From: an uncultured bacterium
Lineage (GTDB): Bacteria; Patescibacteriota; Minisyncoccia; Phycocordibacterales; Phycocordibacteraceae
Assembly: GCA_947085505.1 (NCBI GenBank)
Contig: CAMTWI010000003.1
Location: 7,319-71,318, forward strand
Direction of reading: 5' to 3'
Length of the DNA: 64,000 nt
Below the pieces are notes generated by a model, which worked only from the letters and a program-made list of their open reading frames with translations, was not told the origin of the DNA and did no database searches. Both the position numbers and the translations under genes were made by a program. Each line of letters starts with the position of its first letter. Position 1 is the first letter of the stretch. Positions 1-64,000 of this stretch are shown here, in pieces.

Positions 1-76
1 GCGGACTAAGTCTCTTCCTAATAGCTTGGCAAACGTATATGTCCAAGAAAGTCCGAGGGGTGAAGCTTTAGAAAGT

Positions 77-1045
77 TTAGTTAAAGAATCTCATTGCCTT
101 CACAAAGACAGAGTCGATAAGCAGACGAAGCTCCATCGTCCAGCTCATGCCAAGCGGAACTGGCAGTGTCTGTGCTTCTAACCGGGAAACACCAGCAAGT
201 TCGATTGGTACAGATGTATCTAGAAAGAATGCGGGTGGTTCAAACGAGGTAGTAGTCGCAACTGTCGACGTAGAGGTCGATGCATTTTGTATCGAGGAAA
301 CTATTGGTGATATCAATCGCGATACTTCCTTCTCAAGCGCGTCTGATGGACGAGTGGAAGTTGCCGCGAGTGTGGTTGTCGCCAGCGAAGTAGACTTCTG
401 TGGAACCGGGGTCGTCGTGACCGGAGTCGACACCACCGGAGCCTTTGCTACCGTTGATACTGGTTTCACTGCAACCTTCGGCACGTCCTTCGTCGGTGTT
501 GCCTGCTGCGGGTAGGGCGCCGCAAAAATCTGTACCGTAAAGGTAGCGTTCTTTCCCTTGTAGGTTCCGTTAGCAACACCAATACCCACTTCGGTGAAAT
601 CAGTGCGAAGAATATTCGCTCGGTGTCCGGGAGATCCCATGAACGCATCAACAACCTGTTCGGCATCCGTACGATTCACGACGAGGTTCTCGCCGATGAT
701 GAGATATTTGTACCCTGCCTTCCCTACCCAGTGCATGGGCGTAATGCCGTCAGGCGACACGTGCGCATAGTAGCCATTTGCGGCCATATCCTGTGCTTTC
801 ATTTGAGCGGCCTCGTCGAGAAGACTGTTGCGCTGAAGCACAGGAATATCCTTCTCACTGCGTTCTTTGTTCGTAAGTATCGCAACGTCTGCTGCACTCA
901 CCGCAGCCGGATTGTGTGGAGACTCAAGAAGCGGCGCCGATATAACAGCAAGTGTAACAACACCTCCAACGAGCACGAAAAGTCCCGCAAACGGAATGAG
1001 ATTCTTCCCTAGATCAGGCTGGTGCATGATAGTTGTATAATACAA
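77..1045 (-). CDS. CAP/SCP (PR-1-like, YkwD-type) domain protein with N-terminal membrane anchor and S/T/P-rich C-terminal tail
   Basis: CAP motifs GHRANIL and HW..Y..GEN are present. An N-terminal hydrophobic segment follows an alternative start MHQPDLGK. A long T/S/P-rich low-complexity tail follows the CAP domain. Confidence 0.6.
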   Translation of the reverse strand: MYYTTIMHQPDLGKNLIPFAGLFVLVGGVVTLAVISAPLLESPHNPAAVSAADVAILTNKERSEKDIPVLQRNSLLDEAAQMKAQDMAANGYYAHVSPDGITPMHWVGKAGYKYLIIGENLVVNRTDAEQVVDAFMGSPGHRANILRTDFTEVGIGVANGTYKGKNATFTVQIFAAPYPQQATPTKDVPKVAVKPVSTVAKAPVVSTPVTTTPVPQKSTSLATTTLAATSTRPSDALEKEVSRLISPIVSSIQNASTSTSTVATTTSFEPPAFFLDTSVPIELAGVSRLEAQTLPVPLGMSWTMELRLLIDSVFVKAMRFFN

Positions 1046-1069
1046 CAGAATATATAAATTGCAACACGT

Positions 1070-2365
1070 TTAGTGCACTACTCCCAGGTGCGGAATATCG
1101 AGCGATTTCTTTCCGTCTTTGCTTGCAGGAACAAATCCACGTACAACCTTCGTTCGATATTTTGCACCAGAACCTGCAAGGGCTTCCATACTCGAACCAA
1201 GATATATGGTATTACGTCCATACCTTTGATTAACCAAGTCCTGTGCACGAAACACTCCCTCCTTCTCCTGACTCTGTGCGTACGCACCAAAGAGATCAGG
1301 AGTAACTGCATCCTCCACTCGAAGACACCGAAGTGTCACCCCGGACGCACGATACAAAATTCCTTCTGCGTACACTTCATCGAAGCGTTTACGAATAGCC
1401 CTTAGCATTTCCGGCGGCGCGTCATACGCTGCAGGTAAATCGAGCTGTACGCCGTGATACGTAAACTCCTGCGTCTTCAGATAAAAACTAAGGGCACTTG
1501 CTTTCATGCCCGCACGCCGTACCTTCGCACATGCGCCTTCAACATTCTTCGAAAGCTGCGAGAAAATAAAATCCTTATCTGTAGAAGGCGGCGTAAAGGT
1601 GCGTGTCACCATAACCGACTGTGGTTTCGCATGCGCACCTGTAGAAAGAGTAATTGCAGGATACCCCTGAAGCTCGAGCCACGTATCGCGTACGGGTTTT
1701 GCAAACCCGTGTTCCTTGAGCCAAGCATCTGACTTCTGTATATAGTCGAGTGCGGTTATAACGCCGAGCCCTCGCAAGCGCGTGGAGAGCGCACCGCCAA
1801 GTCCCCAGATATCGTAAATCTCAGTGTCGGCGAGCACTCGTTCGATGTCTTTTTTCGGAAGCGCCGTAAAGCCGGCGGGCTTGTTCCTTTTCGATGCGAC
1901 CTTAGCAAGCGTCTTTGACGGCGCGAGTCCCACACCAAACGTAATCCCGAGACTTAGCTCGAGCTTCGCTTTTATCGCTTCCGCGATCTCTTCGTAGGAT
2001 TGTCCGCGACTCTCGTTCAATCCTGTGATGTCTGCGAAACATTCGTCGATACTGTACTCCTCAACCTTCGTCGTGAAGGTCTTCGCGATTGCATACATCC
2101 GCTTCGCATAGATTGAGTACGCGGTATAGTCTCCGACGAGCACGATGACACTCGGACACACTCTCCGTATCTCTTGCATGGGCATACCGCGATGCGCACC
2201 GAGCATCTTCGCTTCCTTTGAAAGCGACGTAACCGCCCCACGCTCTCCTCCCGTGACGACCGGCTTCCCACGAAGTCTATAATCCTTCGCCTGCTCAACC
2301 GACGCGAAGAACGAATCACCATCGAAATGCACAATCGCCCGAGGATACGAGCCCGACTGGTCCAT
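1070..2365 (-). CDS. Y-family translesion DNA polymerase (DinB/UmuC/ImuB-like)
   Basis: HFDGDSFFASVE matches the Y-family palm motif. The start is trimmed to ATG 2363-2365 (MDQSG...) because the ORF-track N-extension overlaps lexA. This start abuts the lexA stop at 2367-2369, giving an operon arrangement. Confidence 0.8.
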   Translation of the reverse strand: MDQSGSYPRAIVHFDGDSFFASVEQAKDYRLRGKPVVTGGERGAVTSLSKEAKMLGAHRGMPMQEIRRVCPSVIVLVGDYTAYSIYAKRMYAIAKTFTTKVEEYSIDECFADITGLNESRGQSYEEIAEAIKAKLELSLGITFGVGLAPSKTLAKVASKRNKPAGFTALPKKDIERVLADTEIYDIWGLGGALSTRLRGLGVITALDYIQKSDAWLKEHGFAKPVRDTWLELQGYPAITLSTGAHAKPQSVMVTRTFTPPSTDKDFIFSQLSKNVEGACAKVRRAGMKASALSFYLKTQEFTYHGVQLDLPAAYDAPPEMLRAIRKRFDEVYAEGILYRASGVTLRCLRVEDAVTPDLFGAYAQSQEKEGVFRAQDLVNQRYGRNTIYLGSSMEALAGSGAKYRTKVVRGFVPASKDGKKSLDIPHLGVVH

Positions 2366-2366
2366 A

Positions 2367-2972
2367 TTATTTATAGGTACGGAACGTGGACGAAACCTTC
2401 CCCACAATCTCTCCTTCCTTGGGATAGATATCGGGATACCGATCGTTCGCTGCTTCAAGATAAAACGCTTTCCCTTTCTTCCGAAGATACTTCAACGTGT
2501 AGCCATCCTCCGTGAGCGCAACAACGATGTCGCCTGGCCTGTAGTCCTGGGTGCGCTCGAAGATAACCATGTCTCCACTCTGGATCCCAGCATCCTCCAT
2601 AGAGTCTCCTTCTACCGTTAACAGATAGCTCGCGTTCGGGTTCCCGACCAAATACTCCCCAATCGAAACAGTGTCAGCTAGCTCTTCCTCCGCAGGCGCG
2701 GCGAACCCTGCGCGCACATGCCCGAGCAAAGGAATCGAGAAGAGGCCTGCTGCGGGTATGAGCTTTCCGGTCTTATCCTTTGTTACATATCCCTCTTCAA
2801 TCAACCGACTCGAGACATAGAACGCAGAGCTGCGACTTGAAAGCTTAAAAAGCGTAAGCATCTCGGTAATGCTCGGCATGCGCCGGTTCTTCCTATAAAA
2901 GGAGAGGAGTTTCTCACGTCTCTGAAGGAGTGATTCCCTACCGTTATTCATCCCTGCAGTGTATTCGAACAA
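2367..2972 (-). CDS. lexA: LexA SOS repressor (N-terminal wHTH plus C-terminal S24 peptidase)
   Basis: S24 catalytic signatures GDSM and a downstream K are present. The 201 aa length is typical. The ORF track uses TTG at 2972. An ATG at 2949-2951 is an alternative start. The SOS box overlaps this 5' region. Confidence 0.8.
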   Translation of the reverse strand: MFEYTAGMNNGRESLLQRREKLLSFYRKNRRMPSITEMLTLFKLSSRSSAFYVSSRLIEEGYVTKDKTGKLIPAAGLFSIPLLGHVRAGFAAPAEEELADTVSIGEYLVGNPNASYLLTVEGDSMEDAGIQSGDMVIFERTQDYRPGDIVVALTEDGYTLKYLRKKGKAFYLEAANDRYPDIYPKEGEIVGKVSSTFRTYK

Positions 2973-2983
2973 ACGTTCGAATA
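2962..2983. promoter_or_regulatory. LexA operator, Cheo/Gram-positive-type SOS box TATTCGAAC-AAAC-GTTCGAATA
   Basis: Perfect 9+4+9 inverted repeat with a CGAAC-N4-GTTCG core. It sits at the lexA 5' end, consistent with autoregulation. Confidence 0.7.
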
Positions 2984-2995
2984 CAAGAGAATCCC

Positions 2996-3640
2996 CTATG
3001 TAAATATCTCCCGCATCATCTCCTCGCCCAGTACTTCAAGAAGAGCTATGGCCTCTGGCTGATCGCTCCCGTATCCGTTTGCGACCTTCTCGTGCTGGTG
3101 CTTGAGGAACTCATTTGCACTCGCAACATCGTGCCCTTGCTTCAAGAACGTCGCTCCTTTATTGAGTGCATTCGTTATCTTCGGAAGCGCCTTGTCCACA
3201 ACTTTAACGAATCTAGCTTCGGGCGTATCTCGCCGCTCATACGCGTCGATTGTCTCGCCAAGCCAGGGCAACTCTGCATCGAACTCTGTACGGAGGCGCA
3301 AGAGTGCTTCTGCTTCACGCTCTTCCTTGCTCGTGTGATCTGCGTCAGAAAGAATGCGCGCCGTGGGCGTATCTCCCGCGTACACTTCCACGAAATCATG
3401 GACGAGTGCGAACTCGGCTATCCGTCCACGATCGAGTGTGGGTGCGAAGCGCTCCGCAAACGCACACGCAACGAGCCCAAGCATAACGGTGTGGTCCGTG
3501 TCAGACTCAGGAGTCACTCCATCCGGGTGGCACGTGATCCGGTTCACTCTCCCAAACGCGAGCGAAAGTTCTCCCAAATCAACGATTGCCTGAATGGCTT
3601 CTTTGGTGAGCTCAGGCTTCTGCATAAAACTAAATACCAA
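2996..3640 (-). CDS. HD-domain phosphohydrolase (YfbR-like 5'-deoxynucleotidase family)
   Basis: HD-domain signatures appear as H...HD...D in ESDTDHTVML and LVHDFVEVYAGD. Length is about 210 aa. Confidence 0.6.
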   Translation of the reverse strand: MVFSFMQKPELTKEAIQAIVDLGELSLAFGRVNRITCHPDGVTPESDTDHTVMLGLVACAFAERFAPTLDRGRIAEFALVHDFVEVYAGDTPTARILSDADHTSKEEREAEALLRLRTEFDAELPWLGETIDAYERRDTPEARFVKVVDKALPKITNALNKGATFLKQGHDVASANEFLKHQHEKVANGYGSDQPEAIALLEVLGEEMMREIFT

Positions 3641-4259
3641 CCAAGAATCTAAACACTGAACGGATCAACATACCGAATGGCGCTGCCAGGAAGTACGCGA
3701 AGAACAAGAGAATCAAGACGAGCGAAAGAATACCACCAGCCTGTATACGATCCTCTATCTCACGCATCTTCATCGACGCCTTAAACGGCAGGATGCCGCG
3801 AAGAACCGTAAAGCCATCGAGCGGCGGGATCGGAAGAAGATTGAAAATACCCAGAAAAAGATTCACGAGCGTCACCAATGACGCGAGCGTTCCAAACTCA
3901 ACCATGCCCGCACCAAACGCGAACCGCGCAATAAGTGCAAAGAGCACGGCGATGAAGAGATTCACCGCAACGCCAGCAACCCCCACAATCGCCTCGCCCC
4001 ATCGCTGATTCTTTAGGTTGTATGGGTTATATGGTACCGGCTTCGCCCAACCAAAGAGAAAGCTGGAATTTGTGAGCACAAGGATCGCAGGAACCAGGAC
4101 AGAACCCAACGGATCAATGTGTCGAAGAGGATTCAAGGACAAACGACCCTGCAATTTGGCTGTAGGGTCGCCAAGCGCGTTCGCCGCCCATCCATGAGCC
4201 ACCTCGTGAATAACCACGGAAATAACAAGGACAATAACGGTAAAAATAATGGTTTCCAT
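3630..4259 (-). CDS. site-2 protease family (M50) zinc metallopeptidase
   Basis: HEVAHG HExxH motif inside a TM helix, an LLPIPPLDG motif, and a polytopic membrane protein. Confidence 0.7.
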   Translation of the reverse strand: METIIFTVIVLVISVVIHEVAHGWAANALGDPTAKLQGRLSLNPLRHIDPLGSVLVPAILVLTNSSFLFGWAKPVPYNPYNLKNQRWGEAIVGVAGVAVNLFIAVLFALIARFAFGAGMVEFGTLASLVTLVNLFLGIFNLLPIPPLDGFTVLRGILPFKASMKMREIEDRIQAGGILSLVLILLFFAYFLAAPFGMLIRSVFRFLVGI

Positions 4260-4305
4260 GCAGGCGTTGCCTAACTACGTGCCCGTATGCTAGCATGCGG
4301 GGACT

Positions 4306-4557
4306 ATGGCACGCGAATGCGCAGTAACCGGAAAGACAACCCAGATTGGTGGGCGGTACTCTAACCGTACCCGTGCAACCCAGTTCAACCCAACTGGAAA
4401 GGTACGCCGCCAGGCAAACCTCCATAAGCGCCGCATCTTCGTAGCGGAACTCGGCAAAATGCTCCTCGTCGACATCAGCGTCAAGGGCATGCGCCACATC
4501 AAGAAGAACGGCGCCTTCGCCACTCTGAAGAAAGCAGGCATCATCAAGATTAAGTAG
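4306..4557 (+). CDS. rpmB: 50S ribosomal protein L28
   Basis: MARECAVTGK...NRTRA... matches L28. Size is 83 aa. A hairpin terminator follows. Confidence 0.85.
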   Translation: MARECAVTGKTTQIGGRYSNRTRATQFNPTGKVRRQANLHKRRIFVAELGKMLLVDISVKGMRHIKKNGAFATLKKAGIIKIK

Positions 4558-4561
4558 GAAC

Positions 4562-4588
4562 GAGCCGGAAATACCGGCTTTTTTCTTT
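4562..4588 (+). terminator. rho-independent terminator after rpmB
   Basis: GCCGG-AAATA-CCGGC hairpin followed by a T-run. Confidence 0.6.
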
Positions 4589-4634
4589 TATATAAAGTAG
4601 AACCCGCCCTTTTTAGGGGGCGGGGCTCCTTTGT

Positions 4635-4883
4635 TCAGGCGTTCGCGTTTGGTGGCGGGAAGACCTGACGGTCTTCGCACATAATACGTTCGCCATCTAT
4701 GCTCCGGAACGACTCGAGTGTAATTTGAGCAATTCCGAAATGTTCAGCAAAGCGTGCAAGCGCTTCACTGTCGGTAGACTCGTAGAGGGTGAGTATCGAA
4801 CGGCCAAAGAATTGGTATTGGTTTTTTAGTTCGATAGTAGAACTCAACTCCTCCTTACCTAAGGTACTGCTACACTGGGGCAC
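4635..4883 (-). CDS. hypothetical small protein
   Basis: ORF only. A GC-hairpin lies downstream at 4603-4624. No recognisable motif. Confidence 0.3.
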   Translation of the reverse strand: MPQCSSTLGKEELSSTIELKNQYQFFGRSILTLYESTDSEALARFAEHFGIAQITLESFRSIDGERIMCEDRQVFPPPNANA

Positions 4884-4962
4884 CGCCCACTCCTCTTCTG
4901 GTTACTGGTTGGCACGCCCCACAGCAAGTAAACGCCTCTTCATCTAACTGGTCAACCTATGG

Positions 4963-5826
4963 CTATTTCTGCACGACAGCCTTCCCGTCGCTCACAAACG
5001 TAATTGTCCCGAATTCTATAGTCGAAACTAGCATTGCACCTGACTCACGTATACGCGCAACCACGTCTTCGTGCGGATGCCCATACGAGTTATCTCTTCC
5101 GGCTGACACCACCACAATCGATGGATCGACCGCCGCAAGAAACGTCGGGCTGGTTGAGGTCTTCGAACCGTGATGCCCGGCCTTGAGCACATCACTGGCG
5201 ATCACGCCTCCATACCTAGCAACAATCCGGTCCTCCACCCACGCAGACGCATCTCCGGTGAGCATAAATTCAGTATCTCCATACACCACCCGCATCACAA
5301 TTGATGCGTCATTGGTCTCGCGTAATTGAGCGACGTTATCTTCAGGATGCAGGATATCTGCATACGCACCTCCACCAAGATGTATGCGCATACCGTTACG
5401 CAGCACTCCTTTCTGAATTCCCAGCTCTCTATCAACTGAGACTTCGAGGCTTTCATACAGACTGGTGTCCCCTTCCCTACCAGGCTCAAAGAATCGCGTG
5501 ACTCTGTAGCGATCAAATACTCCCGGCAATCCGCCAATATGATCGGCATCAGGATGCGTTGCCACAACAATGTCGATGCTTCTATCAAGCGGACCCATGA
5601 GGCGCGGAAGCTCCCGCAATACCGAACGATCCTTTCCGCCGTCAATAAGCATCTCGATGCCAGTTGGTCCTTCAATGAGAATCGCATCTCCCTGTCCCAC
5701 ATCGAGGAATGAGACCGTGAGCTCATGCGACACTGGTCTTGTGAGATACCCAAATACAGCAATGTTAGAGAGTACGAGCACAAGAAGCGTGAGGATAAGC
5801 GCGGGATTCGGGATCCTGGTCTTCAT
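4963..5826 (-). CDS. ComEC/Rec2-type metallo-beta-lactamase domain protein (C-terminal module of ComEC encoded separately, own TM anchor)
   Basis: The MBL motif HPDADHIGG (HxHxDH) and later GHHGS are present. An N-terminal TM follows MKTRIPNP. Start trimmed to ATG at 5826. Confidence 0.7.
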   Translation of the reverse strand: MKTRIPNPALILTLLVLVLSNIAVFGYLTRPVSHELTVSFLDVGQGDAILIEGPTGIEMLIDGGKDRSVLRELPRLMGPLDRSIDIVVATHPDADHIGGLPGVFDRYRVTRFFEPGREGDTSLYESLEVSVDRELGIQKGVLRNGMRIHLGGGAYADILHPEDNVAQLRETNDASIVMRVVYGDTEFMLTGDASAWVEDRIVARYGGVIASDVLKAGHHGSKTSTSPTFLAAVDPSIVVVSAGRDNSYGHPHEDVVARIRESGAMLVSTIEFGTITFVSDGKAVVQK

Positions 5827-5881
5827 ATCCTCATAATGGCACGTACGCGATATACTGCTCGCACATCTAACCCGCAATCCT

Positions 5882-6463
5882 ATGTCCTACACCGCCCGCA
5901 CGTTTGCACTTCCTGAACTGAAAGGTCTCTCGCCTGATCAGATAGCCGTACACCTCGCACTCTATGAGGGCTACGTAAAACACACGAATCTTATTCTCGA
6001 CACGATACAAAAACTGCGTACAGAAGATGCGGACGGGAATGCATTCGTTATAAACGAACTGAGGCGTCGCCTTGGCTTTGAGTTCGACGGTATGCGCATG
6101 CATGAGTACTACTTCGAACAGTTCGAAGGCGGGGCGCAACCATCAGGTACAGCGCTACAGAAAATGGCGAGCGAGAAATATAGAAGTTGGGACGGATTCA
6201 TTACACACATAAAAGAAGTAGCTGGTACCCGCGGCATCGGCTGGGTGGTGGTGTATCACGACCCGAAAGCAGCAACACTTCACACCGCATTCGTGAACGA
6301 TCATGAGCTTGGACAGCTCGCGGGACTTCCTATCCTTCTTGCTGTTGATCTCTGGGAGCATGCCTACATGGTTGATTACAAGCCGGCGGAAAAGAAGACC
6401 TATGTCGAGGCGTTCCTTGAGAACGTAAACTGGAGCGTTGTTGAAGGAAGACTCTCTACCTAG
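5882..6463 (+). CDS. sodA: Fe/Mn superoxide dismutase
   Basis: The SOD signature DLWEHAYM is present, the N-terminal alpha-hairpin residues are conserved, and the protein is 193 aa. Confidence 0.85.
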   Translation: MSYTARTFALPELKGLSPDQIAVHLALYEGYVKHTNLILDTIQKLRTEDADGNAFVINELRRRLGFEFDGMRMHEYYFEQFEGGAQPSGTALQKMASEKYRSWDGFITHIKEVAGTRGIGWVVVYHDPKAATLHTAFVNDHELGQLAGLPILLAVDLWEHAYMVDYKPAEKKTYVEAFLENVNWSVVEGRLST

Positions 6464-6466
6464 CAG

Positions 6467-7948
6467 TTAGTGCCGAAATGCCCGTGAAGTCTCTGAGTTT
6501 GCGGGCATTTTTGCTATAACGTACCCCAACCCGACATATGAAAGCACCGTCACAAAGAACGGGAATTGTGGAATCGATACTGAAGCAAGCGAAAGACTGC
6601 TTACAAATTCCGCTAGATAAATAATGAACGAGAGAACGAAGTGAGCAGGGAGCCCCAAAAGCGGCGCAGCCCCCGGGAGAATGACGCCCATAACACCGGC
6701 AAGTGCTGAAAGTAGCATTGCAAGTGGAACGAGCGGGAGCACAAGAAGATTCGCAGGTAATGACACGAACGAAAAAAGACCCGTCTGATACAGAAGGAGC
6801 GGGAGTACCGCAATCTGTGCAGCGAGAGTAGCAGCAATCAGGTCTCGCCAGAACGGGCTTTGAACTATTGTTAAGCGTAACTCTATAATCGGTGCAAGCA
6901 GAATGAGCCCAAGCGTTGCGATAAAGGACAATTGGAATCCGGGGTCGAACGCAAGCAGAAGTGGATTCATAAGAAGCATAATCACCGCCACAACAAAGAG
7001 CGCGCGCACTACCGCATACGTTCTCCCGGTAGCGCGTGCAATGAGTCCAAGTCCTGCCATAAGCCCAGCACGAATACTTGCCGCTCCCGCTCCCGCTGCA
7101 AGCACAAAGAGTGCGATAACCACGCCCGCAAGGATTGCACTCGATCGGCGCGGCAAGAATGCGAACGTGCGCAGGACACCCTCTGCAACAATCATGACGT
7201 TATAGCCTGACAGAACAACAATGTGCACGAGTCCAGCAACAATGAATGCATCGAGAAGCGTTGTTCCGAGCCCCTGTTTCCCGCCCGTTATGAGCCCGCT
7301 TGCAAGTGATGCTCCTGGCTCTGGTATTGCTTGCGCAAGTCCTTCCTGGAATACGTGCTTTCCGTTAAGCAGGACTCTCATCACATAGGTCTCGAGATCT
7401 TCTCCGGGTCCGATTGTCTCAAGCGATGCGGACTTAACGAGCGCGAATATCGTATCCTTTGCCAAGAACTGATCGTACCTGAACGTGCGACCAGTATCCG
7501 TTTCAAATGGTTCAGGATGCTCGAGCTTCCCTCGCACTATCACCTCTGCGCCATAGGAAATCTCTGGATAGAGCGGTGCGACAGCGAGAACCCTGGCAGA
7601 ACTCCCGTCCTTCGTCACCTCAAGTCTTATACGCTGTGTAGTTTCCCGAATGTCCGGTTCCGCAATGACGGTCCCTTGAAGTTCTATCTCGCTTCCGATA
7701 AGCGGTAAGAACTCTGGCGACAAGGACGCCGGAGCAAGCATGACGCGCCCAGCACCAAGTATTGATCCGATAACGAACACAGCGCAGACGATGTAAAGAG
7801 TTCGCTGCTTTAAGAACCACGCGAGACAAAGAATGCTCACAACAACGAACATGAAAAGCAAAAATGATAGCGGCAAAAAGAAAAACGAGCGACACAAAAT
7901 GCCGCTCGCGAATCCCAACAGTCCCGCAACTAAGAGGGAGTCGCGCAT
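6467..7948 (-). CDS. comEC: ComEC/Rec2 competence protein, N-terminal part (OB-fold/DUF4131 plus competence channel domain)
   Basis: Polytopic membrane protein. The OB-like soluble insert follows the first TMs. The competence-domain motif GLVHIVVLSGYNVM is present. No MBL domain is present in this ORF. Confidence 0.7.
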   Translation of the reverse strand: MRDSLLVAGLLGFASGILCRSFFFLPLSFLLFMFVVVSILCLAWFLKQRTLYIVCAVFVIGSILGAGRVMLAPASLSPEFLPLIGSEIELQGTVIAEPDIRETTQRIRLEVTKDGSSARVLAVAPLYPEISYGAEVIVRGKLEHPEPFETDTGRTFRYDQFLAKDTIFALVKSASLETIGPGEDLETYVMRVLLNGKHVFQEGLAQAIPEPGASLASGLITGGKQGLGTTLLDAFIVAGLVHIVVLSGYNVMIVAEGVLRTFAFLPRRSSAILAGVVIALFVLAAGAGAASIRAGLMAGLGLIARATGRTYAVVRALFVVAVIMLLMNPLLLAFDPGFQLSFIATLGLILLAPIIELRLTIVQSPFWRDLIAATLAAQIAVLPLLLYQTGLFSFVSLPANLLVLPLVPLAMLLSALAGVMGVILPGAAPLLGLPAHFVLSFIIYLAEFVSSLSLASVSIPQFPFFVTVLSYVGLGYVIAKMPANSETSRAFRH

Positions 7949-7951
7949 AGG

Positions 7952-8368
7952 CTACATCTCTCTATCCATCGCCTCATTCGCAAGACGGTCCGCATCCTTA
8001 TTGAAATCCCGATATACGTGCTCAAACGAAACAGACTTGAAAAGACGAACGAGTTCGCCAACTCGTTGAGCTAATGGCTTGAGGCCCGGATGCTTCAGCT
8101 TCCACTCTCCAGTCATCTGCTTCACTACAAGCATACTGTCCATACAGACCCGAACTTCCGCCTCAGATGCTTTTGACTCAAGCATCGCTGCGAGCTTCTC
8201 GAGTGCCCGGAGAACGGCGGTATACTCAGCGACGTTATTCGTTGCAACACCCAAAAACTCAGACACGGTGGCTACCGTCTCACCGGCCTCGTTTCTGATG
8301 ATTGCCCCGCTGCCAGCCGGACCGGGATTTCCACGAGACCCGCCGTCGCCATAGATAGTGAAACGCAT
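7952..8368 (-). CDS. rnhA: ribonuclease HI
   Basis: YGDGGSRGNPGPAG N-terminal motif, the acidic catalytic residue pattern, and a length of 138 aa. Confidence 0.8.
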   Translation of the reverse strand: MRFTIYGDGGSRGNPGPAGSGAIIRNEAGETVATVSEFLGVATNNVAEYTAVLRALEKLAAMLESKASEAEVRVCMDSMLVVKQMTGEWKLKHPGLKPLAQRVGELVRLFKSVSFEHVYRDFNKDADRLANEAMDREM

Positions 8369-8445
8369 CGGTTGAGTATACCAATTGCAAAAGCGAAAGC
8401 CGGGGTCCCTGTTCTAGGGATTCCCGGCTCTTCTGGCTGCCCCGC

Positions 8446-8826
8446 TCAGAGCAGTTTTATTGGTCGGCTCCAGAGTCGACCATCGTTGCGCAGATGCGGA
8501 CAGGTAATGCCCTTTCGAATATCTGGATACTGCTTCGAAATACCATCCAGCACGAAAGCCTTGAGCGAAACAACGAAGGCGAGGAGAAGGGCTCGTGAAT
8601 GCCGCTCCTGCTTCGACAGTCCTTTTGCGTGCCCGACATCGTTGAGAAGTCGGGCGAGCACCATGCACTCAAGGAGTAGCCGCGGTGCCTTTTCAAGACT
8701 GAACTCATGAGGACGGGGCTCTGGAAACCCTTCCAGCATCAAATTGATCTGCTCATCCATGTCGCCAACCCACTCAGGGATTAGCTTATCTAGTGAAACC
8801 ATTCTTTCCTCCCACAATAAGAACAA
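8446..8826 (-). CDS. hypothetical protein
   Basis: ORF between recJ and rnhA. No recognisable motif. Confidence 0.3.
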   Translation of the reverse strand: MFLLWEERMVSLDKLIPEWVGDMDEQINLMLEGFPEPRPHEFSLEKAPRLLLECMVLARLLNDVGHAKGLSKQERHSRALLLAFVVSLKAFVLDGISKQYPDIRKGITCPHLRNDGRLWSRPIKLL

Positions 8827-8847
8827 GTAATAACCCTAGCAGAACCC

Positions 8848-10584
8848 CTACCCTATAGCAATGATACGTAATCGTATCGGTTGTCCTCGTGAAAAAGTAT
8901 CTTCCTCCAAATGCGCGAGAAGAGAGATGCATTGTCCCTTCTCAAGTCGCGCACATGCGTCGCCAAGCTGACGCTTTGCGTAGAACGTCATAGCCTCTAT
9001 AGGAGCCTCCGGAAACTCCTCGTGTCCACGCCCTATCGTTAAACGAAGATGTTCCTCTGCTTTTCCAAACCAGGACACCTGCTCAAGACGCACCTCATGA
9101 AACGCAATAGAGGGTTTTGCATTACCCATACCAAACGGCGCGAGTGTCTGCAGTCGCTTCAAGACTTCTTTTGATACTGCTTCGGGTGTCATAACTGCGT
9201 CAGCACGCACCGCTTCGCGCCCGTCTTCTTTCGGGAGTGAGGCGAGTGTCCTTGCAAGTCGCTCCTCAAGATCAAATACTGCATCGGGCGCAACCGAAAA
9301 CCCTCCCGATGCCTTGTGCCCGCCAAATCCAAGAAACGTGTCACCCGCCGCGCGCATAAGCTCTACAACGTTGGTGTTCCCGGGTCCCGAACGGCATGAT
9401 CCTTTCATAGTGTCGTTGCCTTCGCGCCCCCACAAAAACACCGGGCGTCCGTATTCTTCAGCGATACCATTCGCAACAAGGCCCAAGAGTCCTGGTCTCC
9501 AATCCGGGTCCCCCATAGCAATAACAGAAGACAGTTCCTTCCCTTCCATCTTTCGCTCGAGCAGACGCTCATGCACGGCACGCGTAATCGCACCTGCTGA
9601 TGCACGCCTGGAACGATTCAAGGCCTCAAGCTTTTTCGATAACTGATCCGCTTCAGACTCACTTGTTGTTGAAAGAAGCAGGAACGCATCACGAGGATCG
9701 CCCATGCGGGACGCCGCATTGATACGTGGCGCAATCATGAAACCGACGTCTCCTTCTTCAATCTTTCCCTGATTCACCCTCGCAGCTTTGCAGAGCTTTA
9801 TAAATCCGATGCGCGGAGACTTTCGCATAACAAGAAGCCCATACGAAGCGATGACACGGTTCTCACCTGTGAGCGGCACCATATCCGCAATTGTTGAGAG
9901 ACCAGCCATATCAAGAAGCCACTTCTCCCAGCCTTCTGGAATCAAGTCGCGTCCGGGAAACCCTACCGCAAGCGTTGCACACACAAGTTTCCATGCAACG
10001 CCAGCACCACAGAGACTCTTATACGGATAGGTCTCTTCTGATCGTGCATTTGGGTTAAGAATTGCAAACGCAGGCGGCAATTCTTCCGCGGGAAGATGGT
10101 GATCGGTCACAATCACTTCCATACCAAGCTCGTTCGCTCGTGCAACGGCTTCCACGTCCGTAATACCGGAGTCAACCGTCACCACAAGCGTCACACCCTC
10201 CCCAGCAAGCTTCTCGAGTCCCGGAATATTTACCCCGTATCCTTCGTTGTGGCGATGCGGTATATAGTTCACGAAATTCGCACCGGCCTTCTTAAGAAAG
10301 TCGTGGAGCAGAACCCCGCCCGGAATACCGTCGCAATCGTAGTCGCTCCATACGGCAATCTTTTCACTGTCCCCTATCGCCGCCGCCACTCGTGCAGCTG
10401 CCTTTGGCATATCAAGCATGAGCATCGGGTCGTGGATATGTGCGTCATACGAAGGCGAGAGGAATGCTTCTGCGTCTTCCGCAGTTGTAATGCCGCGACG
10501 TGCAAGTAAGGCAGCCGTTATATCGTCATATGCCTTAAGGGCTTCGCGGACTGAATCGTCTATCGGATCATGGAGTAGGAACAT
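8848..10584 (-). CDS. recJ: single-stranded-DNA-specific exonuclease RecJ (DHH/DHHA1)
   Basis: The DHH motif VIVTDHH is present, the domain order is typical of RecJ, and the protein is 578 aa. Confidence 0.85.
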   Translation of the reverse strand: MFLLHDPIDDSVREALKAYDDITAALLARRGITTAEDAEAFLSPSYDAHIHDPMLMLDMPKAAARVAAAIGDSEKIAVWSDYDCDGIPGGVLLHDFLKKAGANFVNYIPHRHNEGYGVNIPGLEKLAGEGVTLVVTVDSGITDVEAVARANELGMEVIVTDHHLPAEELPPAFAILNPNARSEETYPYKSLCGAGVAWKLVCATLAVGFPGRDLIPEGWEKWLLDMAGLSTIADMVPLTGENRVIASYGLLVMRKSPRIGFIKLCKAARVNQGKIEEGDVGFMIAPRINAASRMGDPRDAFLLLSTTSESEADQLSKKLEALNRSRRASAGAITRAVHERLLERKMEGKELSSVIAMGDPDWRPGLLGLVANGIAEEYGRPVFLWGREGNDTMKGSCRSGPGNTNVVELMRAAGDTFLGFGGHKASGGFSVAPDAVFDLEERLARTLASLPKEDGREAVRADAVMTPEAVSKEVLKRLQTLAPFGMGNAKPSIAFHEVRLEQVSWFGKAEEHLRLTIGRGHEEFPEAPIEAMTFYAKRQLGDACARLEKGQCISLLAHLEEDTFSRGQPIRLRIIAIG

Positions 10585-10659
10585 GTCGGGTCATTGTATC
10601 AAAGTCATCGCTCGGGGTATCCTTCTGATATGGAAATTGAAGGCCAAAACGGTGTATTC

Positions 10660-11052
10660 ATGAAAATACTGCGGCGTGAACTTCCTGCACAAATCGTGTA
10701 TGAAGACGAGAAGACCCTCGCCTTTCTTTCAACAGGACCCGTGACTCCAGGACACACGCTCGTTATACCGAAAGCCCCGTATCGAAATATTTTTGATATA
10801 GACCAGGATGCATTTGCTGCTGTAATGGAAACGGTCCGGAAAATGTCTCCCGCAATACGCGATGCTGTTGGAGCAAAAGGAGTGCAGATCAATTCAAACC
10901 ATGAGCATGAGGCTGGGCAGGAAGTGTTCCATCTTCACATGCACATAATTCCTCGACACGATCGGAAGGAATTCGAGTTCTGGCCGCACAAGGAGTACGC
11001 GGAAGGTGAAGCGGCGAGCGTCGCTCAAAAGATTAAGGAACAGATCGGCTAG
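10660..11052 (+). CDS. HIT (histidine triad) family protein
   Basis: Histidine triad HLHMHIIPR is present. Start trimmed to MKIL, which aligns with HIT N-termini. The ORF-track start at 10594 lies 9 bp from the recJ start. Its 3' end overlaps the pgk stop convergently (CTAG). Confidence 0.75.
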   Translation: MKILRRELPAQIVYEDEKTLAFLSTGPVTPGHTLVIPKAPYRNIFDIDQDAFAAVMETVRKMSPAIRDAVGAKGVQINSNHEHEAGQEVFHLHMHIIPRHDRKEFEFWPHKEYAEGEAASVAQKIKEQIG

Positions 11053-12182
11053 CGAAGCGCATCGAGACCTGGAAGCGTTCCCTTCGCAAGAAAGTCGAGC
11101 ATTGCACCGCCGCCGGTTGAAATAAAAGAGAATTGGTCAGAGATACCGAGCTTCTCTATGGCCGCTACCGTGTCTCCTCCACCAACAATAGAGCGTGCAT
11201 TAGACGAAGCGATCACGTGCGCAATGGCTTCTGTTCCTTGCACAAACCCGTTCTCATAATTTCCGAGTGGACCATTCCAAAGAATCGTCTTCGCCTTCTC
11301 AGCGTGTGCCGCAATGAGTGCGATAGTCTTGGGACCGTTATCAAGAATAGATTCAATTTGATCCACGTCTTGTATCTCCACCACCCTTCCACCAGTAACA
11401 GTTGTCCCAGCCTGTGCAACAACATAATCCACGGGCAACAACAACTTTCTGTTACCCATCAAGGTCTTTAGTTCTGTCTTATCAGCACCCGACACCAAAG
11501 ACTTTCCAATCGGCCTTCCGCTTGCCTGCATAAAATCATTCGCAAGCGCACCACCAACAAACACACGTTCATATGAAACGAGAAGCTTTTTAAGTACGGG
11601 CTCCTTTGTACCGAACTTGGCACCACCAATTATCGCAAGTGATGGCTTGCCGGGCTTCAGTGCCTTTGAAAGTTCTCGCACTTCTTCCTCAACAAGAAAG
11701 CCCACATAGGAAGGCAAGAATTCTGGGACCCCAACAACAGAAGCGTGCGGACGATGGCATACATCAAACGAGTCCTCGACATATATATCCGCGAGGTCGG
11801 CGAGCGCTGCGGCGAAATCGCGTCGGTTCTCTTGCTCCCCTTTATCCCGTCTAAGGTTCTCGAGCATGAGCACTCCCCCGGGAGGAAGCTGGCGTACCGC
11901 GTCGCGGGCCTTGGGGCCTGTTGTAACCGGACAAAATCTAAGCTCCGGAATGAATTCCTTCATAGCACGAAACACTGGCTCGAGGGTTTCCGTTCCTTTG
12001 TCACCAATGTGGCCGATGAGCACAACGCGTGCATGGTGCTTTCGTAAGTACTCAATAGTCGGAAGTGCGCGTCGCAGTCTAAAGCTGCCCGCAACTTCTC
12101 CTCCCTGAACCGGCACATTCAGTGCACATCGCACCAGCACCGGGATATTCTCAAGAACCTTAATGCTACGGACGCTTCGCAT
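11049..12182 (-). CDS. pgk: phosphoglycerate kinase
   Basis: PGK motifs are present throughout, for example the GGGAMLDFL-type C-terminus and ALKPGKPSLAIIGGAKFGTK. Start trimmed to ATG at 12182. Confidence 0.9.
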   Translation of the reverse strand: MRSVRSIKVLENIPVLVRCALNVPVQGGEVAGSFRLRRALPTIEYLRKHHARVVLIGHIGDKGTETLEPVFRAMKEFIPELRFCPVTTGPKARDAVRQLPPGGVLMLENLRRDKGEQENRRDFAAALADLADIYVEDSFDVCHRPHASVVGVPEFLPSYVGFLVEEEVRELSKALKPGKPSLAIIGGAKFGTKEPVLKKLLVSYERVFVGGALANDFMQASGRPIGKSLVSGADKTELKTLMGNRKLLLPVDYVVAQAGTTVTGGRVVEIQDVDQIESILDNGPKTIALIAAHAEKAKTILWNGPLGNYENGFVQGTEAIAHVIASSNARSIVGGGDTVAAIEKLGISDQFSFISTGGGAMLDFLAKGTLPGLDALR

Positions 12183-12205
12183 GTCTTTAGTATAGAGGAG
12201 AAGCG

Positions 12206-12907
12206 CTACAGACTCGACTGAATCTCTTCGAACCACAATCGATATCCTTCTGAAGATGGATGGAGGCCGTCTGCTGCAAGATATATCTCCGGCTTCTCAT
12301 TGATCTGCTTGGTTGCAGGGGAATTGCCAAAATTCACGTAGGTTACGCCTTCTTCCTTGGCAACCTTCGCAAAGATTTCGTGATATGTGTTATTCAAACG
12401 TGTATGGAATGGGCGCACTGGCCACGGGAACAACGTAGCGCCCCCGACATCGCCCGCTGAGATAATCACAACCTTCTCAGCGTCCGGAAGATTTCGTATC
12501 GTTCTACGCAGCTCCTCACCTACACCTTCTGCTGGCTTGAAACGGATGATGTCATTGCCCCCTATCTGAATAAGAATTAAGCGGTACTGTTCGAGCTTGG
12601 CGCTCTCTCTCTGTTTGTTTAGGTCACTCGTAACGGCACCTGAGACTGCATAGTTTTCTAGACTATCTGCCTGAAGGAAGCCACTCACCCGCCCTGCAAC
12701 ACTTTCTTCGGGCCGCTCCGCTCCGATACCAACGGCAGTGCTGTCTCCGAGCACGAGAACCGTGTTCTCTCCTTCCCCAGCTTTCTGATACGCAACTGTT
12801 GCGTTAATTATCTTCTTCGAAACTTGCACGGTCATGAAAAACTTTACGCCCCAATACACAACAAGAAGCAGGACAAGCCCGCCGAGTACGAAAAATGTAG
12901 TGCGCAT
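12206..12907 (-). CDS. SGNH/GDSL-type hydrolase, membrane anchored
   Basis: GDS(T) block I (VLGDSTAVG), block III GGND, and block V DGLHP are present, with an N-terminal TM. Confidence 0.6.
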   Translation of the reverse strand: MRTTFFVLGGLVLLLVVYWGVKFFMTVQVSKKIINATVAYQKAGEGENTVLVLGDSTAVGIGAERPEESVAGRVSGFLQADSLENYAVSGAVTSDLNKQRESAKLEQYRLILIQIGGNDIIRFKPAEGVGEELRRTIRNLPDAEKVVIISAGDVGGATLFPWPVRPFHTRLNNTYHEIFAKVAKEEGVTYVNFGNSPATKQINEKPEIYLAADGLHPSSEGYRLWFEEIQSSL

Positions 12908-12944
12908 AAAAACTTAGTGTATCTACTTTCGAGTGAAGGGCAGG

Positions 12945-13718
12945 TTAGGAGACTGCTTTCACGAGTGCTGTGAACCCCGCTACGTCTGTTGAAGCACGTC
13001 CTATAAGAAATCCGTCAATGCCGGTTCCGGAAGCAAGCGAGCGAACGTTACTCACATCAACCGATCCTCCATACAAAATGCGTACCTTCTGGTTTGCGCG
13101 TCCAGGCATGAAGTCGGCAAGCACCTTGCGTATATACAGAATCATTTCAGAAAGGTCGTTTGGGGTGATAGCTTCAAGTTCTGATTTGCCAATAGCCCAA
13201 ACGGGTTCGTACGCGATAACAATAGAGAGACGCTCCTTCGTTGAGAGTGATGCCATAACCGCACTCAGCTGCGCACGCACACGCTTCAAGTAGTGGGCTT
13301 CGGTATCTCGATCAATCTCCCCAATACAAATAATTGGCGTCATGCCGTGCGCAAGTACGTGACGGGCCTTTTCGGTAACTATCTCGTCTGATTCTCCGCG
13401 AGCGCGACGTTCCGAATGCCCCACAATTACATACGAGACCCCAAGGTCCTTTAAAAGTCCTGCGGTCACTTCCCCAGTCTCAGCTCCCCCCACCGTTATA
13501 GACACATCCTGAGCACCAAGCTTAAGGGCTTCTTGAGCATCCGGCTTCGCTGGAGCAATAAAGCCAATATGCGGGGCCGCCGGAGCGATAACAATCTCGT
13601 TATCCCCCTTACTAGCGAGGCGTTTGGCGCTTATACACAATGCCTTTGCCTTTGCCTTTGATTCTACGTAGGCCTTCCAGTTTCCAACGATAAGCATGGC
13701 TAAATCGTAGCATGCCAA
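12945..13718 (-). CDS. tpiA: triosephosphate isomerase
   Basis: TIM motifs GNWK, GHSERR and ICIGE are present. Confidence 0.9.
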   Translation of the reverse strand: MACYDLAMLIVGNWKAYVESKAKAKALCISAKRLASKGDNEIVIAPAAPHIGFIAPAKPDAQEALKLGAQDVSITVGGAETGEVTAGLLKDLGVSYVIVGHSERRARGESDEIVTEKARHVLAHGMTPIICIGEIDRDTEAHYLKRVRAQLSAVMASLSTKERLSIVIAYEPVWAIGKSELEAITPNDLSEMILYIRKVLADFMPGRANQKVRILYGGSVDVSNVRSLASGTGIDGFLIGRASTDVAGFTALVKAVS

Positions 13719-13806
13719 TGATGTCTCGATTTTGGCCCTGCCTCTAGTCGTTTATATACCGCACGGTAGCTGGATTAAGGTTTTAACCTTTGTCCTTGAT
13801 CATTTC

Positions 13807-15228
13807 TTACTCCTCTCGCCAGTCTACAAATTGATAGTCGCTTGAGGTCTGTGGCGTGAATGGCGGAGGGTCAGTTGCGAGATTGCGATCGTACGCGTCG
13901 ATACGAGTTTGATACCCAGCCGAGTTCGTGCAACTTGTATTGAGGCACCATTTTGTGCCAGTACGGAGATTCGATACCGTTGTACCGAGAATGGTAAGCG
14001 TGCCGCGCGCATCATACGATGAGTTTCCATAGTAGTTGCGACCGAACGCACCTCCCTGTGCCACAAAAATACCGTTGAGTGTCATATTGTACGGAGAGTC
14101 GGGAGTGATAAGGATATTATTCTGTGCAATAACTGTGAGACCATCACTTCCGTCTGTCTGTGCATACGTTAGATTTCCTGGAAGCATTACGTTTGGTTTG
14201 ATACCAGTTGTTGTGACGTTCGCCGCCACAACCGTTACTTTTGTATCCACCACTCCCTCAATCCAGACGTTATCCTCAACAAAAATGAGTCCGCAATTTT
14301 CAGGGACGGTAATCGTCGAATAGAAGGTTTCGTTGCCAACAAGCTGGCGATCCGGTAGATCGTCGTCACTCGGATTAATGTGTGTCGAAGGAACTGATGA
14401 GGCAGTGGTAATACGCGTAACCGTCACCGTCCCACCTGCATTAAACCGAAGACGATACCCACGCCAGTAACTCGTAGCATTCGTGACGTTGGTCTCACTA
14501 AAGCGCGGCAAATAGTATCCATCGGCAAGAGCCTTCGTTTTAAGGCTCGCGAAATCAGCGGATATCGCACCGAAGTCTACCTGCGGCACTGGGTAATCCC
14601 AGAGATTTGTATTTGTTCCTGCACCCCACACCCCTGCCTTCGTCTGGTTTGGCGAGCACCCAAACGCTGAGGTACATAGCCAGGTCGAAAGCGAACTTGT
14701 TACCGGAGAGTTAATTGTGCCGTCCATGCGGATTCCCCCATTCGAATGGTAGGGGCCAAGGATCACACGATCTGAACCTGCCCACACACTGTCGTTGAGC
14801 ACATACGAGAATCGCGCGACCGTTGGACGCGCATATCGCGTCGTTATAGTGCGTGAGATTGTTGAATGTTCTACGGGCGTACCTGTAGAACTAATATCAA
14901 TAGAGGTGAGCGTGTCACATGAAGTGTTCCCCGTTATTGAAAGCTCGATGGTTCCAATCTCCCCACCCTCCGGGTCCATGTACGGAATAATATACGGACC
15001 CGGTTGTCCCGTACCGTTCGTGAGATCGTTCGGATAGTGTGCAAGAAACCACCGATAGTACTCGATACCCGCCTCAGCGATCGCAATCGCGCGAGCTGAA
15101 GCTGTCGCGTTTGTTTGAAACCGATTCTCTGAAAGCACGAAACCTGAAAGAGCGCCGAGCACAGTAACAAACACCGCACCAAAGACAATCGCCAGGAGCA
15201 TGAGGTATCCACGAGGGGGAGAGTGTTT
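13807..15228 (-). CDS. PilX-like type IV pilus minor pilin/assembly protein
   Basis: An N-terminal TM is followed by an A..AEAG PilX_N-like motif (SARAIAIAEAGIEYY). The rest is a large serine/threonine-rich ectodomain. It is the last gene of the minor-pilin operon. Confidence 0.5.
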   Translation of the reverse strand, partial: KHSPPRGYLMLLAIVFGAVFVTVLGALSGFVLSENRFQTNATASARAIAIAEAGIEYYRWFLAHYPNDLTNGTGQPGPYIIPYMDPEGGEIGTIELSITGNTSCDTLTSIDISSTGTPVEHSTISRTITTRYARPTVARFSYVLNDSVWAGSDRVILGPYHSNGGIRMDGTINSPVTSSLSTWLCTSAFGCSPNQTKAGVWGAGTNTNLWDYPVPQVDFGAISADFASLKTKALADGYYLPRFSETNVTNATSYWRGYRLRFNAGGTVTVTRITTASSVPSTHINPSDDDLPDRQLVGNETFYSTITVPENCGLIFVEDNVWIEGVVDTKVTVVAANVTTTGIKPNVMLPGNLTYAQTDGSDGLTVIAQNNILITPDSPYNMTLNGIFVAQGGAFGRNYYGNSSYDARGTLTILGTTVSNLRTGTKWCLNTSCTNSAGYQTRIDAYDRNLATDPPPFTPQTSSDYQFVDWREE

Positions 15229-15235
15229 CATAAAA

Positions 15236-15847
15236 TTATTCGCTACGAAGATTACGCAGCGTTGCACCACCTTCTATAGTGAGAATGTTTGGGGCGCGCT
15301 GCGGATTGATATCGACATCGAGTCGTGCACGAATAGTACGCACAGCGGCAATGTTAATGCTACCAGTAAGTTCAACGCCGTCGCTATCGAAATAGCGGAA
15401 CGCGGGTGTTGCCGCATCGTTCTTCACCCACGTCGCAATAATAGACGTCGATTCAGTCTGTCCCGTATAGGATGGCGGGTTTCCCCCAGCATTCGTTACT
15501 CCCTGGTACAGGACGCCACCTGAGAGGTATAACCGGATACGCTCTATCGAATGGTCTGCATCTCCATTTGCGTAGAACGTCACCGACGAAGTCGCTGCTG
15601 CCATAAGCGGGTACGACCCGTCTTCTCCATATGAGGCAGCTCGCAAAAGCGCTAGTGATTCATTGACTCCACGACTCGCACTATCCACCGCACTCGTAGC
15701 CTCAAGTAGGTACGCATTTGAGCGGTAGAAATACGAAATCATTGAGAGGAGACCGACACCGACCAGGCCCGTAAGTCCAATAACCACAACCATCTCCATA
15801 AGGGTAAATCCTCTAGAAGTGAGTGCGACGGAAGATGTGCGGTGCAT
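15236..15847 (-). CDS. type IV pilin-like protein with canonical prepilin leader
   Basis: Leader MHRTSSVALTSRG|FTLMEMVVVIGL follows the class III signal G-F-T-L-x-E plus a hydrophobic helix. Confidence 0.7.
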   Translation of the reverse strand: MHRTSSVALTSRGFTLMEMVVVIGLTGLVGVGLLSMISYFYRSNAYLLEATSAVDSASRGVNESLALLRAASYGEDGSYPLMAAATSSVTFYANGDADHSIERIRLYLSGGVLYQGVTNAGGNPPSYTGQTESTSIIATWVKNDAATPAFRYFDSDGVELTGSINIAAVRTIRARLDVDINPQRAPNILTIEGGATLRNLRSE

Positions 15848-15850
15848 AGA

Positions 15851-17329
15851 TTATTGAATGATATAAATGGCCTCGGTCGTCATCCCCGGCTCAAGAGTAT
15901 GTGGTGGTGTCGACGTTGGACTTACGAGGCTGTATCCCGGAATGGTAAGCGTATACACATCCCACTCAAGCGTGAGTGCTCGGTTCCCCGTCACGTCCGT
16001 AGTGCTTTCTATAATTGTCTTATAGAGAGGATCACCCGCTCCCGTCGTCCCCTTTCTCTTAGCACCAGTGAAAGTAAAAGGAACGTTTGGTAACGGTAAC
16101 GGCCCCTCTTCAAACGTAATCTGCCAACTCTCAACCGAAGGGGTGCTGAGTCCGTCCGCACTCGCAAGAGATGCGCGCAACGCAAGTCCCGGATAGGTTG
16201 AGGTAGAAACACCTGTCAGGTCTATGGGAAACGTAGTGAACCCGATACTGTTTCCAGGAATCACCGCGTCCGGAATGAGTCCGCCCGCGCTATCAGTAAC
16301 AGAGACCGTATAGCTGGTAGCAGCAGGAGTAGTTACTGAAGCCTGAATTGAAGTCCACTCGGCCAAGTACACAGGTGCAGTGGTTATCGACCGAGCGCTT
16401 CCAGAGAATGCGTAACTACCCGGAGCACCTGCGAGCATAAGCGCGCCAGCACTCACCTGCACTGACAGCATCTCCTCAAGATTAGAAGCGTCAGTAAACG
16501 TGTCGCTTGACACTGCCTGCCGGATTGGTTCAAACGTGCGGAGCGTAAACGAGGAGAGTACATCAATAGCGAACGTGCTCGTGGTCGTTTGGCCCAAGGA
16601 AACCGTGAGGTATCCTGGTGTCGGATTCTGATTCGTTACATCGCGTGCATACGTCTGCGCAGTCGAGTACCCATCTTTGGTAACAGTAATACGGTAGTCG
16701 GTTGATGTTGGTGCACCCGGGAGCGATACGCTGCCAGCGCTATCAGAAAACGTGATGAGGTCGATTGCAGGAGAGACGCTTGAATTTTCGATATGTACCG
16801 AAGCACCAGCAACCGCACCCCCGACCGCATTCACGACATTCACACGCAGGGTGCCTCCCCCTGCCGTTGTTTCAATCGAGGGTGGTACGACATTCGAGAC
16901 AATAACAATCTCTCGCTCCTCTCCACGGAACTGATACGTCGCTGCAATACGAACACGCTTGTAGTCTGTCGTAATACCGTTAGAATCTGCCGCTCCAAAC
17001 CCGTCCTTGGGATCATCCACATACTGAATGAGTGTGCGGACACCGTACGGAATACCGTTCATAGTTGTGGTCGCATACTGCTCGATAGGTCCCGCAGGAA
17101 TACCCCCAAGCGTACCAACATTGTCATAGGACAGGGAGCGAATATATTCCATCTGCGTTGTTGCCACCGCAGTGCCCCCGGCCTTTGCCTTCGAGGAAGA
17201 AGAGATGAGGAGTGATGCACGCAAGAGTCCGAGGAGTGCAAGAAACACAATAAGAATGAGTGCGATGCCAACAATGACATCTACCAAGGACATGCCGCGC
17301 GGTGCATTCATACACGTATGATAACGCAC
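15851..17329 (-). CDS. large type IV pilin-like minor pilin (PilV/FimU-like)
   Basis: APRG|MSLVDVIVGIALILIVF is prepilin-like, but carries D rather than E at +5. Large T/S-rich ectodomain. Confidence 0.5.
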   Translation of the reverse strand: MRYHTCMNAPRGMSLVDVIVGIALILIVFLALLGLLRASLLISSSSKAKAGGTAVATTQMEYIRSLSYDNVGTLGGIPAGPIEQYATTTMNGIPYGVRTLIQYVDDPKDGFGAADSNGITTDYKRVRIAATYQFRGEEREIVIVSNVVPPSIETTAGGGTLRVNVVNAVGGAVAGASVHIENSSVSPAIDLITFSDSAGSVSLPGAPTSTDYRITVTKDGYSTAQTYARDVTNQNPTPGYLTVSLGQTTTSTFAIDVLSSFTLRTFEPIRQAVSSDTFTDASNLEEMLSVQVSAGALMLAGAPGSYAFSGSARSITTAPVYLAEWTSIQASVTTPAATSYTVSVTDSAGGLIPDAVIPGNSIGFTTFPIDLTGVSTSTYPGLALRASLASADGLSTPSVESWQITFEEGPLPLPNVPFTFTGAKRKGTTGAGDPLYKTIIESTTDVTGNRALTLEWDVYTLTIPGYSLVSPTSTPPHTLEPGMTTEAIYIIQ

Positions 17330-17342
17330 CGATACATGCTCT

Positions 17343-17588
17343 CTAGCGGTTCTGGCGACCCGGCTTCAATAGTTTCGATAAGAGCGCAAAGAGTTCAATC
17401 CCCTCCTGCCTCGTAATCTGCATTTCAGAGTCCTCGTCCGGACCAGTCACAAACAACACGACACCGGGAATCCCTTGTACGGGCTCCTCGCTTACGCGTA
17501 CATATACATCGTTCCCTTTCTCGTTCCGGAAACGAGTTGATACCACCTTACCTATAGCCATATGCAGGCAGTGTAGCTCAGTTAACAA
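17343..17588 (-). CDS. hypothetical small cytoplasmic protein, first gene of the minor pilin operon
   Basis: ORF only. It ends 14 nt upstream of the pilV-like gene. A terminator lies upstream of it. Confidence 0.3.
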   Translation of the reverse strand: MLTELHCLHMAIGKVVSTRFRNEKGNDVYVRVSEEPVQGIPGVVLFVTGPDEDSEMQITRQEGIELFALLSKLLKPGRQNR

Positions 17589-17632
17589 TCTGGGACGATG
17601 TTAGAACTTTTTACATAAATATATAGACCACA

Positions 17633-17668
17633 AGAAAAGACCGGCTTGGTATAAGCCGGTCTTTTCTT
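17633..17668. terminator. bidirectional hairpin terminator
   Basis: AAAAGACCGGCTTGGTATAAGCCGGTCTTTTCTT. Confidence 0.6.
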
Positions 17669-17682
17669 ACGTAGGGTATGTA

Positions 17683-18321
17683 TTACGCCTCAGTCTTCAC
17701 AAATAGCTTTGTGAACCATCCAAACAAGCTGAAACTTTGCTCGTTTTCGGTAACAAAGCCATCAAGCTTAACTAGCTCATCCTTGAGTAAACTAATCTGA
17801 GCTTCAAGATCAGCGCGTACAGACGCATCGGTTGTCTTGCTGAGAGTGTTCTCAAGTCGCTGGATATCAGCGTTACTCTTTGCAATATTGCTTCGTACGG
17901 CTCCTGCGTTCTTCCAATCTGTGCCGAAGAGGAAATCTAGAATATTGCTTCGCTTTTCAACCTTTGTCATAGCCTCAACCGTTGTTGACGCTGAATCATT
18001 CTGTGAGTTCGCAACTGCACGTACCTCTGTGCCTATGGCACGATCACGGTCTGCAACAGAGAGTAGCGACTGAACGAAGGTAGCAACCATACTGCGATGT
18101 GACTCTGCAGTTATTTGTCCACGTGTAGTCGTCGAAGCGTTACCTCCCTTGTTGCCAGCATTCACCTGAGCCTCGCTGTTACCGCGAGTGGATGTCTCCT
18201 GAGAATTTGCTTGTGCGTTTACACTTACATCAACGTCAGCCTGAATGCCAGGTACCTGCGCATGTGCAGCTGTTGCTGAGAATAGAACGGCTAGTGTAAG
18301 AATGGGTATTAGTTTAATCAT
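17683..18321 (-). CDS. secreted alpha-helical protein (signal peptide, AHA|Q cleavage-like site)
   Basis: N-terminal signal peptide MIKLIPILTLAVLFSATAAHAQ, followed by a Ser/Thr/Asn-rich region and a C-terminal coiled-coil-like segment. Confidence 0.45.
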   Translation of the reverse strand: MIKLIPILTLAVLFSATAAHAQVPGIQADVDVSVNAQANSQETSTRGNSEAQVNAGNKGGNASTTTRGQITAESHRSMVATFVQSLLSVADRDRAIGTEVRAVANSQNDSASTTVEAMTKVEKRSNILDFLFGTDWKNAGAVRSNIAKSNADIQRLENTLSKTTDASVRADLEAQISLLKDELVKLDGFVTENEQSFSLFGWFTKLFVKTEA

Positions 18322-18428
18322 AGGTTAGATAATGAAGGTAATGCGTAATCATAGTGTACTACCTTACTCTCCATAGATGACGGCTGGACACCTAGAGTCT
18401 TACTCTAGGTGGGAGACTAGAGATAGAA

Positions 18429-19640
18429 CTAAATCTTATCCGAAAGCGAGTAGATAGGCGTAATCATCGCCATCGCGAACACACCCACTGCGCTTCCGAT
18501 GAAAAGCATAAGTACTGGCTCGATAATAGTGGAGAGGTCCTTGGTACGTTCTTCAACATCGTTCTCATAGTACTGCGCAACTTGCCCGAGCATGTCTGCC
18601 ACCTTTCCTGTCTCTTCGCCAACCGCAATCATGTCGCCGACGAATACTGGATAGAGTTTTGCGTGGTCCGTGAACGAGACTGAAAGTGTTTCACCTTTAC
18701 GAACACGCTCTTCTGCTTCCTTAATCACTTTTCCAAACGGGTTATCGCCAACCACCTCCGCAGCAATACTGAGTGTCGAGAGCATCTCAACGCCTGACGA
18801 CAAAAGCGAGGACATTGCCCGAGCGGCCCTAGCACTCATAGTCTCGCGAACGAGCTCGCCGATAACCGGAACACGGAGCGCAAGGAACAGCGTTATGCGG
18901 CCTCCAATCTTAGATTTTAAGAAGAATATAAAACCTGTAATGAAAACAACGAGCATGACGAACACGAGAATCGCATTCGACGCCATAAAGTCTGATGCGC
19001 CGATAATTATTTTCGTTGCGGTTGGCAGCTCAACGTTAAGCTCCTTAAACGTGTTAGAAAGCGTCGGTACGACGAAAATCATCATGAGGATACCGATAAT
19101 GATGATCGCGACGAGGATAATCGCAGGATAGATCATCGCGCCCTTCACCTTCTTTTGAAGGTTATTCGCCTTCTCCATCTGTCGTGCAACAACCGCAAGT
19201 GCATCAGCTAAGGTTCCTGACTCCTCACCTGCCTTACTCATCGCAATAAAGAGATCGGAGAATACCTTCCGATGCCTGGCGAGGGCCTCATGAAAAGACG
19301 AACCTTTCTTTACCTCCTCCTCGAGATCCATCACGATCTTCTTGAGTGCCTTGTTCTTTGTCTGTCGCTCAATAACGGAGAGTGCGCGGGTAAGTGTGAG
19401 ACCTGCAGCAATCATAGCCGCGAGATTCTTGGTGAATGTAATCTTCTCGTCAGTCTTCACACCGGTCCCAATCGTCATCTGCATCCACGCCGGCATAAGC
19501 GTACCGCTTCCCTCTTGTACAGACACAACGACACCCCCTTCTTTTTCTACTTGCTCATACACCGCGAATCTTGATGCGGCTTCGAGCACACGCTTCGTCT
19601 CTTCTCCTTCAGGACTCTTTGAGGTTACGCGAAATTTCAT
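18429..19640 (-). CDS. pilC: type IV pilus assembly platform protein PilC/GspF
   Basis: Two GspF repeats and three TM segments are present, with conserved motifs AMIYPAIILV and EPVLMLFIGSAVGV. Confidence 0.85.
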   Translation of the reverse strand: MKFRVTSKSPEGEETKRVLEAASRFAVYEQVEKEGGVVVSVQEGSGTLMPAWMQMTIGTGVKTDEKITFTKNLAAMIAAGLTLTRALSVIERQTKNKALKKIVMDLEEEVKKGSSFHEALARHRKVFSDLFIAMSKAGEESGTLADALAVVARQMEKANNLQKKVKGAMIYPAIILVAIIIIGILMMIFVVPTLSNTFKELNVELPTATKIIIGASDFMASNAILVFVMLVVFITGFIFFLKSKIGGRITLFLALRVPVIGELVRETMSARAARAMSSLLSSGVEMLSTLSIAAEVVGDNPFGKVIKEAEERVRKGETLSVSFTDHAKLYPVFVGDMIAVGEETGKVADMLGQVAQYYENDVEERTKDLSTIIEPVLMLFIGSAVGVFAMAMITPIYSLSDKI

Positions 19641-19740
19641 AAAAGAATCGTAGCATGCAAAATGAAACGGGCCGGACTCTCTAAAGGAGAATCCAGCCCG
19701 TGAACTATCGGTTCATGAACGCGAGCCGAGACGTGATGAC

Positions 19741-20088
19741 CTAGTGGCCGCGTCCCTTGGACGCGTGGACATCCGCCAGCGGGTCGGAATGCCGATGGCC
19801 AACGAACGTAATGGCGAGCATGCCGGCCAGGATTCCGAAACCGATGGCGAACGAAAATGCACTGCCAGACCAGCCGGTCGCCATAATACCGACAGCGACG
19901 GCGCCGATACCGATGACCCAGGCGAACCAGTCCGGCTTCCTGGCGATCAGGGCGGTAAAGAAGGCCAGAACTCCAGCCAACAGGTAGAAATGCAGGCTGC
20001 TGGGCATCAGGTTCAGGACCACGGCCCCACCGAAGACTGCGGCCAACGCAAGGCCAATGGCGACAAGAAATTTGGACATGCTATTCAC
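19741..20088 (-). CDS. small polytopic membrane protein of atypical (GC-rich) composition
   Basis: 115 aa with about 4 hydrophobic helices. Local GC is roughly 60% or more by hand count, against a background of about 50-55%. GCC/GCG-biased codons. It is inserted between pilC and pilB. Confidence 0.45.
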   Translation of the reverse strand: MNSMSKFLVAIGLALAAVFGGAVVLNLMPSSLHFYLLAGVLAFFTALIARKPDWFAWVIGIGAVAVGIMATGWSGSAFSFAIGFGILAGMLAITFVGHRHSDPLADVHASKGRGH

Positions 20089-20170
20089 TCCCAGGACGCG
20101 CGTACCTAGTTAATCCAGATACTCTTTCGCGTCTCCTCCCTGGTTATACGCCCGCTGTACTAAAATGCAA

Positions 20171-21925
20171 CTATTCTGAAACCGCTCTCAACACCTCCTC
20201 AACCGAGGTAATTCCACGCGTGGACTTGTAGAGGCCGTCTTCGAGCATTGTTAGCATGCCTTCTTTGCGCGCCTGAGCCTCAATAGCGTCTGGTGCTGCG
20301 TTGTGGAGAATGAGCTCACGAAGTGCAGATGAAAGCATCAAGACCTCATGAATACCGATACGACCTGAGTATCCATCCTCGCACTGTGGAGACGGGACCG
20401 GCCTATAGAATGGAACAGCATCCATTGTTGTTCCCTCCTTCACGAGCTTCTCTTCAATAAGCGCCTTGAGTACATTGTCGAACTTGTCCGCACTCGCGAC
20501 CTTCTCACGTTCGACCGCATCAAGCGCATACTGTTCTTTTCCGTCGCAGAGTCTACGCACAAGACGCTGACCCATAACCATGCGCAGCGTTGAAACCAAG
20601 AGGAATGGTTCCACGCCCATATCCATGAGACGCGGGATGGCACCGGCCGCAGAGTTCGTGTGAATGGTTGAGAGTACGAGGTGTCCGGTGAGTGCGGCGT
20701 TAATCGCTAGGGACGCCGTCTCAGCGTCACGAATCTCTCCCACCATGATGATGTTCGGGTCCTGACGAAGGAGTGCACGGAGTCCATTGGCGAACGTAAA
20801 GCCTATGGCTGGGTTCACCTGTGTCTGATTCACACGCTTCATCTGGTACTCGATCGGATCCTCAACAGTTGAGATATTAACGTCCGGCGTATTCAAAATA
20901 TCGAGGATGGTATAGAGCGTTGTGGTCTTTCCAGAGCCAGTTGGTCCGGAAATCAAAATGATGCCCGTTGTCTGTTTCATAGACTGGTGCACCCGCTCAA
21001 GCCCTGAGCCATGGAACCCGAGCACATCAAGCGTAAATCCTTCGCCGGTCTCCCTAAGGAGACGCATAACAATCTTTTCGCCAAAGTACGTCGGCAGAAG
21101 AGACACACGGAACGACACCTTGTCTGCTTCAGTCTCCATCTTGAAGCGGCCGTCCTGCGGCAAGCGCTTCTCGTCGAGCTTCAGGTTTGCAAGCACTTTA
21201 ATGCGGGCGGTAATGCCGGACGCTGCGGTGCGTGGAAGCGTCATCGCGTCATGCAACACGCCGTCAATGCGGTAGCGGACGAGCACTTCCTGTTCCATTG
21301 GCTCAATATGGATATCTGATGCCTTCTGGATAATTGCGTGGCGTAAGAGCGTATCAACGATGCGTACAATTGGTAGGTCCTCGGCCATCTTCTTCAGATC
21401 CTCGCCAGACGCATCATCTCCTAGCTGCCCGTCCTTTATAAGGTTGATGCGGCCGGCTTCGGTTGTGATGAGGTCGCCGAACTCTTCCTTAAGAGACTTC
21501 TGGTACTGCAGGAGCACGTTCTTGAGTGACTCGTCGTCGGTGAGGCGTGGAAGAATCTTGAGACCTGTTGTCTTACGCACCGAGTCGATAGCCGGAAGGT
21601 CCTCAGTATCAAGCATCGCTACTTCGAGCGAGCTCCCATCCTTCTTGAACGCAACGATGGAGTGCGTGCGTGCGATTGGTTCTGGGATTAACGAGAGGAC
21701 GTTCAAGTCGATCTTCTTGTCCTTCAGATTAACGAAGGGAATTCCAAGGACGTATGCTTTTATGCGGCGAAGACTGTCGGTTGAGAGAAGTCCCTGTGCA
21801 ATCAAGATGTCGCCGATAGACTGCTTCTTTCGCTTCGCTTCCTCATCTGCAGCCTCAACATCCTTCCGGGACACGAGTCCGGAGTCGAGAATGAATTCCT
21901 TAAGTTCGCTTTCAGAGACCTGCAT
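20171..21925 (-). CDS. pilB: type IV pilus assembly ATPase PilB/GspE
   Basis: Walker A GPTGSGKTTT, Asp box, His box, Walker B GEIRD, and N-terminal GSPII domain. Length 584 aa. Confidence 0.9.
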   Translation of the reverse strand: MQVSESELKEFILDSGLVSRKDVEAADEEAKRKKQSIGDILIAQGLLSTDSLRRIKAYVLGIPFVNLKDKKIDLNVLSLIPEPIARTHSIVAFKKDGSSLEVAMLDTEDLPAIDSVRKTTGLKILPRLTDDESLKNVLLQYQKSLKEEFGDLITTEAGRINLIKDGQLGDDASGEDLKKMAEDLPIVRIVDTLLRHAIIQKASDIHIEPMEQEVLVRYRIDGVLHDAMTLPRTAASGITARIKVLANLKLDEKRLPQDGRFKMETEADKVSFRVSLLPTYFGEKIVMRLLRETGEGFTLDVLGFHGSGLERVHQSMKQTTGIILISGPTGSGKTTTLYTILDILNTPDVNISTVEDPIEYQMKRVNQTQVNPAIGFTFANGLRALLRQDPNIIMVGEIRDAETASLAINAALTGHLVLSTIHTNSAAGAIPRLMDMGVEPFLLVSTLRMVMGQRLVRRLCDGKEQYALDAVEREKVASADKFDNVLKALIEEKLVKEGTTMDAVPFYRPVPSPQCEDGYSGRIGIHEVLMLSSALRELILHNAAPDAIEAQARKEGMLTMLEDGLYKSTRGITSVEEVLRAVSE

Positions 21926-21996
21926 GCCGTTTGTATATAAAGTATAGCGCGCTCTCGTGTGTTTCTCGCGTACCTATATATGGAGAGAGCGTGGAA

Positions 21997-22035
21997 AAGA
22001 AAAAAGCCGCGCAACGGGTGTCGCGCGGCTTTTTG
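21997..22035. terminator. hairpin terminator between tetR-like gene and pilB
   Basis: AAAAAAGCCGCGC...GCGCGGCTTTTTG. Confidence 0.6.
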
Positions 22036-22047
22036 AAACTGTTCTGC

Positions 22048-22689
22048 TCAGGCCGCGATGGCCGTTGCGGACGCCAAGAGCAGATGGCTGAGCAGCTCCT
22101 TCAGCGAGTGTCGATACGATTCAGTCTTTCGGTTCATAATCGCGTGGTACCGACAGCGATCGAAGTGAATGCTCATGATGCATTCTCCAATTACCTTGGC
22201 TTCAAGCGCGTTCCCGCAGCGGGACTCCTTGAACATCGTCTCGATGGCTCTCCAGAGACGCTCTCGCCGATGGCCCGTGAGCTCGCGGGCTCTGCGATTC
22301 TTCATGTTTGACGCATCTGTCTCGAGGACGGCGAGCGCCTCGAGCAGGTGTAGCCGCTCGTTGAAGAATATGAAGTCGGCCGTACAGATTCTGACGATGC
22401 GATCCAGGACTGCACCTTCTTCTTCCGCATCCTGTTTGAGAAGCAGGCCATGTTCCTCGAACTCCTCTTGCACGATAACAAGCAAGAGATCTTTCTTGTC
22501 CTCGAAATTCGCAAACACGGCGCCGGTCGACATACCAGCCTTCTTCGCGATATCACGAATGGTGGCTTTCTCGTAGCCACCCTTCATGAAGAGCGTCCGG
22601 CCGGCGTCGAGCACCTTTTGGCGAGTCTGCAGCTTGGACTGCTGGCGCCTGTTGAGAGGCTTCGAGCCGGACTGATTTTGGTCACGCAT
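22048..22689 (-). CDS. TetR/AcrR family transcriptional regulator
   Basis: N-terminal HTH TIRDIAKKAGMSTGAVFANFEDKKDLL. The fold is all-alpha. Length 213 aa. Confidence 0.75.
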   Translation of the reverse strand: MRDQNQSGSKPLNRRQQSKLQTRQKVLDAGRTLFMKGGYEKATIRDIAKKAGMSTGAVFANFEDKKDLLLVIVQEEFEEHGLLLKQDAEEEGAVLDRIVRICTADFIFFNERLHLLEALAVLETDASNMKNRRARELTGHRRERLWRAIETMFKESRCGNALEAKVIGECIMSIHFDRCRYHAIMNRKTESYRHSLKELLSHLLLASATAIAA

Positions 22690-22760
22690 TACTTACTCTC
22701 CCTGCTAAGGCGCCTTAGCGCCGTTCATTCCGGTGTTAATAAACCACGAATACACTACCG

Positions 22761-22783
22761 AGTCAACGAATCCAGCGTTGACT
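22761..22783. promoter_or_regulatory. candidate TetR-type palindromic operator AGTCAACG-N7-CGTTGACT in the tetR/nusA divergent region
   Basis: 8-bp perfect inverted-repeat arms. TTGACT -35-like hexamers are present on both strands. Confidence 0.4.
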
Positions 22784-22908
22784 GTATACCTATATATGGT
22801 ATCTTCTCCCTATCTGGAATGTCCGCACTGCGGGCATTTATTTTTAGGAATCCAGAGATACGTGCGAAAATAGAATAATAGAAGTGCGAACAACTAAATA
22901 CAGGACCT

Positions 22909-24303
22909 ATGTTGGATCTCAAGACAATCAATTCAGTGCTCGGAGAGTTCGAGGAGCGCGGTATCACTAAGGAAACCATGGTGGACGCTATCGAACAGGC
23001 CATGGCAACTGCCTATAAAAAGGAATACGGGAAGCGCGGCCAGGTGGTACGCGGCATGCTTGATATGGATTCAGGCACCGTTACCTTCGAGCAGGTAAAG
23101 ACTATCGTGGACGACACGATGGTGCGTTTCCCTGAGGAAGGTGAGGAGGAACACGATCTTCCTGCACATCACCCGCACTTCGACCGCGAGGAGGAGGTTG
23201 CTGAAGGCGAACTCCCCCGCTACGATGCGGAGAAGCACATCCTTCTTGAGGATGCGAAGCGTATTAAGCGCACCGCGGAACTCGGCGAGGAGATCATCTT
23301 CCCGCTCGAACCACAGGACGACTTCGGTCGCATCGCAGCACAGACTGCGAAGCAAGTTGTTATTCAGAAGATCCGCGAGGCCGAGAAGCTTTCTATCCTC
23401 GACGAGTTCGGCCACAAGAAGGGCGAGATTGTCACGGGTGTTGTACAGCGCGCAGAACGCGGTGCAATCTTCGTCGACCTTGGACGCGCAACCGGTATCA
23501 TCCCGTACGAGGAGCAGATCCCAGGAGAGCGCTACCGCCCAGGAGAGCGCATTAGCGCCTACCTCTACGCTGTAGACGAGGGATTCCGTGGCGTATATCT
23601 CCGCCTCTCTCGCAGCCACCCGCGCTTCCTCACCCGTCTCTTTGAGATGGAGGTGCCAGAGCTCGCAGCAGGCGCTATTGAGATTAAGGGTCTCGCTCGC
23701 GAGCCAGGTAGCCGCACGAAGATTGCGATTGCATCGAACGATCCGCACGTTGACCCTGTTGGTTCACTCGTTGGCCAGCGTGGCGTACGCGTCTCAACCG
23801 TTATGGCAGCCCTTGGCGGCGAGCGCATCGATATCATTGAGTGGTCTGAGGACCAGGCAGCCTACATCAAGGAGTCCCTCTCCCCTGCAACCATCCTTGA
23901 GGTTGAACTCGATGAGGAAGGACATCGTGCAAGCGTCACGGTTACCGAGGACCAGCAGTCTTTGGCTATTGGCCGCGGCGGCCAAAACGTTCGTCTTGCT
24001 GCAAAGCTCACCGGCTGGAACATCGACATCATGGCAGTTGGCGGCGCAAGCGTTGCTGAAGGCGAAGCAGCAGTTGAAGCTTCTGAAGGTGCATCCGACG
24101 AATCGGTTGCCGCACTCGAGAACCAAGAGGATATGAACCCTGCAGTTGCCGCAGGTATCGACCCGACCGTAACTGAGTCCGTTATCACGGAAGAGGTTCC
24201 AGCAGACAACACACTCACCGTTGGCGAAGAGACCGCACTCTCAGACGACGGCACTCCAGCAAATCCTGACGATCGCGACAGCCAGGACAAGGACCAGGCC
24301 TAA
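22909..24303 (+). CDS. nusA: transcription termination/antitermination factor NusA
   Basis: N-terminal domain, S1, and two KH domains (GRGGQNVRLAAKLTGW). There is an acidic C-terminal tail. Confidence 0.9.
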   Translation: MLDLKTINSVLGEFEERGITKETMVDAIEQAMATAYKKEYGKRGQVVRGMLDMDSGTVTFEQVKTIVDDTMVRFPEEGEEEHDLPAHHPHFDREEEVAEGELPRYDAEKHILLEDAKRIKRTAELGEEIIFPLEPQDDFGRIAAQTAKQVVIQKIREAEKLSILDEFGHKKGEIVTGVVQRAERGAIFVDLGRATGIIPYEEQIPGERYRPGERISAYLYAVDEGFRGVYLRLSRSHPRFLTRLFEMEVPELAAGAIEIKGLAREPGSRTKIAIASNDPHVDPVGSLVGQRGVRVSTVMAALGGERIDIIEWSEDQAAYIKESLSPATILEVELDEEGHRASVTVTEDQQSLAIGRGGQNVRLAAKLTGWNIDIMAVGGASVAEGEAAVEASEGASDESVAALENQEDMNPAVAAGIDPTVTESVITEEVPADNTLTVGEETALSDDGTPANPDDRDSQDKDQA

Positions 24304-24315
24304 TCTTCTATCTCT

Positions 24316-24834
24316 ATGAACCTTCTTCACGACATCAACCCGGGCTCCCGTGACGAGATGAGTGTGATTATCGAGATTCCTCGTGGATCACAAAACAAGT
24401 ACGAGATCGACAAGAAGACCGGCATGATTGCACTTGATCGTGTGCTTCACACCGCACAGGCGTACCCATTCGACTACGGCTTCGTACCGCAGACCCTCTG
24501 GGACGATGGCGACGCACTCGATGTGGTGCTGCTTACGACCTATCCACTTCTTCCCGGCATTCTCGTACGCGCGCGTCCGGTCGCTATCCTTCCGATGGTT
24601 GATGGCGGCGAGGCTGACGAGAAAGTCATCGCGGTACCTGCAGACGATCCTCGTTTCGCAGATATTCAGGACCTAAGTGATCTCAACAAGCACACGCTTA
24701 AGGAGATTGCCCACTTCTTTGAAACCTACAAGAAACTCCAGAACAAAGAAGTCTCACTTGGGGCGTTCAAGGACAAGGCTGCCGCACAGGATGCATTCGA
24801 TCGTGCGGTAGCGATGTACCTGGAAAAGAAATAG
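24316..24834 (+). CDS. ppa: inorganic pyrophosphatase (family I)
   Basis: DGDALDVVLL and the ...EIPRGS..KYE... signature motifs are present. Length 172 aa. Confidence 0.9.
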   Translation: MNLLHDINPGSRDEMSVIIEIPRGSQNKYEIDKKTGMIALDRVLHTAQAYPFDYGFVPQTLWDDGDALDVVLLTTYPLLPGILVRARPVAILPMVDGGEADEKVIAVPADDPRFADIQDLSDLNKHTLKEIAHFFETYKKLQNKEVSLGAFKDKAAAQDAFDRAVAMYLEKK

Positions 24835-24955
24835 ACACAGTACGTGCCTAAGAAAACCCGGATCTCTACTGAGATTCGGGTTTTCTCGTATCCCCACCAC
24901 ATAGGCCCCCGGCCCAAATGTCCTCTATACTTAGGAAATAGCTAATCAATCATTT

Positions 24956-25249
24956 ATGGAACAAGTACCAGATCAGAACATGAACCAGGATAACGTTACC
25001 CCTCCACCAGCGGCAGCGCCCATGGCAGACGAGCCGTCAAAGCCTGCTGCATACGGCTCAATCCTCGGCATTGTTCTCATTATGGCGATTCTCGTCGTTG
25101 GTGCGTTCTACGTATGGAACGAGCGTCTTGAGACAAACGAGATGCCAGAGAATGGCGTTCGCGGAGAAGTCCTTCCAGACGGCTCTATGCCAACCGTTGA
25201 GGGTGCCGCAGACGTTGAGGAAGGAGAGAACGGTCCGGTTCCTCAGTAG
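24956..25249 (+). CDS. small bitopic membrane protein (MEQ.P.. N-tail, single TM, acidic C-tail)
   Basis: One 22-aa hydrophobic helix. A terminator hairpin follows at about 25268-25298. Confidence 0.4.
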   Translation: MEQVPDQNMNQDNVTPPPAAAPMADEPSKPAAYGSILGIVLIMAILVVGAFYVWNERLETNEMPENGVRGEVLPDGSMPTVEGAADVEEGENGPVPQ

Positions 25250-25391
25250 TTGAATAAGCAAAGGTAACGAAAAGTCCCACACGTGGTGGGGCTTTTCGTT
25301 ATGCAGTAGAACATCTGCTCCTGTATGTGTTAACGGTATACTAGACCCAGCATCACGATGCCCGTGACTGCATTAAGCATTTAAACTACCT

Positions 25392-26207
25392 ATGAGAATA
25401 TCTATTGTAGCTCTGCTCTTCCTTGGCCTTATTGTTACGGCCGGAAGCGCACACGCGCAGGATGCAGTTCGAGAAATAAACACTGAACCATCCGTAGACA
25501 CAGCGACGAGGGTGCAGCAAGAAAATCCAGTCCCCAGAGAACGATTCAGGGGTGCACAGGATCAGTTTCTCCAGCATCAAAATCAAGTAAAGGATCGCGT
25601 GTCGGAGTTTAAAGGCACTGTCCCAACACGGGTAGAGGATATGAGAGCCGGGCTTATGGAGCGCCGCGAGGCTATGAAGGATATGGCTTCCGAACGTCGT
25701 GCGCTACAGAGCATGGGGCCTGAGGAGCGAAAGGAAGCGGTACAGACACACATCGAGGACCGCAAAGCACTCCTTATGGAGAAGCGGGCAGCATTTGCCT
25801 CAAGTACCGAAGAGCGCCGCGAGAAATTCTCTGCGAAGCATGGAGAGCGAGCAATTGCCAGCTTCAATCACGCAGTAAAGCTCTTGAACGCCATGACCCT
25901 ACGGCTTTCAGGCATCGCAGACAGAATTGACGCACGTATAGATGTACTTGCCGCGAGCGGTGTCGATGTCGCCGGCGCAGAAGAGGCGCTTGTGTCAGCA
26001 CGCACAGAGATTGACGAGGCGGAGGCTGCTATTACTACGCTTTCTGAAGCAATAGCTGACGCGCTTGCGAGCGAGGCGCCACGTGAGTCTTTCCAGGCAA
26101 CACGTGCTCTTGCCCAGAGTGCAAAAGCTGCAATTCGTTCTGCACATGAAGCATTGAGGGGCGCTGCCCAAGCACTACCAAGACCGAGTGCAGAAGCAGG
26201 AATCTAA
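25392..26207 (+). CDS. secreted alpha-helical/coiled-coil protein (signal peptide ...SAHA|Q)
   Basis: Signal peptide MRISIVALLFLGLIVTAGSAHAQ. The remainder is charged, helical and repeat-like. Confidence 0.45.
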   Translation: MRISIVALLFLGLIVTAGSAHAQDAVREINTEPSVDTATRVQQENPVPRERFRGAQDQFLQHQNQVKDRVSEFKGTVPTRVEDMRAGLMERREAMKDMASERRALQSMGPEERKEAVQTHIEDRKALLMEKRAAFASSTEERREKFSAKHGERAIASFNHAVKLLNAMTLRLSGIADRIDARIDVLAASGVDVAGAEEALVSARTEIDEAEAAITTLSEAIADALASEAPRESFQATRALAQSAKAAIRSAHEALRGAAQALPRPSAEAGI

Positions 26208-26219
26208 CCGAACACACGT

Positions 26220-26516
26220 ATGGAACAATCACCAGAATCCCCTGTTGTTAAGGTATTAGAGCCACAGAAGACCTCGTGGGTCGCGCTTGGCGGTCTTATT
26301 GTTGTGCTTCTTGTAGTTGCTGGAGGTGCGTACTACCTCTCTAGCACCATGCCTTCAACCGAAAGTATTGAAGCTCAGGTAGAGGCACTTGAGACACAGA
26401 GCGACTCAACAGAACCCGAGGCAATCGAAGCAGACCTCGCAGCACAAAGCCCAGAAAAATTTGAAGAGGACTTTGATGCCGCGTTTGCGGAGCTCGATGC
26501 CTCGCTTGCAGAGTAA
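26220..26516 (+). CDS. small bitopic membrane protein, paralog of 24956-25249
   Basis: Same architecture as 24956-25249. It starts MEQSPESP, has a single TM followed by YY, and an acidic tail. A terminator follows. Confidence 0.4.
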   Translation: MEQSPESPVVKVLEPQKTSWVALGGLIVVLLVVAGGAYYLSSTMPSTESIEAQVEALETQSDSTEPEAIEADLAAQSPEKFEEDFDAAFAELDASLAE

Positions 26517-26595
26517 GGATCAAAAACAGTAGAAAGCGCCCCGCAATATGGGGCGCTTTCTCTTATGTCCTGAGCTTTGGTACTATGACTCTACT

Positions 26596-27204
26596 ATGGA
26601 ACACCGAACTACAAATCCCCGTGCAATGCTTGTGCCAATGGTCGTGGAGAAGACGCAATTCGGTGAGCGTGGCTATGATATCTATTCCCGTCTCCTTAAG
26701 GACCGCATCGTGTTTTTGGGTGGCGGCATTGACGACGACATGGCGAACCTTATCATCGCCCAGCTACTCTTCCTCGAGTCTGAGGACCCGAAGAAGGATA
26801 TCTCGCTCTACGTGAACTCTCCGGGTGGCTCGGTTACTGCAGGTCTCGCTATCCTCGACACCATGAACCACGTGAAGCCAGACGTCTCCACCGTCTGCGT
26901 GGGTATGGCCGCTTCGGCTGCTGCCGTTATTCTCGCTGCGGGCGCCAAGGGCAAGCGCTATGCCCTCCCGAACGCTGAGGTTATGATCCACCAGCCATGG
27001 GGCGGCGCACAAGGACAGGCAACAGATATTGAAATTACCGCGAAGCACATCCTCCTTACGCGCGATCGATTGAACAAGATCCTTGCAAAATCAACCGGGC
27101 AGCCGCTCACGAAGATTGAGAAGGACGTTGATCGCGATTACTTCATGATGGCAGAGGAAGCGAAAAAGTACGGGCTCGTAGACCACGTCTACAAGAGCAA
27201 GTAG
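26596..27204 (+). CDS. clpP: ATP-dependent Clp protease proteolytic subunit
   Basis: [11 protein letters not shown] with the catalytic Ser, plus the His in MIHQP. Start trimmed to [14 protein letters not shown]. Confidence 0.9.
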
Positions 27205-27391
27205 TCTTCGGAATCTTTGCGGGACGGCCGCCCTCGAGGGCGGCCGTTTCATTTGCGAAACTCGTAAAAAGTGTTATTTTATAAGGGTTCTAGGGAATTC
27301 TTATACGCAGAAACGGCTGAAATGCTGCATTCCCGAACCTAATTTGCTTGCAAACCTCTTCGTGTACGCACGAAGAGTCCCATCAACCGGT

Positions 27392-28921
27392 ATGTCCATA
27401 AAGATAGTCTTGAGTCTTCTTGCCCTTTCAGGTCTCGCCGGTATTGTGCTCGGATATGTATTGCGTCTTTTAATTGCACTTGGCCAGCGTGGCTCGTTGG
27501 AGCTCGAAGTAAAGCAGAAGATGCTTGAAGCCAAGGAGCGCGCGAACCGCGTGCTTGAAGACGCTGAAGATAGAGCTAAGAGGCTCGAGGATGAGCGTAT
27601 GCATCCACTCAAGGAACGTGAGGAGAAACTCGCGAAAGCCGCGGACCGTATTAGTAAGCGTGAAGAGTTCCTCGACGAGCGTGAACGGGTGCTTGCAGCG
27701 GAAGCGGAAGATGTAAAGAATCGTGAGAACGAGGCGGCAAATCTAAAGCGCGAAGGAGAGCGTTTGCGTGATGAGCGTCGACAGGAACTTGCACGTGTCT
27801 CACATCTCTCAGAGAAGGATGCGAAGGCGATGCTTCTTAAAGATCTTGAGGACAGCCACGAGGAGAGTGTACTTGCACGTCTTCAGAAGCTCGAGGCACA
27901 CGGCCGCGAGCAACTTGAAAACAAGGCCCGTTCCATACTTCTCTCTGTTATTCACCGCATGGGTGCGGCTGTGAACAGTGAGGTTATGACCTTGTCCGTG
28001 CAAATCCCTTCTGAGGAAGTTAAGGGTAAGATTATCGGCAAGGAAGGTCGCAACATTAAGGCGTTCGAACGTGCGACCGGTGTCGACGTTATCATCGACG
28101 ACGCTCCGGACAAGATTACGCTCTCCTCATTCGACCCACTGCGTCGTCACACTGCCAAGCTCGCGCTCGAGAACCTCATTGCAGACGGCCGTATCCAACC
28201 CGCCAAGATCGAAGAGGCTGTTGAGAAAGCCAAGGCCGAGATTGCGGAAATGGTGAAGCAGAAAGGAGAAGAAGCAGCGTATGAAGTCGGTGTTATCGGC
28301 CTCGATCCGCGTCTGGTAGCACTCCTCGGCCGCCTCAACTTCCGTACCAGTTATGGACAGAATGTGCTCCAGCACTCAATTGAGATGTCGCACATCGCTG
28401 GCATGCTCGCAGCTGAGCTTGGCGCTGACGTAGACGTCGCAAAGACGGGTGCCCTACTCCATGACATCGGGAAAGCTGTGGATCACGAGCTTGAAGGTAC
28501 GCATGTCGAGATCGGACGTCGTATTCTCGAGAAGTTTGGCGTTGATAAGGCGGTTATTCAGGCGATGCAGTCGCATCACGAGGAGTATCCGTACGAAACA
28601 ACGGAGTCTATGATTGTGCAGGTTGCAGACGCAATCTCTGCAGGCAGGCCTGGAGCACGTCGCGACACCGTGGAGCGATATCTTGAGCGTTTAGGCGACC
28701 TAGAGCGCATTGCACGAGGGTACGAGGGCGTTGAAAAGGTATATGCTATCTCCGCCGGACGTGAGATTCGTATCTTCGTGAACCCTGGAAAAGTTTCGGA
28801 CCTCGCCATGCATCGCATGGCACGCGATATTGCAGAGCGCGTGCAGCAGGAGCTGAAATACCCGGGAGAAATTAAGGTGAATGTGATTCGAGAGAATCGC
28901 GTCGTTGAATTTGCACGCTAA
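27392..28921 (+). CDS. rny: ribonuclease Y
   Basis: Domain order is N-terminal TM, coiled coil, KH (IIGKEGRNIKAFE), then HD (LLHDIGKAVDHE). Start trimmed to MSIKIVLS. Confidence 0.85.
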   Translation: MSIKIVLSLLALSGLAGIVLGYVLRLLIALGQRGSLELEVKQKMLEAKERANRVLEDAEDRAKRLEDERMHPLKEREEKLAKAADRISKREEFLDERERVLAAEAEDVKNRENEAANLKREGERLRDERRQELARVSHLSEKDAKAMLLKDLEDSHEESVLARLQKLEAHGREQLENKARSILLSVIHRMGAAVNSEVMTLSVQIPSEEVKGKIIGKEGRNIKAFERATGVDVIIDDAPDKITLSSFDPLRRHTAKLALENLIADGRIQPAKIEEAVEKAKAEIAEMVKQKGEEAAYEVGVIGLDPRLVALLGRLNFRTSYGQNVLQHSIEMSHIAGMLAAELGADVDVAKTGALLHDIGKAVDHELEGTHVEIGRRILEKFGVDKAVIQAMQSHHEEYPYETTESMIVQVADAISAGRPGARRDTVERYLERLGDLERIARGYEGVEKVYAISAGREIRIFVNPGKVSDLAMHRMARDIAERVQQELKYPGEIKVNVIRENRVVEFAR

Positions 28922-29088
28922 CTCTCATCTGAAAATCCCATTATCTCACTCGAGATAATGGGATTTCACCTTATCCCCTTATAAAATCAAGCCCTATTGC
29001 GTTAAGTGGCTCATTTCCTATACTTCTCAGGTAGCCCTCCCGTAGGGCTTTACCAAAGCCCTACCAGGGAATAACCCTAATTACGATC

Positions 29089-29361
29089 ATGAACAAAGCA
29101 GACATCGCAGCAAAGGTGCAGGAGGTACTCGGCGGCACGAAGGCTGATGCAGAGCGCGCAGTTGAATGTGTTATCTCGAGCATCACTGACGGCCTCAAGG
29201 GAGGCGACGAGGTTTCTATCGCTGGCCTCGGTATCTTCAGCGCGAAGGCTCGCCCAGCACGCACCGGCCGCAATCCACGCACTGGCGAGACCATCAAGAT
29301 CGCAGCTACTCGCACTCCTAAGTTCCGCGCTGCTAAGGCGCTCAAGGACGCGGTTAAGTAG
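29089..29361 (+). CDS. hup: DNA-binding protein HU
   Basis: The HU fold signature GFGxF-like arm RNPRTGETI is present. Length 90 aa. Confidence 0.85.
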   Translation: MNKADIAAKVQEVLGGTKADAERAVECVISSITDGLKGGDEVSIAGLGIFSAKARPARTGRNPRTGETIKIAATRTPKFRAAKALKDAVK

Positions 29362-29377
29362 TTAGATTGTTTGTTAC

Positions 29378-29410
29378 GAAAAGCCCCGCAAAAGCGGGGC
29401 TTTTCTTTAA
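29378..29410 (+). terminator. rho-independent terminator after hup
   Basis: AAAAGCCCCGCAAAAGCGGGGCTTTTCTTT. Confidence 0.7.
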
Positions 29411-29549
29411 TCCTATACTCAGGGCTCTTGCGAGTGTGACTCTGTAGGGAAAGACTCTTCACCACCATATATAAATATCCACTGAGCGCTCTTTAAAGGG
29501 CCTCTAGCGGGTCATACAGACTCATCAATAGATGTGGCAAGGAGGAAGC

Positions 29550-29578
29550 AAGAAAGAGCGCCTTGAGCGCTCTTTCTT
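29550..29578 (-). terminator. hairpin terminator at 3' end of minus-strand tRNA array
   Basis: AGAAAGAGCGC-CTTGA-GCGCTCTTTCT. Confidence 0.5.
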
Positions 29579-29580
29579 CT

Positions 29581-29654
29581 TGGTGCGGGATAGGAGAATC
29601 GGACTCCTGCTCTCAGTTTGGAAAACTGATGTTCTACCATTAAACTAATCCCGC
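29581..29654 (-). tRNA. tRNA-Gly (anticodon UCC), CCA encoded
   Basis: Hand-folded cloverleaf. Acceptor GCGGGAT/ATCCCGC. Anticodon stem TCAGT/ACTGA with loop TTTCCAA. The T-loop TCCGATT is slightly atypical. Confidence 0.6.
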
Positions 29655-29701
29655 TTCGGCTCGAGAATACCATATTCTCTTGCCCTCTGTCTTCATCCTA
29701 G

Positions 29702-29772
29702 TCGGGGTGCGGAGAATCGAACTCCGTCAACTACTTCCCAAAAGTAGCGTACTACCGGTATACGACACCCCG
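29702..29772 (-). tRNA. tRNA-Pro (anticodon UGG), no encoded CCA
   Basis: Acceptor CGGGGTG/CACCCCG. Anticodon stem CTACT/AGTAG with loop TTTGGGA. T-arm CGGAG-TTCGATT-CTCCG. Confidence 0.7.
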
Positions 29773-30087
29773 AGCGACTAACGGGATGCGCGTTGGCACA
29801 TCCCTACAGGAATACCTTCTCACGAATCTCCTGTCTTCGCTATCCTAACAGATTAATATGATTTACGGCAGAGAGCCTTATGCGCTCTCGGAGGGTTCAT
29901 GGCGTCTCTTATTTCTGTGGATATGTGTCGAATATCTTCATGTCTCTCAGCACAGAGGTCCTTAAGAGAGACTTATACAAAACCTAATAAGAATAAGGGT
30001 ATTTTTAGGACCGTGAAGATTTCTTCACATTTGTCCTATGTCCTTTATCCCCAGTGTTAACACCTTTATCCCCTGTTGTCCCAAACA

Positions 30088-30116
30088 CAAAAGACAGCCG
30101 ATTGAGCTGTCTTTTG
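30088..30116 (-). terminator. hairpin terminator downstream of tRNA-Gly(GCC)
   Basis: AAAAGACAGC-CGATTGA-GCTGTCTTTT. Confidence 0.5.
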
Positions 30117-30127
30117 CTTTCTCATGC

Positions 30128-30201
30128 TTGGTGCGGATAGGGAGAATCGAACTCCCGACTCGTCCTTGGCAAGGACGCGTTTTACCACTAAACCATATCC
30201 G
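30128..30201 (-). tRNA. tRNA-Gly (anticodon GCC), CCA encoded
   Basis: Acceptor GCGGATA/TATCCGC. Anticodon stem CGTCC/GGACG with loop TTGCCAA. T-arm GGGAG-TTCGATT-CTCCC. Confidence 0.75.
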
Positions 30202-30247
30202 CTACGAGGGGCATCATAGCACACGGAGTGCCGCACGTTCCAGTATT

Positions 30248-31429
30248 TTAGCAGGCGTACTCGGACGGAACGAACGAGATGTCCTTCAATCTTCCGGCAC
30301 TCGAGACCAGAATCTCGCGTGGCAGTGCGTGCATGTTGAAGTTGCTTGCCATAGAGAATCCATATGCTCCAGCGTTCCGTATGGCGAGTACGTCACCTAG
30401 TTCAGGACGTACCATCAGGCGATCGACAGCGAAGATGTCTCCTGACTCGCACACGTTCCCTGCGACTGTTATAGAAGCTTTGTGTCCTCGAGTCCGAGAA
30501 AGGTTCTCTATAGGATGATATGAACCGTACATGGCATGTCGTATCAACTGGTTGAACCCGGAGTTAGCACCAACGAACTGATGCTCGCTTGTATTCTTTT
30601 GATCAACTACAGACACGAGCAAGGAGCCGCTCTCTGCCACAATGAATCGGCCGGGTTCCATCGCAAACGAGACATCGTGTCCGATAGATTTCCTGAAAGC
30701 GCTGGTAAGAATTTTGAACTCCTTCCCTACCCTCTTTAAATCAAGCTGGGTTTCTCCTGGCGCGTACGGTATACCGAGTCCTCCGCCAAAATCGATGTGT
30801 ATAAGATTCGGAAACTTCTTTGCTGTTTGCAGGAGCACTCGCACCGACCTAAGGAAGACACCAGCATCAAGGATGTTTGATCCTATGTGCTGCTGTATAC
30901 CGGTTACCTTAAGGCCGTATGAGTCTGCAATCCGCAGCGCTTCTGGAATGTCTTCAAGTGTTATGCCGAATTTGCTGTGCGGTCCTCCAGTTATCACGTG
31001 CGCGTGGTGCCCTGCCCCAATGCCCTGATTAAGACGTAGAGACACTTCCCTGCCTAAGGCTCGCCTTCCCCACACTTCGAGCTGCGTAAGAGAATCGAGA
31101 TGTGTGCGGGCGCCAGCTGCTGCTGCTGTCGCTAACTCTGCTTCCGTAAGACTCGCACACGTGAAGCTAGTTTCCTTTGCCTTGAATCCAACGTGCTTCG
31201 CAAGTGCGAGTTCCCCAAGACTAACTGCCTCTACCCCTATTCCCTGCTTGCGAATAATCCCAAGAATCGCAGGATTACTATTCGCCTTCATTGCGTAGTG
31301 CAGTGCGACATTCGGGAAGTGTCGCTTAAGTTTTTGGCACTGCGCTTCTATCACCTGCTGCTCGTAGACGTAAACCGGCGTCCCGTATGTCAGTGCTGCC
31401 TTATTCAGTATCTCTCTTCCCTCTTTCAT
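30248..31429 (-). CDS. lysA: PLP-dependent fold-type III decarboxylase, diaminopimelate decarboxylase-like
   Basis: HYAMKAN PLP-lysine motif, CESGD, and C-terminal NAGAYG..M.S.FN are all present. Substrate specificity (DAP, ornithine/arginine or carboxynorspermidine) cannot be decided by eye. Confidence 0.65.
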   Translation of the reverse strand: MKEGREILNKAALTYGTPVYVYEQQVIEAQCQKLKRHFPNVALHYAMKANSNPAILGIIRKQGIGVEAVSLGELALAKHVGFKAKETSFTCASLTEAELATAAAAGARTHLDSLTQLEVWGRRALGREVSLRLNQGIGAGHHAHVITGGPHSKFGITLEDIPEALRIADSYGLKVTGIQQHIGSNILDAGVFLRSVRVLLQTAKKFPNLIHIDFGGGLGIPYAPGETQLDLKRVGKEFKILTSAFRKSIGHDVSFAMEPGRFIVAESGSLLVSVVDQKNTSEHQFVGANSGFNQLIRHAMYGSYHPIENLSRTRGHKASITVAGNVCESGDIFAVDRLMVRPELGDVLAIRNAGAYGFSMASNFNMHALPREILVSSAGRLKDISFVPSEYAC

Positions 31430-31433
31430 AATG

Positions 31434-31505
31434 TGCTCCCGCCAGGACTCGAACCTGGAACGACTGATCCGAAGTCAGTAATGATATCCATTTCACCACA
31501 GGAGC
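31434..31505 (-). tRNA. tRNA-Arg (anticodon UCG), no encoded CCA
   Basis: Acceptor GCTCCTG/CGGGAGC with one G-U pair. Anticodon stem ACTGA/TCAGT with loop CTTCGGA. T-arm CCAGG-TTCGAGT-CCTGG. Confidence 0.7.
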
Positions 31506-31565
31506 GTCCTAGTGATACTACCTGGAAGCTAGGAGAATGGCCATCAGCGTACTAGTATTTTCCTA

Positions 31566-33029
31566 ATGAAGTTCCCTGTTCCACTTGAGGTGTCCGGCGT
31601 CACTAAAGCCCTTCAGGACGCTGGATACGAAGCATATCTCGTGGGTGGATGCGTCCGTGATCTCCTTCTTAACCGGACCCCTAAGGACTGGGACGTAACC
31701 ACCAACGCAAAGCCTGAGCAGATCCAGGCAGTGTTCCCTGATTCGTTTTACGAGAATGATTTTGGAACCGTAGGCGTGAAGACCGGAAGCGAAGACAGTA
31801 CCCTCGCAATCATTGAGGTTACTCCCTATCGCACCGAAACTGGATACTCTGATAAGCGGCGTCCGGACGCCGTATCGTTTGGGGATAACTTAGAAGAAGA
31901 TCTCGCACGCCGAGACTTCACTATTAACGCTATTGCCCTTGATCCATCTAAAGGACAATTAATAGACCCCTATCAAGGACAAAAGGACATTGAGTCTCAG
32001 GTCTTAAGGACAGTTGGCGTACCTACTGACCGATTTGAGGAGGATGCCCTACGTCTTATGCGCGCAGTTCGACTAGTAGCGGAGCTCGAGTTCGCGCTCG
32101 ATACCGACACCGCTGCTGCTATCAAGGAGAAGGGTCCGAATTTGGCACACATTTCACGTGAAAGAATCCGGGACGAGTTTTTACGTATCCTAAACTCCAG
32201 CCAGCCTATGATGGCGCTTGTACTGGCTCAGCAGCTTGAAATACTTAGCTATATCGCCCCTGATCTGACCCGAGGAGTAGGTGTAGATCAGAACCAGGCA
32301 CATAGCTACGACGTGTTTGGGCACCTTATGCGAGCACTCCAGCACGCAGCTGATAAGGGCTGGAGCCAGGACATACGCCTTGCAGCGGTATTCCATGACG
32401 TATCTAAGCCAGAAACTCGACGCTGGTCCGATGAGAAAAAGGATTGGACCTTTCATGGGCACGAGGTAGTTGGTTCACGTGTAACCCGAAAGGCTCTAGA
32501 GGACCTCAAGTTTTCACGTGAAACTATTGAAAGAGTCACTAAATTGGTGCGCTGGCACATGTTCTTCTCCGATCCAGACCAGATTACCCTTTCGGCTGTT
32601 CGCCGAATGATTAGGAATGTTGGGGAGGAAAATATCTACGATCTTCTTGATCTCCGCATCTGTGATCGCATTGGGACAGGCAGACCTAAAGAGCAGCCGT
32701 TCCGTTTCCGCAGGTATAAAGCCATGGTTGAGGAAGCGCTTCGAGATCCGATATCTGTAGGAATGCTTAAAACAGACGGTTCACGGCTAATGGAGAAGTT
32801 CCACGTGCAACCAGGTCCAAAAATTGGTTTTGTCCTCCATGCGCTCCTTGAGGAGGTCCTCGAAGATCCAAAGAGGAATACTGAGGAGTACTTGGACACC
32901 CGGACTCTCGAGCTCCTGGCGCTACCTGAGGCGGACCTTAAGACGCTAGGCGATTCAGGCAAAAAGAGGAGGGAAGACGAGGAGGAACGAGAAATCAAGG
33001 AAATCCTTGAAAAACACCACGTAGGGTAG
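31566..33029 (+). CDS. cca: CCA-adding tRNA nucleotidyltransferase with C-terminal HD domain
   Basis: N-terminal GGCVRD(LLL) Pol-beta nucleotidyltransferase motif, plus the C-terminal HD domain motif VFHDVSKP. Length 487 aa. Confidence 0.85.
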   Translation: MKFPVPLEVSGVTKALQDAGYEAYLVGGCVRDLLLNRTPKDWDVTTNAKPEQIQAVFPDSFYENDFGTVGVKTGSEDSTLAIIEVTPYRTETGYSDKRRPDAVSFGDNLEEDLARRDFTINAIALDPSKGQLIDPYQGQKDIESQVLRTVGVPTDRFEEDALRLMRAVRLVAELEFALDTDTAAAIKEKGPNLAHISRERIRDEFLRILNSSQPMMALVLAQQLEILSYIAPDLTRGVGVDQNQAHSYDVFGHLMRALQHAADKGWSQDIRLAAVFHDVSKPETRRWSDEKKDWTFHGHEVVGSRVTRKALEDLKFSRETIERVTKLVRWHMFFSDPDQITLSAVRRMIRNVGEENIYDLLDLRICDRIGTGRPKEQPFRFRRYKAMVEEALRDPISVGMLKTDGSRLMEKFHVQPGPKIGFVLHALLEEVLEDPKRNTEEYLDTRTLELLALPEADLKTLGDSGKKRREDEEEREIKEILEKHHVG

Positions 33030-33031
33030 GT

Positions 33032-33047
33032 TTTCACGTGGAACTAG
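33032..33047. repeat. 16-nt motif TTTCACGTGGAACTAG, copy 1
   Basis: An exact duplicate lies at 33248-33263. The related 12-mer palindrome TTTCACGTGAAA occurs at 32152-32163 and 32512-32523 inside cca. TTTCATGTGAAA occurs at 33091-33102. Confidence 0.6.
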
Positions 33048-33060
33048 CTGTTTTAGGCAC

Positions 33061-33085
33061 AAAAGCCCGTACATACGGGCTTTTG
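33061..33085 (+). terminator. rho-independent terminator after cca
   Basis: AAAAGCCCGTACATACGGGCTTTTG. Confidence 0.7.
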
Positions 33086-33247
33086 TGGTGTTTCATGTGA
33101 AATATGGCCATATAGCAGAAGACCGCCGGGAAGGCGGTCTCTTCTGTAATGCGTCCAAGGCGGCGGGGAAGGTTGGGGAAGGGGCTGTTTTTGAGACCCC
33201 GCCAAGAGAGTATGGACATAACAGGACAAACGAACTGATGATGTGCC

Positions 33248-33263
33248 TTTCACGTGGAACTAG
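33248..33263. repeat. 16-nt motif TTTCACGTGGAACTAG, copy 2
   Basis: Exact repeat of 33032-33047, 216 bp downstream. Confidence 0.6.
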
Positions 33264-33509
33264 TTTATGCCGGACCCAGTCGGTATAGAGAGGATACGCC
33301 TCGTCGTTGGACAGCTAACATGCCACACGTTACTTGCACCTGATAGGGCACAAAGAGCTCGCAAAGAACATCGCCACCCTTAGGAGGTGGCGTGTCTCTC
33401 TCGAGCTCTGCCCAACCCCCTCAGGTCTGTATAGATAATACTCTTCTAAAGGACAGAGTAAAGGACAACTATGTGGATAGAGTGGATAACATGTCTTTTA
33501 TGATGTCCT

Positions 33510-34304
33510 TTAGAGCGTAATGGACACAGGGCAGTGGTCGGATCCGTAGATGTCCGCATGAATCTCTGCGTCTTTAACTTTAGAAGAAAGCTTCTTCGAA
33601 GTGAAAATGTAGTCAATACGCCAGCCCACATTGCGGTCGCGCGCCATCCGAAACGGACTCCACCAGGAGTAGTGGCCGTTGCCCTCTGTGAACATTCGGA
33701 ACGTATCAACGAATCCGGCTTCCTGGATTTGATCGATGCCCGCTCGCTCTTCCTTGGTATACCCGTGCCCGCCCTCGTTTGCTTTAGGGTTTGCGAGATC
33801 GTCTGGGGTATGTGCGACGTTCAAATCACCGCAGAAAATAACGGGTTTCTCCTCTTCAAGACGCTTCATATAGGTAAGGAAAGCAGGGTCCCATTTATCG
33901 TGGCGAAGACCAAGTCTGGAGAGGTCTTCCTTGGAGTTTGGGGTATAGACTGAGACAACCCAGAACTGACCCATGTCTGCAGCAATGATCCGACCCTCCT
34001 CGTTAGGGTCTCCGTAATCGTCGCCGGAAAGGCCGTATTCCTTGGCTATATCCTCAGGCATACCAAAGAGCACGTCCTCGGGAACCTGCTTAGTGAATAT
34101 GGCGGTGCCACTGTAGCCCTTTCGATTCTTCGCGGAATGCCAGTATTCCTCGTACTCCATGAGATCAACAGGGGATTGATGCTGCTCTGCTTTTGTCTCT
34201 TGAAGACAAATGATGTCTGGCTTCAATTGTTTTACAAAAGGCTCAAATAGGCCCTTTTTGTGTACGGCACGGATACCGTTTACGTTCCAGGAGACGATTT
34301 TCAT
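33510..34304 (-). CDS. xth: exodeoxyribonuclease III (AP endonuclease)
   Basis: N-terminus MKIVSWNVNGIRA, then ICLQETK. Conserved C-terminal SDHCPV. Confidence 0.9.
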   Translation of the reverse strand: MKIVSWNVNGIRAVHKKGLFEPFVKQLKPDIICLQETKAEQHQSPVDLMEYEEYWHSAKNRKGYSGTAIFTKQVPEDVLFGMPEDIAKEYGLSGDDYGDPNEEGRIIAADMGQFWVVSVYTPNSKEDLSRLGLRHDKWDPAFLTYMKRLEEEKPVIFCGDLNVAHTPDDLANPKANEGGHGYTKEERAGIDQIQEAGFVDTFRMFTEGNGHYSWWSPFRMARDRNVGWRIDYIFTSKKLSSKVKDAEIHADIYGSDHCPVSITL

Positions 34305-34349
34305 GCGGGTATTGTATACCGACCAAAGCTTCGATCCCTAGTCTGCCAA

Positions 34350-35258
34350 CTATGCACGCTTGGAATGAAACTTCTTATGCACCTCTCTCAAATGAGAGTC
34401 CGTTACGTGCGTATAGATCTGGGTCGTATTGATAGACGCATGACCAAGCAAGGCCTGCACAGAACGTATATCTGCGCCGTTTGAGAGGAGATCAGTTGCA
34501 AAAGAGTGCCGCATAACGTGGGGCGTTACTTTCTTCGTAATACCAGCCTTCGTGGCATAGGTCTTTATAAGGAGCTCGATGGAGCGGGGAGTAAGGCGGG
34601 TAGGGATTCTCTTCTTGGTCTCGGACTTTCGCGCGGCACTCACGAACAATGCCGGCTCCATATCTGTACGAGCCTTTAGATAGGCCCTGGTAGCGGCTTT
34701 GGCAGCGTCTGAAAGGAACACCACACGCACCTTGTCGCCCTTTCCGCGAATAGGGAAGTCATCTCTGGAGAGATCGAGATCGGAATCGAGGCTGCAAAGC
34801 TCTGAAACACGCAGTCCCGTAGAGAAGAGCATCTCGAGAATTGCCTTGTCGCGAAGCGCTTTCTCGCTCTCGCCATCCGTTGCCTTAAGTAACCGGTCGA
34901 GCTCAAGAGGGGAGATAAGGTCCAAATGGCGCTCGGGCACCTTCGCAAGCTCTATCTTCTCCGGAGAAAGTGAGGGAATGTCACGCTTCCGGAGGAACTT
35001 GAGGTACGCACGGAGCGCTATGAGGTAGTAATTCTGTGTCCGGCGCTTCATTGAGTCCTTATTCGTGCCTGGCTGGCGGTTAAGCCAGAGCCTGAATTCA
35101 CGCACTTTCTCCTCCGTTATGGCGCCAGTATCCTTAATTTGCGCGTATTCAAAGAATCGAGAGAGATAATGATCATAGTTTTCTATGGTTTTAACCGCTC
35201 TACCGCGCTCAATCTCGAGATATTCAAGGAATTGACGCTTCATCTGTACCGCATCCAT
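34350..35258 (-). CDS. tyrosine site-specific recombinase XerC/XerD family
   Basis: Catalytic tetrad R..HxxR..Y is seen in HVMRHSFAT and LGHASINTTQIYTHV. The N-terminal SAM-like domain is present. Start trimmed to MDAVQM. Confidence 0.8.
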   Translation of the reverse strand: MDAVQMKRQFLEYLEIERGRAVKTIENYDHYLSRFFEYAQIKDTGAITEEKVREFRLWLNRQPGTNKDSMKRRTQNYYLIALRAYLKFLRKRDIPSLSPEKIELAKVPERHLDLISPLELDRLLKATDGESEKALRDKAILEMLFSTGLRVSELCSLDSDLDLSRDDFPIRGKGDKVRVVFLSDAAKAATRAYLKARTDMEPALFVSAARKSETKKRIPTRLTPRSIELLIKTYATKAGITKKVTPHVMRHSFATDLLSNGADIRSVQALLGHASINTTQIYTHVTDSHLREVHKKFHSKRA

Positions 35259-35361
35259 ATAAAAAGAGTAGCATGGAGGTTCGCACAATATTCATGAGCG
35301 TCTAGGCCGCCCCACTAGGAAACACTTGCGTTTTTAATCAAGGTGTGGTAAGGTACAAGTA

Positions 35362-35628
35362 ATGCTAACGAAACGAGTAAAGACCGCGGTTATTAAGGAT
35401 ATTGCACGCCACCCTGAGGATACCGGCTCCGCCGACGTCCAGGTTGCGATCCTAAGCCGCAAAATTGACGAGCTTACGACTCATCTTAAGAAGAACAAGA
35501 AGGATTTCCACTCCCGCCGTGGTCTTCTTCAGATGGTTGCTGACCGTCGTACCCACCTTCGCTATCTTGAGAAAAACGACAAGCGTCGCTATAGCGCAGT
35601 CGTGAAGAAACTCGGTTTGAAGAAGTAG
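35362..35628 (+). CDS. rpsO: 30S ribosomal protein S15
   Basis: S15 signature DTGS.EVQ.A.L and C-terminal RRGLL.MV..RR. Length 88 aa. Confidence 0.9.
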   Translation: MLTKRVKTAVIKDIARHPEDTGSADVQVAILSRKIDELTTHLKKNKKDFHSRRGLLQMVADRRTHLRYLEKNDKRRYSAVVKKLGLKK

Positions 35629-35728
35629 GAAACAGCGGGCACCGACCCGCGTTTCTCGTTCTAAGCAGGTGCTAGAATACACTCAGGCTCCTCTGAGCCT
35701 TATTACACCGTTTTAATACTGAACCGTT

Positions 35729-36241
35729 ATGCCTGTTATCAAGCATCCGGCGCAACGAGTAGGAGTTTTCATCGACACGCAGAACCTCTACCACAGCGCT
35801 AAACATCTTTATAAGTCCCGCGTTAACTTCGCCAAGGTCCTCGAAGAGGCCGTGGGGGACCGCATTCTTGTTCGCGCCATCGCCTACGTTATTTCTACCG
35901 AAGGTGGCGACGAGAGTGCCTTCTTCGATGCCCTCACCAAGATCGGCATTGAGACGAAGGTGAAAGGTCTCCAGATCTTCTCAGACGGCGCAAAGAAAGC
36001 CGACTGGGATGTGGGCCTCGCCATAGACGCCGTTAAACTAGCTCCCAAGCTCGACACTGTTATTATCGCGAGCGGGGACGGGGATTTCGTGCCTCTTATT
36101 GAGTACTTGGATATGAACCAAGGCTGCCAAGTGGAAGTTATCTCCTTCGGGAAGTCTTCCTCGCAGAAACTCAAGGAAGCTGCACACGCGTTTACTGACA
36201 TGTGTGAGGACCCCAAGAAGTTCATCATCGGGCACCGATAG
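35729..36241 (+). CDS. NYN/LabA-like (PIN-fold) domain protein
   Basis: N-terminal RVGVFIDTQNL, then later IIASGDGDFVPL, matching the acidic-residue pattern of NYN domains. Confidence 0.6.
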   Translation: MPVIKHPAQRVGVFIDTQNLYHSAKHLYKSRVNFAKVLEEAVGDRILVRAIAYVISTEGGDESAFFDALTKIGIETKVKGLQIFSDGAKKADWDVGLAIDAVKLAPKLDTVIIASGDGDFVPLIEYLDMNQGCQVEVISFGKSSSQKLKEAAHAFTDMCEDPKKFIIGHR

Positions 36242-36273
36242 AGATGTGATTCAGATGAAAAGACCGCGACATA

Positions 36274-37953
36274 GTGTCGCGGTCTTTTCTATACACGCAC
36301 ACACCTCTTCATGCTGCGCGGCCCGGGTATAATCAAAAGAACACCATGCCACCACTCAACGATCCAAAGAAGGAGCCCGCGGCAACTCCCACTCCTGCTG
36401 AAACTGCAGCTAACATCACCGTTGCGCTCGAGGACCGTTCAAAATATATACGCACCATGGCCAAAGACATGGCAACGATTTCTGGAAATCCGTCCGTGCA
36501 GGCTCCAGCAAAGAAAACATCCATAAAAGAAGAGACCGTTGCTGGCGTCACCCTCGCAACTGAAGAGCGTCCATTCTTTGAGAAGCCGCAATCAAGAGAA
36601 GAGCGTGTGGCAGGTGAACCAATTGCACTCCCGACCATGCAGGAGGCGGACACCGTTGTAGAGGCCGCGCCGAATCCAGTTGAAGTGCGTGCTGCAGAGC
36701 GTGCGGCTGTCCTCGAGCGCCTTCGCCAGAAGGTGGGGGAGAGTGCACAGATGTCTATCCAAGATTCTCCTGCACCCGAAGTGCCAGGTCCTGTTGAGGC
36801 ACCAAGAGAGAAGTCGTGGCCAGATATTCCCGCACCTGATTTTTCAGTACCCCCGCCAGCGCCACTTCCTATTCCCGAGACTCCGAAGTCTGAGTGGTCT
36901 AACATCCCGGCACCTGCGCCACAGTTTGCACCGCTTACAGAACCCGTGCCTTCAAGACTTCCTCCGGTAGGGAAGGAGTCGTATCGTGAACCTATTGAAG
37001 AAGCGGTGCCAGCGCGTCCACTTGCACCTAGTGGCCCTGACGTTATGCATACGTACTCGAGCGATTTCTCAGATCGTATCGACACGAAGGACGCTTCCAC
37101 GTTCTCGGTACTTGCCGCAGAGCAGGACTCAGAGACTAAAACCGCCGCGGTGCTCTCTTCACCAAAGAAGAGTCCCGCTAAAGCAATTGTTGCGGTAGCG
37201 ACTGGGATCCTGCTTCTCGCACTCGCGGGCGGCGGCGTCTTCGCTACCTATCAGTTTGTTATGACCATGCGCGACACGCCGATCGCATCGCTTACCGTTC
37301 CATCGATTGTCTTTGCAGACGAATACCGTGAACTCTCTGGCACCGGGAACGCGCTTATGAGTGCGTTTGCGTCTACGGCAAACGGCACGCTTGTTCCCGG
37401 CAACGTTCTTGTCACATATATCCTTACGGACGCAAGCGGGGAAGACGGAACAATTCTTAGAAGTCCGGCTGGTGGCGCTGCGTTTATTCGAGCACTCCAG
37501 GTTCCTGCGCCTGACATACTTCTTCGAAACATCGCAGGAATGAGCACGACCGGGGTAATAAATGCAGGAGGGAATACGACGCCATTCTTCGCGCTCCGAG
37601 TCGATTCGTATGAGCGAACCTACGCTGGCATCCTCACGTGGGAGCCACTCATGCATCGGGACCTCGGACTTTTGTACCCACTCTATAGGATAGAGAGTGC
37701 TCCGACCGAAGAGACTGTGGCGACAAGTACCACAGGCGCAACAACAACGACAGCGATTCCTGTACTTGCAGCCGAAGCAGCCGCCCGTACTCGATTTGAA
37801 GACGCAATTGTTGCCAACCATGATGTGCGCATCCTGAGAGATACCGAAGGGCGTTCCCTAATCCTCTACGGCTACGCAAACAAGCGAACACTCTTAGTTG
37901 TCCGAGACGAAGCTGCTTTTGAAGCACTCCTTGCTCGCCTGAAGACTGAATAG
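36274..37953 (+). CDS. proline-rich membrane protein (N-terminal P/A/E-rich region, single TM near residue 300, C-terminal ectodomain)
   Basis: Low-complexity PAP/PEP repeats. TM helix AIVAVATGILLLALAGGGVFA. No known motif. The start is uncertain. Confidence 0.35.
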   Translation: MSRSFLYTHTPLHAARPGYNQKNTMPPLNDPKKEPAATPTPAETAANITVALEDRSKYIRTMAKDMATISGNPSVQAPAKKTSIKEETVAGVTLATEERPFFEKPQSREERVAGEPIALPTMQEADTVVEAAPNPVEVRAAERAAVLERLRQKVGESAQMSIQDSPAPEVPGPVEAPREKSWPDIPAPDFSVPPPAPLPIPETPKSEWSNIPAPAPQFAPLTEPVPSRLPPVGKESYREPIEEAVPARPLAPSGPDVMHTYSSDFSDRIDTKDASTFSVLAAEQDSETKTAAVLSSPKKSPAKAIVAVATGILLLALAGGGVFATYQFVMTMRDTPIASLTVPSIVFADEYRELSGTGNALMSAFASTANGTLVPGNVLVTYILTDASGEDGTILRSPAGGAAFIRALQVPAPDILLRNIAGMSTTGVINAGGNTTPFFALRVDSYERTYAGILTWEPLMHRDLGLLYPLYRIESAPTEETVATSTTGATTTTAIPVLAAEAAARTRFEDAIVANHDVRILRDTEGRSLILYGYANKRTLLVVRDEAAFEALLARLKTE

Positions 37954-37983
37954 AGTGGAGATTTTCATGGTACAGTAGCGGCC

Positions 37984-38337
37984 ATGAACATCGAACAATT
38001 CCGCGCACGTTTAACCGAAGAGAAAGCAGCACTTGAAGCAGAACTTGCCACCGTTGGCCGAAAGAACCCGAGCAACCCAAACGACTGGGAGGCCACACCT
38101 GAAGAGACCGGTCTTGAAGCAGATCCAAACGATCGTGCAGACCAAATGGAGGAGTTCGGCAACAATGCCGCCATCCTTACAGACCTCGAGCATCGTTATA
38201 ACGACGTAGTCGCAGCGCTCGCTCGCATCGAGGACGGTACATACGGTATTTGCACCGTGTCTGGAGAGCCGATAGAAGAGGACCGTCTTGAGGCAGACCC
38301 GGCCGCTCCCACAAACAAAGCACACATGAACGGCTAA
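37984..38337 (+). CDS. DksA/TraR-family-like protein (general stress protein 16O-like) with degenerate zinc finger
   Basis: Coiled-coil N-terminus (FRARLTEEKAALEAEL). C-terminal YGICTVSGEPIEEDRLEA resembles the TraR/DksA finger but contains only one Cys. Confidence 0.45.
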   Translation: MNIEQFRARLTEEKAALEAELATVGRKNPSNPNDWEATPEETGLEADPNDRADQMEEFGNNAAILTDLEHRYNDVVAALARIEDGTYGICTVSGEPIEEDRLEADPAAPTNKAHMNG

Positions 38338-38339
38338 CT

Positions 38340-39014
38340 ATGAATACTTTTTCTGTTAAGGAGGCGCTTACCCACGGGTGGAATACCTTTAAGTCCCGAC
38401 CATGGATATTCGTACAGGCAGGAATTCTTTTATTCCTTATCAACGTCGCCGTAAATCTCGTGCAAACCCTAGTTGAGGAGGCCGCCAAGTTGAATGGAGA
38501 CATGGCAGCACTCATGCTTGGGCTTGTGTCTATGGCACTTGGTATTGGTGTGTCCTTTCTCATTAGCATGGGAGAGACCGCCTTCTTCCTACGCGCGCAT
38601 GACAAGCCGGAAGACGTATCCCTTAGGGACCTCTGGCATCCACATCCATTCTGGAAGTTCCTCGGCACAAGTCTGCTTGCAGGCCTCATGATCCTTGGAG
38701 GCCTTATCCTGCTTATTGTTCCCGGCATCATCGTTGGCCTCATGCTTGCGTTCGTCGGCTACATTGTCATTGAGGAAAACCTCGGCCCAATTGATGCAAT
38801 CAAGCGCAGTGTGGCGCTCACCAAGGGAAACCGCTGGAAGCTCTTTCAGCTTTCACTCTCGCTCGTTGTTCTAAACATTCTCGGGTTGCTTGCGCTTCTC
38901 GTTGGTCTCTTCGTTACCATTCCTATCTCCTTCATCGCTATGGTATATGCATACCAAGCCCTGAAAGGGCGGGTGATTGAAGACGTAGTTACGGTCGAGT
39001 CAGTAGTAGCGTAA
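38340..39014 (+). CDS. polytopic membrane protein of unknown function (co-operonic with DksA-like gene)
   Basis: 4-6 predicted TM helices. Its start overlaps the upstream stop. A bidirectional terminator follows. Confidence 0.45.
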   Translation: MNTFSVKEALTHGWNTFKSRPWIFVQAGILLFLINVAVNLVQTLVEEAAKLNGDMAALMLGLVSMALGIGVSFLISMGETAFFLRAHDKPEDVSLRDLWHPHPFWKFLGTSLLAGLMILGGLILLIVPGIIVGLMLAFVGYIVIEENLGPIDAIKRSVALTKGNRWKLFQLSLSLVVLNILGLLALLVGLFVTIPISFIAMVYAYQALKGRVIEDVVTVESVVA

Positions 39015-39022
39015 GGAACACA

Positions 39023-39059
39023 AAAAGAAAACCCCGGACAAGTTCCGGGGTTTTCTTTT
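39023..39059. terminator. bidirectional hairpin terminator
   Basis: AAAAGAAAACCCCGGACAAGTTCCGGGGTTTTCTTTT. Confidence 0.7.
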
Positions 39060-39068
39060 ATCTGTAGT

Positions 39069-40094
39069 CTAGGAACCGAATGGATTCTTCGCGCCACGAA
39101 CCTCGAAGTGGAGGTGGTAGCCAGTAGACTGTCCGGTGTTTCCAACCGTACCAATGTTTTGGCCACGGGAGACTGTCTCACCAACCGATACAGCATTTGT
39201 GCTCATGTGCGAGTAAAGGGTCTGTACGCCGTTTCCGTGATCAATAACCACGTAGTTGCCGTATCCGCCGTTCCATCCACCAACACGCGAGACAATGACA
39301 GTACCGCCAGCAGCAGCATTAACCGCGGAGCCCTGCGGCGCTGCAAGGTCAACACCGTTCCAGCCGTGGATACCCTGGGACACGCGACCGGACGGGGCAG
39401 GGTTTGCAAAGCCGCCCGATATCGCGCCTGAGTTGTTTCCGGTACCGAGCACGGAACCAAGACTGCCTCCGGTCTTAATGTTTGACGTGGCCTTTGCAAC
39501 TGACTTCTTTGCAGGAGCCTTAACTTCAGCAATCTCGCCACCAGGGATGATAACGGTGTCGCCGGCAGTAAGGGAGCCCGCACGAGAAAGGCCATTATAG
39601 GAAGCAATCTCGTCAGCGTCAGAGTTGTAGCGCTTTGCGAGGGTCGCGAGAGTGTCGCCCGACACTACTTGGTGACGGATACCGGACACCGGAAGGATAA
39701 CAAGGGTCATGCCTGGGCGTACGGCACCCTTATTGGAGAGGTTATTTGCCCAAAGGATCGTATTCATCGATACGTCGAACATGTCTGCGATCTCCGAGAG
39801 GGAGTCTCCCTCACGAACGGTATACGTAGAGATGCGACCAGAGGAGGTGGTGCGGTCAATGTCTGCAATAGTACCGTCTGGGCCCGTGTAGGCGATAAGC
39901 GCCGACCCGCCAGTTGTTGCGATGCCACCACGGCCCTTGGCAGGATTTGGGTCAGGGTTAACGGCTGCCTGAAGCAGATCAAGGCTGCTGTCATGGACCA
40001 TGGGTACGGTCGAAGTACCGTCCGATGCTCTCGTAACAGAAAAAGGCCAAAACGCGCCGGCGGCACGTGGCGTGAACATGATTCCTATCCCCAA
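39069..40094 (-). CDS. peptidoglycan DD-metalloendopeptidase: 2x LysM plus M23 peptidase domain
   Basis: Two LysM repeats, YTVREGDSLSEIA and HQVVSGDTLATLAKRY. M23 motifs HGWNGVDLAA, GNYVVIDHGNG and GYHLHFEVR are all present. Confidence 0.8.
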   Translation of the reverse strand: MGIGIMFTPRAAGAFWPFSVTRASDGTSTVPMVHDSSLDLLQAAVNPDPNPAKGRGGIATTGGSALIAYTGPDGTIADIDRTTSSGRISTYTVREGDSLSEIADMFDVSMNTILWANNLSNKGAVRPGMTLVILPVSGIRHQVVSGDTLATLAKRYNSDADEIASYNGLSRAGSLTAGDTVIIPGGEIAEVKAPAKKSVAKATSNIKTGGSLGSVLGTGNNSGAISGGFANPAPSGRVSQGIHGWNGVDLAAPQGSAVNAAAGGTVIVSRVGGWNGGYGNYVVIDHGNGVQTLYSHMSTNAVSVGETVSRGQNIGTVGNTGQSTGYHLHFEVRGAKNPFGS

Positions 40095-40363
40095 AAGGAG
40101 GCTTACGGCGATTAGAGCGCCAGGAATCCAGTATGTGTTAAGGTCTGCAGCCTGTGCTGTGGGACCGAAAGGTTTGTTGGGTTCAATTATAGGGGAAACA
40201 GGGGATTTTCAGCGTTTCTTCAGAATACAAAAATGGCTTAGGTAGGCCATCTCTTGCGTATCAGACAATCGTTCGATGAAGGTAGTATAAACGCTCCTGA
40301 GGTGGGGTCAACCCACTAAAAAAGAGGGTGTTGAAAGCCGATTTCGGGTATAGTTGAGGGAGC

Positions 40364-42271
40364 ATGCAGCACCTCGAAGGCTTAAACGACGCGCAACGGG
40401 AAGCCGTCCTAGCCACCGAGGGTCCGGTCTCGGTCTTGGCCGGTGCCGGATCAGGCAAAACCCGGGTTCTGACCACCCGTATCTATCATCTTATAAAGGA
40501 AGGGGTCCCTGCCGAACGCATCCTCGCTGTTACCTTCACCAACAAGGCCGCCCGCGAGATGCGCGAACGCCTCGCACACCGCCTCGGAGACAGCCCGCTC
40601 CCGTTTGTGGCTACGTTCCATGGTCTTGGGCGAGACATTCTCCAGCGATACGGCAATCGCATCGGCATCTCGCGCTATTTCACGATATTTGACCGGGATG
40701 ACTCGAAGTCCGCCATACGAAAGGTCCTGAAGGACATGGATATCGATCCGAAGGAGATGAATCCAAACTTCGTCCTGTCTCGTATCTCAAAAGAGAAGGG
40801 GGAGGGCTCAACGCCTGAAGCATTCCGAGAGAAATACGCACAGAAGAGCTTCCAATCTCGTGTTATCGCTGAAGTGTGGCCCAAGTACGAGTCGATACTC
40901 AAGAAAGAGAAGGCGCTCGACTTCGATGATCTTATTTGTTTACCCGTGCGTCTTCTTCGCGAGCATGAAGACATCCGCAAAGAAGCGGAGCAACTCTATA
41001 GCCATGTGCATGTGGACGAGTTTCAGGACACGAACGAACTGCAAGGGAAGCTCGCAGGATATCTTTCGGCCGTCCACAACAACTTATTTGTTGTGGGGGA
41101 TATCGATCAGACCATTTACACGTGGCGTGGCGCTACTATCGAAAACCTCCTCAAGTTCGAAGAGCAGTATGCAAACGCAAAGACCATCGTGCTTGCGCAT
41201 AACTATCGCTCAACAAAAACAATCGTTGCTGCAGGAAACCAAATAATTGAGAAGAATCAGAACCGTAAGGACAAGCATGCCGTAACGGATAACCCGGACG
41301 GGGAACCGATACGCCTGCATATCGCACGTAACGCGGAGAGTGAGGCTCGGTGGGTAGCGCGCGAGGCGAAGAAAACAATACGTGAAGGTGTTCCTCCTGA
41401 AGAAATCGCTGTCCTGTTTCGTACAAACTTCCAATCCCGTGCTCTTGAAGAAGCATTTCTGTCGGAAGGTCTCCCATACAAGGTCTTGGGTACACGCTTC
41501 CTCGATCGCAAGGAAGTCAAAGACGTGCTCGCATGGGTCAGGCTCGCGCTTGATCCTGAACGAGAAGTTGATCGCGTTCGTGCCGTGCAGGCACCTACCC
41601 GCGGCATAGGGAAGGTAACCCTCGGCAAGCTTATCGACGGGAAGCGTGACACCTTGAAGCCCGCAGAAGTTAAGAAAGTAGCCGCGTTCGAGAGTATTGT
41701 TATGGAATTGAACGAGCTTTCAAAGATTGCGGTGCCGAGCGAGTTCGTAAAGCTCGTGATTGAACGCTCCGGACTTGCGGAGACACTCCGGAAGGGCGGG
41801 GAAGAGGATGCAGAACGTCTTGAGAACGCGAAAGAACTCGCTACCTTAGCCAGCAGGTTTGACGGCATCCCAGGAGAAGAGGGGATTGCATCGTTTCTGG
41901 CTGAGTCTGCGTTAGCGGGAGATCAGGACGAGCTCGACGCGCCGGGGACAACCGGCATCACCCTCATGACGGTTCATGCCGCGAAGGGTCTTGAGTTCGA
42001 TACGGTTTTTGTAACCGGCATGGAACAAGGGCTCTTCCCGCATGAGGCCCGCGAAGGAGAGCAGCGAGATGAGGAAGAGGAGCGCCGGCTATTCTATGTA
42101 GCGGTTACGCGCGCAAAGCGAAAGCTTAACTTAACGCTCGCGACTGTTCGCCGTATCTACGGCACCGATTTCGCGTCGGAACCTTCGATGTTTATCCGCG
42201 ACATCGACGAAGGACTTATCACCTTCTCAGAAGGGGACGAACTCTACGGAGAGCGTACGATATACATCTAG
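40364..42271 (+). CDS. ATP-dependent DNA helicase, UvrD/PcrA family (SF1)
   Basis: Walker A AGAGSGKTRVLT, motif II DEFQDTN, motif VI VAVTRAK, and C-terminal TVHAAKGLEFD. Confidence 0.85.
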   Translation: MQHLEGLNDAQREAVLATEGPVSVLAGAGSGKTRVLTTRIYHLIKEGVPAERILAVTFTNKAAREMRERLAHRLGDSPLPFVATFHGLGRDILQRYGNRIGISRYFTIFDRDDSKSAIRKVLKDMDIDPKEMNPNFVLSRISKEKGEGSTPEAFREKYAQKSFQSRVIAEVWPKYESILKKEKALDFDDLICLPVRLLREHEDIRKEAEQLYSHVHVDEFQDTNELQGKLAGYLSAVHNNLFVVGDIDQTIYTWRGATIENLLKFEEQYANAKTIVLAHNYRSTKTIVAAGNQIIEKNQNRKDKHAVTDNPDGEPIRLHIARNAESEARWVAREAKKTIREGVPPEEIAVLFRTNFQSRALEEAFLSEGLPYKVLGTRFLDRKEVKDVLAWVRLALDPEREVDRVRAVQAPTRGIGKVTLGKLIDGKRDTLKPAEVKKVAAFESIVMELNELSKIAVPSEFVKLVIERSGLAETLRKGGEEDAERLENAKELATLASRFDGIPGEEGIASFLAESALAGDQDELDAPGTTGITLMTVHAAKGLEFDTVFVTGMEQGLFPHEAREGEQRDEEEERRLFYVAVTRAKRKLNLTLATVRRIYGTDFASEPSMFIRDIDEGLITFSEGDELYGERTIYI

Positions 42272-42272
42272 T

Positions 42273-43055
42273 ATGCTCGCCAAGAAATCCCTCGGACAGA
42301 ACTTCCTCATGCATCGGCAGACAGCCGAACGTATCGTTGGTGCCGCACTCCTTCCGGAGGCAGCAAAGGTACTAGAAATTGGTCCCGGGACTGGGATGCT
42401 GACACGCGAGCTACTCAATGCCGGCATGCGTGTTATTGCCATTGAGGCCGACTATTCACTCATCCCAGAGCTCGAATCGACATTCGCGAACGAAGTAGAG
42501 GAGGGAACACTCACGCTTGAGAGCGCGGACATACGAAATTTTGATACCACCACCATCAAAGGTGCATACCATTTGGTTGCGAACATTCCGTACTACATAA
42601 CCGGCGAGATCATCCGGCAGTTCCTCACCGCTCCGAATCAGCCCGCATCTATGACGCTTCTCGTTCAAAAAGAGGTGGCGGTCCGTATCGCCCGCGAGAA
42701 GAAAGAAAGCCTTTTATCGCTGTCCGTAAAGGTATATGGACAGCCAAACTATTGCTTTACTGTGCCTCGTGGCGCCTTCAAGCCAGCGCCGAACGTTGAT
42801 TCGGCCGTCCTGCGCATTGGAAATATTAGTCGCACTGGATTTGCTGATGCTGCCGGGGAAGAGCGGTTCTTCGAGGTTATCCGCGCCGGATTCGCACACA
42901 AGCGAAAGCGTCTTGCGAAGAATCTCGAAGAGAAGTTCTCAAAGGAGATGGTTACGCACGCATTTAGTGTCGCCGCACTCGACGCAAATGTGCGCGCAGA
43001 AGACATCTCGCTTGAGACCTGGAAAGTGCTTACGAGAGAGCTGAAGTCTTCATAA
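42273..43055 (+). CDS. rsmA: 16S rRNA (adenine1518/1519-N6)-dimethyltransferase
   Basis: N-terminus SLGQNFLMH, SAM motif LEIGPGTGMLT, and conserved NIPY. Length 260 aa. Confidence 0.85.
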   Translation: MLAKKSLGQNFLMHRQTAERIVGAALLPEAAKVLEIGPGTGMLTRELLNAGMRVIAIEADYSLIPELESTFANEVEEGTLTLESADIRNFDTTTIKGAYHLVANIPYYITGEIIRQFLTAPNQPASMTLLVQKEVAVRIAREKKESLLSLSVKVYGQPNYCFTVPRGAFKPAPNVDSAVLRIGNISRTGFADAAGEERFFEVIRAGFAHKRKRLAKNLEEKFSKEMVTHAFSVAALDANVRAEDISLETWKVLTRELKSS

Positions 43056-43138
43056 AACCTCGTGTACTAATGCACACATACCTCTATAGGTAGATGAAGG
43101 GGAGATGAGCCTGCGTGCTATTATTTTGGTACTGAATT

Positions 43139-44143
43139 ATGGCTCATTCTACCCGTACACTCCGCATCGCTGCCGCTTCGTTACTAGCCGTTCTCATGGT
43201 GGGAGGTACCTATCTCTCGACCGGACCAAACCCCTTCTTCGGCCTAACACGCATCGTTGGTGCGCAGTCTTCTGAAGAACTCCTGCGCGAATATGCTGCA
43301 AAGGATAGCGACAGTGACGGGCTACCTGATTGGCAGGAAGCGCTGTACGGGACTGATCCCTTTAACCCCGAGTCGTTTAGGGTAGGTATTCTTGATGGGG
43401 AAGCGGTTGCACAGGGACTTATTGAGCCGAGAGTTACCGTGCGCGCCGAAAAAGAACCCACCGACCCAAACTCTATCCCCGGCACTGCAGGTGCTCCATC
43501 CTCTCTCACCGACCGTTTCGCTCAAACACTCCTCAAACAGTATCTTTTGAATCGTACCGGCACCCCTCCGAGCCAGGAGGAGATTGTTGCATTTGTGCAG
43601 AAAGGGGTTGCGGAGCTTTCTGCAAGTGCTGTCGAGAGAGACCGTTACACGCTTAGTGATGTTCGTGTTTCGGGAGACTCGGGAAGCGCAGCTCTTATTG
43701 CATACGCAGCGGAGGCGGAGGCGGCTATTGCAGCAAACACCGTTTCGAGCTCCATAAGTGCGCGCAACGAGCTTTCCTACTTCCAGGATGCAATACGAGG
43801 AGACGATGCTGCGCTAGCGAAGGTTTCTGCCTACAGCAAGGCCTACGCGGCAATGGGTGACGCCCTTATTCGCCTCCCGGTGCCACAAGAAGTACGTCAG
43901 TCGCATCTCACCATCGTTAACGCAACCATGCACCTAAGTAGCATGACCGCTGATATGGCAACACTTAAAGAAGATCCACTTCGAGCACTCATGGGCATCG
44001 GTCTGTATGGGAAACATGCAACGAGTATGAAGTCTGGATTTGCGAACCTAAACGGCGTGTTTAGGGCGAGACAGGTTTCCTTAACTAAAGGACAGCCTGG
44101 ATACGAGATCTTTAACACAAGCGAGTTAGCTGCTGCCCAGTAA
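43139..44143 (+). CDS. membrane-anchored protein of unknown function, first gene of T4SS-like operon
   Basis: N-terminal TM. DSDSDGLPDW is a Ca-binding-like DxDxDG motif. The rest is mostly alpha-helical. Confidence 0.4.
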   Translation: MAHSTRTLRIAAASLLAVLMVGGTYLSTGPNPFFGLTRIVGAQSSEELLREYAAKDSDSDGLPDWQEALYGTDPFNPESFRVGILDGEAVAQGLIEPRVTVRAEKEPTDPNSIPGTAGAPSSLTDRFAQTLLKQYLLNRTGTPPSQEEIVAFVQKGVAELSASAVERDRYTLSDVRVSGDSGSAALIAYAAEAEAAIAANTVSSSISARNELSYFQDAIRGDDAALAKVSAYSKAYAAMGDALIRLPVPQEVRQSHLTIVNATMHLSSMTADMATLKEDPLRALMGIGLYGKHATSMKSGFANLNGVFRARQVSLTKGQPGYEIFNTSELAAAQ

Positions 44144-44144
44144 C

Positions 44145-45599
44145 ATGACAACCTTCCGAAATAAAGCTCCCCTGGCAACCCTGCTTCTCGGAAGCCTGCT
44201 TCTGGTTTCGTGTGTCGTCGCAGCTCCGCAGACGGCACGCGCCGCTGACTACGATAGTCCTCTCCAGGTATTTAACTCGCTCGTAACGTCGCTTAGTACC
44301 GCAGCAGATAGAACGCTCAACTACATACTAAACGGACTTGCATGGGATTTGGCAAACCTTGCCATTGAATCCATGACCAAGAGTACGGTTAACTGGATTA
44401 ATTCTGGATTCCAGGGGTCTCCAGCATTCGTTACGGATCTCAGACAGAATATGCGTGGTGTTGCTGACACGATTGCGGGCCGCTTCTTTGACGAACTTAG
44501 TGAGACAAATTTTGGAAGGTCTCCATTCCAGGATCGCGTACTTGACGCAGTCCGTCTTGGGTATTATCTGCGCACAAGTCCAGAATCGTTTTATGTCCGC
44601 TATCCATATACGTTAAACCAGGTTAGTGCAGACGACCGTGCCTTCCTTCGTGGGGATTTCAGCCAGGGAGGTTTCAATGCATGGTTTGCAACCGTGATGT
44701 ACCCAGAGAACAATCCGTACGGAATGAACATCCTTCTGAACGAACAGCTTGAAAACAGGATTGGAAGCGGTCTTTCCATCCGTAGCCAGGAACTCGACTG
44801 GAGCAGGGGCTTTCTGTCGTGGAGGGGGGACTGCATTGCCACCGCACCGAATTCTGGAGCAAACAACACCCCAGTTAATCTCACGAATGAAGAACCGTGT
44901 ATAGATTACGAAGTCCTCACGCCAGGATCTGTCATACAAGAGGGACTTAACAAAGCACTCGGCGCTGGCCAAGATCGTCTTGTTGTTGCAGATGACTTCA
45001 ATGAGATCATCAGCGCGCTTTTGAATCAGCTTGTGGGCCAGGTGCTCGGAGGGAACAGTTCGGGCGGACTTCGAGGAGTATCTCGTCCAGCAACCGGAGG
45101 AGGATCCTCGTTCCTTGATCGATCCACTGATCCAACACTCAACCCTGGAAACAGCGCGAACACTGGTACCGCGTTCGCTGCAACCATTGCAGAACAGCGT
45201 TCGATTCTTGAGAGACACCAGGCTAGCTGGGAGAGGATTAGGGGTGCAGCACAAGCGGCACTCTCACGCTGCGGACCTGGTGGAGAACCGAACCCGGAGG
45301 TCGTTGTCACCCGTGCACAAGACGCACTTGTTAAGGCAGCGAACGGCATCGCAGCGTACCGCGATCTTGAGGAGCGCATCGCTGCCACTATAGCTGCTGG
45401 TGGGAACCAGACCGCTGCCATAACGCAGATTGTGAACGACTTCACAGCGCTTGGTCGCTCTGCAATGGTTCCAACAAGCGAAGAGATAGCGGAGGCGCAG
45501 ATTCAGGCGCAGGATACAGGGGACATTCGACCGGGATCGCTCTATAGCCAGATGAGTCGCCAGGCTGCAGGCAGTTGCCTTGCCGGCTCGTCTGAATAA
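44145..45599 (+). CDS. secreted protein of unknown function (signal peptide) in T4SS-like operon
   Basis: Signal peptide ...SCVVAAPQTARA. 484 aa. No recognisable catalytic motif. Confidence 0.4.
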   Translation: MTTFRNKAPLATLLLGSLLLVSCVVAAPQTARAADYDSPLQVFNSLVTSLSTAADRTLNYILNGLAWDLANLAIESMTKSTVNWINSGFQGSPAFVTDLRQNMRGVADTIAGRFFDELSETNFGRSPFQDRVLDAVRLGYYLRTSPESFYVRYPYTLNQVSADDRAFLRGDFSQGGFNAWFATVMYPENNPYGMNILLNEQLENRIGSGLSIRSQELDWSRGFLSWRGDCIATAPNSGANNTPVNLTNEEPCIDYEVLTPGSVIQEGLNKALGAGQDRLVVADDFNEIISALLNQLVGQVLGGNSSGGLRGVSRPATGGGSSFLDRSTDPTLNPGNSANTGTAFAATIAEQRSILERHQASWERIRGAAQAALSRCGPGGEPNPEVVVTRAQDALVKAANGIAAYRDLEERIAATIAAGGNQTAAITQIVNDFTALGRSAMVPTSEEIAEAQIQAQDTGDIRPGSLYSQMSRQAAGSCLAGSSE

Positions 45600-45603
45600 T
45601 TAT

Positions 45604-48093
45604 ATGCGAAAGCTCTTCAGAGCATCGCTGTTGATCACCGTACTTTCGGTGTTGCTCTTTATTACTAGCTATTCACCTACCCAGGCCCAAACAACTCTTG
45701 AACAATGTGGCTCCGCAAGCCCACCGGCGGATTGTATTTCGTATGATCCAACAATTAATCCTGTCTTGGTTAGAGAGGGGGCGAGGTATTACCAAGACTG
45801 GGGAACAAGGAGCCCTTACCAAAGCGAAAACGATGGTCTCTGCAAAGTATATGTTTCGGGTCCTGTCTTTTTTGCAGGCTGTGTAAAAGATGGACGTTTT
45901 TCCATTCAAGCTGACTATGTTATAGGGGCCCCCACTGGGGGAGAGCCCGTAACGGGTGTGCAAGTTGATCAGTCTGGGGAAGTTACCTCGCAACCAATCG
46001 AAACCTGTGGGCCAATGAACATCGGTTGTTGGCTAATTAAACTACCCGGCATGCTCTTCACGGGCATTGCATTTGTTTTCTTGCTTCTCTCAGGAATGAT
46101 CCTCGGACTCGCGGGCACAGTGTTCAACTGGGTGGTCATACGTACGGTCTTCCAGTTCGGCACGTATTTCGGCACGAACGAAGGCATGCTTATTGCGTGG
46201 GGCGTGATGCGTGACATTGCAAACATAGGCCTCCTGTTTGGTTTCATATTTATGGGAGTGCTTCTTATACTCAACGTCGATAGTGGGGGACACGGGCACG
46301 GCGGGGGTGTGAGTGCGAAGAAAGCTATACCACGCCTCATCATCTTTGCGGTGCTTTTAAACTTTAGTCTCTTTGCTTCACAGGCGGTTATCGACGTCGC
46401 AAACGCATTTAGCTCAAGCTTTGCAACGCTTGCTGGAGAAAATTGTACTGGCAACACCTCGACAGGGAGCAGTGCCACTGACAGAGCCGCCGGCATGGAC
46501 AATGAGCAATGCTCTAATGTGGGCATATCTGGGCAGATACTAAAAGTGGCTGGTCTCACGTCAATTTGGGATTCAGAAAACAGAGATGTTCAAACTGCAA
46601 TGAAGAATCTTGTCGATCGGCCCTATAGCTATGCGGTGTCCTTGATGCTGCTTTCCATTTTTGTACTCATCACAGCCATGGTGTTACTTGCGGGTTCCAT
46701 CATGCTCATTATCCGTGTGGTTATTTTGTCGCTTCTTATGGTTACGTCGCCCATAGGCTTTGCCGGCATGGCCATACCGAAGCTGCAGGGCATTGCCAGT
46801 ATGTGGTGGAGCAAGCTGATGTCGCAGGCGTTCTTCGCTCCCGTATATCTTCTTCTTATATTTATCAGTATCAAATTAACTGAGGGCCTCATGGAGGGAG
46901 AGGCGACCCTCGCCAATGCACTCATTGCGAATCAAGGAAACTCGGTGGCAGGGAACATGCAGGTGGTTATGGTGTTCATGGTTGTTATCGGATTCATGAT
47001 TGGTTCCTTGCTCGTGGCATCAAAGATGGGGGCGATGGGGGCGAAGTTTGCGACATCGGCAGTCGCAGGAACAACCATTGGTTTTGCTGGTTTTGCCGGT
47101 CGAAGGACGCTCGGAGCAGCATCAGGGAATGTTGCTAAAAGAATTGCATCGTCGAACTACGCTCGTAGCAATGGGTTTGGAAGTAGGTTCGCCTATAACA
47201 TAGCCAACAAGGGTGCTACGGCGAGCTACAGCGCTCGTACTGGTATAAATAACATCACTAAGGGCGCTGGTCTCGACATTGGCAACGCAGGGAAGAATGT
47301 AAGCCATGGAATTCATGGTATTGAGGAGGCAGAGGTGAAAAAACGTAAGGACTTTGCTGAAAAAACCCTTGCGCAGACGCCTGCAGAACAGGCTGCGGAG
47401 AAGAGACTTAAGGATGAGAAGGATCGAATAAAGCTCTATAAAGAGGCGGCCAAGGAAGAGCTCGATCGTGGAAATGAGCCTGAAGAAAGTGCACTCAAGG
47501 CACAGAAGGAGAAGCACACTGAAGCGGCAGCAGCACGTCTAAAAGACCTTAACACCAAAAAGCAGGCTGTAGCAAAGCTTGAGGCTGACGGAGTTTGGGG
47601 TAATGAGCTCGATGAGCAAAAGAAGGCACTTGCTGCCCTAGAGGAGGAGCATGAACAAGCATCTGAGATTGAGGCAGCCGATATTGCGTCTCGTCAAAAG
47701 CGAATATCTGATCGTGGCGCTCGCTTCGATAAGATTCTAAAGGATTACGACAACCGATCGAAAGAAATCGACAGAACTATCAGTGGCTACGAGTCTATCG
47801 ATAGCAGTGGGGGCATTATGTGGAACAAGGGCCTTTCTAAAGAGTCAGCACAACGTGAGTATGGGGAAGCGCTTGGCAAAGACCATGGCATGCCTCTTAC
47901 ACTGGGACACCATATAAACCAAGAGGCTTCCGCAGACATCCTTAAGAAGCTTAAGCGCAGCAAGCGCGACAAGTTGGTTGATGCAATTAAGGAGAATGCC
48001 AAGGAGGACAAAGAGGAGGACGGCGGCGGCAAGAAGGAAGAGAAGTCCAGTGGAGGCGAAAAGAAAAGTGGAGGAGATGGGGGCCATCACTAG
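45604..48093 (+). CDS. VirB6/TrbL-like polytopic T4SS channel protein with Cys-rich N-terminal ectodomain and long K/E-rich C-terminal coiled-coil tail
   Basis: A signal peptide is followed by a Cys-containing domain of about 130 aa. Then 6 or more TM helices. Then about 330 aa of charged coiled coil, ending in a Gly/Lys-rich tail. Start trimmed to MRKLFRAS. Confidence 0.55.
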   Translation: MRKLFRASLLITVLSVLLFITSYSPTQAQTTLEQCGSASPPADCISYDPTINPVLVREGARYYQDWGTRSPYQSENDGLCKVYVSGPVFFAGCVKDGRFSIQADYVIGAPTGGEPVTGVQVDQSGEVTSQPIETCGPMNIGCWLIKLPGMLFTGIAFVFLLLSGMILGLAGTVFNWVVIRTVFQFGTYFGTNEGMLIAWGVMRDIANIGLLFGFIFMGVLLILNVDSGGHGHGGGVSAKKAIPRLIIFAVLLNFSLFASQAVIDVANAFSSSFATLAGENCTGNTSTGSSATDRAAGMDNEQCSNVGISGQILKVAGLTSIWDSENRDVQTAMKNLVDRPYSYAVSLMLLSIFVLITAMVLLAGSIMLIIRVVILSLLMVTSPIGFAGMAIPKLQGIASMWWSKLMSQAFFAPVYLLLIFISIKLTEGLMEGEATLANALIANQGNSVAGNMQVVMVFMVVIGFMIGSLLVASKMGAMGAKFATSAVAGTTIGFAGFAGRRTLGAASGNVAKRIASSNYARSNGFGSRFAYNIANKGATASYSARTGINNITKGAGLDIGNAGKNVSHGIHGIEEAEVKKRKDFAEKTLAQTPAEQAAEKRLKDEKDRIKLYKEAAKEELDRGNEPEESALKAQKEKHTEAAAARLKDLNTKKQAVAKLEADGVWGNELDEQKKALAALEEEHEQASEIEAADIASRQKRISDRGARFDKILKDYDNRSKEIDRTISGYESIDSSGGIMWNKGLSKESAQREYGEALGKDHGMPLTLGHHINQEASADILKKLKRSKRDKLVDAIKENAKEDKEEDGGGKKEEKSSGGEKKSGGDGGHH

Positions 48094-48105
48094 TACAATA
48101 CTGAA

Positions 48106-48909
48106 ATGAATCCCGAAGAAGATCTTGATGACGTTGAAATAAACCAGGCAGTGGGTGCTGCTATGCGTGACTTACCAAGGCCCGTACAGGACTTCCTAAA
48201 GAGCGATGAGCGCGATGCTGTTGCTCGTGAATTGTCTGCAAAATATCAACTCCATGTTGACCAAGCAGGGGAGTTCGAACGATCCTTCATTCTAATGCTC
48301 TTGGGCGTGATGCGTCCCGAGGAATTCGTTACAACCCTGACTCAAGCTGGGCTCTCGCAAGACATTGTTAACGGGCTGGCCGCGGATTTGAACACCCGCG
48401 TATTCATGAAGCTACGTGATGCTGAACGCGAGCAGGTGGCTGCCGTACCCCCAGCACCACAAAAGCCAGCTCCGATTCCGCCACCCGCCCTTGATTACCA
48501 ACCCGCAGCCACACCAACACTCCCTGGTTCCCCTGTACCCGCGCCGATGCCGCCTCCCATAGCTACCCAGGCGCCAGTAGTACTCGAGCCAACGCCTGCA
48601 CCAAGCCCCGTTCCGCAGCAGCACTTTGTACACGCAATGCCTGATGCGCACGCTCAAGCCGGGTGGCACCCAGCTGCGGCAGTACATATATTTGTACCGA
48701 CTCAACCAAACCACCATCCGCAGCCTGCACCTATGCAGACCGTCCCTAGCATCGAGCCCGCTCCTGAAGTAGAGCCCGTAGCTGCGCGAATCGAGACCCC
48801 GCCAGCTACAGTGCGTGAGCCGGAGATACTACCTTCACAGCCGACCCTACCATCTACACCACTTAAAAAGGAATTCAGTTCTGATCCGTATCGCGAACCT
48901 ATCCAGTAG
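48106..48909 (+). CDS. proline-rich protein of unknown function in T4SS-like operon
   Basis: An N-terminal globular domain of about 110 aa is followed by a PAP/PxP-rich tail. Confidence 0.35.
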   Translation: MNPEEDLDDVEINQAVGAAMRDLPRPVQDFLKSDERDAVARELSAKYQLHVDQAGEFERSFILMLLGVMRPEEFVTTLTQAGLSQDIVNGLAADLNTRVFMKLRDAEREQVAAVPPAPQKPAPIPPPALDYQPAATPTLPGSPVPAPMPPPIATQAPVVLEPTPAPSPVPQQHFVHAMPDAHAQAGWHPAAAVHIFVPTQPNHHPQPAPMQTVPSIEPAPEVEPVAARIETPPATVREPEILPSQPTLPSTPLKKEFSSDPYREPIQ

Positions 48910-48954
48910 AAAATAGTGCGAGTGCTCATTCAGTATCGGGTATACTGGATAGCA

Positions 48955-49362
48955 ATGGAGTATCAGGTACCACAGTTCATTGAGGTTGAGGACAAGATAT
49001 TCGGTCCGTTCACACTCAAGCAGTTTATTTATGTTGCAGGGGGCGTGGGTCTCTGCGCAATCGTACTCCTCTATCTTCCGCTCTGGCTCGGTATTATCAT
49101 CGCTCTTCCCGTTGGCGCACTCACCGCAGCGCTCGCATTCTATAAGATAAACAACAAGCCGTTTGTTGAAATCATGGAGGCAGCCTTCAACTATTACATC
49201 GGAGATCGTCTCTATCTTTGGAAGAAGGACAGGAACGCGGTAGTAGATGCACCAGTGGCAGTAAAGCCTGCAGACCCCGCAAAGCTTGGTCTAACACAGA
49301 GCAGACTCAAAGATCTTGCATGGTCGCTTGATATCAAGGACAACCAGAATAACGGCGCATAG
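48955..49362 (+). CDS. PrgI/VirB3-like small membrane protein
   Basis: About 135 aa. Two adjacent TM helices near the N-terminus (FIYVAGGVGLCAIVLLYLPLWLGIIIALPVGALTAALAF). It lies immediately upstream of VirB4, as PrgI does. Confidence 0.5.
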   Translation: MEYQVPQFIEVEDKIFGPFTLKQFIYVAGGVGLCAIVLLYLPLWLGIIIALPVGALTAALAFYKINNKPFVEIMEAAFNYYIGDRLYLWKKDRNAVVDAPVAVKPADPAKLGLTQSRLKDLAWSLDIKDNQNNGA

Positions 49363-49364
49363 AT

Positions 49365-49994
49365 ATGGCATCGACAAAGACAACACAATCGTTTGTGCCC
49401 GTGAAGGAAGTCCGTAACGGCGTGGTCGTACTTAAAAATGATGGGTACCGCGGCATTCTCATGTGCTCATCCATTAACTTCGCTCTTAAAGGGGAAGATG
49501 AGCAGCGTGCGATTATAGGCGGGTTCCAGAGCCTTTTGAATACTCTCGATTTTACGATTCAAATTGTTGTACATTCTCGGAAAACCGACATTCGGCCGTA
49601 CCTTGCCTTGCTTGAGACTCGTATGAAGGATCAAACAAGTGAACTCATGCGGCTACAGTTGCGCGAGTATATTGCGTTCATCAGGAACTTCATCGACTCG
49701 AGCGACATTATGACGAAGATGTTCTATGTGGTGGTGCCGTATTCGGCAGGTGGTGGTGGAGTTGGGAAAAGCACCCCCGCATTTCTTGGTGGAAGACCGG
49801 TACCCAAAGACAATGGCGGAGACGGGTTCGAAGAACACCGTGTGCAGCTCGAGCAGCGCATGTCACTTGTTGTGCAGGGACTCGCCTCAAGTGGTGTACG
49901 TGCGGTTCCGCTCGGGACTGAAGAGATAATTGAACTTCTGTACCGTTCGTTCAACCTTTCTGAGCTTGAGAATCCTATTCATCTTTCTGCATAA
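49365..49994 (+). CDS. VirB4/TrbE/PrgJ-type ATPase, N-terminal segment, terminated by in-frame TAA
   Basis: The sequence (FVPVKEVRNGVVVLKNDGYRGILMCSSINFALKGEDEQ...FTIQIVVHSRK) follows the VirB4 N-terminal pattern. It is in the same frame as the downstream ORF and is separated from it by TAA+TCT only. Confidence 0.6.
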   Translation: MASTKTTQSFVPVKEVRNGVVVLKNDGYRGILMCSSINFALKGEDEQRAIIGGFQSLLNTLDFTIQIVVHSRKTDIRPYLALLETRMKDQTSELMRLQLREYIAFIRNFIDSSDIMTKMFYVVVPYSAGGGGVGKSTPAFLGGRPVPKDNGGDGFEEHRVQLEQRMSLVVQGLASSGVRAVPLGTEEIIELLYRSFNLSELENPIHLSA

Positions 49995-49997
49995 TCT

Positions 49998-51821
49998 ATG
50001 GCACTCCTCGACTTCCTTGGAAAGAATAAGAAAGAAGACGCGCCCGCGATAACGCCGGTGCTGCCAAAGGACATTTATGCAGAAGGGGAGCTAAAGCTTG
50101 CGGATGCTATTGCGCCTGCGGCTCTTAAAGTGGGGGCCCGAGAGCTTGAACTCGGCGAGAAGGTGTCTCGCTCGTTCTATACCATTTCGTATCCACGATT
50201 CTTGGTTGATAGCTGGTTCACGCCAATTATCAATCTCGATAAGGTATTCGATGTATCGATCTTCATTCATCCGGTAGAGACGGGGTCTGCACTCCGCGGA
50301 TTCCAGAAAAAAGTGGCCGAAATTGAGAGTCAGATTTCTGATAGGGAAGAGAAGGGGTTGGTGCGTGACCCAATGCTCGATACCGCGTACCGCGACCTCG
50401 AGCAGCTCCGCGACCAGTTGCAGCAGGCTGAGGAACACATCTTTGAGGTAGGTCTTTACATCACCCTCTACGGAAACTCGAAAGAGGACCTCGACAAGAT
50501 TGAGGGTGATGTGCGCGGCATCCTCGACGCAAAGCTTGTCTACACAAAGCCTGCCTTGTTCCAGCAGGAACAAGGATTCCGTTCTACGTTGCCACTTGCT
50601 ACCGACGAACTCATGGTTACGAGCAAGCTCAACTCGTCACCGCTTTCTTCAATATTCCCATTCGTCTCCTTCGACCTTACGAGCGATCGCGGCATTCTCT
50701 ACGGCATCAATCGCCATAACGCGTCCTTGATCCTCTTTGATCGCTTCTCGCTTGAGAACTACAACTCGGTGGTGTTTGCAAAGTCTGGTTCCGGAAAGTC
50801 CTACGCAGTGAAGCTCGAAATTCTTCGCTCTCTCATGTTTGGGTCGGATGTTATTGTCATCGACCCTGAGCGCGAATACGAGAACCTCGCGTCTGCAACT
50901 GGGGGACGCACCTTTAACATCTCGCTCTCCTCTGAACATCACATCAATCCGTTTGATCTTCCGCCCGTTAAAGAGGACGAGGAGCCGTCCGACATTCTTC
51001 GTTCAAACATCATTAACCTTGTTGGTCTCTTCCGCATCATGCTTGGGGGACTAACCCCTGAGGAGGATGCGATTGTTGATCGCGCTATTACAGAGACCTA
51101 TGCCCTTAAAGACATTACGGGTGATGCGGACTTCACGGGTGTAGAGCCACCACTTCTTTCAGACTTTGAGAACGTCCTTTCAGGGATGGAGGGCTCGGAA
51201 TCCCTTGTTATACGCCTTTCCAAGTACACGCACGGCACCTGGGCGGGATTCATAAATCAACCAACCAACATCGATATCAACAAGCAGTTCATTGTGTTCT
51301 CGGTGCGCGATATGGAGGACGAGTTGAAGCCGGTAGCGATGTACATCATTACGCACTTCATCTGGAACGCGGTGCGACACGAGCTCAAGAAGCGCCTTCT
51401 CGTCATCGACGAGGCCTGGTGGATGATGAAGTCGGAAGATACAGCGTCTTTCCTCTACAGCGTCGCGAAGCGCGGACGTAAGTACTATCTCGGTGTCGCG
51501 ACCATAACCCAGGATGTGGAGGACTTCTTGAAGAGCCCGTATGGTCGACCAATCCTCACAAACTCCTCAATGCAACTTTTGTTGAAGCAGTCTCCAACAA
51601 CAATCAATGTGCTTAAAGAGACTTTCAACCTAACCGATGAGGAGAAGTTCTTGCTCCTTGAGTCAGGTGTGGGGGAGGGACTCTTCTTTGCAGGACTTAA
51701 GCACGTCGCGATTAAGATCGTTGCTTCCTATACTGAAGACCAAATCATAACCTCAGACCCGTCGCAGCTTCTCCAGATCAGGCAGGAAAAGGCAAGGAAC
51801 GACGCAGGGCTCGTAGCCTAG
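49998..51821 (+). CDS. VirB4/TrbE/PrgJ-type T4SS ATPase, ATPase segment
   Basis: Walker A FAKSGSGKSY and Walker B LVIDEAWWMM. Conserved ATITQ near the C-terminus. Confidence 0.85.
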   Translation: MALLDFLGKNKKEDAPAITPVLPKDIYAEGELKLADAIAPAALKVGARELELGEKVSRSFYTISYPRFLVDSWFTPIINLDKVFDVSIFIHPVETGSALRGFQKKVAEIESQISDREEKGLVRDPMLDTAYRDLEQLRDQLQQAEEHIFEVGLYITLYGNSKEDLDKIEGDVRGILDAKLVYTKPALFQQEQGFRSTLPLATDELMVTSKLNSSPLSSIFPFVSFDLTSDRGILYGINRHNASLILFDRFSLENYNSVVFAKSGSGKSYAVKLEILRSLMFGSDVIVIDPEREYENLASATGGRTFNISLSSEHHINPFDLPPVKEDEEPSDILRSNIINLVGLFRIMLGGLTPEEDAIVDRAITETYALKDITGDADFTGVEPPLLSDFENVLSGMEGSESLVIRLSKYTHGTWAGFINQPTNIDINKQFIVFSVRDMEDELKPVAMYIITHFIWNAVRHELKKRLLVIDEAWWMMKSEDTASFLYSVAKRGRKYYLGVATITQDVEDFLKSPYGRPILTNSSMQLLLKQSPTTINVLKETFNLTDEEKFLLLESGVGEGLFFAGLKHVAIKIVASYTEDQIITSDPSQLLQIRQEKARNDAGLVA

Positions 51822-51824
51822 CGT

Positions 51825-52328
51825 ATGGAAAAGAAGCATAAGATAGGAAATGTAACGGCCGGCATGATGATCGTGACGGCACTTATTGTTGATGCGGTCC
51901 AGGCATTGCTTACGTTCTCTGTTTTCCTTCTTCCTCTCTCTGTTCTTATAACGTTTATGGCAGCGACGATGTTCTTTCTCTGGTTTGCACTGTCCGGTGT
52001 GAAGTATGTGGGGAGTGGTGGAGGAAAGAAGCTTCTTATCGCACTTGCCTCAACAGTTGCTGAGCTCGTGCCGGTAGTTAATGTCATCCCCGCAACGACA
52101 GCAGGTGTTATTGGTATCATCGTTCAGACTCGTATTGAGGATGCTCGGGCACAAGCAGGAGGGAAAGTCACACCGCGCACAGCTATGGCTTCGGCGAGAC
52201 TACAAAAAATGAATCAGGCACGGGCTGCACGGGAAGACAGCGCCCGTGAAGGAAGAGAAGGAGCCCAACAGGCACGACACACCCCCGCAAATGACACTTC
52301 TGCCCACAATACTAGCGAAGCCGCATAA
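51825..52328 (+). CDS. small polytopic membrane protein (possible VirB2/TrbC-like or accessory)
   Basis: Three hydrophobic helices, then a charged tail. Confidence 0.35.
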   Translation: MEKKHKIGNVTAGMMIVTALIVDAVQALLTFSVFLLPLSVLITFMAATMFFLWFALSGVKYVGSGGGKKLLIALASTVAELVPVVNVIPATTAGVIGIIVQTRIEDARAQAGGKVTPRTAMASARLQKMNQARAAREDSAREGREGAQQARHTPANDTSAHNTSEAA

Positions 52329-52375
52329 GATACCCCCGCGTAGGCACGCGCTCCCACACCGCTTCGGTATATACT

Positions 52376-53368
52376 ATGTATATGATACGCGTTGTGCTTC
52401 TCGCTTTTGTCTTCGCCGGCTCCTTTCTTGGCGTCTCGCATGCTCAAGGTATTCCAAACAGCACCGAGCCGCTTACGCTATCGGTATCTCCTGAATATCC
52501 TCGTCCTTACCAAACCGTTACTGTCTCCCCCCGAAGTAGTCTTCTTGACCTCTCGGCGAGTACGGTACGGATATCGGTTAATGGAACTACTGTCTATGAA
52601 GGAAGTGGCACCCAGGCTACAAGTGTGCGAGCAGGGGGCCTTGGAGAGCGCACAACCATAACGGTGTCGGTTACGGATCCTTCTGGCCGTGTCTATACCA
52701 AACAGCAAGTCTTGCGACCGGCAGAGGTGTCCTTGGTGCTTGAACCGGCATCAACCATGCACCCGTTCTACCAGGGAGGGGGACTCGTTGCATCAGAGGG
52801 GCGTGTGCGTCTTGTGGCGCTTGCTGATCTGCGCAGTGCACCAGGAACTCGTCTCCCAAGCTCAAGCCTCGTCTATACCTGGCGACTTGGAAGCCGTGTA
52901 CTAACGGACATGTCGGGTATAGGAAAGTCCACGCTCCTCGCAACCGCACCGGTTCGATACCGCAATGCCGATATCTCTGTTACGGTTACGAGCCCGGACA
53001 ACACACTCGTTGGCGAGGCACGCACACTTGTATCAGCGGTCGATCCTGTGGCGCGTATATATAGGAACGACCCGCTCCTTGGCCCTAACTTTGATGTCGC
53101 TCTCACCGATCGCTTCTCGATGCCTGACACTGAGACAACCTTCCGCGCTGTTGGATACTTCTTTGCCGTGCCACCAACATTTTCGTGGACGGTTAACAAA
53201 GCAACCAATGGAACTGACAAAGACATAACTGTGCGCGCAACTGGAAACGGGCAGGGTACCGCACGGATCGGCCTTACAGCGACCGAAGTCGCTGCCAGAC
53301 GCAGTGCGGATACTGCGGTTACTGTAGACTTCGGACGATCTACTGGCTTTGGCTTCTTTGGCCTATAA
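52376..53368 (+). CDS. secreted beta-rich protein of unknown function (signal peptide ...SHA|Q)
   Basis: Signal peptide MYMIRVVLLAFVFAGSFLGVSHAQ. Ser/Thr/Val-rich. Confidence 0.4.
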   Translation: MYMIRVVLLAFVFAGSFLGVSHAQGIPNSTEPLTLSVSPEYPRPYQTVTVSPRSSLLDLSASTVRISVNGTTVYEGSGTQATSVRAGGLGERTTITVSVTDPSGRVYTKQQVLRPAEVSLVLEPASTMHPFYQGGGLVASEGRVRLVALADLRSAPGTRLPSSSLVYTWRLGSRVLTDMSGIGKSTLLATAPVRYRNADISVTVTSPDNTLVGEARTLVSAVDPVARIYRNDPLLGPNFDVALTDRFSMPDTETTFRAVGYFFAVPPTFSWTVNKATNGTDKDITVRATGNGQGTARIGLTATEVAARRSADTAVTVDFGRSTGFGFFGL

Positions 53369-53372
53369 CCCT

Positions 53373-54383
53373 ATGAAATATCTCACTTTTCTCATACTTT
53401 TCCTCGGCCTTCCACTGCTCGCGTTTGCGCAGACGACAACCGGAGCCGTAAACACGGACACCAGTTTTGTTCCACTCACGAACATTCCGTTCCTTACCGA
53501 AACAGGAAACTCCTTCAGTCTTGATTCGTTTTTAAACGGGCTTTATCGCATAAGTATCGGTATCGCTGCTGTTGTTGCGGTCCTTCAGATCATGCGCGCG
53601 GGCATTATGTATATGGGCAGCGATAGTGGATTCGCTGAGAAAAAAGAGGCGAAGAATCTTATAGCACTCTCGATAGGCGGCCTTATTCTTGTGCTTTCAC
53701 CGGTGGTTGTGTTCTCCGTTATTAATCCTGAGATTCTTAATCTTAAGATAGGGAATATCGAGAAACTTAAACCCATTGAGTCTGCTGAACCTCGTAGAGT
53801 AATTGAGGTTGCGTCGGCAAGTGACTGTAGAGAGCAAGGAGGCGTAGTTGAGTCACAGGGACCACCAGTAACCTGTTCTGTACCAGCGGATTCTGATGCG
53901 GGCCGAGAAGCGACTTCCTGTGCCACCTTTAACAATCCTCCTGAGTCTCCAATTATTGTGGGCGGGAATTGTGCACTCGAGCTTAGTGAAAGTTACGTAA
54001 GAATTGATAATGCCTGTTGCGCCGGTATTCAGCAGGGAAATATTTGCTGTGGAAAAAGCGAAAGCTCAGGTGAGCAAGCGCCACGCGTCTTCCTTGATCA
54101 GCCGCTCATCTACTACAGCTATCAAGAGTACGACCGTGTAGAAAATAAAGGTAGGTTTGTTGGTGTGGTTCCGAACCATGCCGCGAGGGTTACTAGTTTT
54201 AGAAATGCTTGCACTGCAGCGGGCAGAGAAGTAGAGACAGATCGTGACGATAACTGGGCTGAGCGTTTTATCCTGGCTCGATGGGGAAGCTGTCCAGGGG
54301 ACACAGGTGTTCCTGCTAGTACAGGAAACACGAACACAGAGTATCAGTGTGAAGATAGAAGAGCTGTCTGTAAGACGAATTAA
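53373..54383 (+). CDS. VirB2/TrbC pilin-like N-terminal module fused to Cys-rich C-terminal domain
   Basis: A signal peptide is followed by two closely spaced hydrophobic helices (LYRISIGIAAVVAVLQIMRAGIMYM / LIALSIGGLILVLSPVVVF), as in T4SS pilins. The last ~200 aa contain about 17 Cys, including CC pairs. Confidence 0.4.
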   Translation: MKYLTFLILFLGLPLLAFAQTTTGAVNTDTSFVPLTNIPFLTETGNSFSLDSFLNGLYRISIGIAAVVAVLQIMRAGIMYMGSDSGFAEKKEAKNLIALSIGGLILVLSPVVVFSVINPEILNLKIGNIEKLKPIESAEPRRVIEVASASDCREQGGVVESQGPPVTCSVPADSDAGREATSCATFNNPPESPIIVGGNCALELSESYVRIDNACCAGIQQGNICCGKSESSGEQAPRVFLDQPLIYYSYQEYDRVENKGRFVGVVPNHAARVTSFRNACTAAGREVETDRDDNWAERFILARWGSCPGDTGVPASTGNTNTEYQCEDRRAVCKTN

Positions 54384-55603
54384 TGCAGCCTATGAACCGC
54401 CGCATCCTCATCATTGTCGCCAGCATCGTAGTTGTACTCGGCCTGCTTGTTGGTGCGTACTTCCTCTTCTTTAACAACCCGACTCTCTCGGTTGGAGTAC
54501 CAAGTAACCCCTTCGGTTCGAGTGGGAATCGCACAGAAACCGAACTTCTCAGTCCAGACGGGCAACCCACTCGAGGGGCTGGGACAGTTGTGGCACCCCG
54601 TCTTATACGTATTAGCGACGCACCTGTCGCCAAGGGCGCTGTAGCACTTTATATCCCGCCAGTACCTGCAGCGACTTCTACAGAGCCTGGTATACCTGCT
54701 GATACTGAGATTCGCTTCATAGAGCGCCAGAGCGGGAACATCTACGCATTCAGGGTCCATGATCGTGTGCTTACCCGTATTTCAAACCGCACACTTCCGG
54801 GTATACAGGAAGCAGCTTGGACCACAGACGGCGGTCGTGCATTCGTTCGCTACCTAACACGATCAACTGATGGTACAGAGCGTGTTGATACCTACATGCT
54901 CCCAGCTGATGGTGGAGAAGGGTACTTCCTTGAGCAGGATCTCGAGCAGGTTGCTGTACGAGCCACAAGCACGGTGTTCTCACTCCTTCCGAGCACGTCT
55001 GGATCCATTGGGTCTTTGTCTTCTCCAGACGGAACAAACGTACGAACACTCTTTACGTCAGCGCTTTCACGACTACGTGCAGGATTCTCTGGTGCAAACA
55101 TTGTTGCAACCACCAAAGCCTCGAGCGGGCTTGATGGATATTCGTTCCTTGTGGACGGCGGGTCATTCACGCGCATCCTGGGGCCCCTCAGGGGACTTGC
55201 AACCCTTCCAAACCAAGAAGGGACATCAGTCCTCTACAGCCATGTAGATGCCAATCGCACCTACCTGCAAGTACTTGACCTCGCAACAAGAAACGCAACG
55301 GCACTTCCGCTCGTTACGCTCGTAGAGAAATGCGTGTGGGAACCAGGAGGCAGGGCAGTGTATTGCGGTGTACCAACCGCACTCGCAGGCAACGTTCCAG
55401 ACGAATGGTATCAAGGCGCTAAAACATTCTCTGACCGCATCTGGCGCATCGATTTAGATACCCGTCTCGCAACACTTGTCGTTGACCCAGGACAAGTGGC
55501 AAATGTGGCCATTGACGCGATTGCGCTCACAATTGATTCGAAGGGTGATGTCCTTGTCTTTACAAACAAGAAAGACGGCACGCTCTGGGTATACGACCTT
55601 TAA
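54383..55603 (+). CDS. N-terminally anchored extracytoplasmic protein of unknown function, last gene of T4SS-like operon
   Basis: Single N-terminal TM. The ectodomain is beta-rich. Its start overlaps the upstream stop (TAATG). Confidence 0.4.
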   Translation: MQPMNRRILIIVASIVVVLGLLVGAYFLFFNNPTLSVGVPSNPFGSSGNRTETELLSPDGQPTRGAGTVVAPRLIRISDAPVAKGAVALYIPPVPAATSTEPGIPADTEIRFIERQSGNIYAFRVHDRVLTRISNRTLPGIQEAAWTTDGGRAFVRYLTRSTDGTERVDTYMLPADGGEGYFLEQDLEQVAVRATSTVFSLLPSTSGSIGSLSSPDGTNVRTLFTSALSRLRAGFSGANIVATTKASSGLDGYSFLVDGGSFTRILGPLRGLATLPNQEGTSVLYSHVDANRTYLQVLDLATRNATALPLVTLVEKCVWEPGGRAVYCGVPTALAGNVPDEWYQGAKTFSDRIWRIDLDTRLATLVVDPGQVANVAIDAIALTIDSKGDVLVFTNKKDGTLWVYDL

Positions 55604-55610
55604 GAAATAG

Positions 55611-55641
55611 CAAAAGGGCCCGTATATACGGGCCCTTTTGC
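55611..55641. terminator. bidirectional hairpin terminator between T4SS-like operon and yidC
   Basis: AAAAGGGCCCGTATATACGGGCCCTTTTG. Confidence 0.7.
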
Positions 55642-56378
55642 TATTTAACTGCGACGAGCTCTATCTTCTTTCGGCGGATAATAAATTCCTGAAGAACACC
55701 TACCAGGTTGCTCGTTATAAAGTAGAGAGCGATGGCAACCGAGGTGTAGTACGCAGCAACACCTATGAACACCGGGAGCATAAATCGCATCTGGAGCGCG
55801 AGCGAGCGTCCAAAGTCTGCCTGCATGTCCGTTCCTGGTTTCTTTGTACTCTTCTCAGGAACAGGTATTGCATACCAACCGTATGCGAACTGAGTGACTG
55901 CAGCGATAAGTGCAAGAATAATGCTCGCTCCCGTAACCGCAAAAACCCCCAAGAAGAGTGGCGCGATAGCGAGTGGAGCCGGAACGAATGAATAAAGAAT
56001 AGAAGCATCAACCGTAAGGAGGGTCTTGTTGTTGAACACCCAGTAGAGCGCAATAACAATCGGGAGCTGGATGATGAGTGTGAGAAGCCCTGCGAATGGA
56101 TTCACCCCATACTTCTTGTAAAGTGCGAACATTTCTTTCGCCTGGTTCTCTTTATCATCCTTGAGCTTCTCACGAATCTCTTTCATCTCTGGCTCAATGG
56201 CCTTGATTGCTCGCTGGGTGCGGAGTGCCGCGAACGAGAGCGGCATAAGGATGACTTTAACGATCAAGGTTGCCACAACCACCGCCAAACCAATATCCTG
56301 CCCAGGCAGGATATCTGTAAGGAACATGAGGAGGTTATAAATCGGCGCGTAGAGAACAGTATGGAAGAAGGACATCAT
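55641..56378 (-). CDS. yidC: membrane protein insertase YidC (short, Gram-positive/CPR-type)
   Basis: Five TM helices, with conserved YidC/Oxa1 core motifs. It sits in rpmH-rnpA-yidC synteny. Confidence 0.85.
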   Translation of the reverse strand: MMSFFHTVLYAPIYNLLMFLTDILPGQDIGLAVVVATLIVKVILMPLSFAALRTQRAIKAIEPEMKEIREKLKDDKENQAKEMFALYKKYGVNPFAGLLTLIIQLPIVIALYWVFNNKTLLTVDASILYSFVPAPLAIAPLFLGVFAVTGASIILALIAAVTQFAYGWYAIPVPEKSTKKPGTDMQADFGRSLALQMRFMLPVFIGVAAYYTSVAIALYFITSNLVGVLQEFIIRRKKIELVAVK

Positions 56379-56389
56379 GGAAGTTCAGT

Positions 56390-56716
56390 CTACCGCACTT
56401 CAGGGAAGGCGCGAGCGAGTAGATCTTCCAGCTCTTCCTTGAGAACAGGGAAGGGAAGGGTCTGGCTTCCTGGGCGAGCATAGATAATGAGCGCGCGAGT
56501 GGGAAGACACCAGGGTTTGAGCACCGAAAGGACCCGACGCTTCAGGAGATGCCGTCCAACGGACAATTTTGAGACCTTTTTAGAGACAACAACTGCACAA
56601 CCGCCTTCGATCTGATTTTCCCGTATGGATAGGGAAAAATGGCTTGAAACAAGCCTTTTTTCAGGTCCAGTAGGCGCAAAGTGCGCCCGAGTGAGGCGCA
56701 ATTTACGTGGAATCAT
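56390..56716 (-). CDS. rnpA: ribonuclease P protein component
   Basis: Small basic protein directly downstream of rpmH. Its ATG overlaps the rpmH stop by 1 nt. Confidence 0.75.
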   Translation of the reverse strand: MIPRKLRLTRAHFAPTGPEKRLVSSHFSLSIRENQIEGGCAVVVSKKVSKLSVGRHLLKRRVLSVLKPWCLPTRALIIYARPGSQTLPFPVLKEELEDLLARAFPEVR

Positions 56717-56853
56717 TAGACAGTGAGCTTCGAGCGACCCTTGCGACGACGGCGAAGGAGAACGGCACGTCCTGTAGGGGTGCTCGTACGAGCACGGAAG
56801 CCGTGCGTACGCGCGCGCTTACGCTTTTTCGGCTGATAGGTGCGCTTTGGCAT
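56716..56853 (-). CDS. rpmH: 50S ribosomal protein L34
   Basis: Hand translation gives [45 protein letters not shown]. At 45 aa it is below the ORF-track length cutoff. Confidence 0.85.
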
Positions 56854-56942
56854 ATGCACAGGATACTAACAGGTTGACGAGAGAGTAGCAAGTAAATGCC
56901 TTATAGGTGCCCTAGTCGCACATTTTTGAAACGTCCGTATAC

Positions 56943-56951
56943 TTATCCACA
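56943..56951 (+). promoter_or_regulatory. consensus DnaA box TTATCCACA, 2 nt upstream of dnaA ATG
   Basis: Exact 9-mer match. Confidence 0.6.
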
Positions 56952-56953
56952 CG

Positions 56954-58303
56954 ATGAATAGACTTGATGCGCGGGAACTCTGGGAATACACCCTCACGCA
57001 GGTGGAGCTCTCCATTTCTCCCGCTAACTTCAACACCTGGTTCCGCGACAGCTCGATAGTAAAGATTGAAGAGGGGATTGTATACATTGGCGTTCCGAGC
57101 CAGTTCTTCCGTGATTGGTACTTAAAGAAGTTCAATATGCTTCTTCTGAAAATCATTCGCGGGGTCTCTCACGAGTACCGAAATATCGAGTACATGATCG
57201 TAAAAGACGATCGCCGACGTCCCAAGGAACCTCGCCATAAGCCACAGCAAACGGTTGAGATGCCGCTCGACGAGTTCTATATAAACAAGAGCGACGGCCT
57301 AAATCCTCGGTATACCTTCGATACGTTCGTCGTTGGTTCCTTCAACGAACTCGCGCACACTGCCGCTCAGGCCGCTCTGAAGCGCCCAGGAATCATGTAT
57401 AACCCTCTGTTTATCTACGGAGACACCGGAAGAGGGAAGACACACTTGATCCAGGCTATCGGGAACCAGTTCAAGAAGCTCTATCCAGGGCGAAAAGTGT
57501 ACTACTTAACAGCAGAAACCTTCGGCCAGGACTATACAAACTCTATCCAAGCTGGAAATACCAACCGTTTCAAAGAAAAGTACCGCCAGTACGATCTGTT
57601 GATCATGGACGACATCCAGTTCTTCTCGAAGAAGGATAAAACACAGGAAGAACTGTTCCATCTCTTCAACGCCCTCTACGACAACAACAAACAGATCCTA
57701 TTCTCCTCTGATAGGGCACCAGCAGCGATCCCTGATATCGCAGACAGGCTCCGCGGCCGCTTTGCTGCCGGTATGTCAATTGATATTGGAGAACCAGACA
57801 CTGAAAGCCGCATGGCTATCGTCCGAAAAAAAGCGGCATCACACGGCGTCTATCTCTCGGACGAGGTTATCGAGCACATTGCGACCTCTATCTCAGGTTC
57901 AATTCGCGAGCTAGAAGGGGTCATCAACAGCGTGGTCTGTCATACCCAAGTGAAAGGTGTTCCACCAGACCTCGCAGAAGTTCGTCATTCGCTCCGCTCC
58001 TTTGCACGTCCGCAGAAAACAGTCTCTGTGAAGCATGTGGTGTCTAAGGTTGCTGAGTTCTACGGCATTGATGAGGAGAGTATCTATGAGAAGACTCGTA
58101 GAAGGGAAGTAGTGCGTCCTCGACAAGTAATCATGTATCTACTCAGAGAGGACTTCAACGCCTCGTACCCAACCATAGGGTCAAAGCTTGGTGGCAGGGA
58201 CCACACAACCGTCATTCATTCATGCGAGAAGGTAAAGCGAGAAATAATAGTTGACCCAGACCTTGCAAAAGAGATCCAAGATATTAGAAGTCTGTTGGTA
58301 TAG
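56954..58303 (+). CDS. dnaA: chromosomal replication initiator DnaA
   Basis: Walker A GDTGRGKTHL, the AAA+ sensor motifs, and the C-terminal DNA-binding domain. Length 449 aa. Confidence 0.95.
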   Translation: MNRLDARELWEYTLTQVELSISPANFNTWFRDSSIVKIEEGIVYIGVPSQFFRDWYLKKFNMLLLKIIRGVSHEYRNIEYMIVKDDRRRPKEPRHKPQQTVEMPLDEFYINKSDGLNPRYTFDTFVVGSFNELAHTAAQAALKRPGIMYNPLFIYGDTGRGKTHLIQAIGNQFKKLYPGRKVYYLTAETFGQDYTNSIQAGNTNRFKEKYRQYDLLIMDDIQFFSKKDKTQEELFHLFNALYDNNKQILFSSDRAPAAIPDIADRLRGRFAAGMSIDIGEPDTESRMAIVRKKAASHGVYLSDEVIEHIATSISGSIRELEGVINSVVCHTQVKGVPPDLAEVRHSLRSFARPQKTVSVKHVVSKVAEFYGIDEESIYEKTRRREVVRPRQVIMYLLREDFNASYPTIGSKLGGRDHTTVIHSCEKVKREIIVDPDLAKEIQDIRSLLV

Positions 58304-58515
58304 TTGGGGAAAACCTATGGATAACCTTCGAAGAAACACGGGGACATGTAGGGGAAAGAAGGGTTTCCGAGAGGACAACAATTTGTTATCCCCAGAACAT
58401 CTCGTCCAGACGAGGCCGCCCTCAACAGGTTGTTTCCGAGTGAAGCGTCTTAATAGAGCCAGTCTATTGAACGGAAGGGGTTGTCCCCCGTGTCCACACC
58501 CCTAATAATAGGACT
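58304..58515. other. candidate oriC / DnaA-box cluster in dnaA-dnaN spacer
   Basis: One-mismatch DnaA boxes: TTATCCATA on the minus strand at about 58313-58321 and TTATCCCCA at about 58385-58393. A 2-mismatch box lies at about 58489-58497. An AT-rich stretch runs into the dnaN start. Confidence 0.45.
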
Positions 58516-59616
58516 ATGATTATTACTTTAGATAAAAAAGAATTCTCAGAGGGAGTGCAGAGCGTTGCACGCTTCGCTGAGAGGAGAAGCGGTACCCTTC
58601 CAGTACTTGCCGGCATTGCAATCATTGCAGGGGACGACGGTATTAAGCTTCGTGCCACTAATCTCGAGACCGGAGTTGATTTGAAAGTCGAAGGCACGAT
58701 CAAGAGTGATGGAGTTGTGGCGCTTCCTGCGTCCACACTTCGTGATATTGCGTCTTCGCTTTCTGGAAGTGGCACTCTAACGCTTGAGCACTCAGGCGAC
58801 ACGGTCCTTGTATCAACCGGAAACGGCCGCTCAACGCTTAAGACCCTTCCGTTCGAGGATTTCCCTACACTTCCGCTCCCTGAGTCTCCACGGGCGAAAT
58901 TCGAGCTTCCTGGAAGTCTTCTTAAGGCGCTTGTTATGTCCGTTGTGTCGTATGCGTCGACTTCAACCGTTCGTCCTGAACTCGCCTCTGTTCTTATTGC
59001 GGGCGAAGGAGCTGCACTTAAGGCGGTTGCGACTGATTCTTTCCGCTTGGCAGAGAAGAAAGTATCCCTCTCAAGCTCTATTGCGGCGTTCTCAATGCTC
59101 ATTCCTGCAAAGAATGCGATTGATATCATGCAGACGTTGCCTGACGAGACGATTGAAATCGCTGTAGATGAGCACCAGTGTGCGTTCTATTGGAAGAAAG
59201 GCGTTCTTACGACTCGTCTCGTTACCGCAAACTACCCTGATTACACGCAGATTATCCCGAAATCCTTTATTTCTGAGGCGACAGTCCTTAAGAAAGATTT
59301 CGAGGCAGCACTTCGCCGTACCGCCATCTTCTCCGACACTTTCCAGAAGGTACGTCTTGGGTTTGATGCAGGATCGAAAGCTGTTGCGCTCTCCGCACAG
59401 AATGCTGATGTGGGGGATTCAGCCGAATCCATCCCTGCAGCTATTTCAGGGGACGCAGTTGAGCTCTCCTTTAACCATCGGTATCTCTCAGCGCCTATCT
59501 CAACGATTGCTGCTGAGAGTATTTCCTTGTCCGCGAGCGGTATTGGAAGGGCAATGGTTATGCGGGGATCAGGAGATACGTCATTTCTGTATCTTGTGAT
59601 GCCAATGAATCAGTAG
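58516..59616 (+). CDS. dnaN: DNA polymerase III beta sliding clamp
   Basis: Three-domain clamp, 366 aa, in the conserved position after dnaA. Confidence 0.9.
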   Translation: MIITLDKKEFSEGVQSVARFAERRSGTLPVLAGIAIIAGDDGIKLRATNLETGVDLKVEGTIKSDGVVALPASTLRDIASSLSGSGTLTLEHSGDTVLVSTGNGRSTLKTLPFEDFPTLPLPESPRAKFELPGSLLKALVMSVVSYASTSTVRPELASVLIAGEGAALKAVATDSFRLAEKKVSLSSSIAAFSMLIPAKNAIDIMQTLPDETIEIAVDEHQCAFYWKKGVLTTRLVTANYPDYTQIIPKSFISEATVLKKDFEAALRRTAIFSDTFQKVRLGFDAGSKAVALSAQNADVGDSAESIPAAISGDAVELSFNHRYLSAPISTIAAESISLSASGIGRAMVMRGSGDTSFLYLVMPMNQ

Positions 59617-59637
59617 GTTTGATTTCTGGTCTCCCAG

Positions 59638-60270
59638 TTAATTAACTTTCCGTGCTTTCAGTCCTATGAAGTCATACGACTCTTCTCCTACAAGAACAGG
59701 ATAGAATCCGTCTTCGCATTCAACAAAGTTTTCATACACTCCAGGTTCAGTTATAAGGCCATACACTTCGTATAGCGTAAGAGGGGACGATTCCCCGGAC
59801 TCGAGAGCATCGAGTACTGAAAGAGAAGTATCGAAACTCTCCTGGGTGTCATACCCAGAAATCTCAACAGCAATACCATCGCGTACGTTTATAAGTGCGC
59901 GGCCTTTCTTTATGTTGTGCGTCATCAAGACCGCATGAGTGAGTCCGGTCCGCTCAGCCAGAGGAAGCATGGCTTTATCCATGAGGATTGCAAAAGGTGG
60001 TCCCTTAGCGGAAGTGGTATGGAAATCTATAACGACGTCTTGAAGCGGGATGAGATCGAGTATCTCTTGAGAACGCTTTGACTCAAGGGTGTCAGTGTAT
60101 ACGCCGTAAGAAGCATTGAGGTCCTGATCTATAAAACGCACATTCTTGTTTCCAGCTTCTGGATTACCAAGAACAAACTCGTATCCACGAGAGATGAGGG
60201 CTCGAACAGGACCTTTTTCGTTTCCGTGCTGGCCAGCAACTATTTGTACTGTTCTCCCATTAAATTCCAT
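59638..60270 (-). CDS. succinylglutamate desuccinylase/aspartoacylase (AstE/AspA) family zinc hydrolase
   Basis: GQHGNE N-terminal metal-binding motif. Length about 210 aa. Confidence 0.6.
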   Translation of the reverse strand: MEFNGRTVQIVAGQHGNEKGPVRALISRGYEFVLGNPEAGNKNVRFIDQDLNASYGVYTDTLESKRSQEILDLIPLQDVVIDFHTTSAKGPPFAILMDKAMLPLAERTGLTHAVLMTHNIKKGRALINVRDGIAVEISGYDTQESFDTSLSVLDALESGESSPLTLYEVYGLITEPGVYENFVECEDGFYPVLVGEESYDFIGLKARKVN

Positions 60271-60364
60271 ACCCCCAGTCTACCTGAGGGTAGTTCTTTC
60301 GAATATCGTCCCAGACGGCCAGCAAAGCAAAACCGTACCAAGTACGGTTTTGCTTTTCTCAAGA

Positions 60365-62572
60365 CTAATTATTCTCCTCCCGTTGCCTTCTGCGCTCCTC
60401 TCGATCTAGATCCCGCTGCTCTCTATCAGTTAGTTCTGGCTCAATATCTGGTGTTGTTGTTGCGGCGTCTTGCTGCATTTGTTGCATTGCGCCCGTCCAT
60501 AGCTGAATTGGTGTTTCCCAGTACGCCAGTTGCGGATCAGCGTACGGATTAACTGGTGGGGGACCTTGAGGATTCTCTTTATTCGTTAAGAGAAGAAGGG
60601 AGTGGTAGATCACGACACCGCGAAGTACCGCCGGAGCGCTCTCAGGGATACCTGGTGGGTCGTTAAAGTATTCCTTCGGCACTTTTGTGAGAGCAACATC
60701 CATAAACGCACGCCACATTGGTGCCACAATGTACCCTGCAATCTCCTTAAACATTGGCGTGTTGTCGTTGTTTCCGGCCCATATCGCAACCGCGAGCGTT
60801 GGAGAGTATCCAACGGTCCACGCATCACGCGACTCGTTCGTGGTACCGGTTTTCGCGGCAACATCGTAGTCAGGAATGGAGAGCGGATTAATAGGGTTAT
60901 AGGAAGGAATACGAGCCTGATTGTCTGACATCATATCCGCAATCTGGCGCGCTACGCTTGGGTCGATAGCTTGCTCTGGTGCTGGAGTGAACTTCTCGAT
61001 AACACGTCCCTTCATGTCGCGGATCTCGAGGATACCGGTTGGGGGATTCCTAACTCCATCGTTTGCGAACACACCCATAGCGCTCGCCATCTGGAGTGGG
61101 GAGACCTCAGCAGCACCAAGCGCAAAGGAAAGACCATAATCCTTGGCGGCACCAAGATTGGTGATACCCATGCGTGTTGAGAGATTGATGACGTTATTGA
61201 TGCCTGCGAGATAGAGCACCTTCACTGCCGGAATGTTGATTGACTGTGCAAGAGCGGAACGAAACGTCATAGGACCTCTGAACTTGAGATCGTAGTTCTG
61301 GGGTGCATAACACGGAGGCGCGCTATTGCTAGTGTCTGAAGGTGAACATGCGGTGGAGAACTGCGTTGGTACATCAAAGATAATGGTCTCTGGTGTGTAC
61401 CCCTTCTCAAGCGCTGCCGCATACACAAATGGCTTGAATGCGGATCCTGGCTGGCGAGGAGCAACGGCGACGTTGTAATTTCCTGGAATGATCTCATCAA
61501 AGTAATCACGTGACCCAACCATGGAGAGAATCTGTCCAGTCTTCGGGTCTATGGCAACCAAGGCGGCGTTCGAAGCATTGAATCTTGCCGCGTTCGCGAG
61601 CGCGTACTCCTTTACGATTGATTGCGCTGCGTTCTGCATTTCTGCATCGAGTGTCGTTATAACGGAGAGGCCTTGGGTAACGACGTCTGGGCCGTATTTT
61701 TTCTCAAGGAGCCCTTCAATATAGAAGACAAAGTGTGGCGCGAGGATTGAGTTGTTCTGTTGACGACTGAACACAACAACCTCACGCTTTGCAGCGGCTG
61801 CCTCTTCTGCACTGAGGTACCCGAGGTACTCCATGCGATCGATTACATAATTCTTACGTATATCAAGTTCGTCTCGGTTGTTGCCGTATGGGGAGTAGTA
61901 GGTTGGAAGTTGTGGAATTGCAGCGAGGTATGCAGCCTCAGCAACAGAGAGATCAATCGCACTTTTTCCATAGAAAGACCGCGCTGCAACCTCAGCGCCA
62001 TACATCGTCCCGCCGTACGGCGTTACGTTGAAATAGAATTCAAGAATCTGGTCCTTCGTGTACTTCTGCTCAAGTTTCCAGGCAAGAACCCACTCCTGGA
62101 ACTTACGAATTGGCGTCTTATTACCCGAGAGAATCGTATTCTTCACCACCTGCTGTGTGATGGTTGATCCGCCCTGCGCAAAGGACAGGGTCTGGATATC
62201 TACCCAAATAGCTCTCGCAATAGCTCTCAAGGACACACCACTGTGGTTGTAGAAATCCGAGTCTTCAATTGCGATGGCTGCTCTCTGGAGGTTTGGTGAG
62301 ATTTCAGAAAGAGGAACAACATTCCGACGCACATCGTGATTGAGATCGTACAAAACGGTCTTTCCGCTGCGGTCGTAAATCTTAGTGGACTGCGCGACTT
62401 TCCGAGAATCAAAGGAGTTTAGGTCCGGGATAGGAGTAAGAGCGGCCCAAAGGATGCCAGCACCTGCAAGGAGCATAAGGCCGCCGATAATAATGAAGAG
62501 CGCACGCAGTATTGGGTGCGGATTCTCAAGATGTCCCCGGACATTTAGCTTTTTACGAGGGCGCTTCGGCAT
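60365..62572 (-). CDS. class A penicillin-binding protein (GT51 transglycosylase plus transpeptidase)
   Basis: N-terminal TM, GT51 motifs EDSDFYNHSG and GGSTITQQVVKN, transpeptidase SAFKP (SxxK), and a low-complexity charged C-tail. Confidence 0.85.
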   Translation of the reverse strand: MPKRPRKKLNVRGHLENPHPILRALFIIIGGLMLLAGAGILWAALTPIPDLNSFDSRKVAQSTKIYDRSGKTVLYDLNHDVRRNVVPLSEISPNLQRAAIAIEDSDFYNHSGVSLRAIARAIWVDIQTLSFAQGGSTITQQVVKNTILSGNKTPIRKFQEWVLAWKLEQKYTKDQILEFYFNVTPYGGTMYGAEVAARSFYGKSAIDLSVAEAAYLAAIPQLPTYYSPYGNNRDELDIRKNYVIDRMEYLGYLSAEEAAAAKREVVVFSRQQNNSILAPHFVFYIEGLLEKKYGPDVVTQGLSVITTLDAEMQNAAQSIVKEYALANAARFNASNAALVAIDPKTGQILSMVGSRDYFDEIIPGNYNVAVAPRQPGSAFKPFVYAAALEKGYTPETIIFDVPTQFSTACSPSDTSNSAPPCYAPQNYDLKFRGPMTFRSALAQSINIPAVKVLYLAGINNVINLSTRMGITNLGAAKDYGLSFALGAAEVSPLQMASAMGVFANDGVRNPPTGILEIRDMKGRVIEKFTPAPEQAIDPSVARQIADMMSDNQARIPSYNPINPLSIPDYDVAAKTGTTNESRDAWTVGYSPTLAVAIWAGNNDNTPMFKEIAGYIVAPMWRAFMDVALTKVPKEYFNDPPGIPESAPAVLRGVVIYHSLLLLTNKENPQGPPPVNPYADPQLAYWETPIQLWTGAMQQMQQDAATTTPDIEPELTDREQRDLDREERRRQREENN

Positions 62573-62618
62573 GATTTGACCATGTTATCACGAAGAACGG
62601 CCCCGTGGGGCCGTTTTC

Positions 62619-62741
62619 TTAGAGGAGATTCTCGTCCTCAACCTCTTCTTCATCCTCTGTAACCTCCTCCTCGTCTACGAGAGGAAAGCCATTCTCGTCG
62701 AGTTCTTCCTCAGGGTCCAAGATCTCATCGTCAAACATCAT
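62619..62741 (-). CDS. candidate 40-aa highly acidic micro-protein
   Basis: Hand translation gives MMFDDEILDPEEELDENGFPLVDEEEVTEDEEEVEDENLL. It lies between ruvC and the PBP gene. A hairpin lies just downstream at about 62590-62616. It is below the ORF-track cutoff. Confidence 0.25.
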   Translation of the reverse strand: MMFDDEILDPEEELDENGFPLVDEEEVTEDEEEVEDENLL

Positions 62742-62827
62742 GGGTACGTAAATTACATTTAGTATGCTCGCGTAATGCAGAGCTCCTCTATTTGAGCAGA
62801 CCGTTCGGAGTTTGCAAACAGGAATTA

Positions 62828-63298
62828 CTAGACGCGTGTGGACAGCGCGCAGATGGCCAGCGCTATCGCATCAAGCTCGTCGTCGAGCCGCTTTTTCTGA
62901 GGTAGCTGTATGAGGCGGGGAAGCATACCTGCTACCGCTTTTTTGTCTGCGTTGCCGTACCCGGTAACAGCAAGCTTCACTTGTTGAGGGGAGTGTTCAG
63001 AAACAGAAAGCCCGGCTTCCGCAGCTGCAGAAAGGGCAGCGCCACGCGCTTCTGCAACACCCAAGGCACTTCGTTTGTTGTTCGTGCTCCAGAAAAGGCT
63101 CTCGATTGCGACACGATCGGGTGCGTGTTCTCTGACCGCAAGTGCTACAGCTTCATGTACAAACGCAAGACGCTCCCCAGTCGCGCCTTTGGGCGGAACG
63201 ATACAGTCGCTCCATATGTGTATTGGGCGTGACGGGTCACCCTCAAGGACAGCCAGGCCCATGCGATCGTATCCAGGGTCGATGGCCAGGATACGCAT
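62828..63298 (-). CDS. ruvC: crossover junction endodeoxyribonuclease RuvC
   Basis: N-terminus ILAIDPGYDRMG plus the catalytic acidic residues. Length 156 aa. Confidence 0.9.
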   Translation of the reverse strand: MRILAIDPGYDRMGLAVLEGDPSRPIHIWSDCIVPPKGATGERLAFVHEAVALAVREHAPDRVAIESLFWSTNNKRSALGVAEARGAALSAAAEAGLSVSEHSPQQVKLAVTGYGNADKKAVAGMLPRLIQLPQKKRLDDELDAIALAICALSTRV

Positions 63299-63300
63299 CG

Positions 63301-63861
63301 TTAGTCGCTCTCGTTACTCTCGTATCCGCGCGCGTTCGTGAACACACGCTGCACATCATCGTTCTCATCGATCAGATCGAAGATCTTTCCGAGCGATTCC
63401 TCGTCGCCCTCAGACAAATCCATCAAAGGATCGTTCGGGGCAAATCTGCCGTCCGAAGACTTTTGGAATGCCCATGCTGCACTTCCCGGTGCACCGAGAT
63501 CGAATCCACTTTTTGAAATAAGATGCTTTATTTCCTGTGTCGTTCGGTTGGTGTTGTCCGTTAGTGCGTCGATGATTATTGCCGTGCCACCCGGTCCGTA
63601 CCACTCGTAGACAACCTGTGTAAGGTCACCAGCCTCTTTTGATCCGCCCTTTGCGATAGCGCGTTCAATATTCTCCTTCGGCATGTTTGCTGCCTTCGCG
63701 CGCTCGATTGCTGACGCAAGACTAGGGGAGGAGAGATTCCCGCCTGCTTTCTTCGCTTCGATAGCAATAAGCTTTGCGAACCTGGCAAATGTCTTTGACC
63801 GTGCAGTATCTGTAACGGCCTTCGCTCGCTTTATCTGAGCCCATTTGCTGTGTCCTGCCAT
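63301..63861 (-). CDS. YebC/PmpR family transcriptional regulator (short form)
   Basis: Hallmark N-terminus MAGHSKWAQIKR. Confidence 0.85.
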   Translation of the reverse strand: MAGHSKWAQIKRAKAVTDTARSKTFARFAKLIAIEAKKAGGNLSSPSLASAIERAKAANMPKENIERAIAKGGSKEAGDLTQVVYEWYGPGGTAIIIDALTDNTNRTTQEIKHLISKSGFDLGAPGSAAWAFQKSSDGRFAPNDPLMDLSEGDEESLGKIFDLIDENDDVQRVFTNARGYESNESD

Positions 63862-63879
63862 AGCTTTACTGTAACAAAA

Positions 63880-64000: not shown

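Follow-up and report, generated by a model that had tools for sequence, protein, structure and literature searches.

The gene at 53373..54383 of the window, by which we mean the whole 64-kb stretch of DNA analyzed here, appears to join a VirB2/TrbC-like pilin module to a cysteine-rich C-terminal domain, and this extension behaves as a hypervariable cassette whose boundaries and mosaic recombination are seen in the comparisons reported below. Pilins of Patescibacterial T4SSs were themselves already known; what is new is that the extension is a hypervariable, exchangeable cassette on the pilin. Because close relatives replace the domain wholesale, it probably determines the host cells to which this ultrasmall Patescibacterial organism can attach.

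The pilin gene in its T4SS operon

The gene occupies exactly the position given by the sequence-only reading (Table 1). Its ATG follows the stop of the upstream gene by 4 nt, and its TAA stop shares 1 nt with the ATG of p406. All homologues of the pilin start with MKY, and the protein database holds 192 of them, named "pilin" by NCBI.

The operon runs VirB6-like, PrgI, TrsD, VirB4, p167, p330, pilin, p406 and adjoins yidC, dnaA, and dnaN, with the pilin as the third gene downstream of VirB4, and the gene order is identical across six independent loci (L001 to L006). This is the gene set of the Patescibacterial MPF-FATA-like T4SS (PMC12102498), with dnaA and dnaN adjacent and with VirB6 assigned by topology only. 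The candidate VirB6-like protein has no Pfam match, and it is its topology and position that suggest the assignment; it is 60% identical to its orthologue in L003, with DNA that is unalignable at 45645-46041 and 47412-48085. The VirB4-type ATPase shows 98.5% amino acid identity to its L003 orthologue, and orthologues of the TrsD/TraC-like protein match PF26593 (TraC-like). Among the 50 ORFs across the window, several of which are unannotated, no Pfam match to a relaxase or coupling protein was found. The gene described here is the sole pilin-like ORF within the window. The window also contains a separate T4P cluster, at about 13.8-21.9 kb. Pilin genes of the Patescibacterial T4SS are essential in S. 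epibionticum (PMC10633639).

Table 1. Coordinates of the pilin gene, its parts, and the neighboring T4SS genes in the window
Feature	Position	Strand	Basis or remark
837-aa polytopic membrane protein, candidate VirB6-like channel subunit	45580..48093	+	~7 hydrophobic segments
PrgI/VirB3-like membrane protein	48916..49362	+	PF12666 7.5e-10
TrsD/TraC-like protein (separate VirB4 N-terminal-like)	49365..49994	+	NCBIfam VirB4_plasma, CD1110, TrsD partial matches
VirB4-type ATPase	49998..51821	+	PF19044 1.5e-24, AAA_10, DUF87
p167, multi-TM protein	51825-52328	+	Conserved, between VirB4 and pilin
p330, secreted, beta-rich, no Cys	52376-53368	+	Conserved, between VirB4 and pilin
Pilin gene, 336 aa plus stop	53373..54383	+	Single continuous reading frame
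Predicted Sec signal peptide, residues 1-19 (MKYLTFLILFLGLPLLAFA, then Q)	53373..53429	+	Hydropathy; AF2 helix 4-19; AxA conserved in homologues
Mature N-terminal segment, residues 20-49	53430..53519	+	20-31 variable; FVPLTNIP (32-39) conserved
Hairpin helix 1, residues 50-81, hydrophobic core ~56-79	53520..53615	+	Hydropathy, AF2
Short polar loop, residues 82-89 (GSDSGFAE), then KKEAK opening helix 2	53616..53639	+	AF2
Hairpin helix 2, residues 90-117	53640..53723	+	Hydropathy, AF2
Conserved junction, residues 118-132 (NPEILNLKIGNIEKL)	53724..53768	+	Last conserved codons before cassette
Hypervariable Cys-rich C-terminal cassette, residues 133-336, 12 Cys	53769..54380	+	Unalignable to L004; flanks 94.8%/93.3% identical
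Subdomain A, residues 141-229, alpha/beta, 8 Cys, CC-x8-CC (215/216, 225/226)	53793..54059	+	pLDDT ~86-96
Subdomain B, residues 245-334, alpha/beta, 4 Cys	54105..54374	+	pLDDT ~94
p406, N-terminal TM anchor plus large external domain	54383..55603	+	Conserved downstream gene, 3' edge of cassette

The N-terminal pilin module

Profile matches across the family support the assignment of residues 1-132 as a putative VirB2/TrbC-like pilin module. In the Pfam scan, residues 52-114 of the window protein match PF18895 at 16.5 bits (E = 0.009), under the gathering threshold of 26.6 bits, and no PF04956 match is reported for the window protein itself; over the same stretch and at E<=0.01, 115 of the 120 relatives match PF18895 (best 7e-7) and 98 match PF04956 (best 3e-6). 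Several homologues bear precomputed Pfam pilin matches, and the pilin has a weak NCBIfam match to Mbov_0395 pilin-like. The VirB2/TrbC-like N terminus that had been proposed, together with a profile search to check it, is thus borne out by the relatives and by the T4SS operon. AF2 places helices at residues 4-19, 50-81, and 90-117, i.e., a signal peptide and a helical hairpin, and with hydropathy it recovers the two hydrophobic helices of the earlier description, joined by a short charged loop; the N terminus is not an ordinary signal peptide followed by a single unrelated TM. The signal peptide, which had been called long, is an ordinary one of 19 aa, with cleavage predicted between AFA and Q. 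Where the protein departs from the VirB2/TrbC pattern of a small, hairpin-only mature protein is in its size, as the mature form would comprise ~317 aa, with 204 aa of extra globular domain. Foldseek comparisons with solved conjugative pilins were not significant (8dfu, E=6.7; 8exh, E=9.5), and PDB searches by sequence with the protein, the full-family profile, and the N-module profile returned only noise.

Conservation extends through the whole module. Residues 20-32 have a pLDDT of <50 in the AF2 model; in the homologue alignment, F32, P34, L35, T36, and P39 are invariant or nearly so. Across the 120 sequences, the invariant residues are G63, A65, A69, V70, Q72, R75, A76, G77, Y80, and M81 in helix 1 and G103, L106, L108, P110, and F114 in helix 2, and N118, P119, I121, L122, L124, and L132 of the junction are invariant or nearly so. 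By the positive-inside rule and by analogy with solved conjugative pili, in which the inter-helix loop faces the lumen (PMC12037004), this loop is predicted to be cytoplasmic in the membrane and lumen facing if the protein polymerizes. A T4P pilin was considered and rejected, as the signal is of the Sec-type AxA kind and not class III/N-methyl, there are two helices, and there is no N_methyl match.

The cysteine-rich C-terminal domain

A domain of about 200 aa after the helices had been read correctly, and it contains 12 cysteines (152, 168, 183, 200, 215, 216, 225, 226, 280, 307, 326, and 333), not the roughly 17 claimed. Its cysteine content nevertheless lies far above chance (5.9% versus 0.45% in 48 other window ORFs; 13-fold, binomial P = 2.5e-10), and of the patterns named earlier, CC occurs as two pairs, while C-x-C and C-x3-C do not occur. 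Its reported richness in acidic residues is mild (D+E 14.2% versus K+R 9.8%). The structure prediction that had been suggested gave confident models, with pLDDT ~90-95 in two unrelated cassette types and two alpha/beta subdomains; the AF2 pTM of the window protein, 0.40, leaves the geometry of hairpin versus domain undefined.

An even number of cysteines is found in all 120 homologues and in 113/115 unique loci, and we predict that six disulfides lock the domain. MdbA/VKOR-type oxidoreductases are overrepresented in CPR genomes (PMC6744442); a CxxC scan of the 64-kb window for a Dsb-like gene revealed nothing convincing. A CC-x4-14-CC motif is present in 80/120 homologues, some of which stop after subdomain A, and the presence of subdomain B is independent of subdomain A among them.

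The C-domain matches no Pfam family, and none of the 120 variants matches a toxin or enzyme family in Pfam; at E<=0.001, Foldseek found nothing for two AF2 models in the PDB and nothing for one AF2 model among the viral folds of BFVD, so that the known enzymatic fold that would have spoken against the earlier reading did not appear in these searches. A phmmer search with the C-domain as query, covering 1.84 billion representatives, yielded only 16 matches, of which 13 sit after a pilin module in proteins of 229-394 aa and 3 sit on giant proteins, one of these (P0122) being a Cys-free repeat protein whose match looks compositional. A search of JGI metagenomes for an exact 29-mer taken from the junction found nothing.

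A check of homologues had also been advised, and the relatives do carry a C-terminal extension: one of about 40 aa or more is present at 113 of the 115 unique pilin loci (median, 176 aa) and in 41/41 species genomes. The fusion had been called unusual, whereas in this Paceibacterota pilin family such an extension is the rule, and it is unusual only compared with characterized VirB2 pilins.

Exchange of the C-terminal cassette

One view of the exchange comes from L004, a locus of the same species with ~95% nucleotide identity in the flanks. DNA identity between the window and L004 is ~96% until nt 53769, falls to the random level precisely from codon 133 on, and recovers once the stop codon is reached; the break (53769-54376) lies between flanks that are 94.8% and 93.3% identical, the C-domain is unalignable, and the replaced DNA is the whole 612-nt domain. 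The downstream gene, p406, is 93.3% identical to L004 at the nucleotide level from 54376 and 89% identical to its L003 counterpart at the amino acid level. Similarly, L006 and L005 have flanks that are ~95% and 94% identical and a break from codon ~135 to the gene end. In the near-clonal pair L093 and L091, the genes are identical except for residues 158-230, where pS = 0.59, pN = 0.36, and the cysteines are conserved. The saturated synonymous divergence in this ~70-residue segment indicates gene conversion; hypervariation by point mutation was rejected, given that identical flanks surround a mosaic segment with saturated synonymous sites.

Across the family, the similarity of N-modules and that of C-modules are uncoupled (r = 0.12, 7140 pairs): 66% of the pairs with N-modules >=90% identical show no C-module similarity, and in some pairs C identity exceeds N identity. 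Single-linkage clustering of the C-domains gave one component and no usable cassette types, because subdomains are common to C-domains.

As to the source of the variation, tblastn with the 120 cassette variants found nothing else in the 64-kb window, and there are no inverted repeats or shufflon segments at the locus and no repeats flanking the pilin gene; variation by a shufflon or by silent cassettes within the window was rejected for want of extra cassette copies and inverted repeats. A diversity-generating retroelement was likewise rejected, as no reverse transcriptase was found in the window (the only RVT_3 match is RNase H) and no TR/VR pair, and the whole 612-nt domain is swapped.

Discussion

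Our results lead us to favor, with slightly more confidence than doubt, the explanation that the chromosomal, dnaA-proximal T4SS of a member of the Paceibacterota (Patescibacteria/CPR) has a single VirB2-like pilin, encoded by this gene and built as a pilin core plus an exchangeable, disulfide-locked target-recognition domain. The Sec signal peptide would be removed, and the two helices would insert as a hairpin with the charged loop in the cytoplasm and both ends outside, so that residues 133-336 would be extracellular. The pilin core would engage the VirB4/TrsD/PrgI/VirB6-like machine and would either polymerize into a pilus-like filament or form part of an external conduit; given outward-pointing termini, the C-domain would come to lie on the outside of a VirB2-type lattice. 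There it would fold as two compact alpha/beta subdomains with six disulfides and contact a target, most likely the epibiont's host cell. Strong diversifying pressure may act on the C-module with the cysteine framework kept, and cassettes and sub-cassettes may be replaced by homologous recombination with divergent alleles, for which the homology arms could be the pilin core on one side and p406 on the other, both of them conserved. The topology, the polymerization, and the target binding are predictions, as is the role as an adhesin or host-binding domain that had been suggested earlier, an idea strengthened by the hypervariable, cassette-like nature of the C-domain. More tentatively, and short of an even chance, we imagine a filament in which every VirB2-like subunit bears a swappable, disulfide-locked receptor-binding domain of undescribed fold, with the allele, swapped between strains by transformation and recombination, setting host docking.

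Against the favored explanation stand the Pfam score of the window protein below the gathering threshold, the nonsignificant comparisons with solved pilins, and the failure to find a Dsb-like gene in the window. A domain of ~22 kDa per subunit may fit the VirB2 lattice poorly, which also counts against it, and a bulky domain of 204 aa can be taken to speak against dense packing. The protein might instead be a nonpolymerizing surface adhesin, with the hairpin as an anchor or with a few copies docked at the T4SS like a VirB5-type tip or minor pilin, so that the variable domain would be exposed on the cell surface or the apparatus tip and not along a filament; we regard this as unlikely but as deserving some weight. 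No VirB5 or PrgB-type adhesin was detected in Patescibacterial T4SSs, so that some other component must provide the adhesin function, and Gram-positive-type T4SSs are normally without pili (PMC12102498); the undefined geometry between hairpin and domain in the AF2 model also leaves room for such an arrangement. However, the locus has no second VirB2-like gene that could supply a major pilin, and the many small and aromatic residues that are invariant in the hairpin across the 120 sequences go beyond what a passive anchor needs.

Hypervariability could also reflect evasion of phages or predators, and this counts against the favored explanation as well. The architecture would be the same, but CPR phages or other antagonists would use the exposed pilin as their receptor, and the outer domain would be a replaceable shield. 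F and other conjugative pili are receptors of pilus-specific phages, swaps at ~95% and >99% flank identity resemble those at phage-receptor or antigenic loci, and the domain has no recognizable binding fold. Yet a mere shield needs no two well-folded, disulfide-locked subdomains, kept in 113/115 loci, and we give this reading a low probability; it is also compatible with a host-recognition role and so does not exclude it.

Lower again in our estimation stands a polymorphic secreted effector or toxin, for which the N-module would be the carrier and the C-domain, cleaved at the junction (NPEIL to L132), would act on hosts or competitors in the manner of CdiA-CT/Rhs proteins or bacteriocins. A variable C-domain sharply set off from a conserved N-terminal part, the hallmark of polymorphic toxins, is indeed what we find; the junction is invariant, and RP4 TrbC and R27 TrhA shed C-terminal residues in maturation (PMC12037004). 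That some VirB2 pilins lose their C terminus on maturation, so that the domain may be cleaved off, likewise counts against the favored explanation. What argues against a toxin is that the cassette contains no immunity gene, as the variable DNA reaches no farther than the stop codon, after which p406 is conserved (93% nt, 89% aa), that 0/120 variants match toxin or enzyme Pfam families and the PDB offers no enzyme fold matching either AF2 model, and that a conserved cysteine framework with variable loops suits a binding scaffold over an active site. A polymorphic toxin with its immunity gene was rejected, since there is no covarying immunity gene and the downstream gene is conserved. Finally, that the fusion is an artefact, whether from ORF miscalling, from two genes joined through a frameshift, or from a chimeric assembly, has next to no probability, as nothing spoke for it and as it is contradicted by the unbroken reading frame, the identical (partial) protein in NCBI (P0001), and the same single-ORF architecture at 115 unique loci from independent assemblies.

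A pilin core with an exchangeable target-recognition domain, the explanation that we favor, can be set against several known systems. The locus shares with described Patescibacterial T4SSs (Wang et al. 2023, PMC10633639; Quinonero-Coronel et al. 2025, PMC12102498) VirB4, TrsD, PrgI/VirB3, and VirB6-like components, the chromosomal site near dnaA, the lack of a relaxase and coupling protein, and the PF18895/PF04956 pilin families. Pilin sequence diversity has already been noted for these systems (PMC10633639, PMC12102498) in the form of 2-11 short paralogous pilin genes in tandem, chiefly among Saccharimonadia and Microgenomatia (PMC12102498), whereas here there is a single gene, with diversity in a predicted disulfide-rich C-terminal domain of 70-330 aa that is exchanged between strains. 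In the papers and full-text searches that we consulted, we found no mention of a C-terminal extension or cassette on the pilin.

With the classical pilins VirB2 (T-pilus), TraA (F), TrbC (RP4), and TrhA (R27), the protein shares the signal peptide, the two-helix hairpin, and the short charged loop, and it is likewise encoded together with VirB4. Apart from TrhA, classical conjugative pilins have ~70-80 residues when mature. Mature TrhA has 69 residues, and the chain ends of classical pilins, like those of the window protein, would be expected to face the outside of the filament (PMC12037004). They are purely helical, however, and some are cyclized or C-terminally trimmed, whereas the window protein adds a 204-aa globular cysteine-rich domain. 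Diversified surface T4SS parts tied to host-specific adhesion are also found in the Bartonella Trw T4SS (TrwL/TrwJ copies) and in Helicobacter pylori (CagL/CagY), which have been given as an analogy for the Patescibacterial T4SS (PMC12102498); these Gram-negative pathogens, in contrast, vary them by gene amplification or internal repeats and have no C-terminal cassette on VirB2. Neisseria pilE/pilS and the R64 PilV shufflon likewise show C-terminal variation of a pilin or adhesin by recombination and disulfide-bounded variable regions, but they belong to T4P systems, and the window locus has no silent cassettes, inverted repeats, or shufflon segments. In flagellin, a conserved D0/D1 core carries hypervariable outer D2/D3 domains, and in phage receptor-binding proteins, a conserved N-terminal anchor carries a swapped C-terminal domain; the design of a conserved polymerization or attachment module plus an exposed, recombining, hypervariable one with sharp mosaic boundaries is shared, but the proteins are unrelated, and the likeness is an analogy only.

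Patescibacteria make up a large share of uncultivated bacterial diversity and appear to be host attached, with hosts that are almost never known, and their T4SS, essential in the one species tested, is poorly understood in its function and its pilins. A VirB2-type pilin with a large folded outer domain departs from the textbook tiny helical hairpin, and as this domain is swapped between strains that are otherwise 95-99.8% identical, it would be the fastest-evolving and most exposed part of the machine and therefore the best candidate determinant of host specificity or evasion. Existing metagenomes could address the identity of CPR hosts and the purpose of the CPR T4SS, since cassette types lend themselves to correlation with the hosts or phages found alongside them, and the well-predicted domains suit expression and binding screens. 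If the idea of a swappable receptor-binding pilus is true, it would work like a polymorphic phage tail fiber and would provide a host-range marker, readable from sequence, for a large uncultivated lineage.

The pilin and its secretion system

The pilin gene encodes two modules, an N-terminal pilin core (residues 1-132, the N-module) and a Cys-rich extension (residues 133-336, the C-module). The ORF stands exactly as the sequence-only reading drew it. Its ATG follows the preceding gene's stop by 4 nt, its TAA overlaps the next gene's ATG, and the MKY start common to all homologues confirms the start codon. The protein opens with an ordinary Sec signal peptide (residues 1-19, ending AFA/Q), where that reading described a long one. 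Next come the two hydrophobic helices that it had noted and then ~200 polar residues.

The window pilin matches PF18895 (T4SS_pilin) below threshold (16.5 bits, E = 0.009, residues 52-114) and, weakly, the mycoplasma ICE pilin-like family Mbov_0395. At E<=0.01, PF18895 is matched by 115/120 relatives and PF04956 (TrbC/VirB2) by 98/120, which points to a clear kinship with T4SS pilins at the family level and bears out the VirB2/TrbC character proposed for the N terminus. An AlphaFold2 model built on the 120-sequence alignment folds the N-module into a helical hairpin (H50-81 and H90-117), and an HMM built from the N-module found no further copy in the window.

The operon runs in the order 837-aa polytopic VirB6-like protein, p267, PrgI/VirB3, TrsD-like, VirB4, p167, p330, pilin, and p406 (p denoting window proteins named by length in aa), with yidC, dnaA, and dnaN next in line. 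This arrangement is repeated in independent assemblies, and close relatives are labeled Paceibacterota, Parcubacteria, or Kaiserbacteria. This is the Patescibacterial T4SS of Quinonero-Coronel et al. 2025 (PMC12102498); Southlakia epibionticum cannot do without the pilin genes of this system (PMC10633639). We take the two-module structure and, from context and family-level homology, the T4SS membership as shown.

Other parts of the neighborhood deserve mention. The VirB6-like protein and p267 share 60-61% aa identity with those of L003, a relative's locus (98% for VirB4), and two stretches of their DNA cannot be aligned with it; they may likewise be surface components of the apparatus that vary. 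Immediately upstream of the VirB4 ATPase (607 aa) is a separate gene for a 209-aa protein that looks like the N-terminal portion of VirB4 (TrsD/TraC-like); it is 98% conserved in L003. Ahead of the operon, p334 (an N-terminal TM and a weakly matching bacterial TSP3 calcium-binding repeat) and p484 (a signal peptide) are conserved and syntenic in relatives and match no known function. VirB1 homologues, which are associated with virB4 in Paceibacteria, include LysM and M23 among their extra domains (PMC12102498), and a LysM-M23 peptidase ~5 kb upstream of the operon could be the cell wall hydrolase of this T4SS. The remainder of the window is ordinary chromosome, including a type IV pilus cluster and comEC, so the genome holds both T4P/competence and T4SS systems; a CAP-domain protein is another secreted-type domain in this small genome.

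Features of the window and of homologous pilin loci (L numbers, loci of relatives)
Feature	Position	Strand	Remark
Pilin gene	53373..54383	+	336 aa
CAP (cysteine-rich secretory protein/SCP) domain protein	77-1045	-	322 aa; E = 1.7e-17
ComEC	6467-7948		
Type IV pilus cluster	13807-21925	-	
Large ORF in cluster	13807-15270	-	no Pfam match
N-methyl pilin-like ORF	15236-15847	-	weak match
Large ORF in cluster	15851-17329	-	only weak CarboxypepD_reg match
PilC-like T2SSF	18429-19640	-	in cluster
PilB-like ATPase	20171-21925	-	in cluster
LysM + M23 peptidase	39069-40094	-	
p334 and p484	43139-45599		
VirB6-like protein and p267	45580-48909		unalignable with L003 at ~45645-46041 and 47412-48085
TrsD/TraC-like gene	49365-49994		209 aa
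Palindrome	55605-55646		perfect, 42 nt, 21-nt arms, no spacer; between convergent p406 and yidC; probably a bidirectional terminator
Pilin mosaic pair	L093:2968-3984 vs L091:2009-3001		differ chiefly in ~70-residue segment of subdomain A
Pilin genes with odd Cys count	L059:1555-2556; L037:812-1585		9 and 1 Cys
Two pilin genes	L038:3-992 and 2156-3019		~1 kb apart; single-copy elsewhere

A cysteine-rich extension shared by the family

The C-module holds 12 Cys (residues 152, 168, 183, 200, 215, 216, 225, 226, 280, 307, 326, and 333), not the ~17 first counted; two CC pairs are the sole Cys motifs, while the C-x-C and C-x3-C patterns also reported are absent from the sequence. Cys makes up 5.9% of these 204 residues vs 0.45% of 48 other window ORFs (P = 2.5e-10), and the acidic character claimed for the domain holds only mildly (D+E 14.2% vs K+R 9.8%).

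The fusion had been called unusual, but an extension of 71-329 aa is present in 41/41 species-level genomes recovered, and among the 115 unique complete pilin genes from all loci fetched the median is 176 aa, with only two below 40 aa. Full disulfide pairing in an extracytoplasmic domain predicts even Cys counts, as seen in 120/120 database homologues and 113/115 loci, and a CC-x(4-14)-CC motif is kept in two-thirds of homologues (80/120). One of the two odd counts, in L059, may reflect a single substitution or sequencing error, since its cassette DNA is 99.6% identical to the 8-Cys cassette of L029. MdbA/VKOR-type oxidoreductases are enriched in CPR genomes (PMC6744442); none was seen within the window.

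AlphaFold2 predicts two compact alpha/beta subdomains (residues 141-229, pLDDT ~86-96; residues 245-334, pLDDT ~94), with similar confidence for the sequence-unrelated C-module of the homologue P0010. No known family or fold, enzymatic or otherwise, matched the domain: no further Pfam family matched consistently among 120 variants, PDB sequence searches gave only noise, and Foldseek returned no match at E<=0.001 (both models vs PDB, one vs BFVD). Against 1.84 billion representatives, phmmer found 16 matches to the C-domain, 13 of them behind a pilin module in proteins of 229-394 aa. We consider this a folded domain of predicted paired Cys that, judged by these matches, is confined almost wholly to pilins of this family.

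Exchange of the extension as a cassette

Our main new result concerns the extension, which behaves like a cassette that can be exchanged. Across 7140 homologue pairs, N-module and C-module similarity are nearly uncorrelated (r = 0.12), and 66% of pairs with N-modules at least 90% identical lack detectable C-module similarity. Between the window pilin and P0010, the N-module shows 99% identity and the C-module nothing detectable in common; for P0002 the values are 68% and ~63%, and some pairs are closer in the C-module (P0019/P0089, 76% vs 68%). Relative to L004 (GCA_022844065.1), nucleotide identity is 94.8% upstream and 93.3% downstream of the cassette, the alignment ending at nt 53769, where codon 133 begins, and restarting at 54376, eight bases ahead of the stop, with random-level identity between. 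The independent pair L006/L005 (flanks ~95% and ~94% identical) breaks from codon ~135 to the gene end, and in L003 VirB4, DnaA, and DnaN are 97-99% identical in protein sequence to those of the window, the pilin C-module (18 Cys) only ~22-25%.

Exchange also reaches below the whole cassette. The near-clonal metagenome contigs L093 and L091 are 99.8% (upstream) and 97.9% (downstream) identical over the nearest 1500 nt of flank, and their pilin genes have 3 nt differences in codons 0-157 and zero from codon 231 to the end; codons 158-230 have pS = 0.59 and pN = 0.36, with all Cys conserved. Such saturated synonymous divergence in an otherwise identical gene implies that a divergent allele was imported by recombination, does not fit local point mutation, and indicates a gene conversion mosaic. 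The conserved pilin core and downstream gene would serve as homology arms. Of other mechanisms that could generate such variation, some were sought, and no silent cassettes, flanking repeats, or reverse transcriptase were found in the window. We regard cassette and sub-cassette exchange as established by these alignments, and our confidence in the architecture and recombination is high.

VirB2-like pilins of this T4SS and their tandem-array diversity were already known (PMC12102498, PMC10633639). The literature searched in full text makes no mention of a large disulfide-rich C-terminal domain on these pilins, its near-universality in this Paceibacterota family, or its cassette-like exchange.

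A possible role in target recognition

After the predicted cleavage of the signal peptide, the hairpin would insert with its GSDSGFAE-KKEAK loop on the inner side and its two ends on the outer, which would make the C-module extracellular and oxidized. Solved structures of conjugative pili have the inter-helix loop facing the lumen (PMC12037004), and if this pilin polymerizes likewise, the C-module would coat the filament exterior. Alternatively, the protein could be a non-polymerizing anchor or a VirB5-like tip adhesin, which we think unlikely. Phage evasion as the driver of cassette variation is compatible with our best explanation; we give it little weight. Still less probable is a polymorphic effector cleaved off and released: the modular design and the C-terminal trimming known for TrbC and TrhA would suit it, but we found neither a co-varying immunity gene nor a toxin fold. 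An artefactual fusion is excluded.

Our best explanation, which we lean toward, remains a T4SS pilin with an exchangeable extracellular target-recognition domain; its more specific form, host recognition displayed on a pilus, is plausible but falls somewhat short of probable. No other part of this apparatus, on which epibiotic life depends, would be as exposed or change as fast as the C-module, and a target-recognition surface is the simplest reading of that combination.
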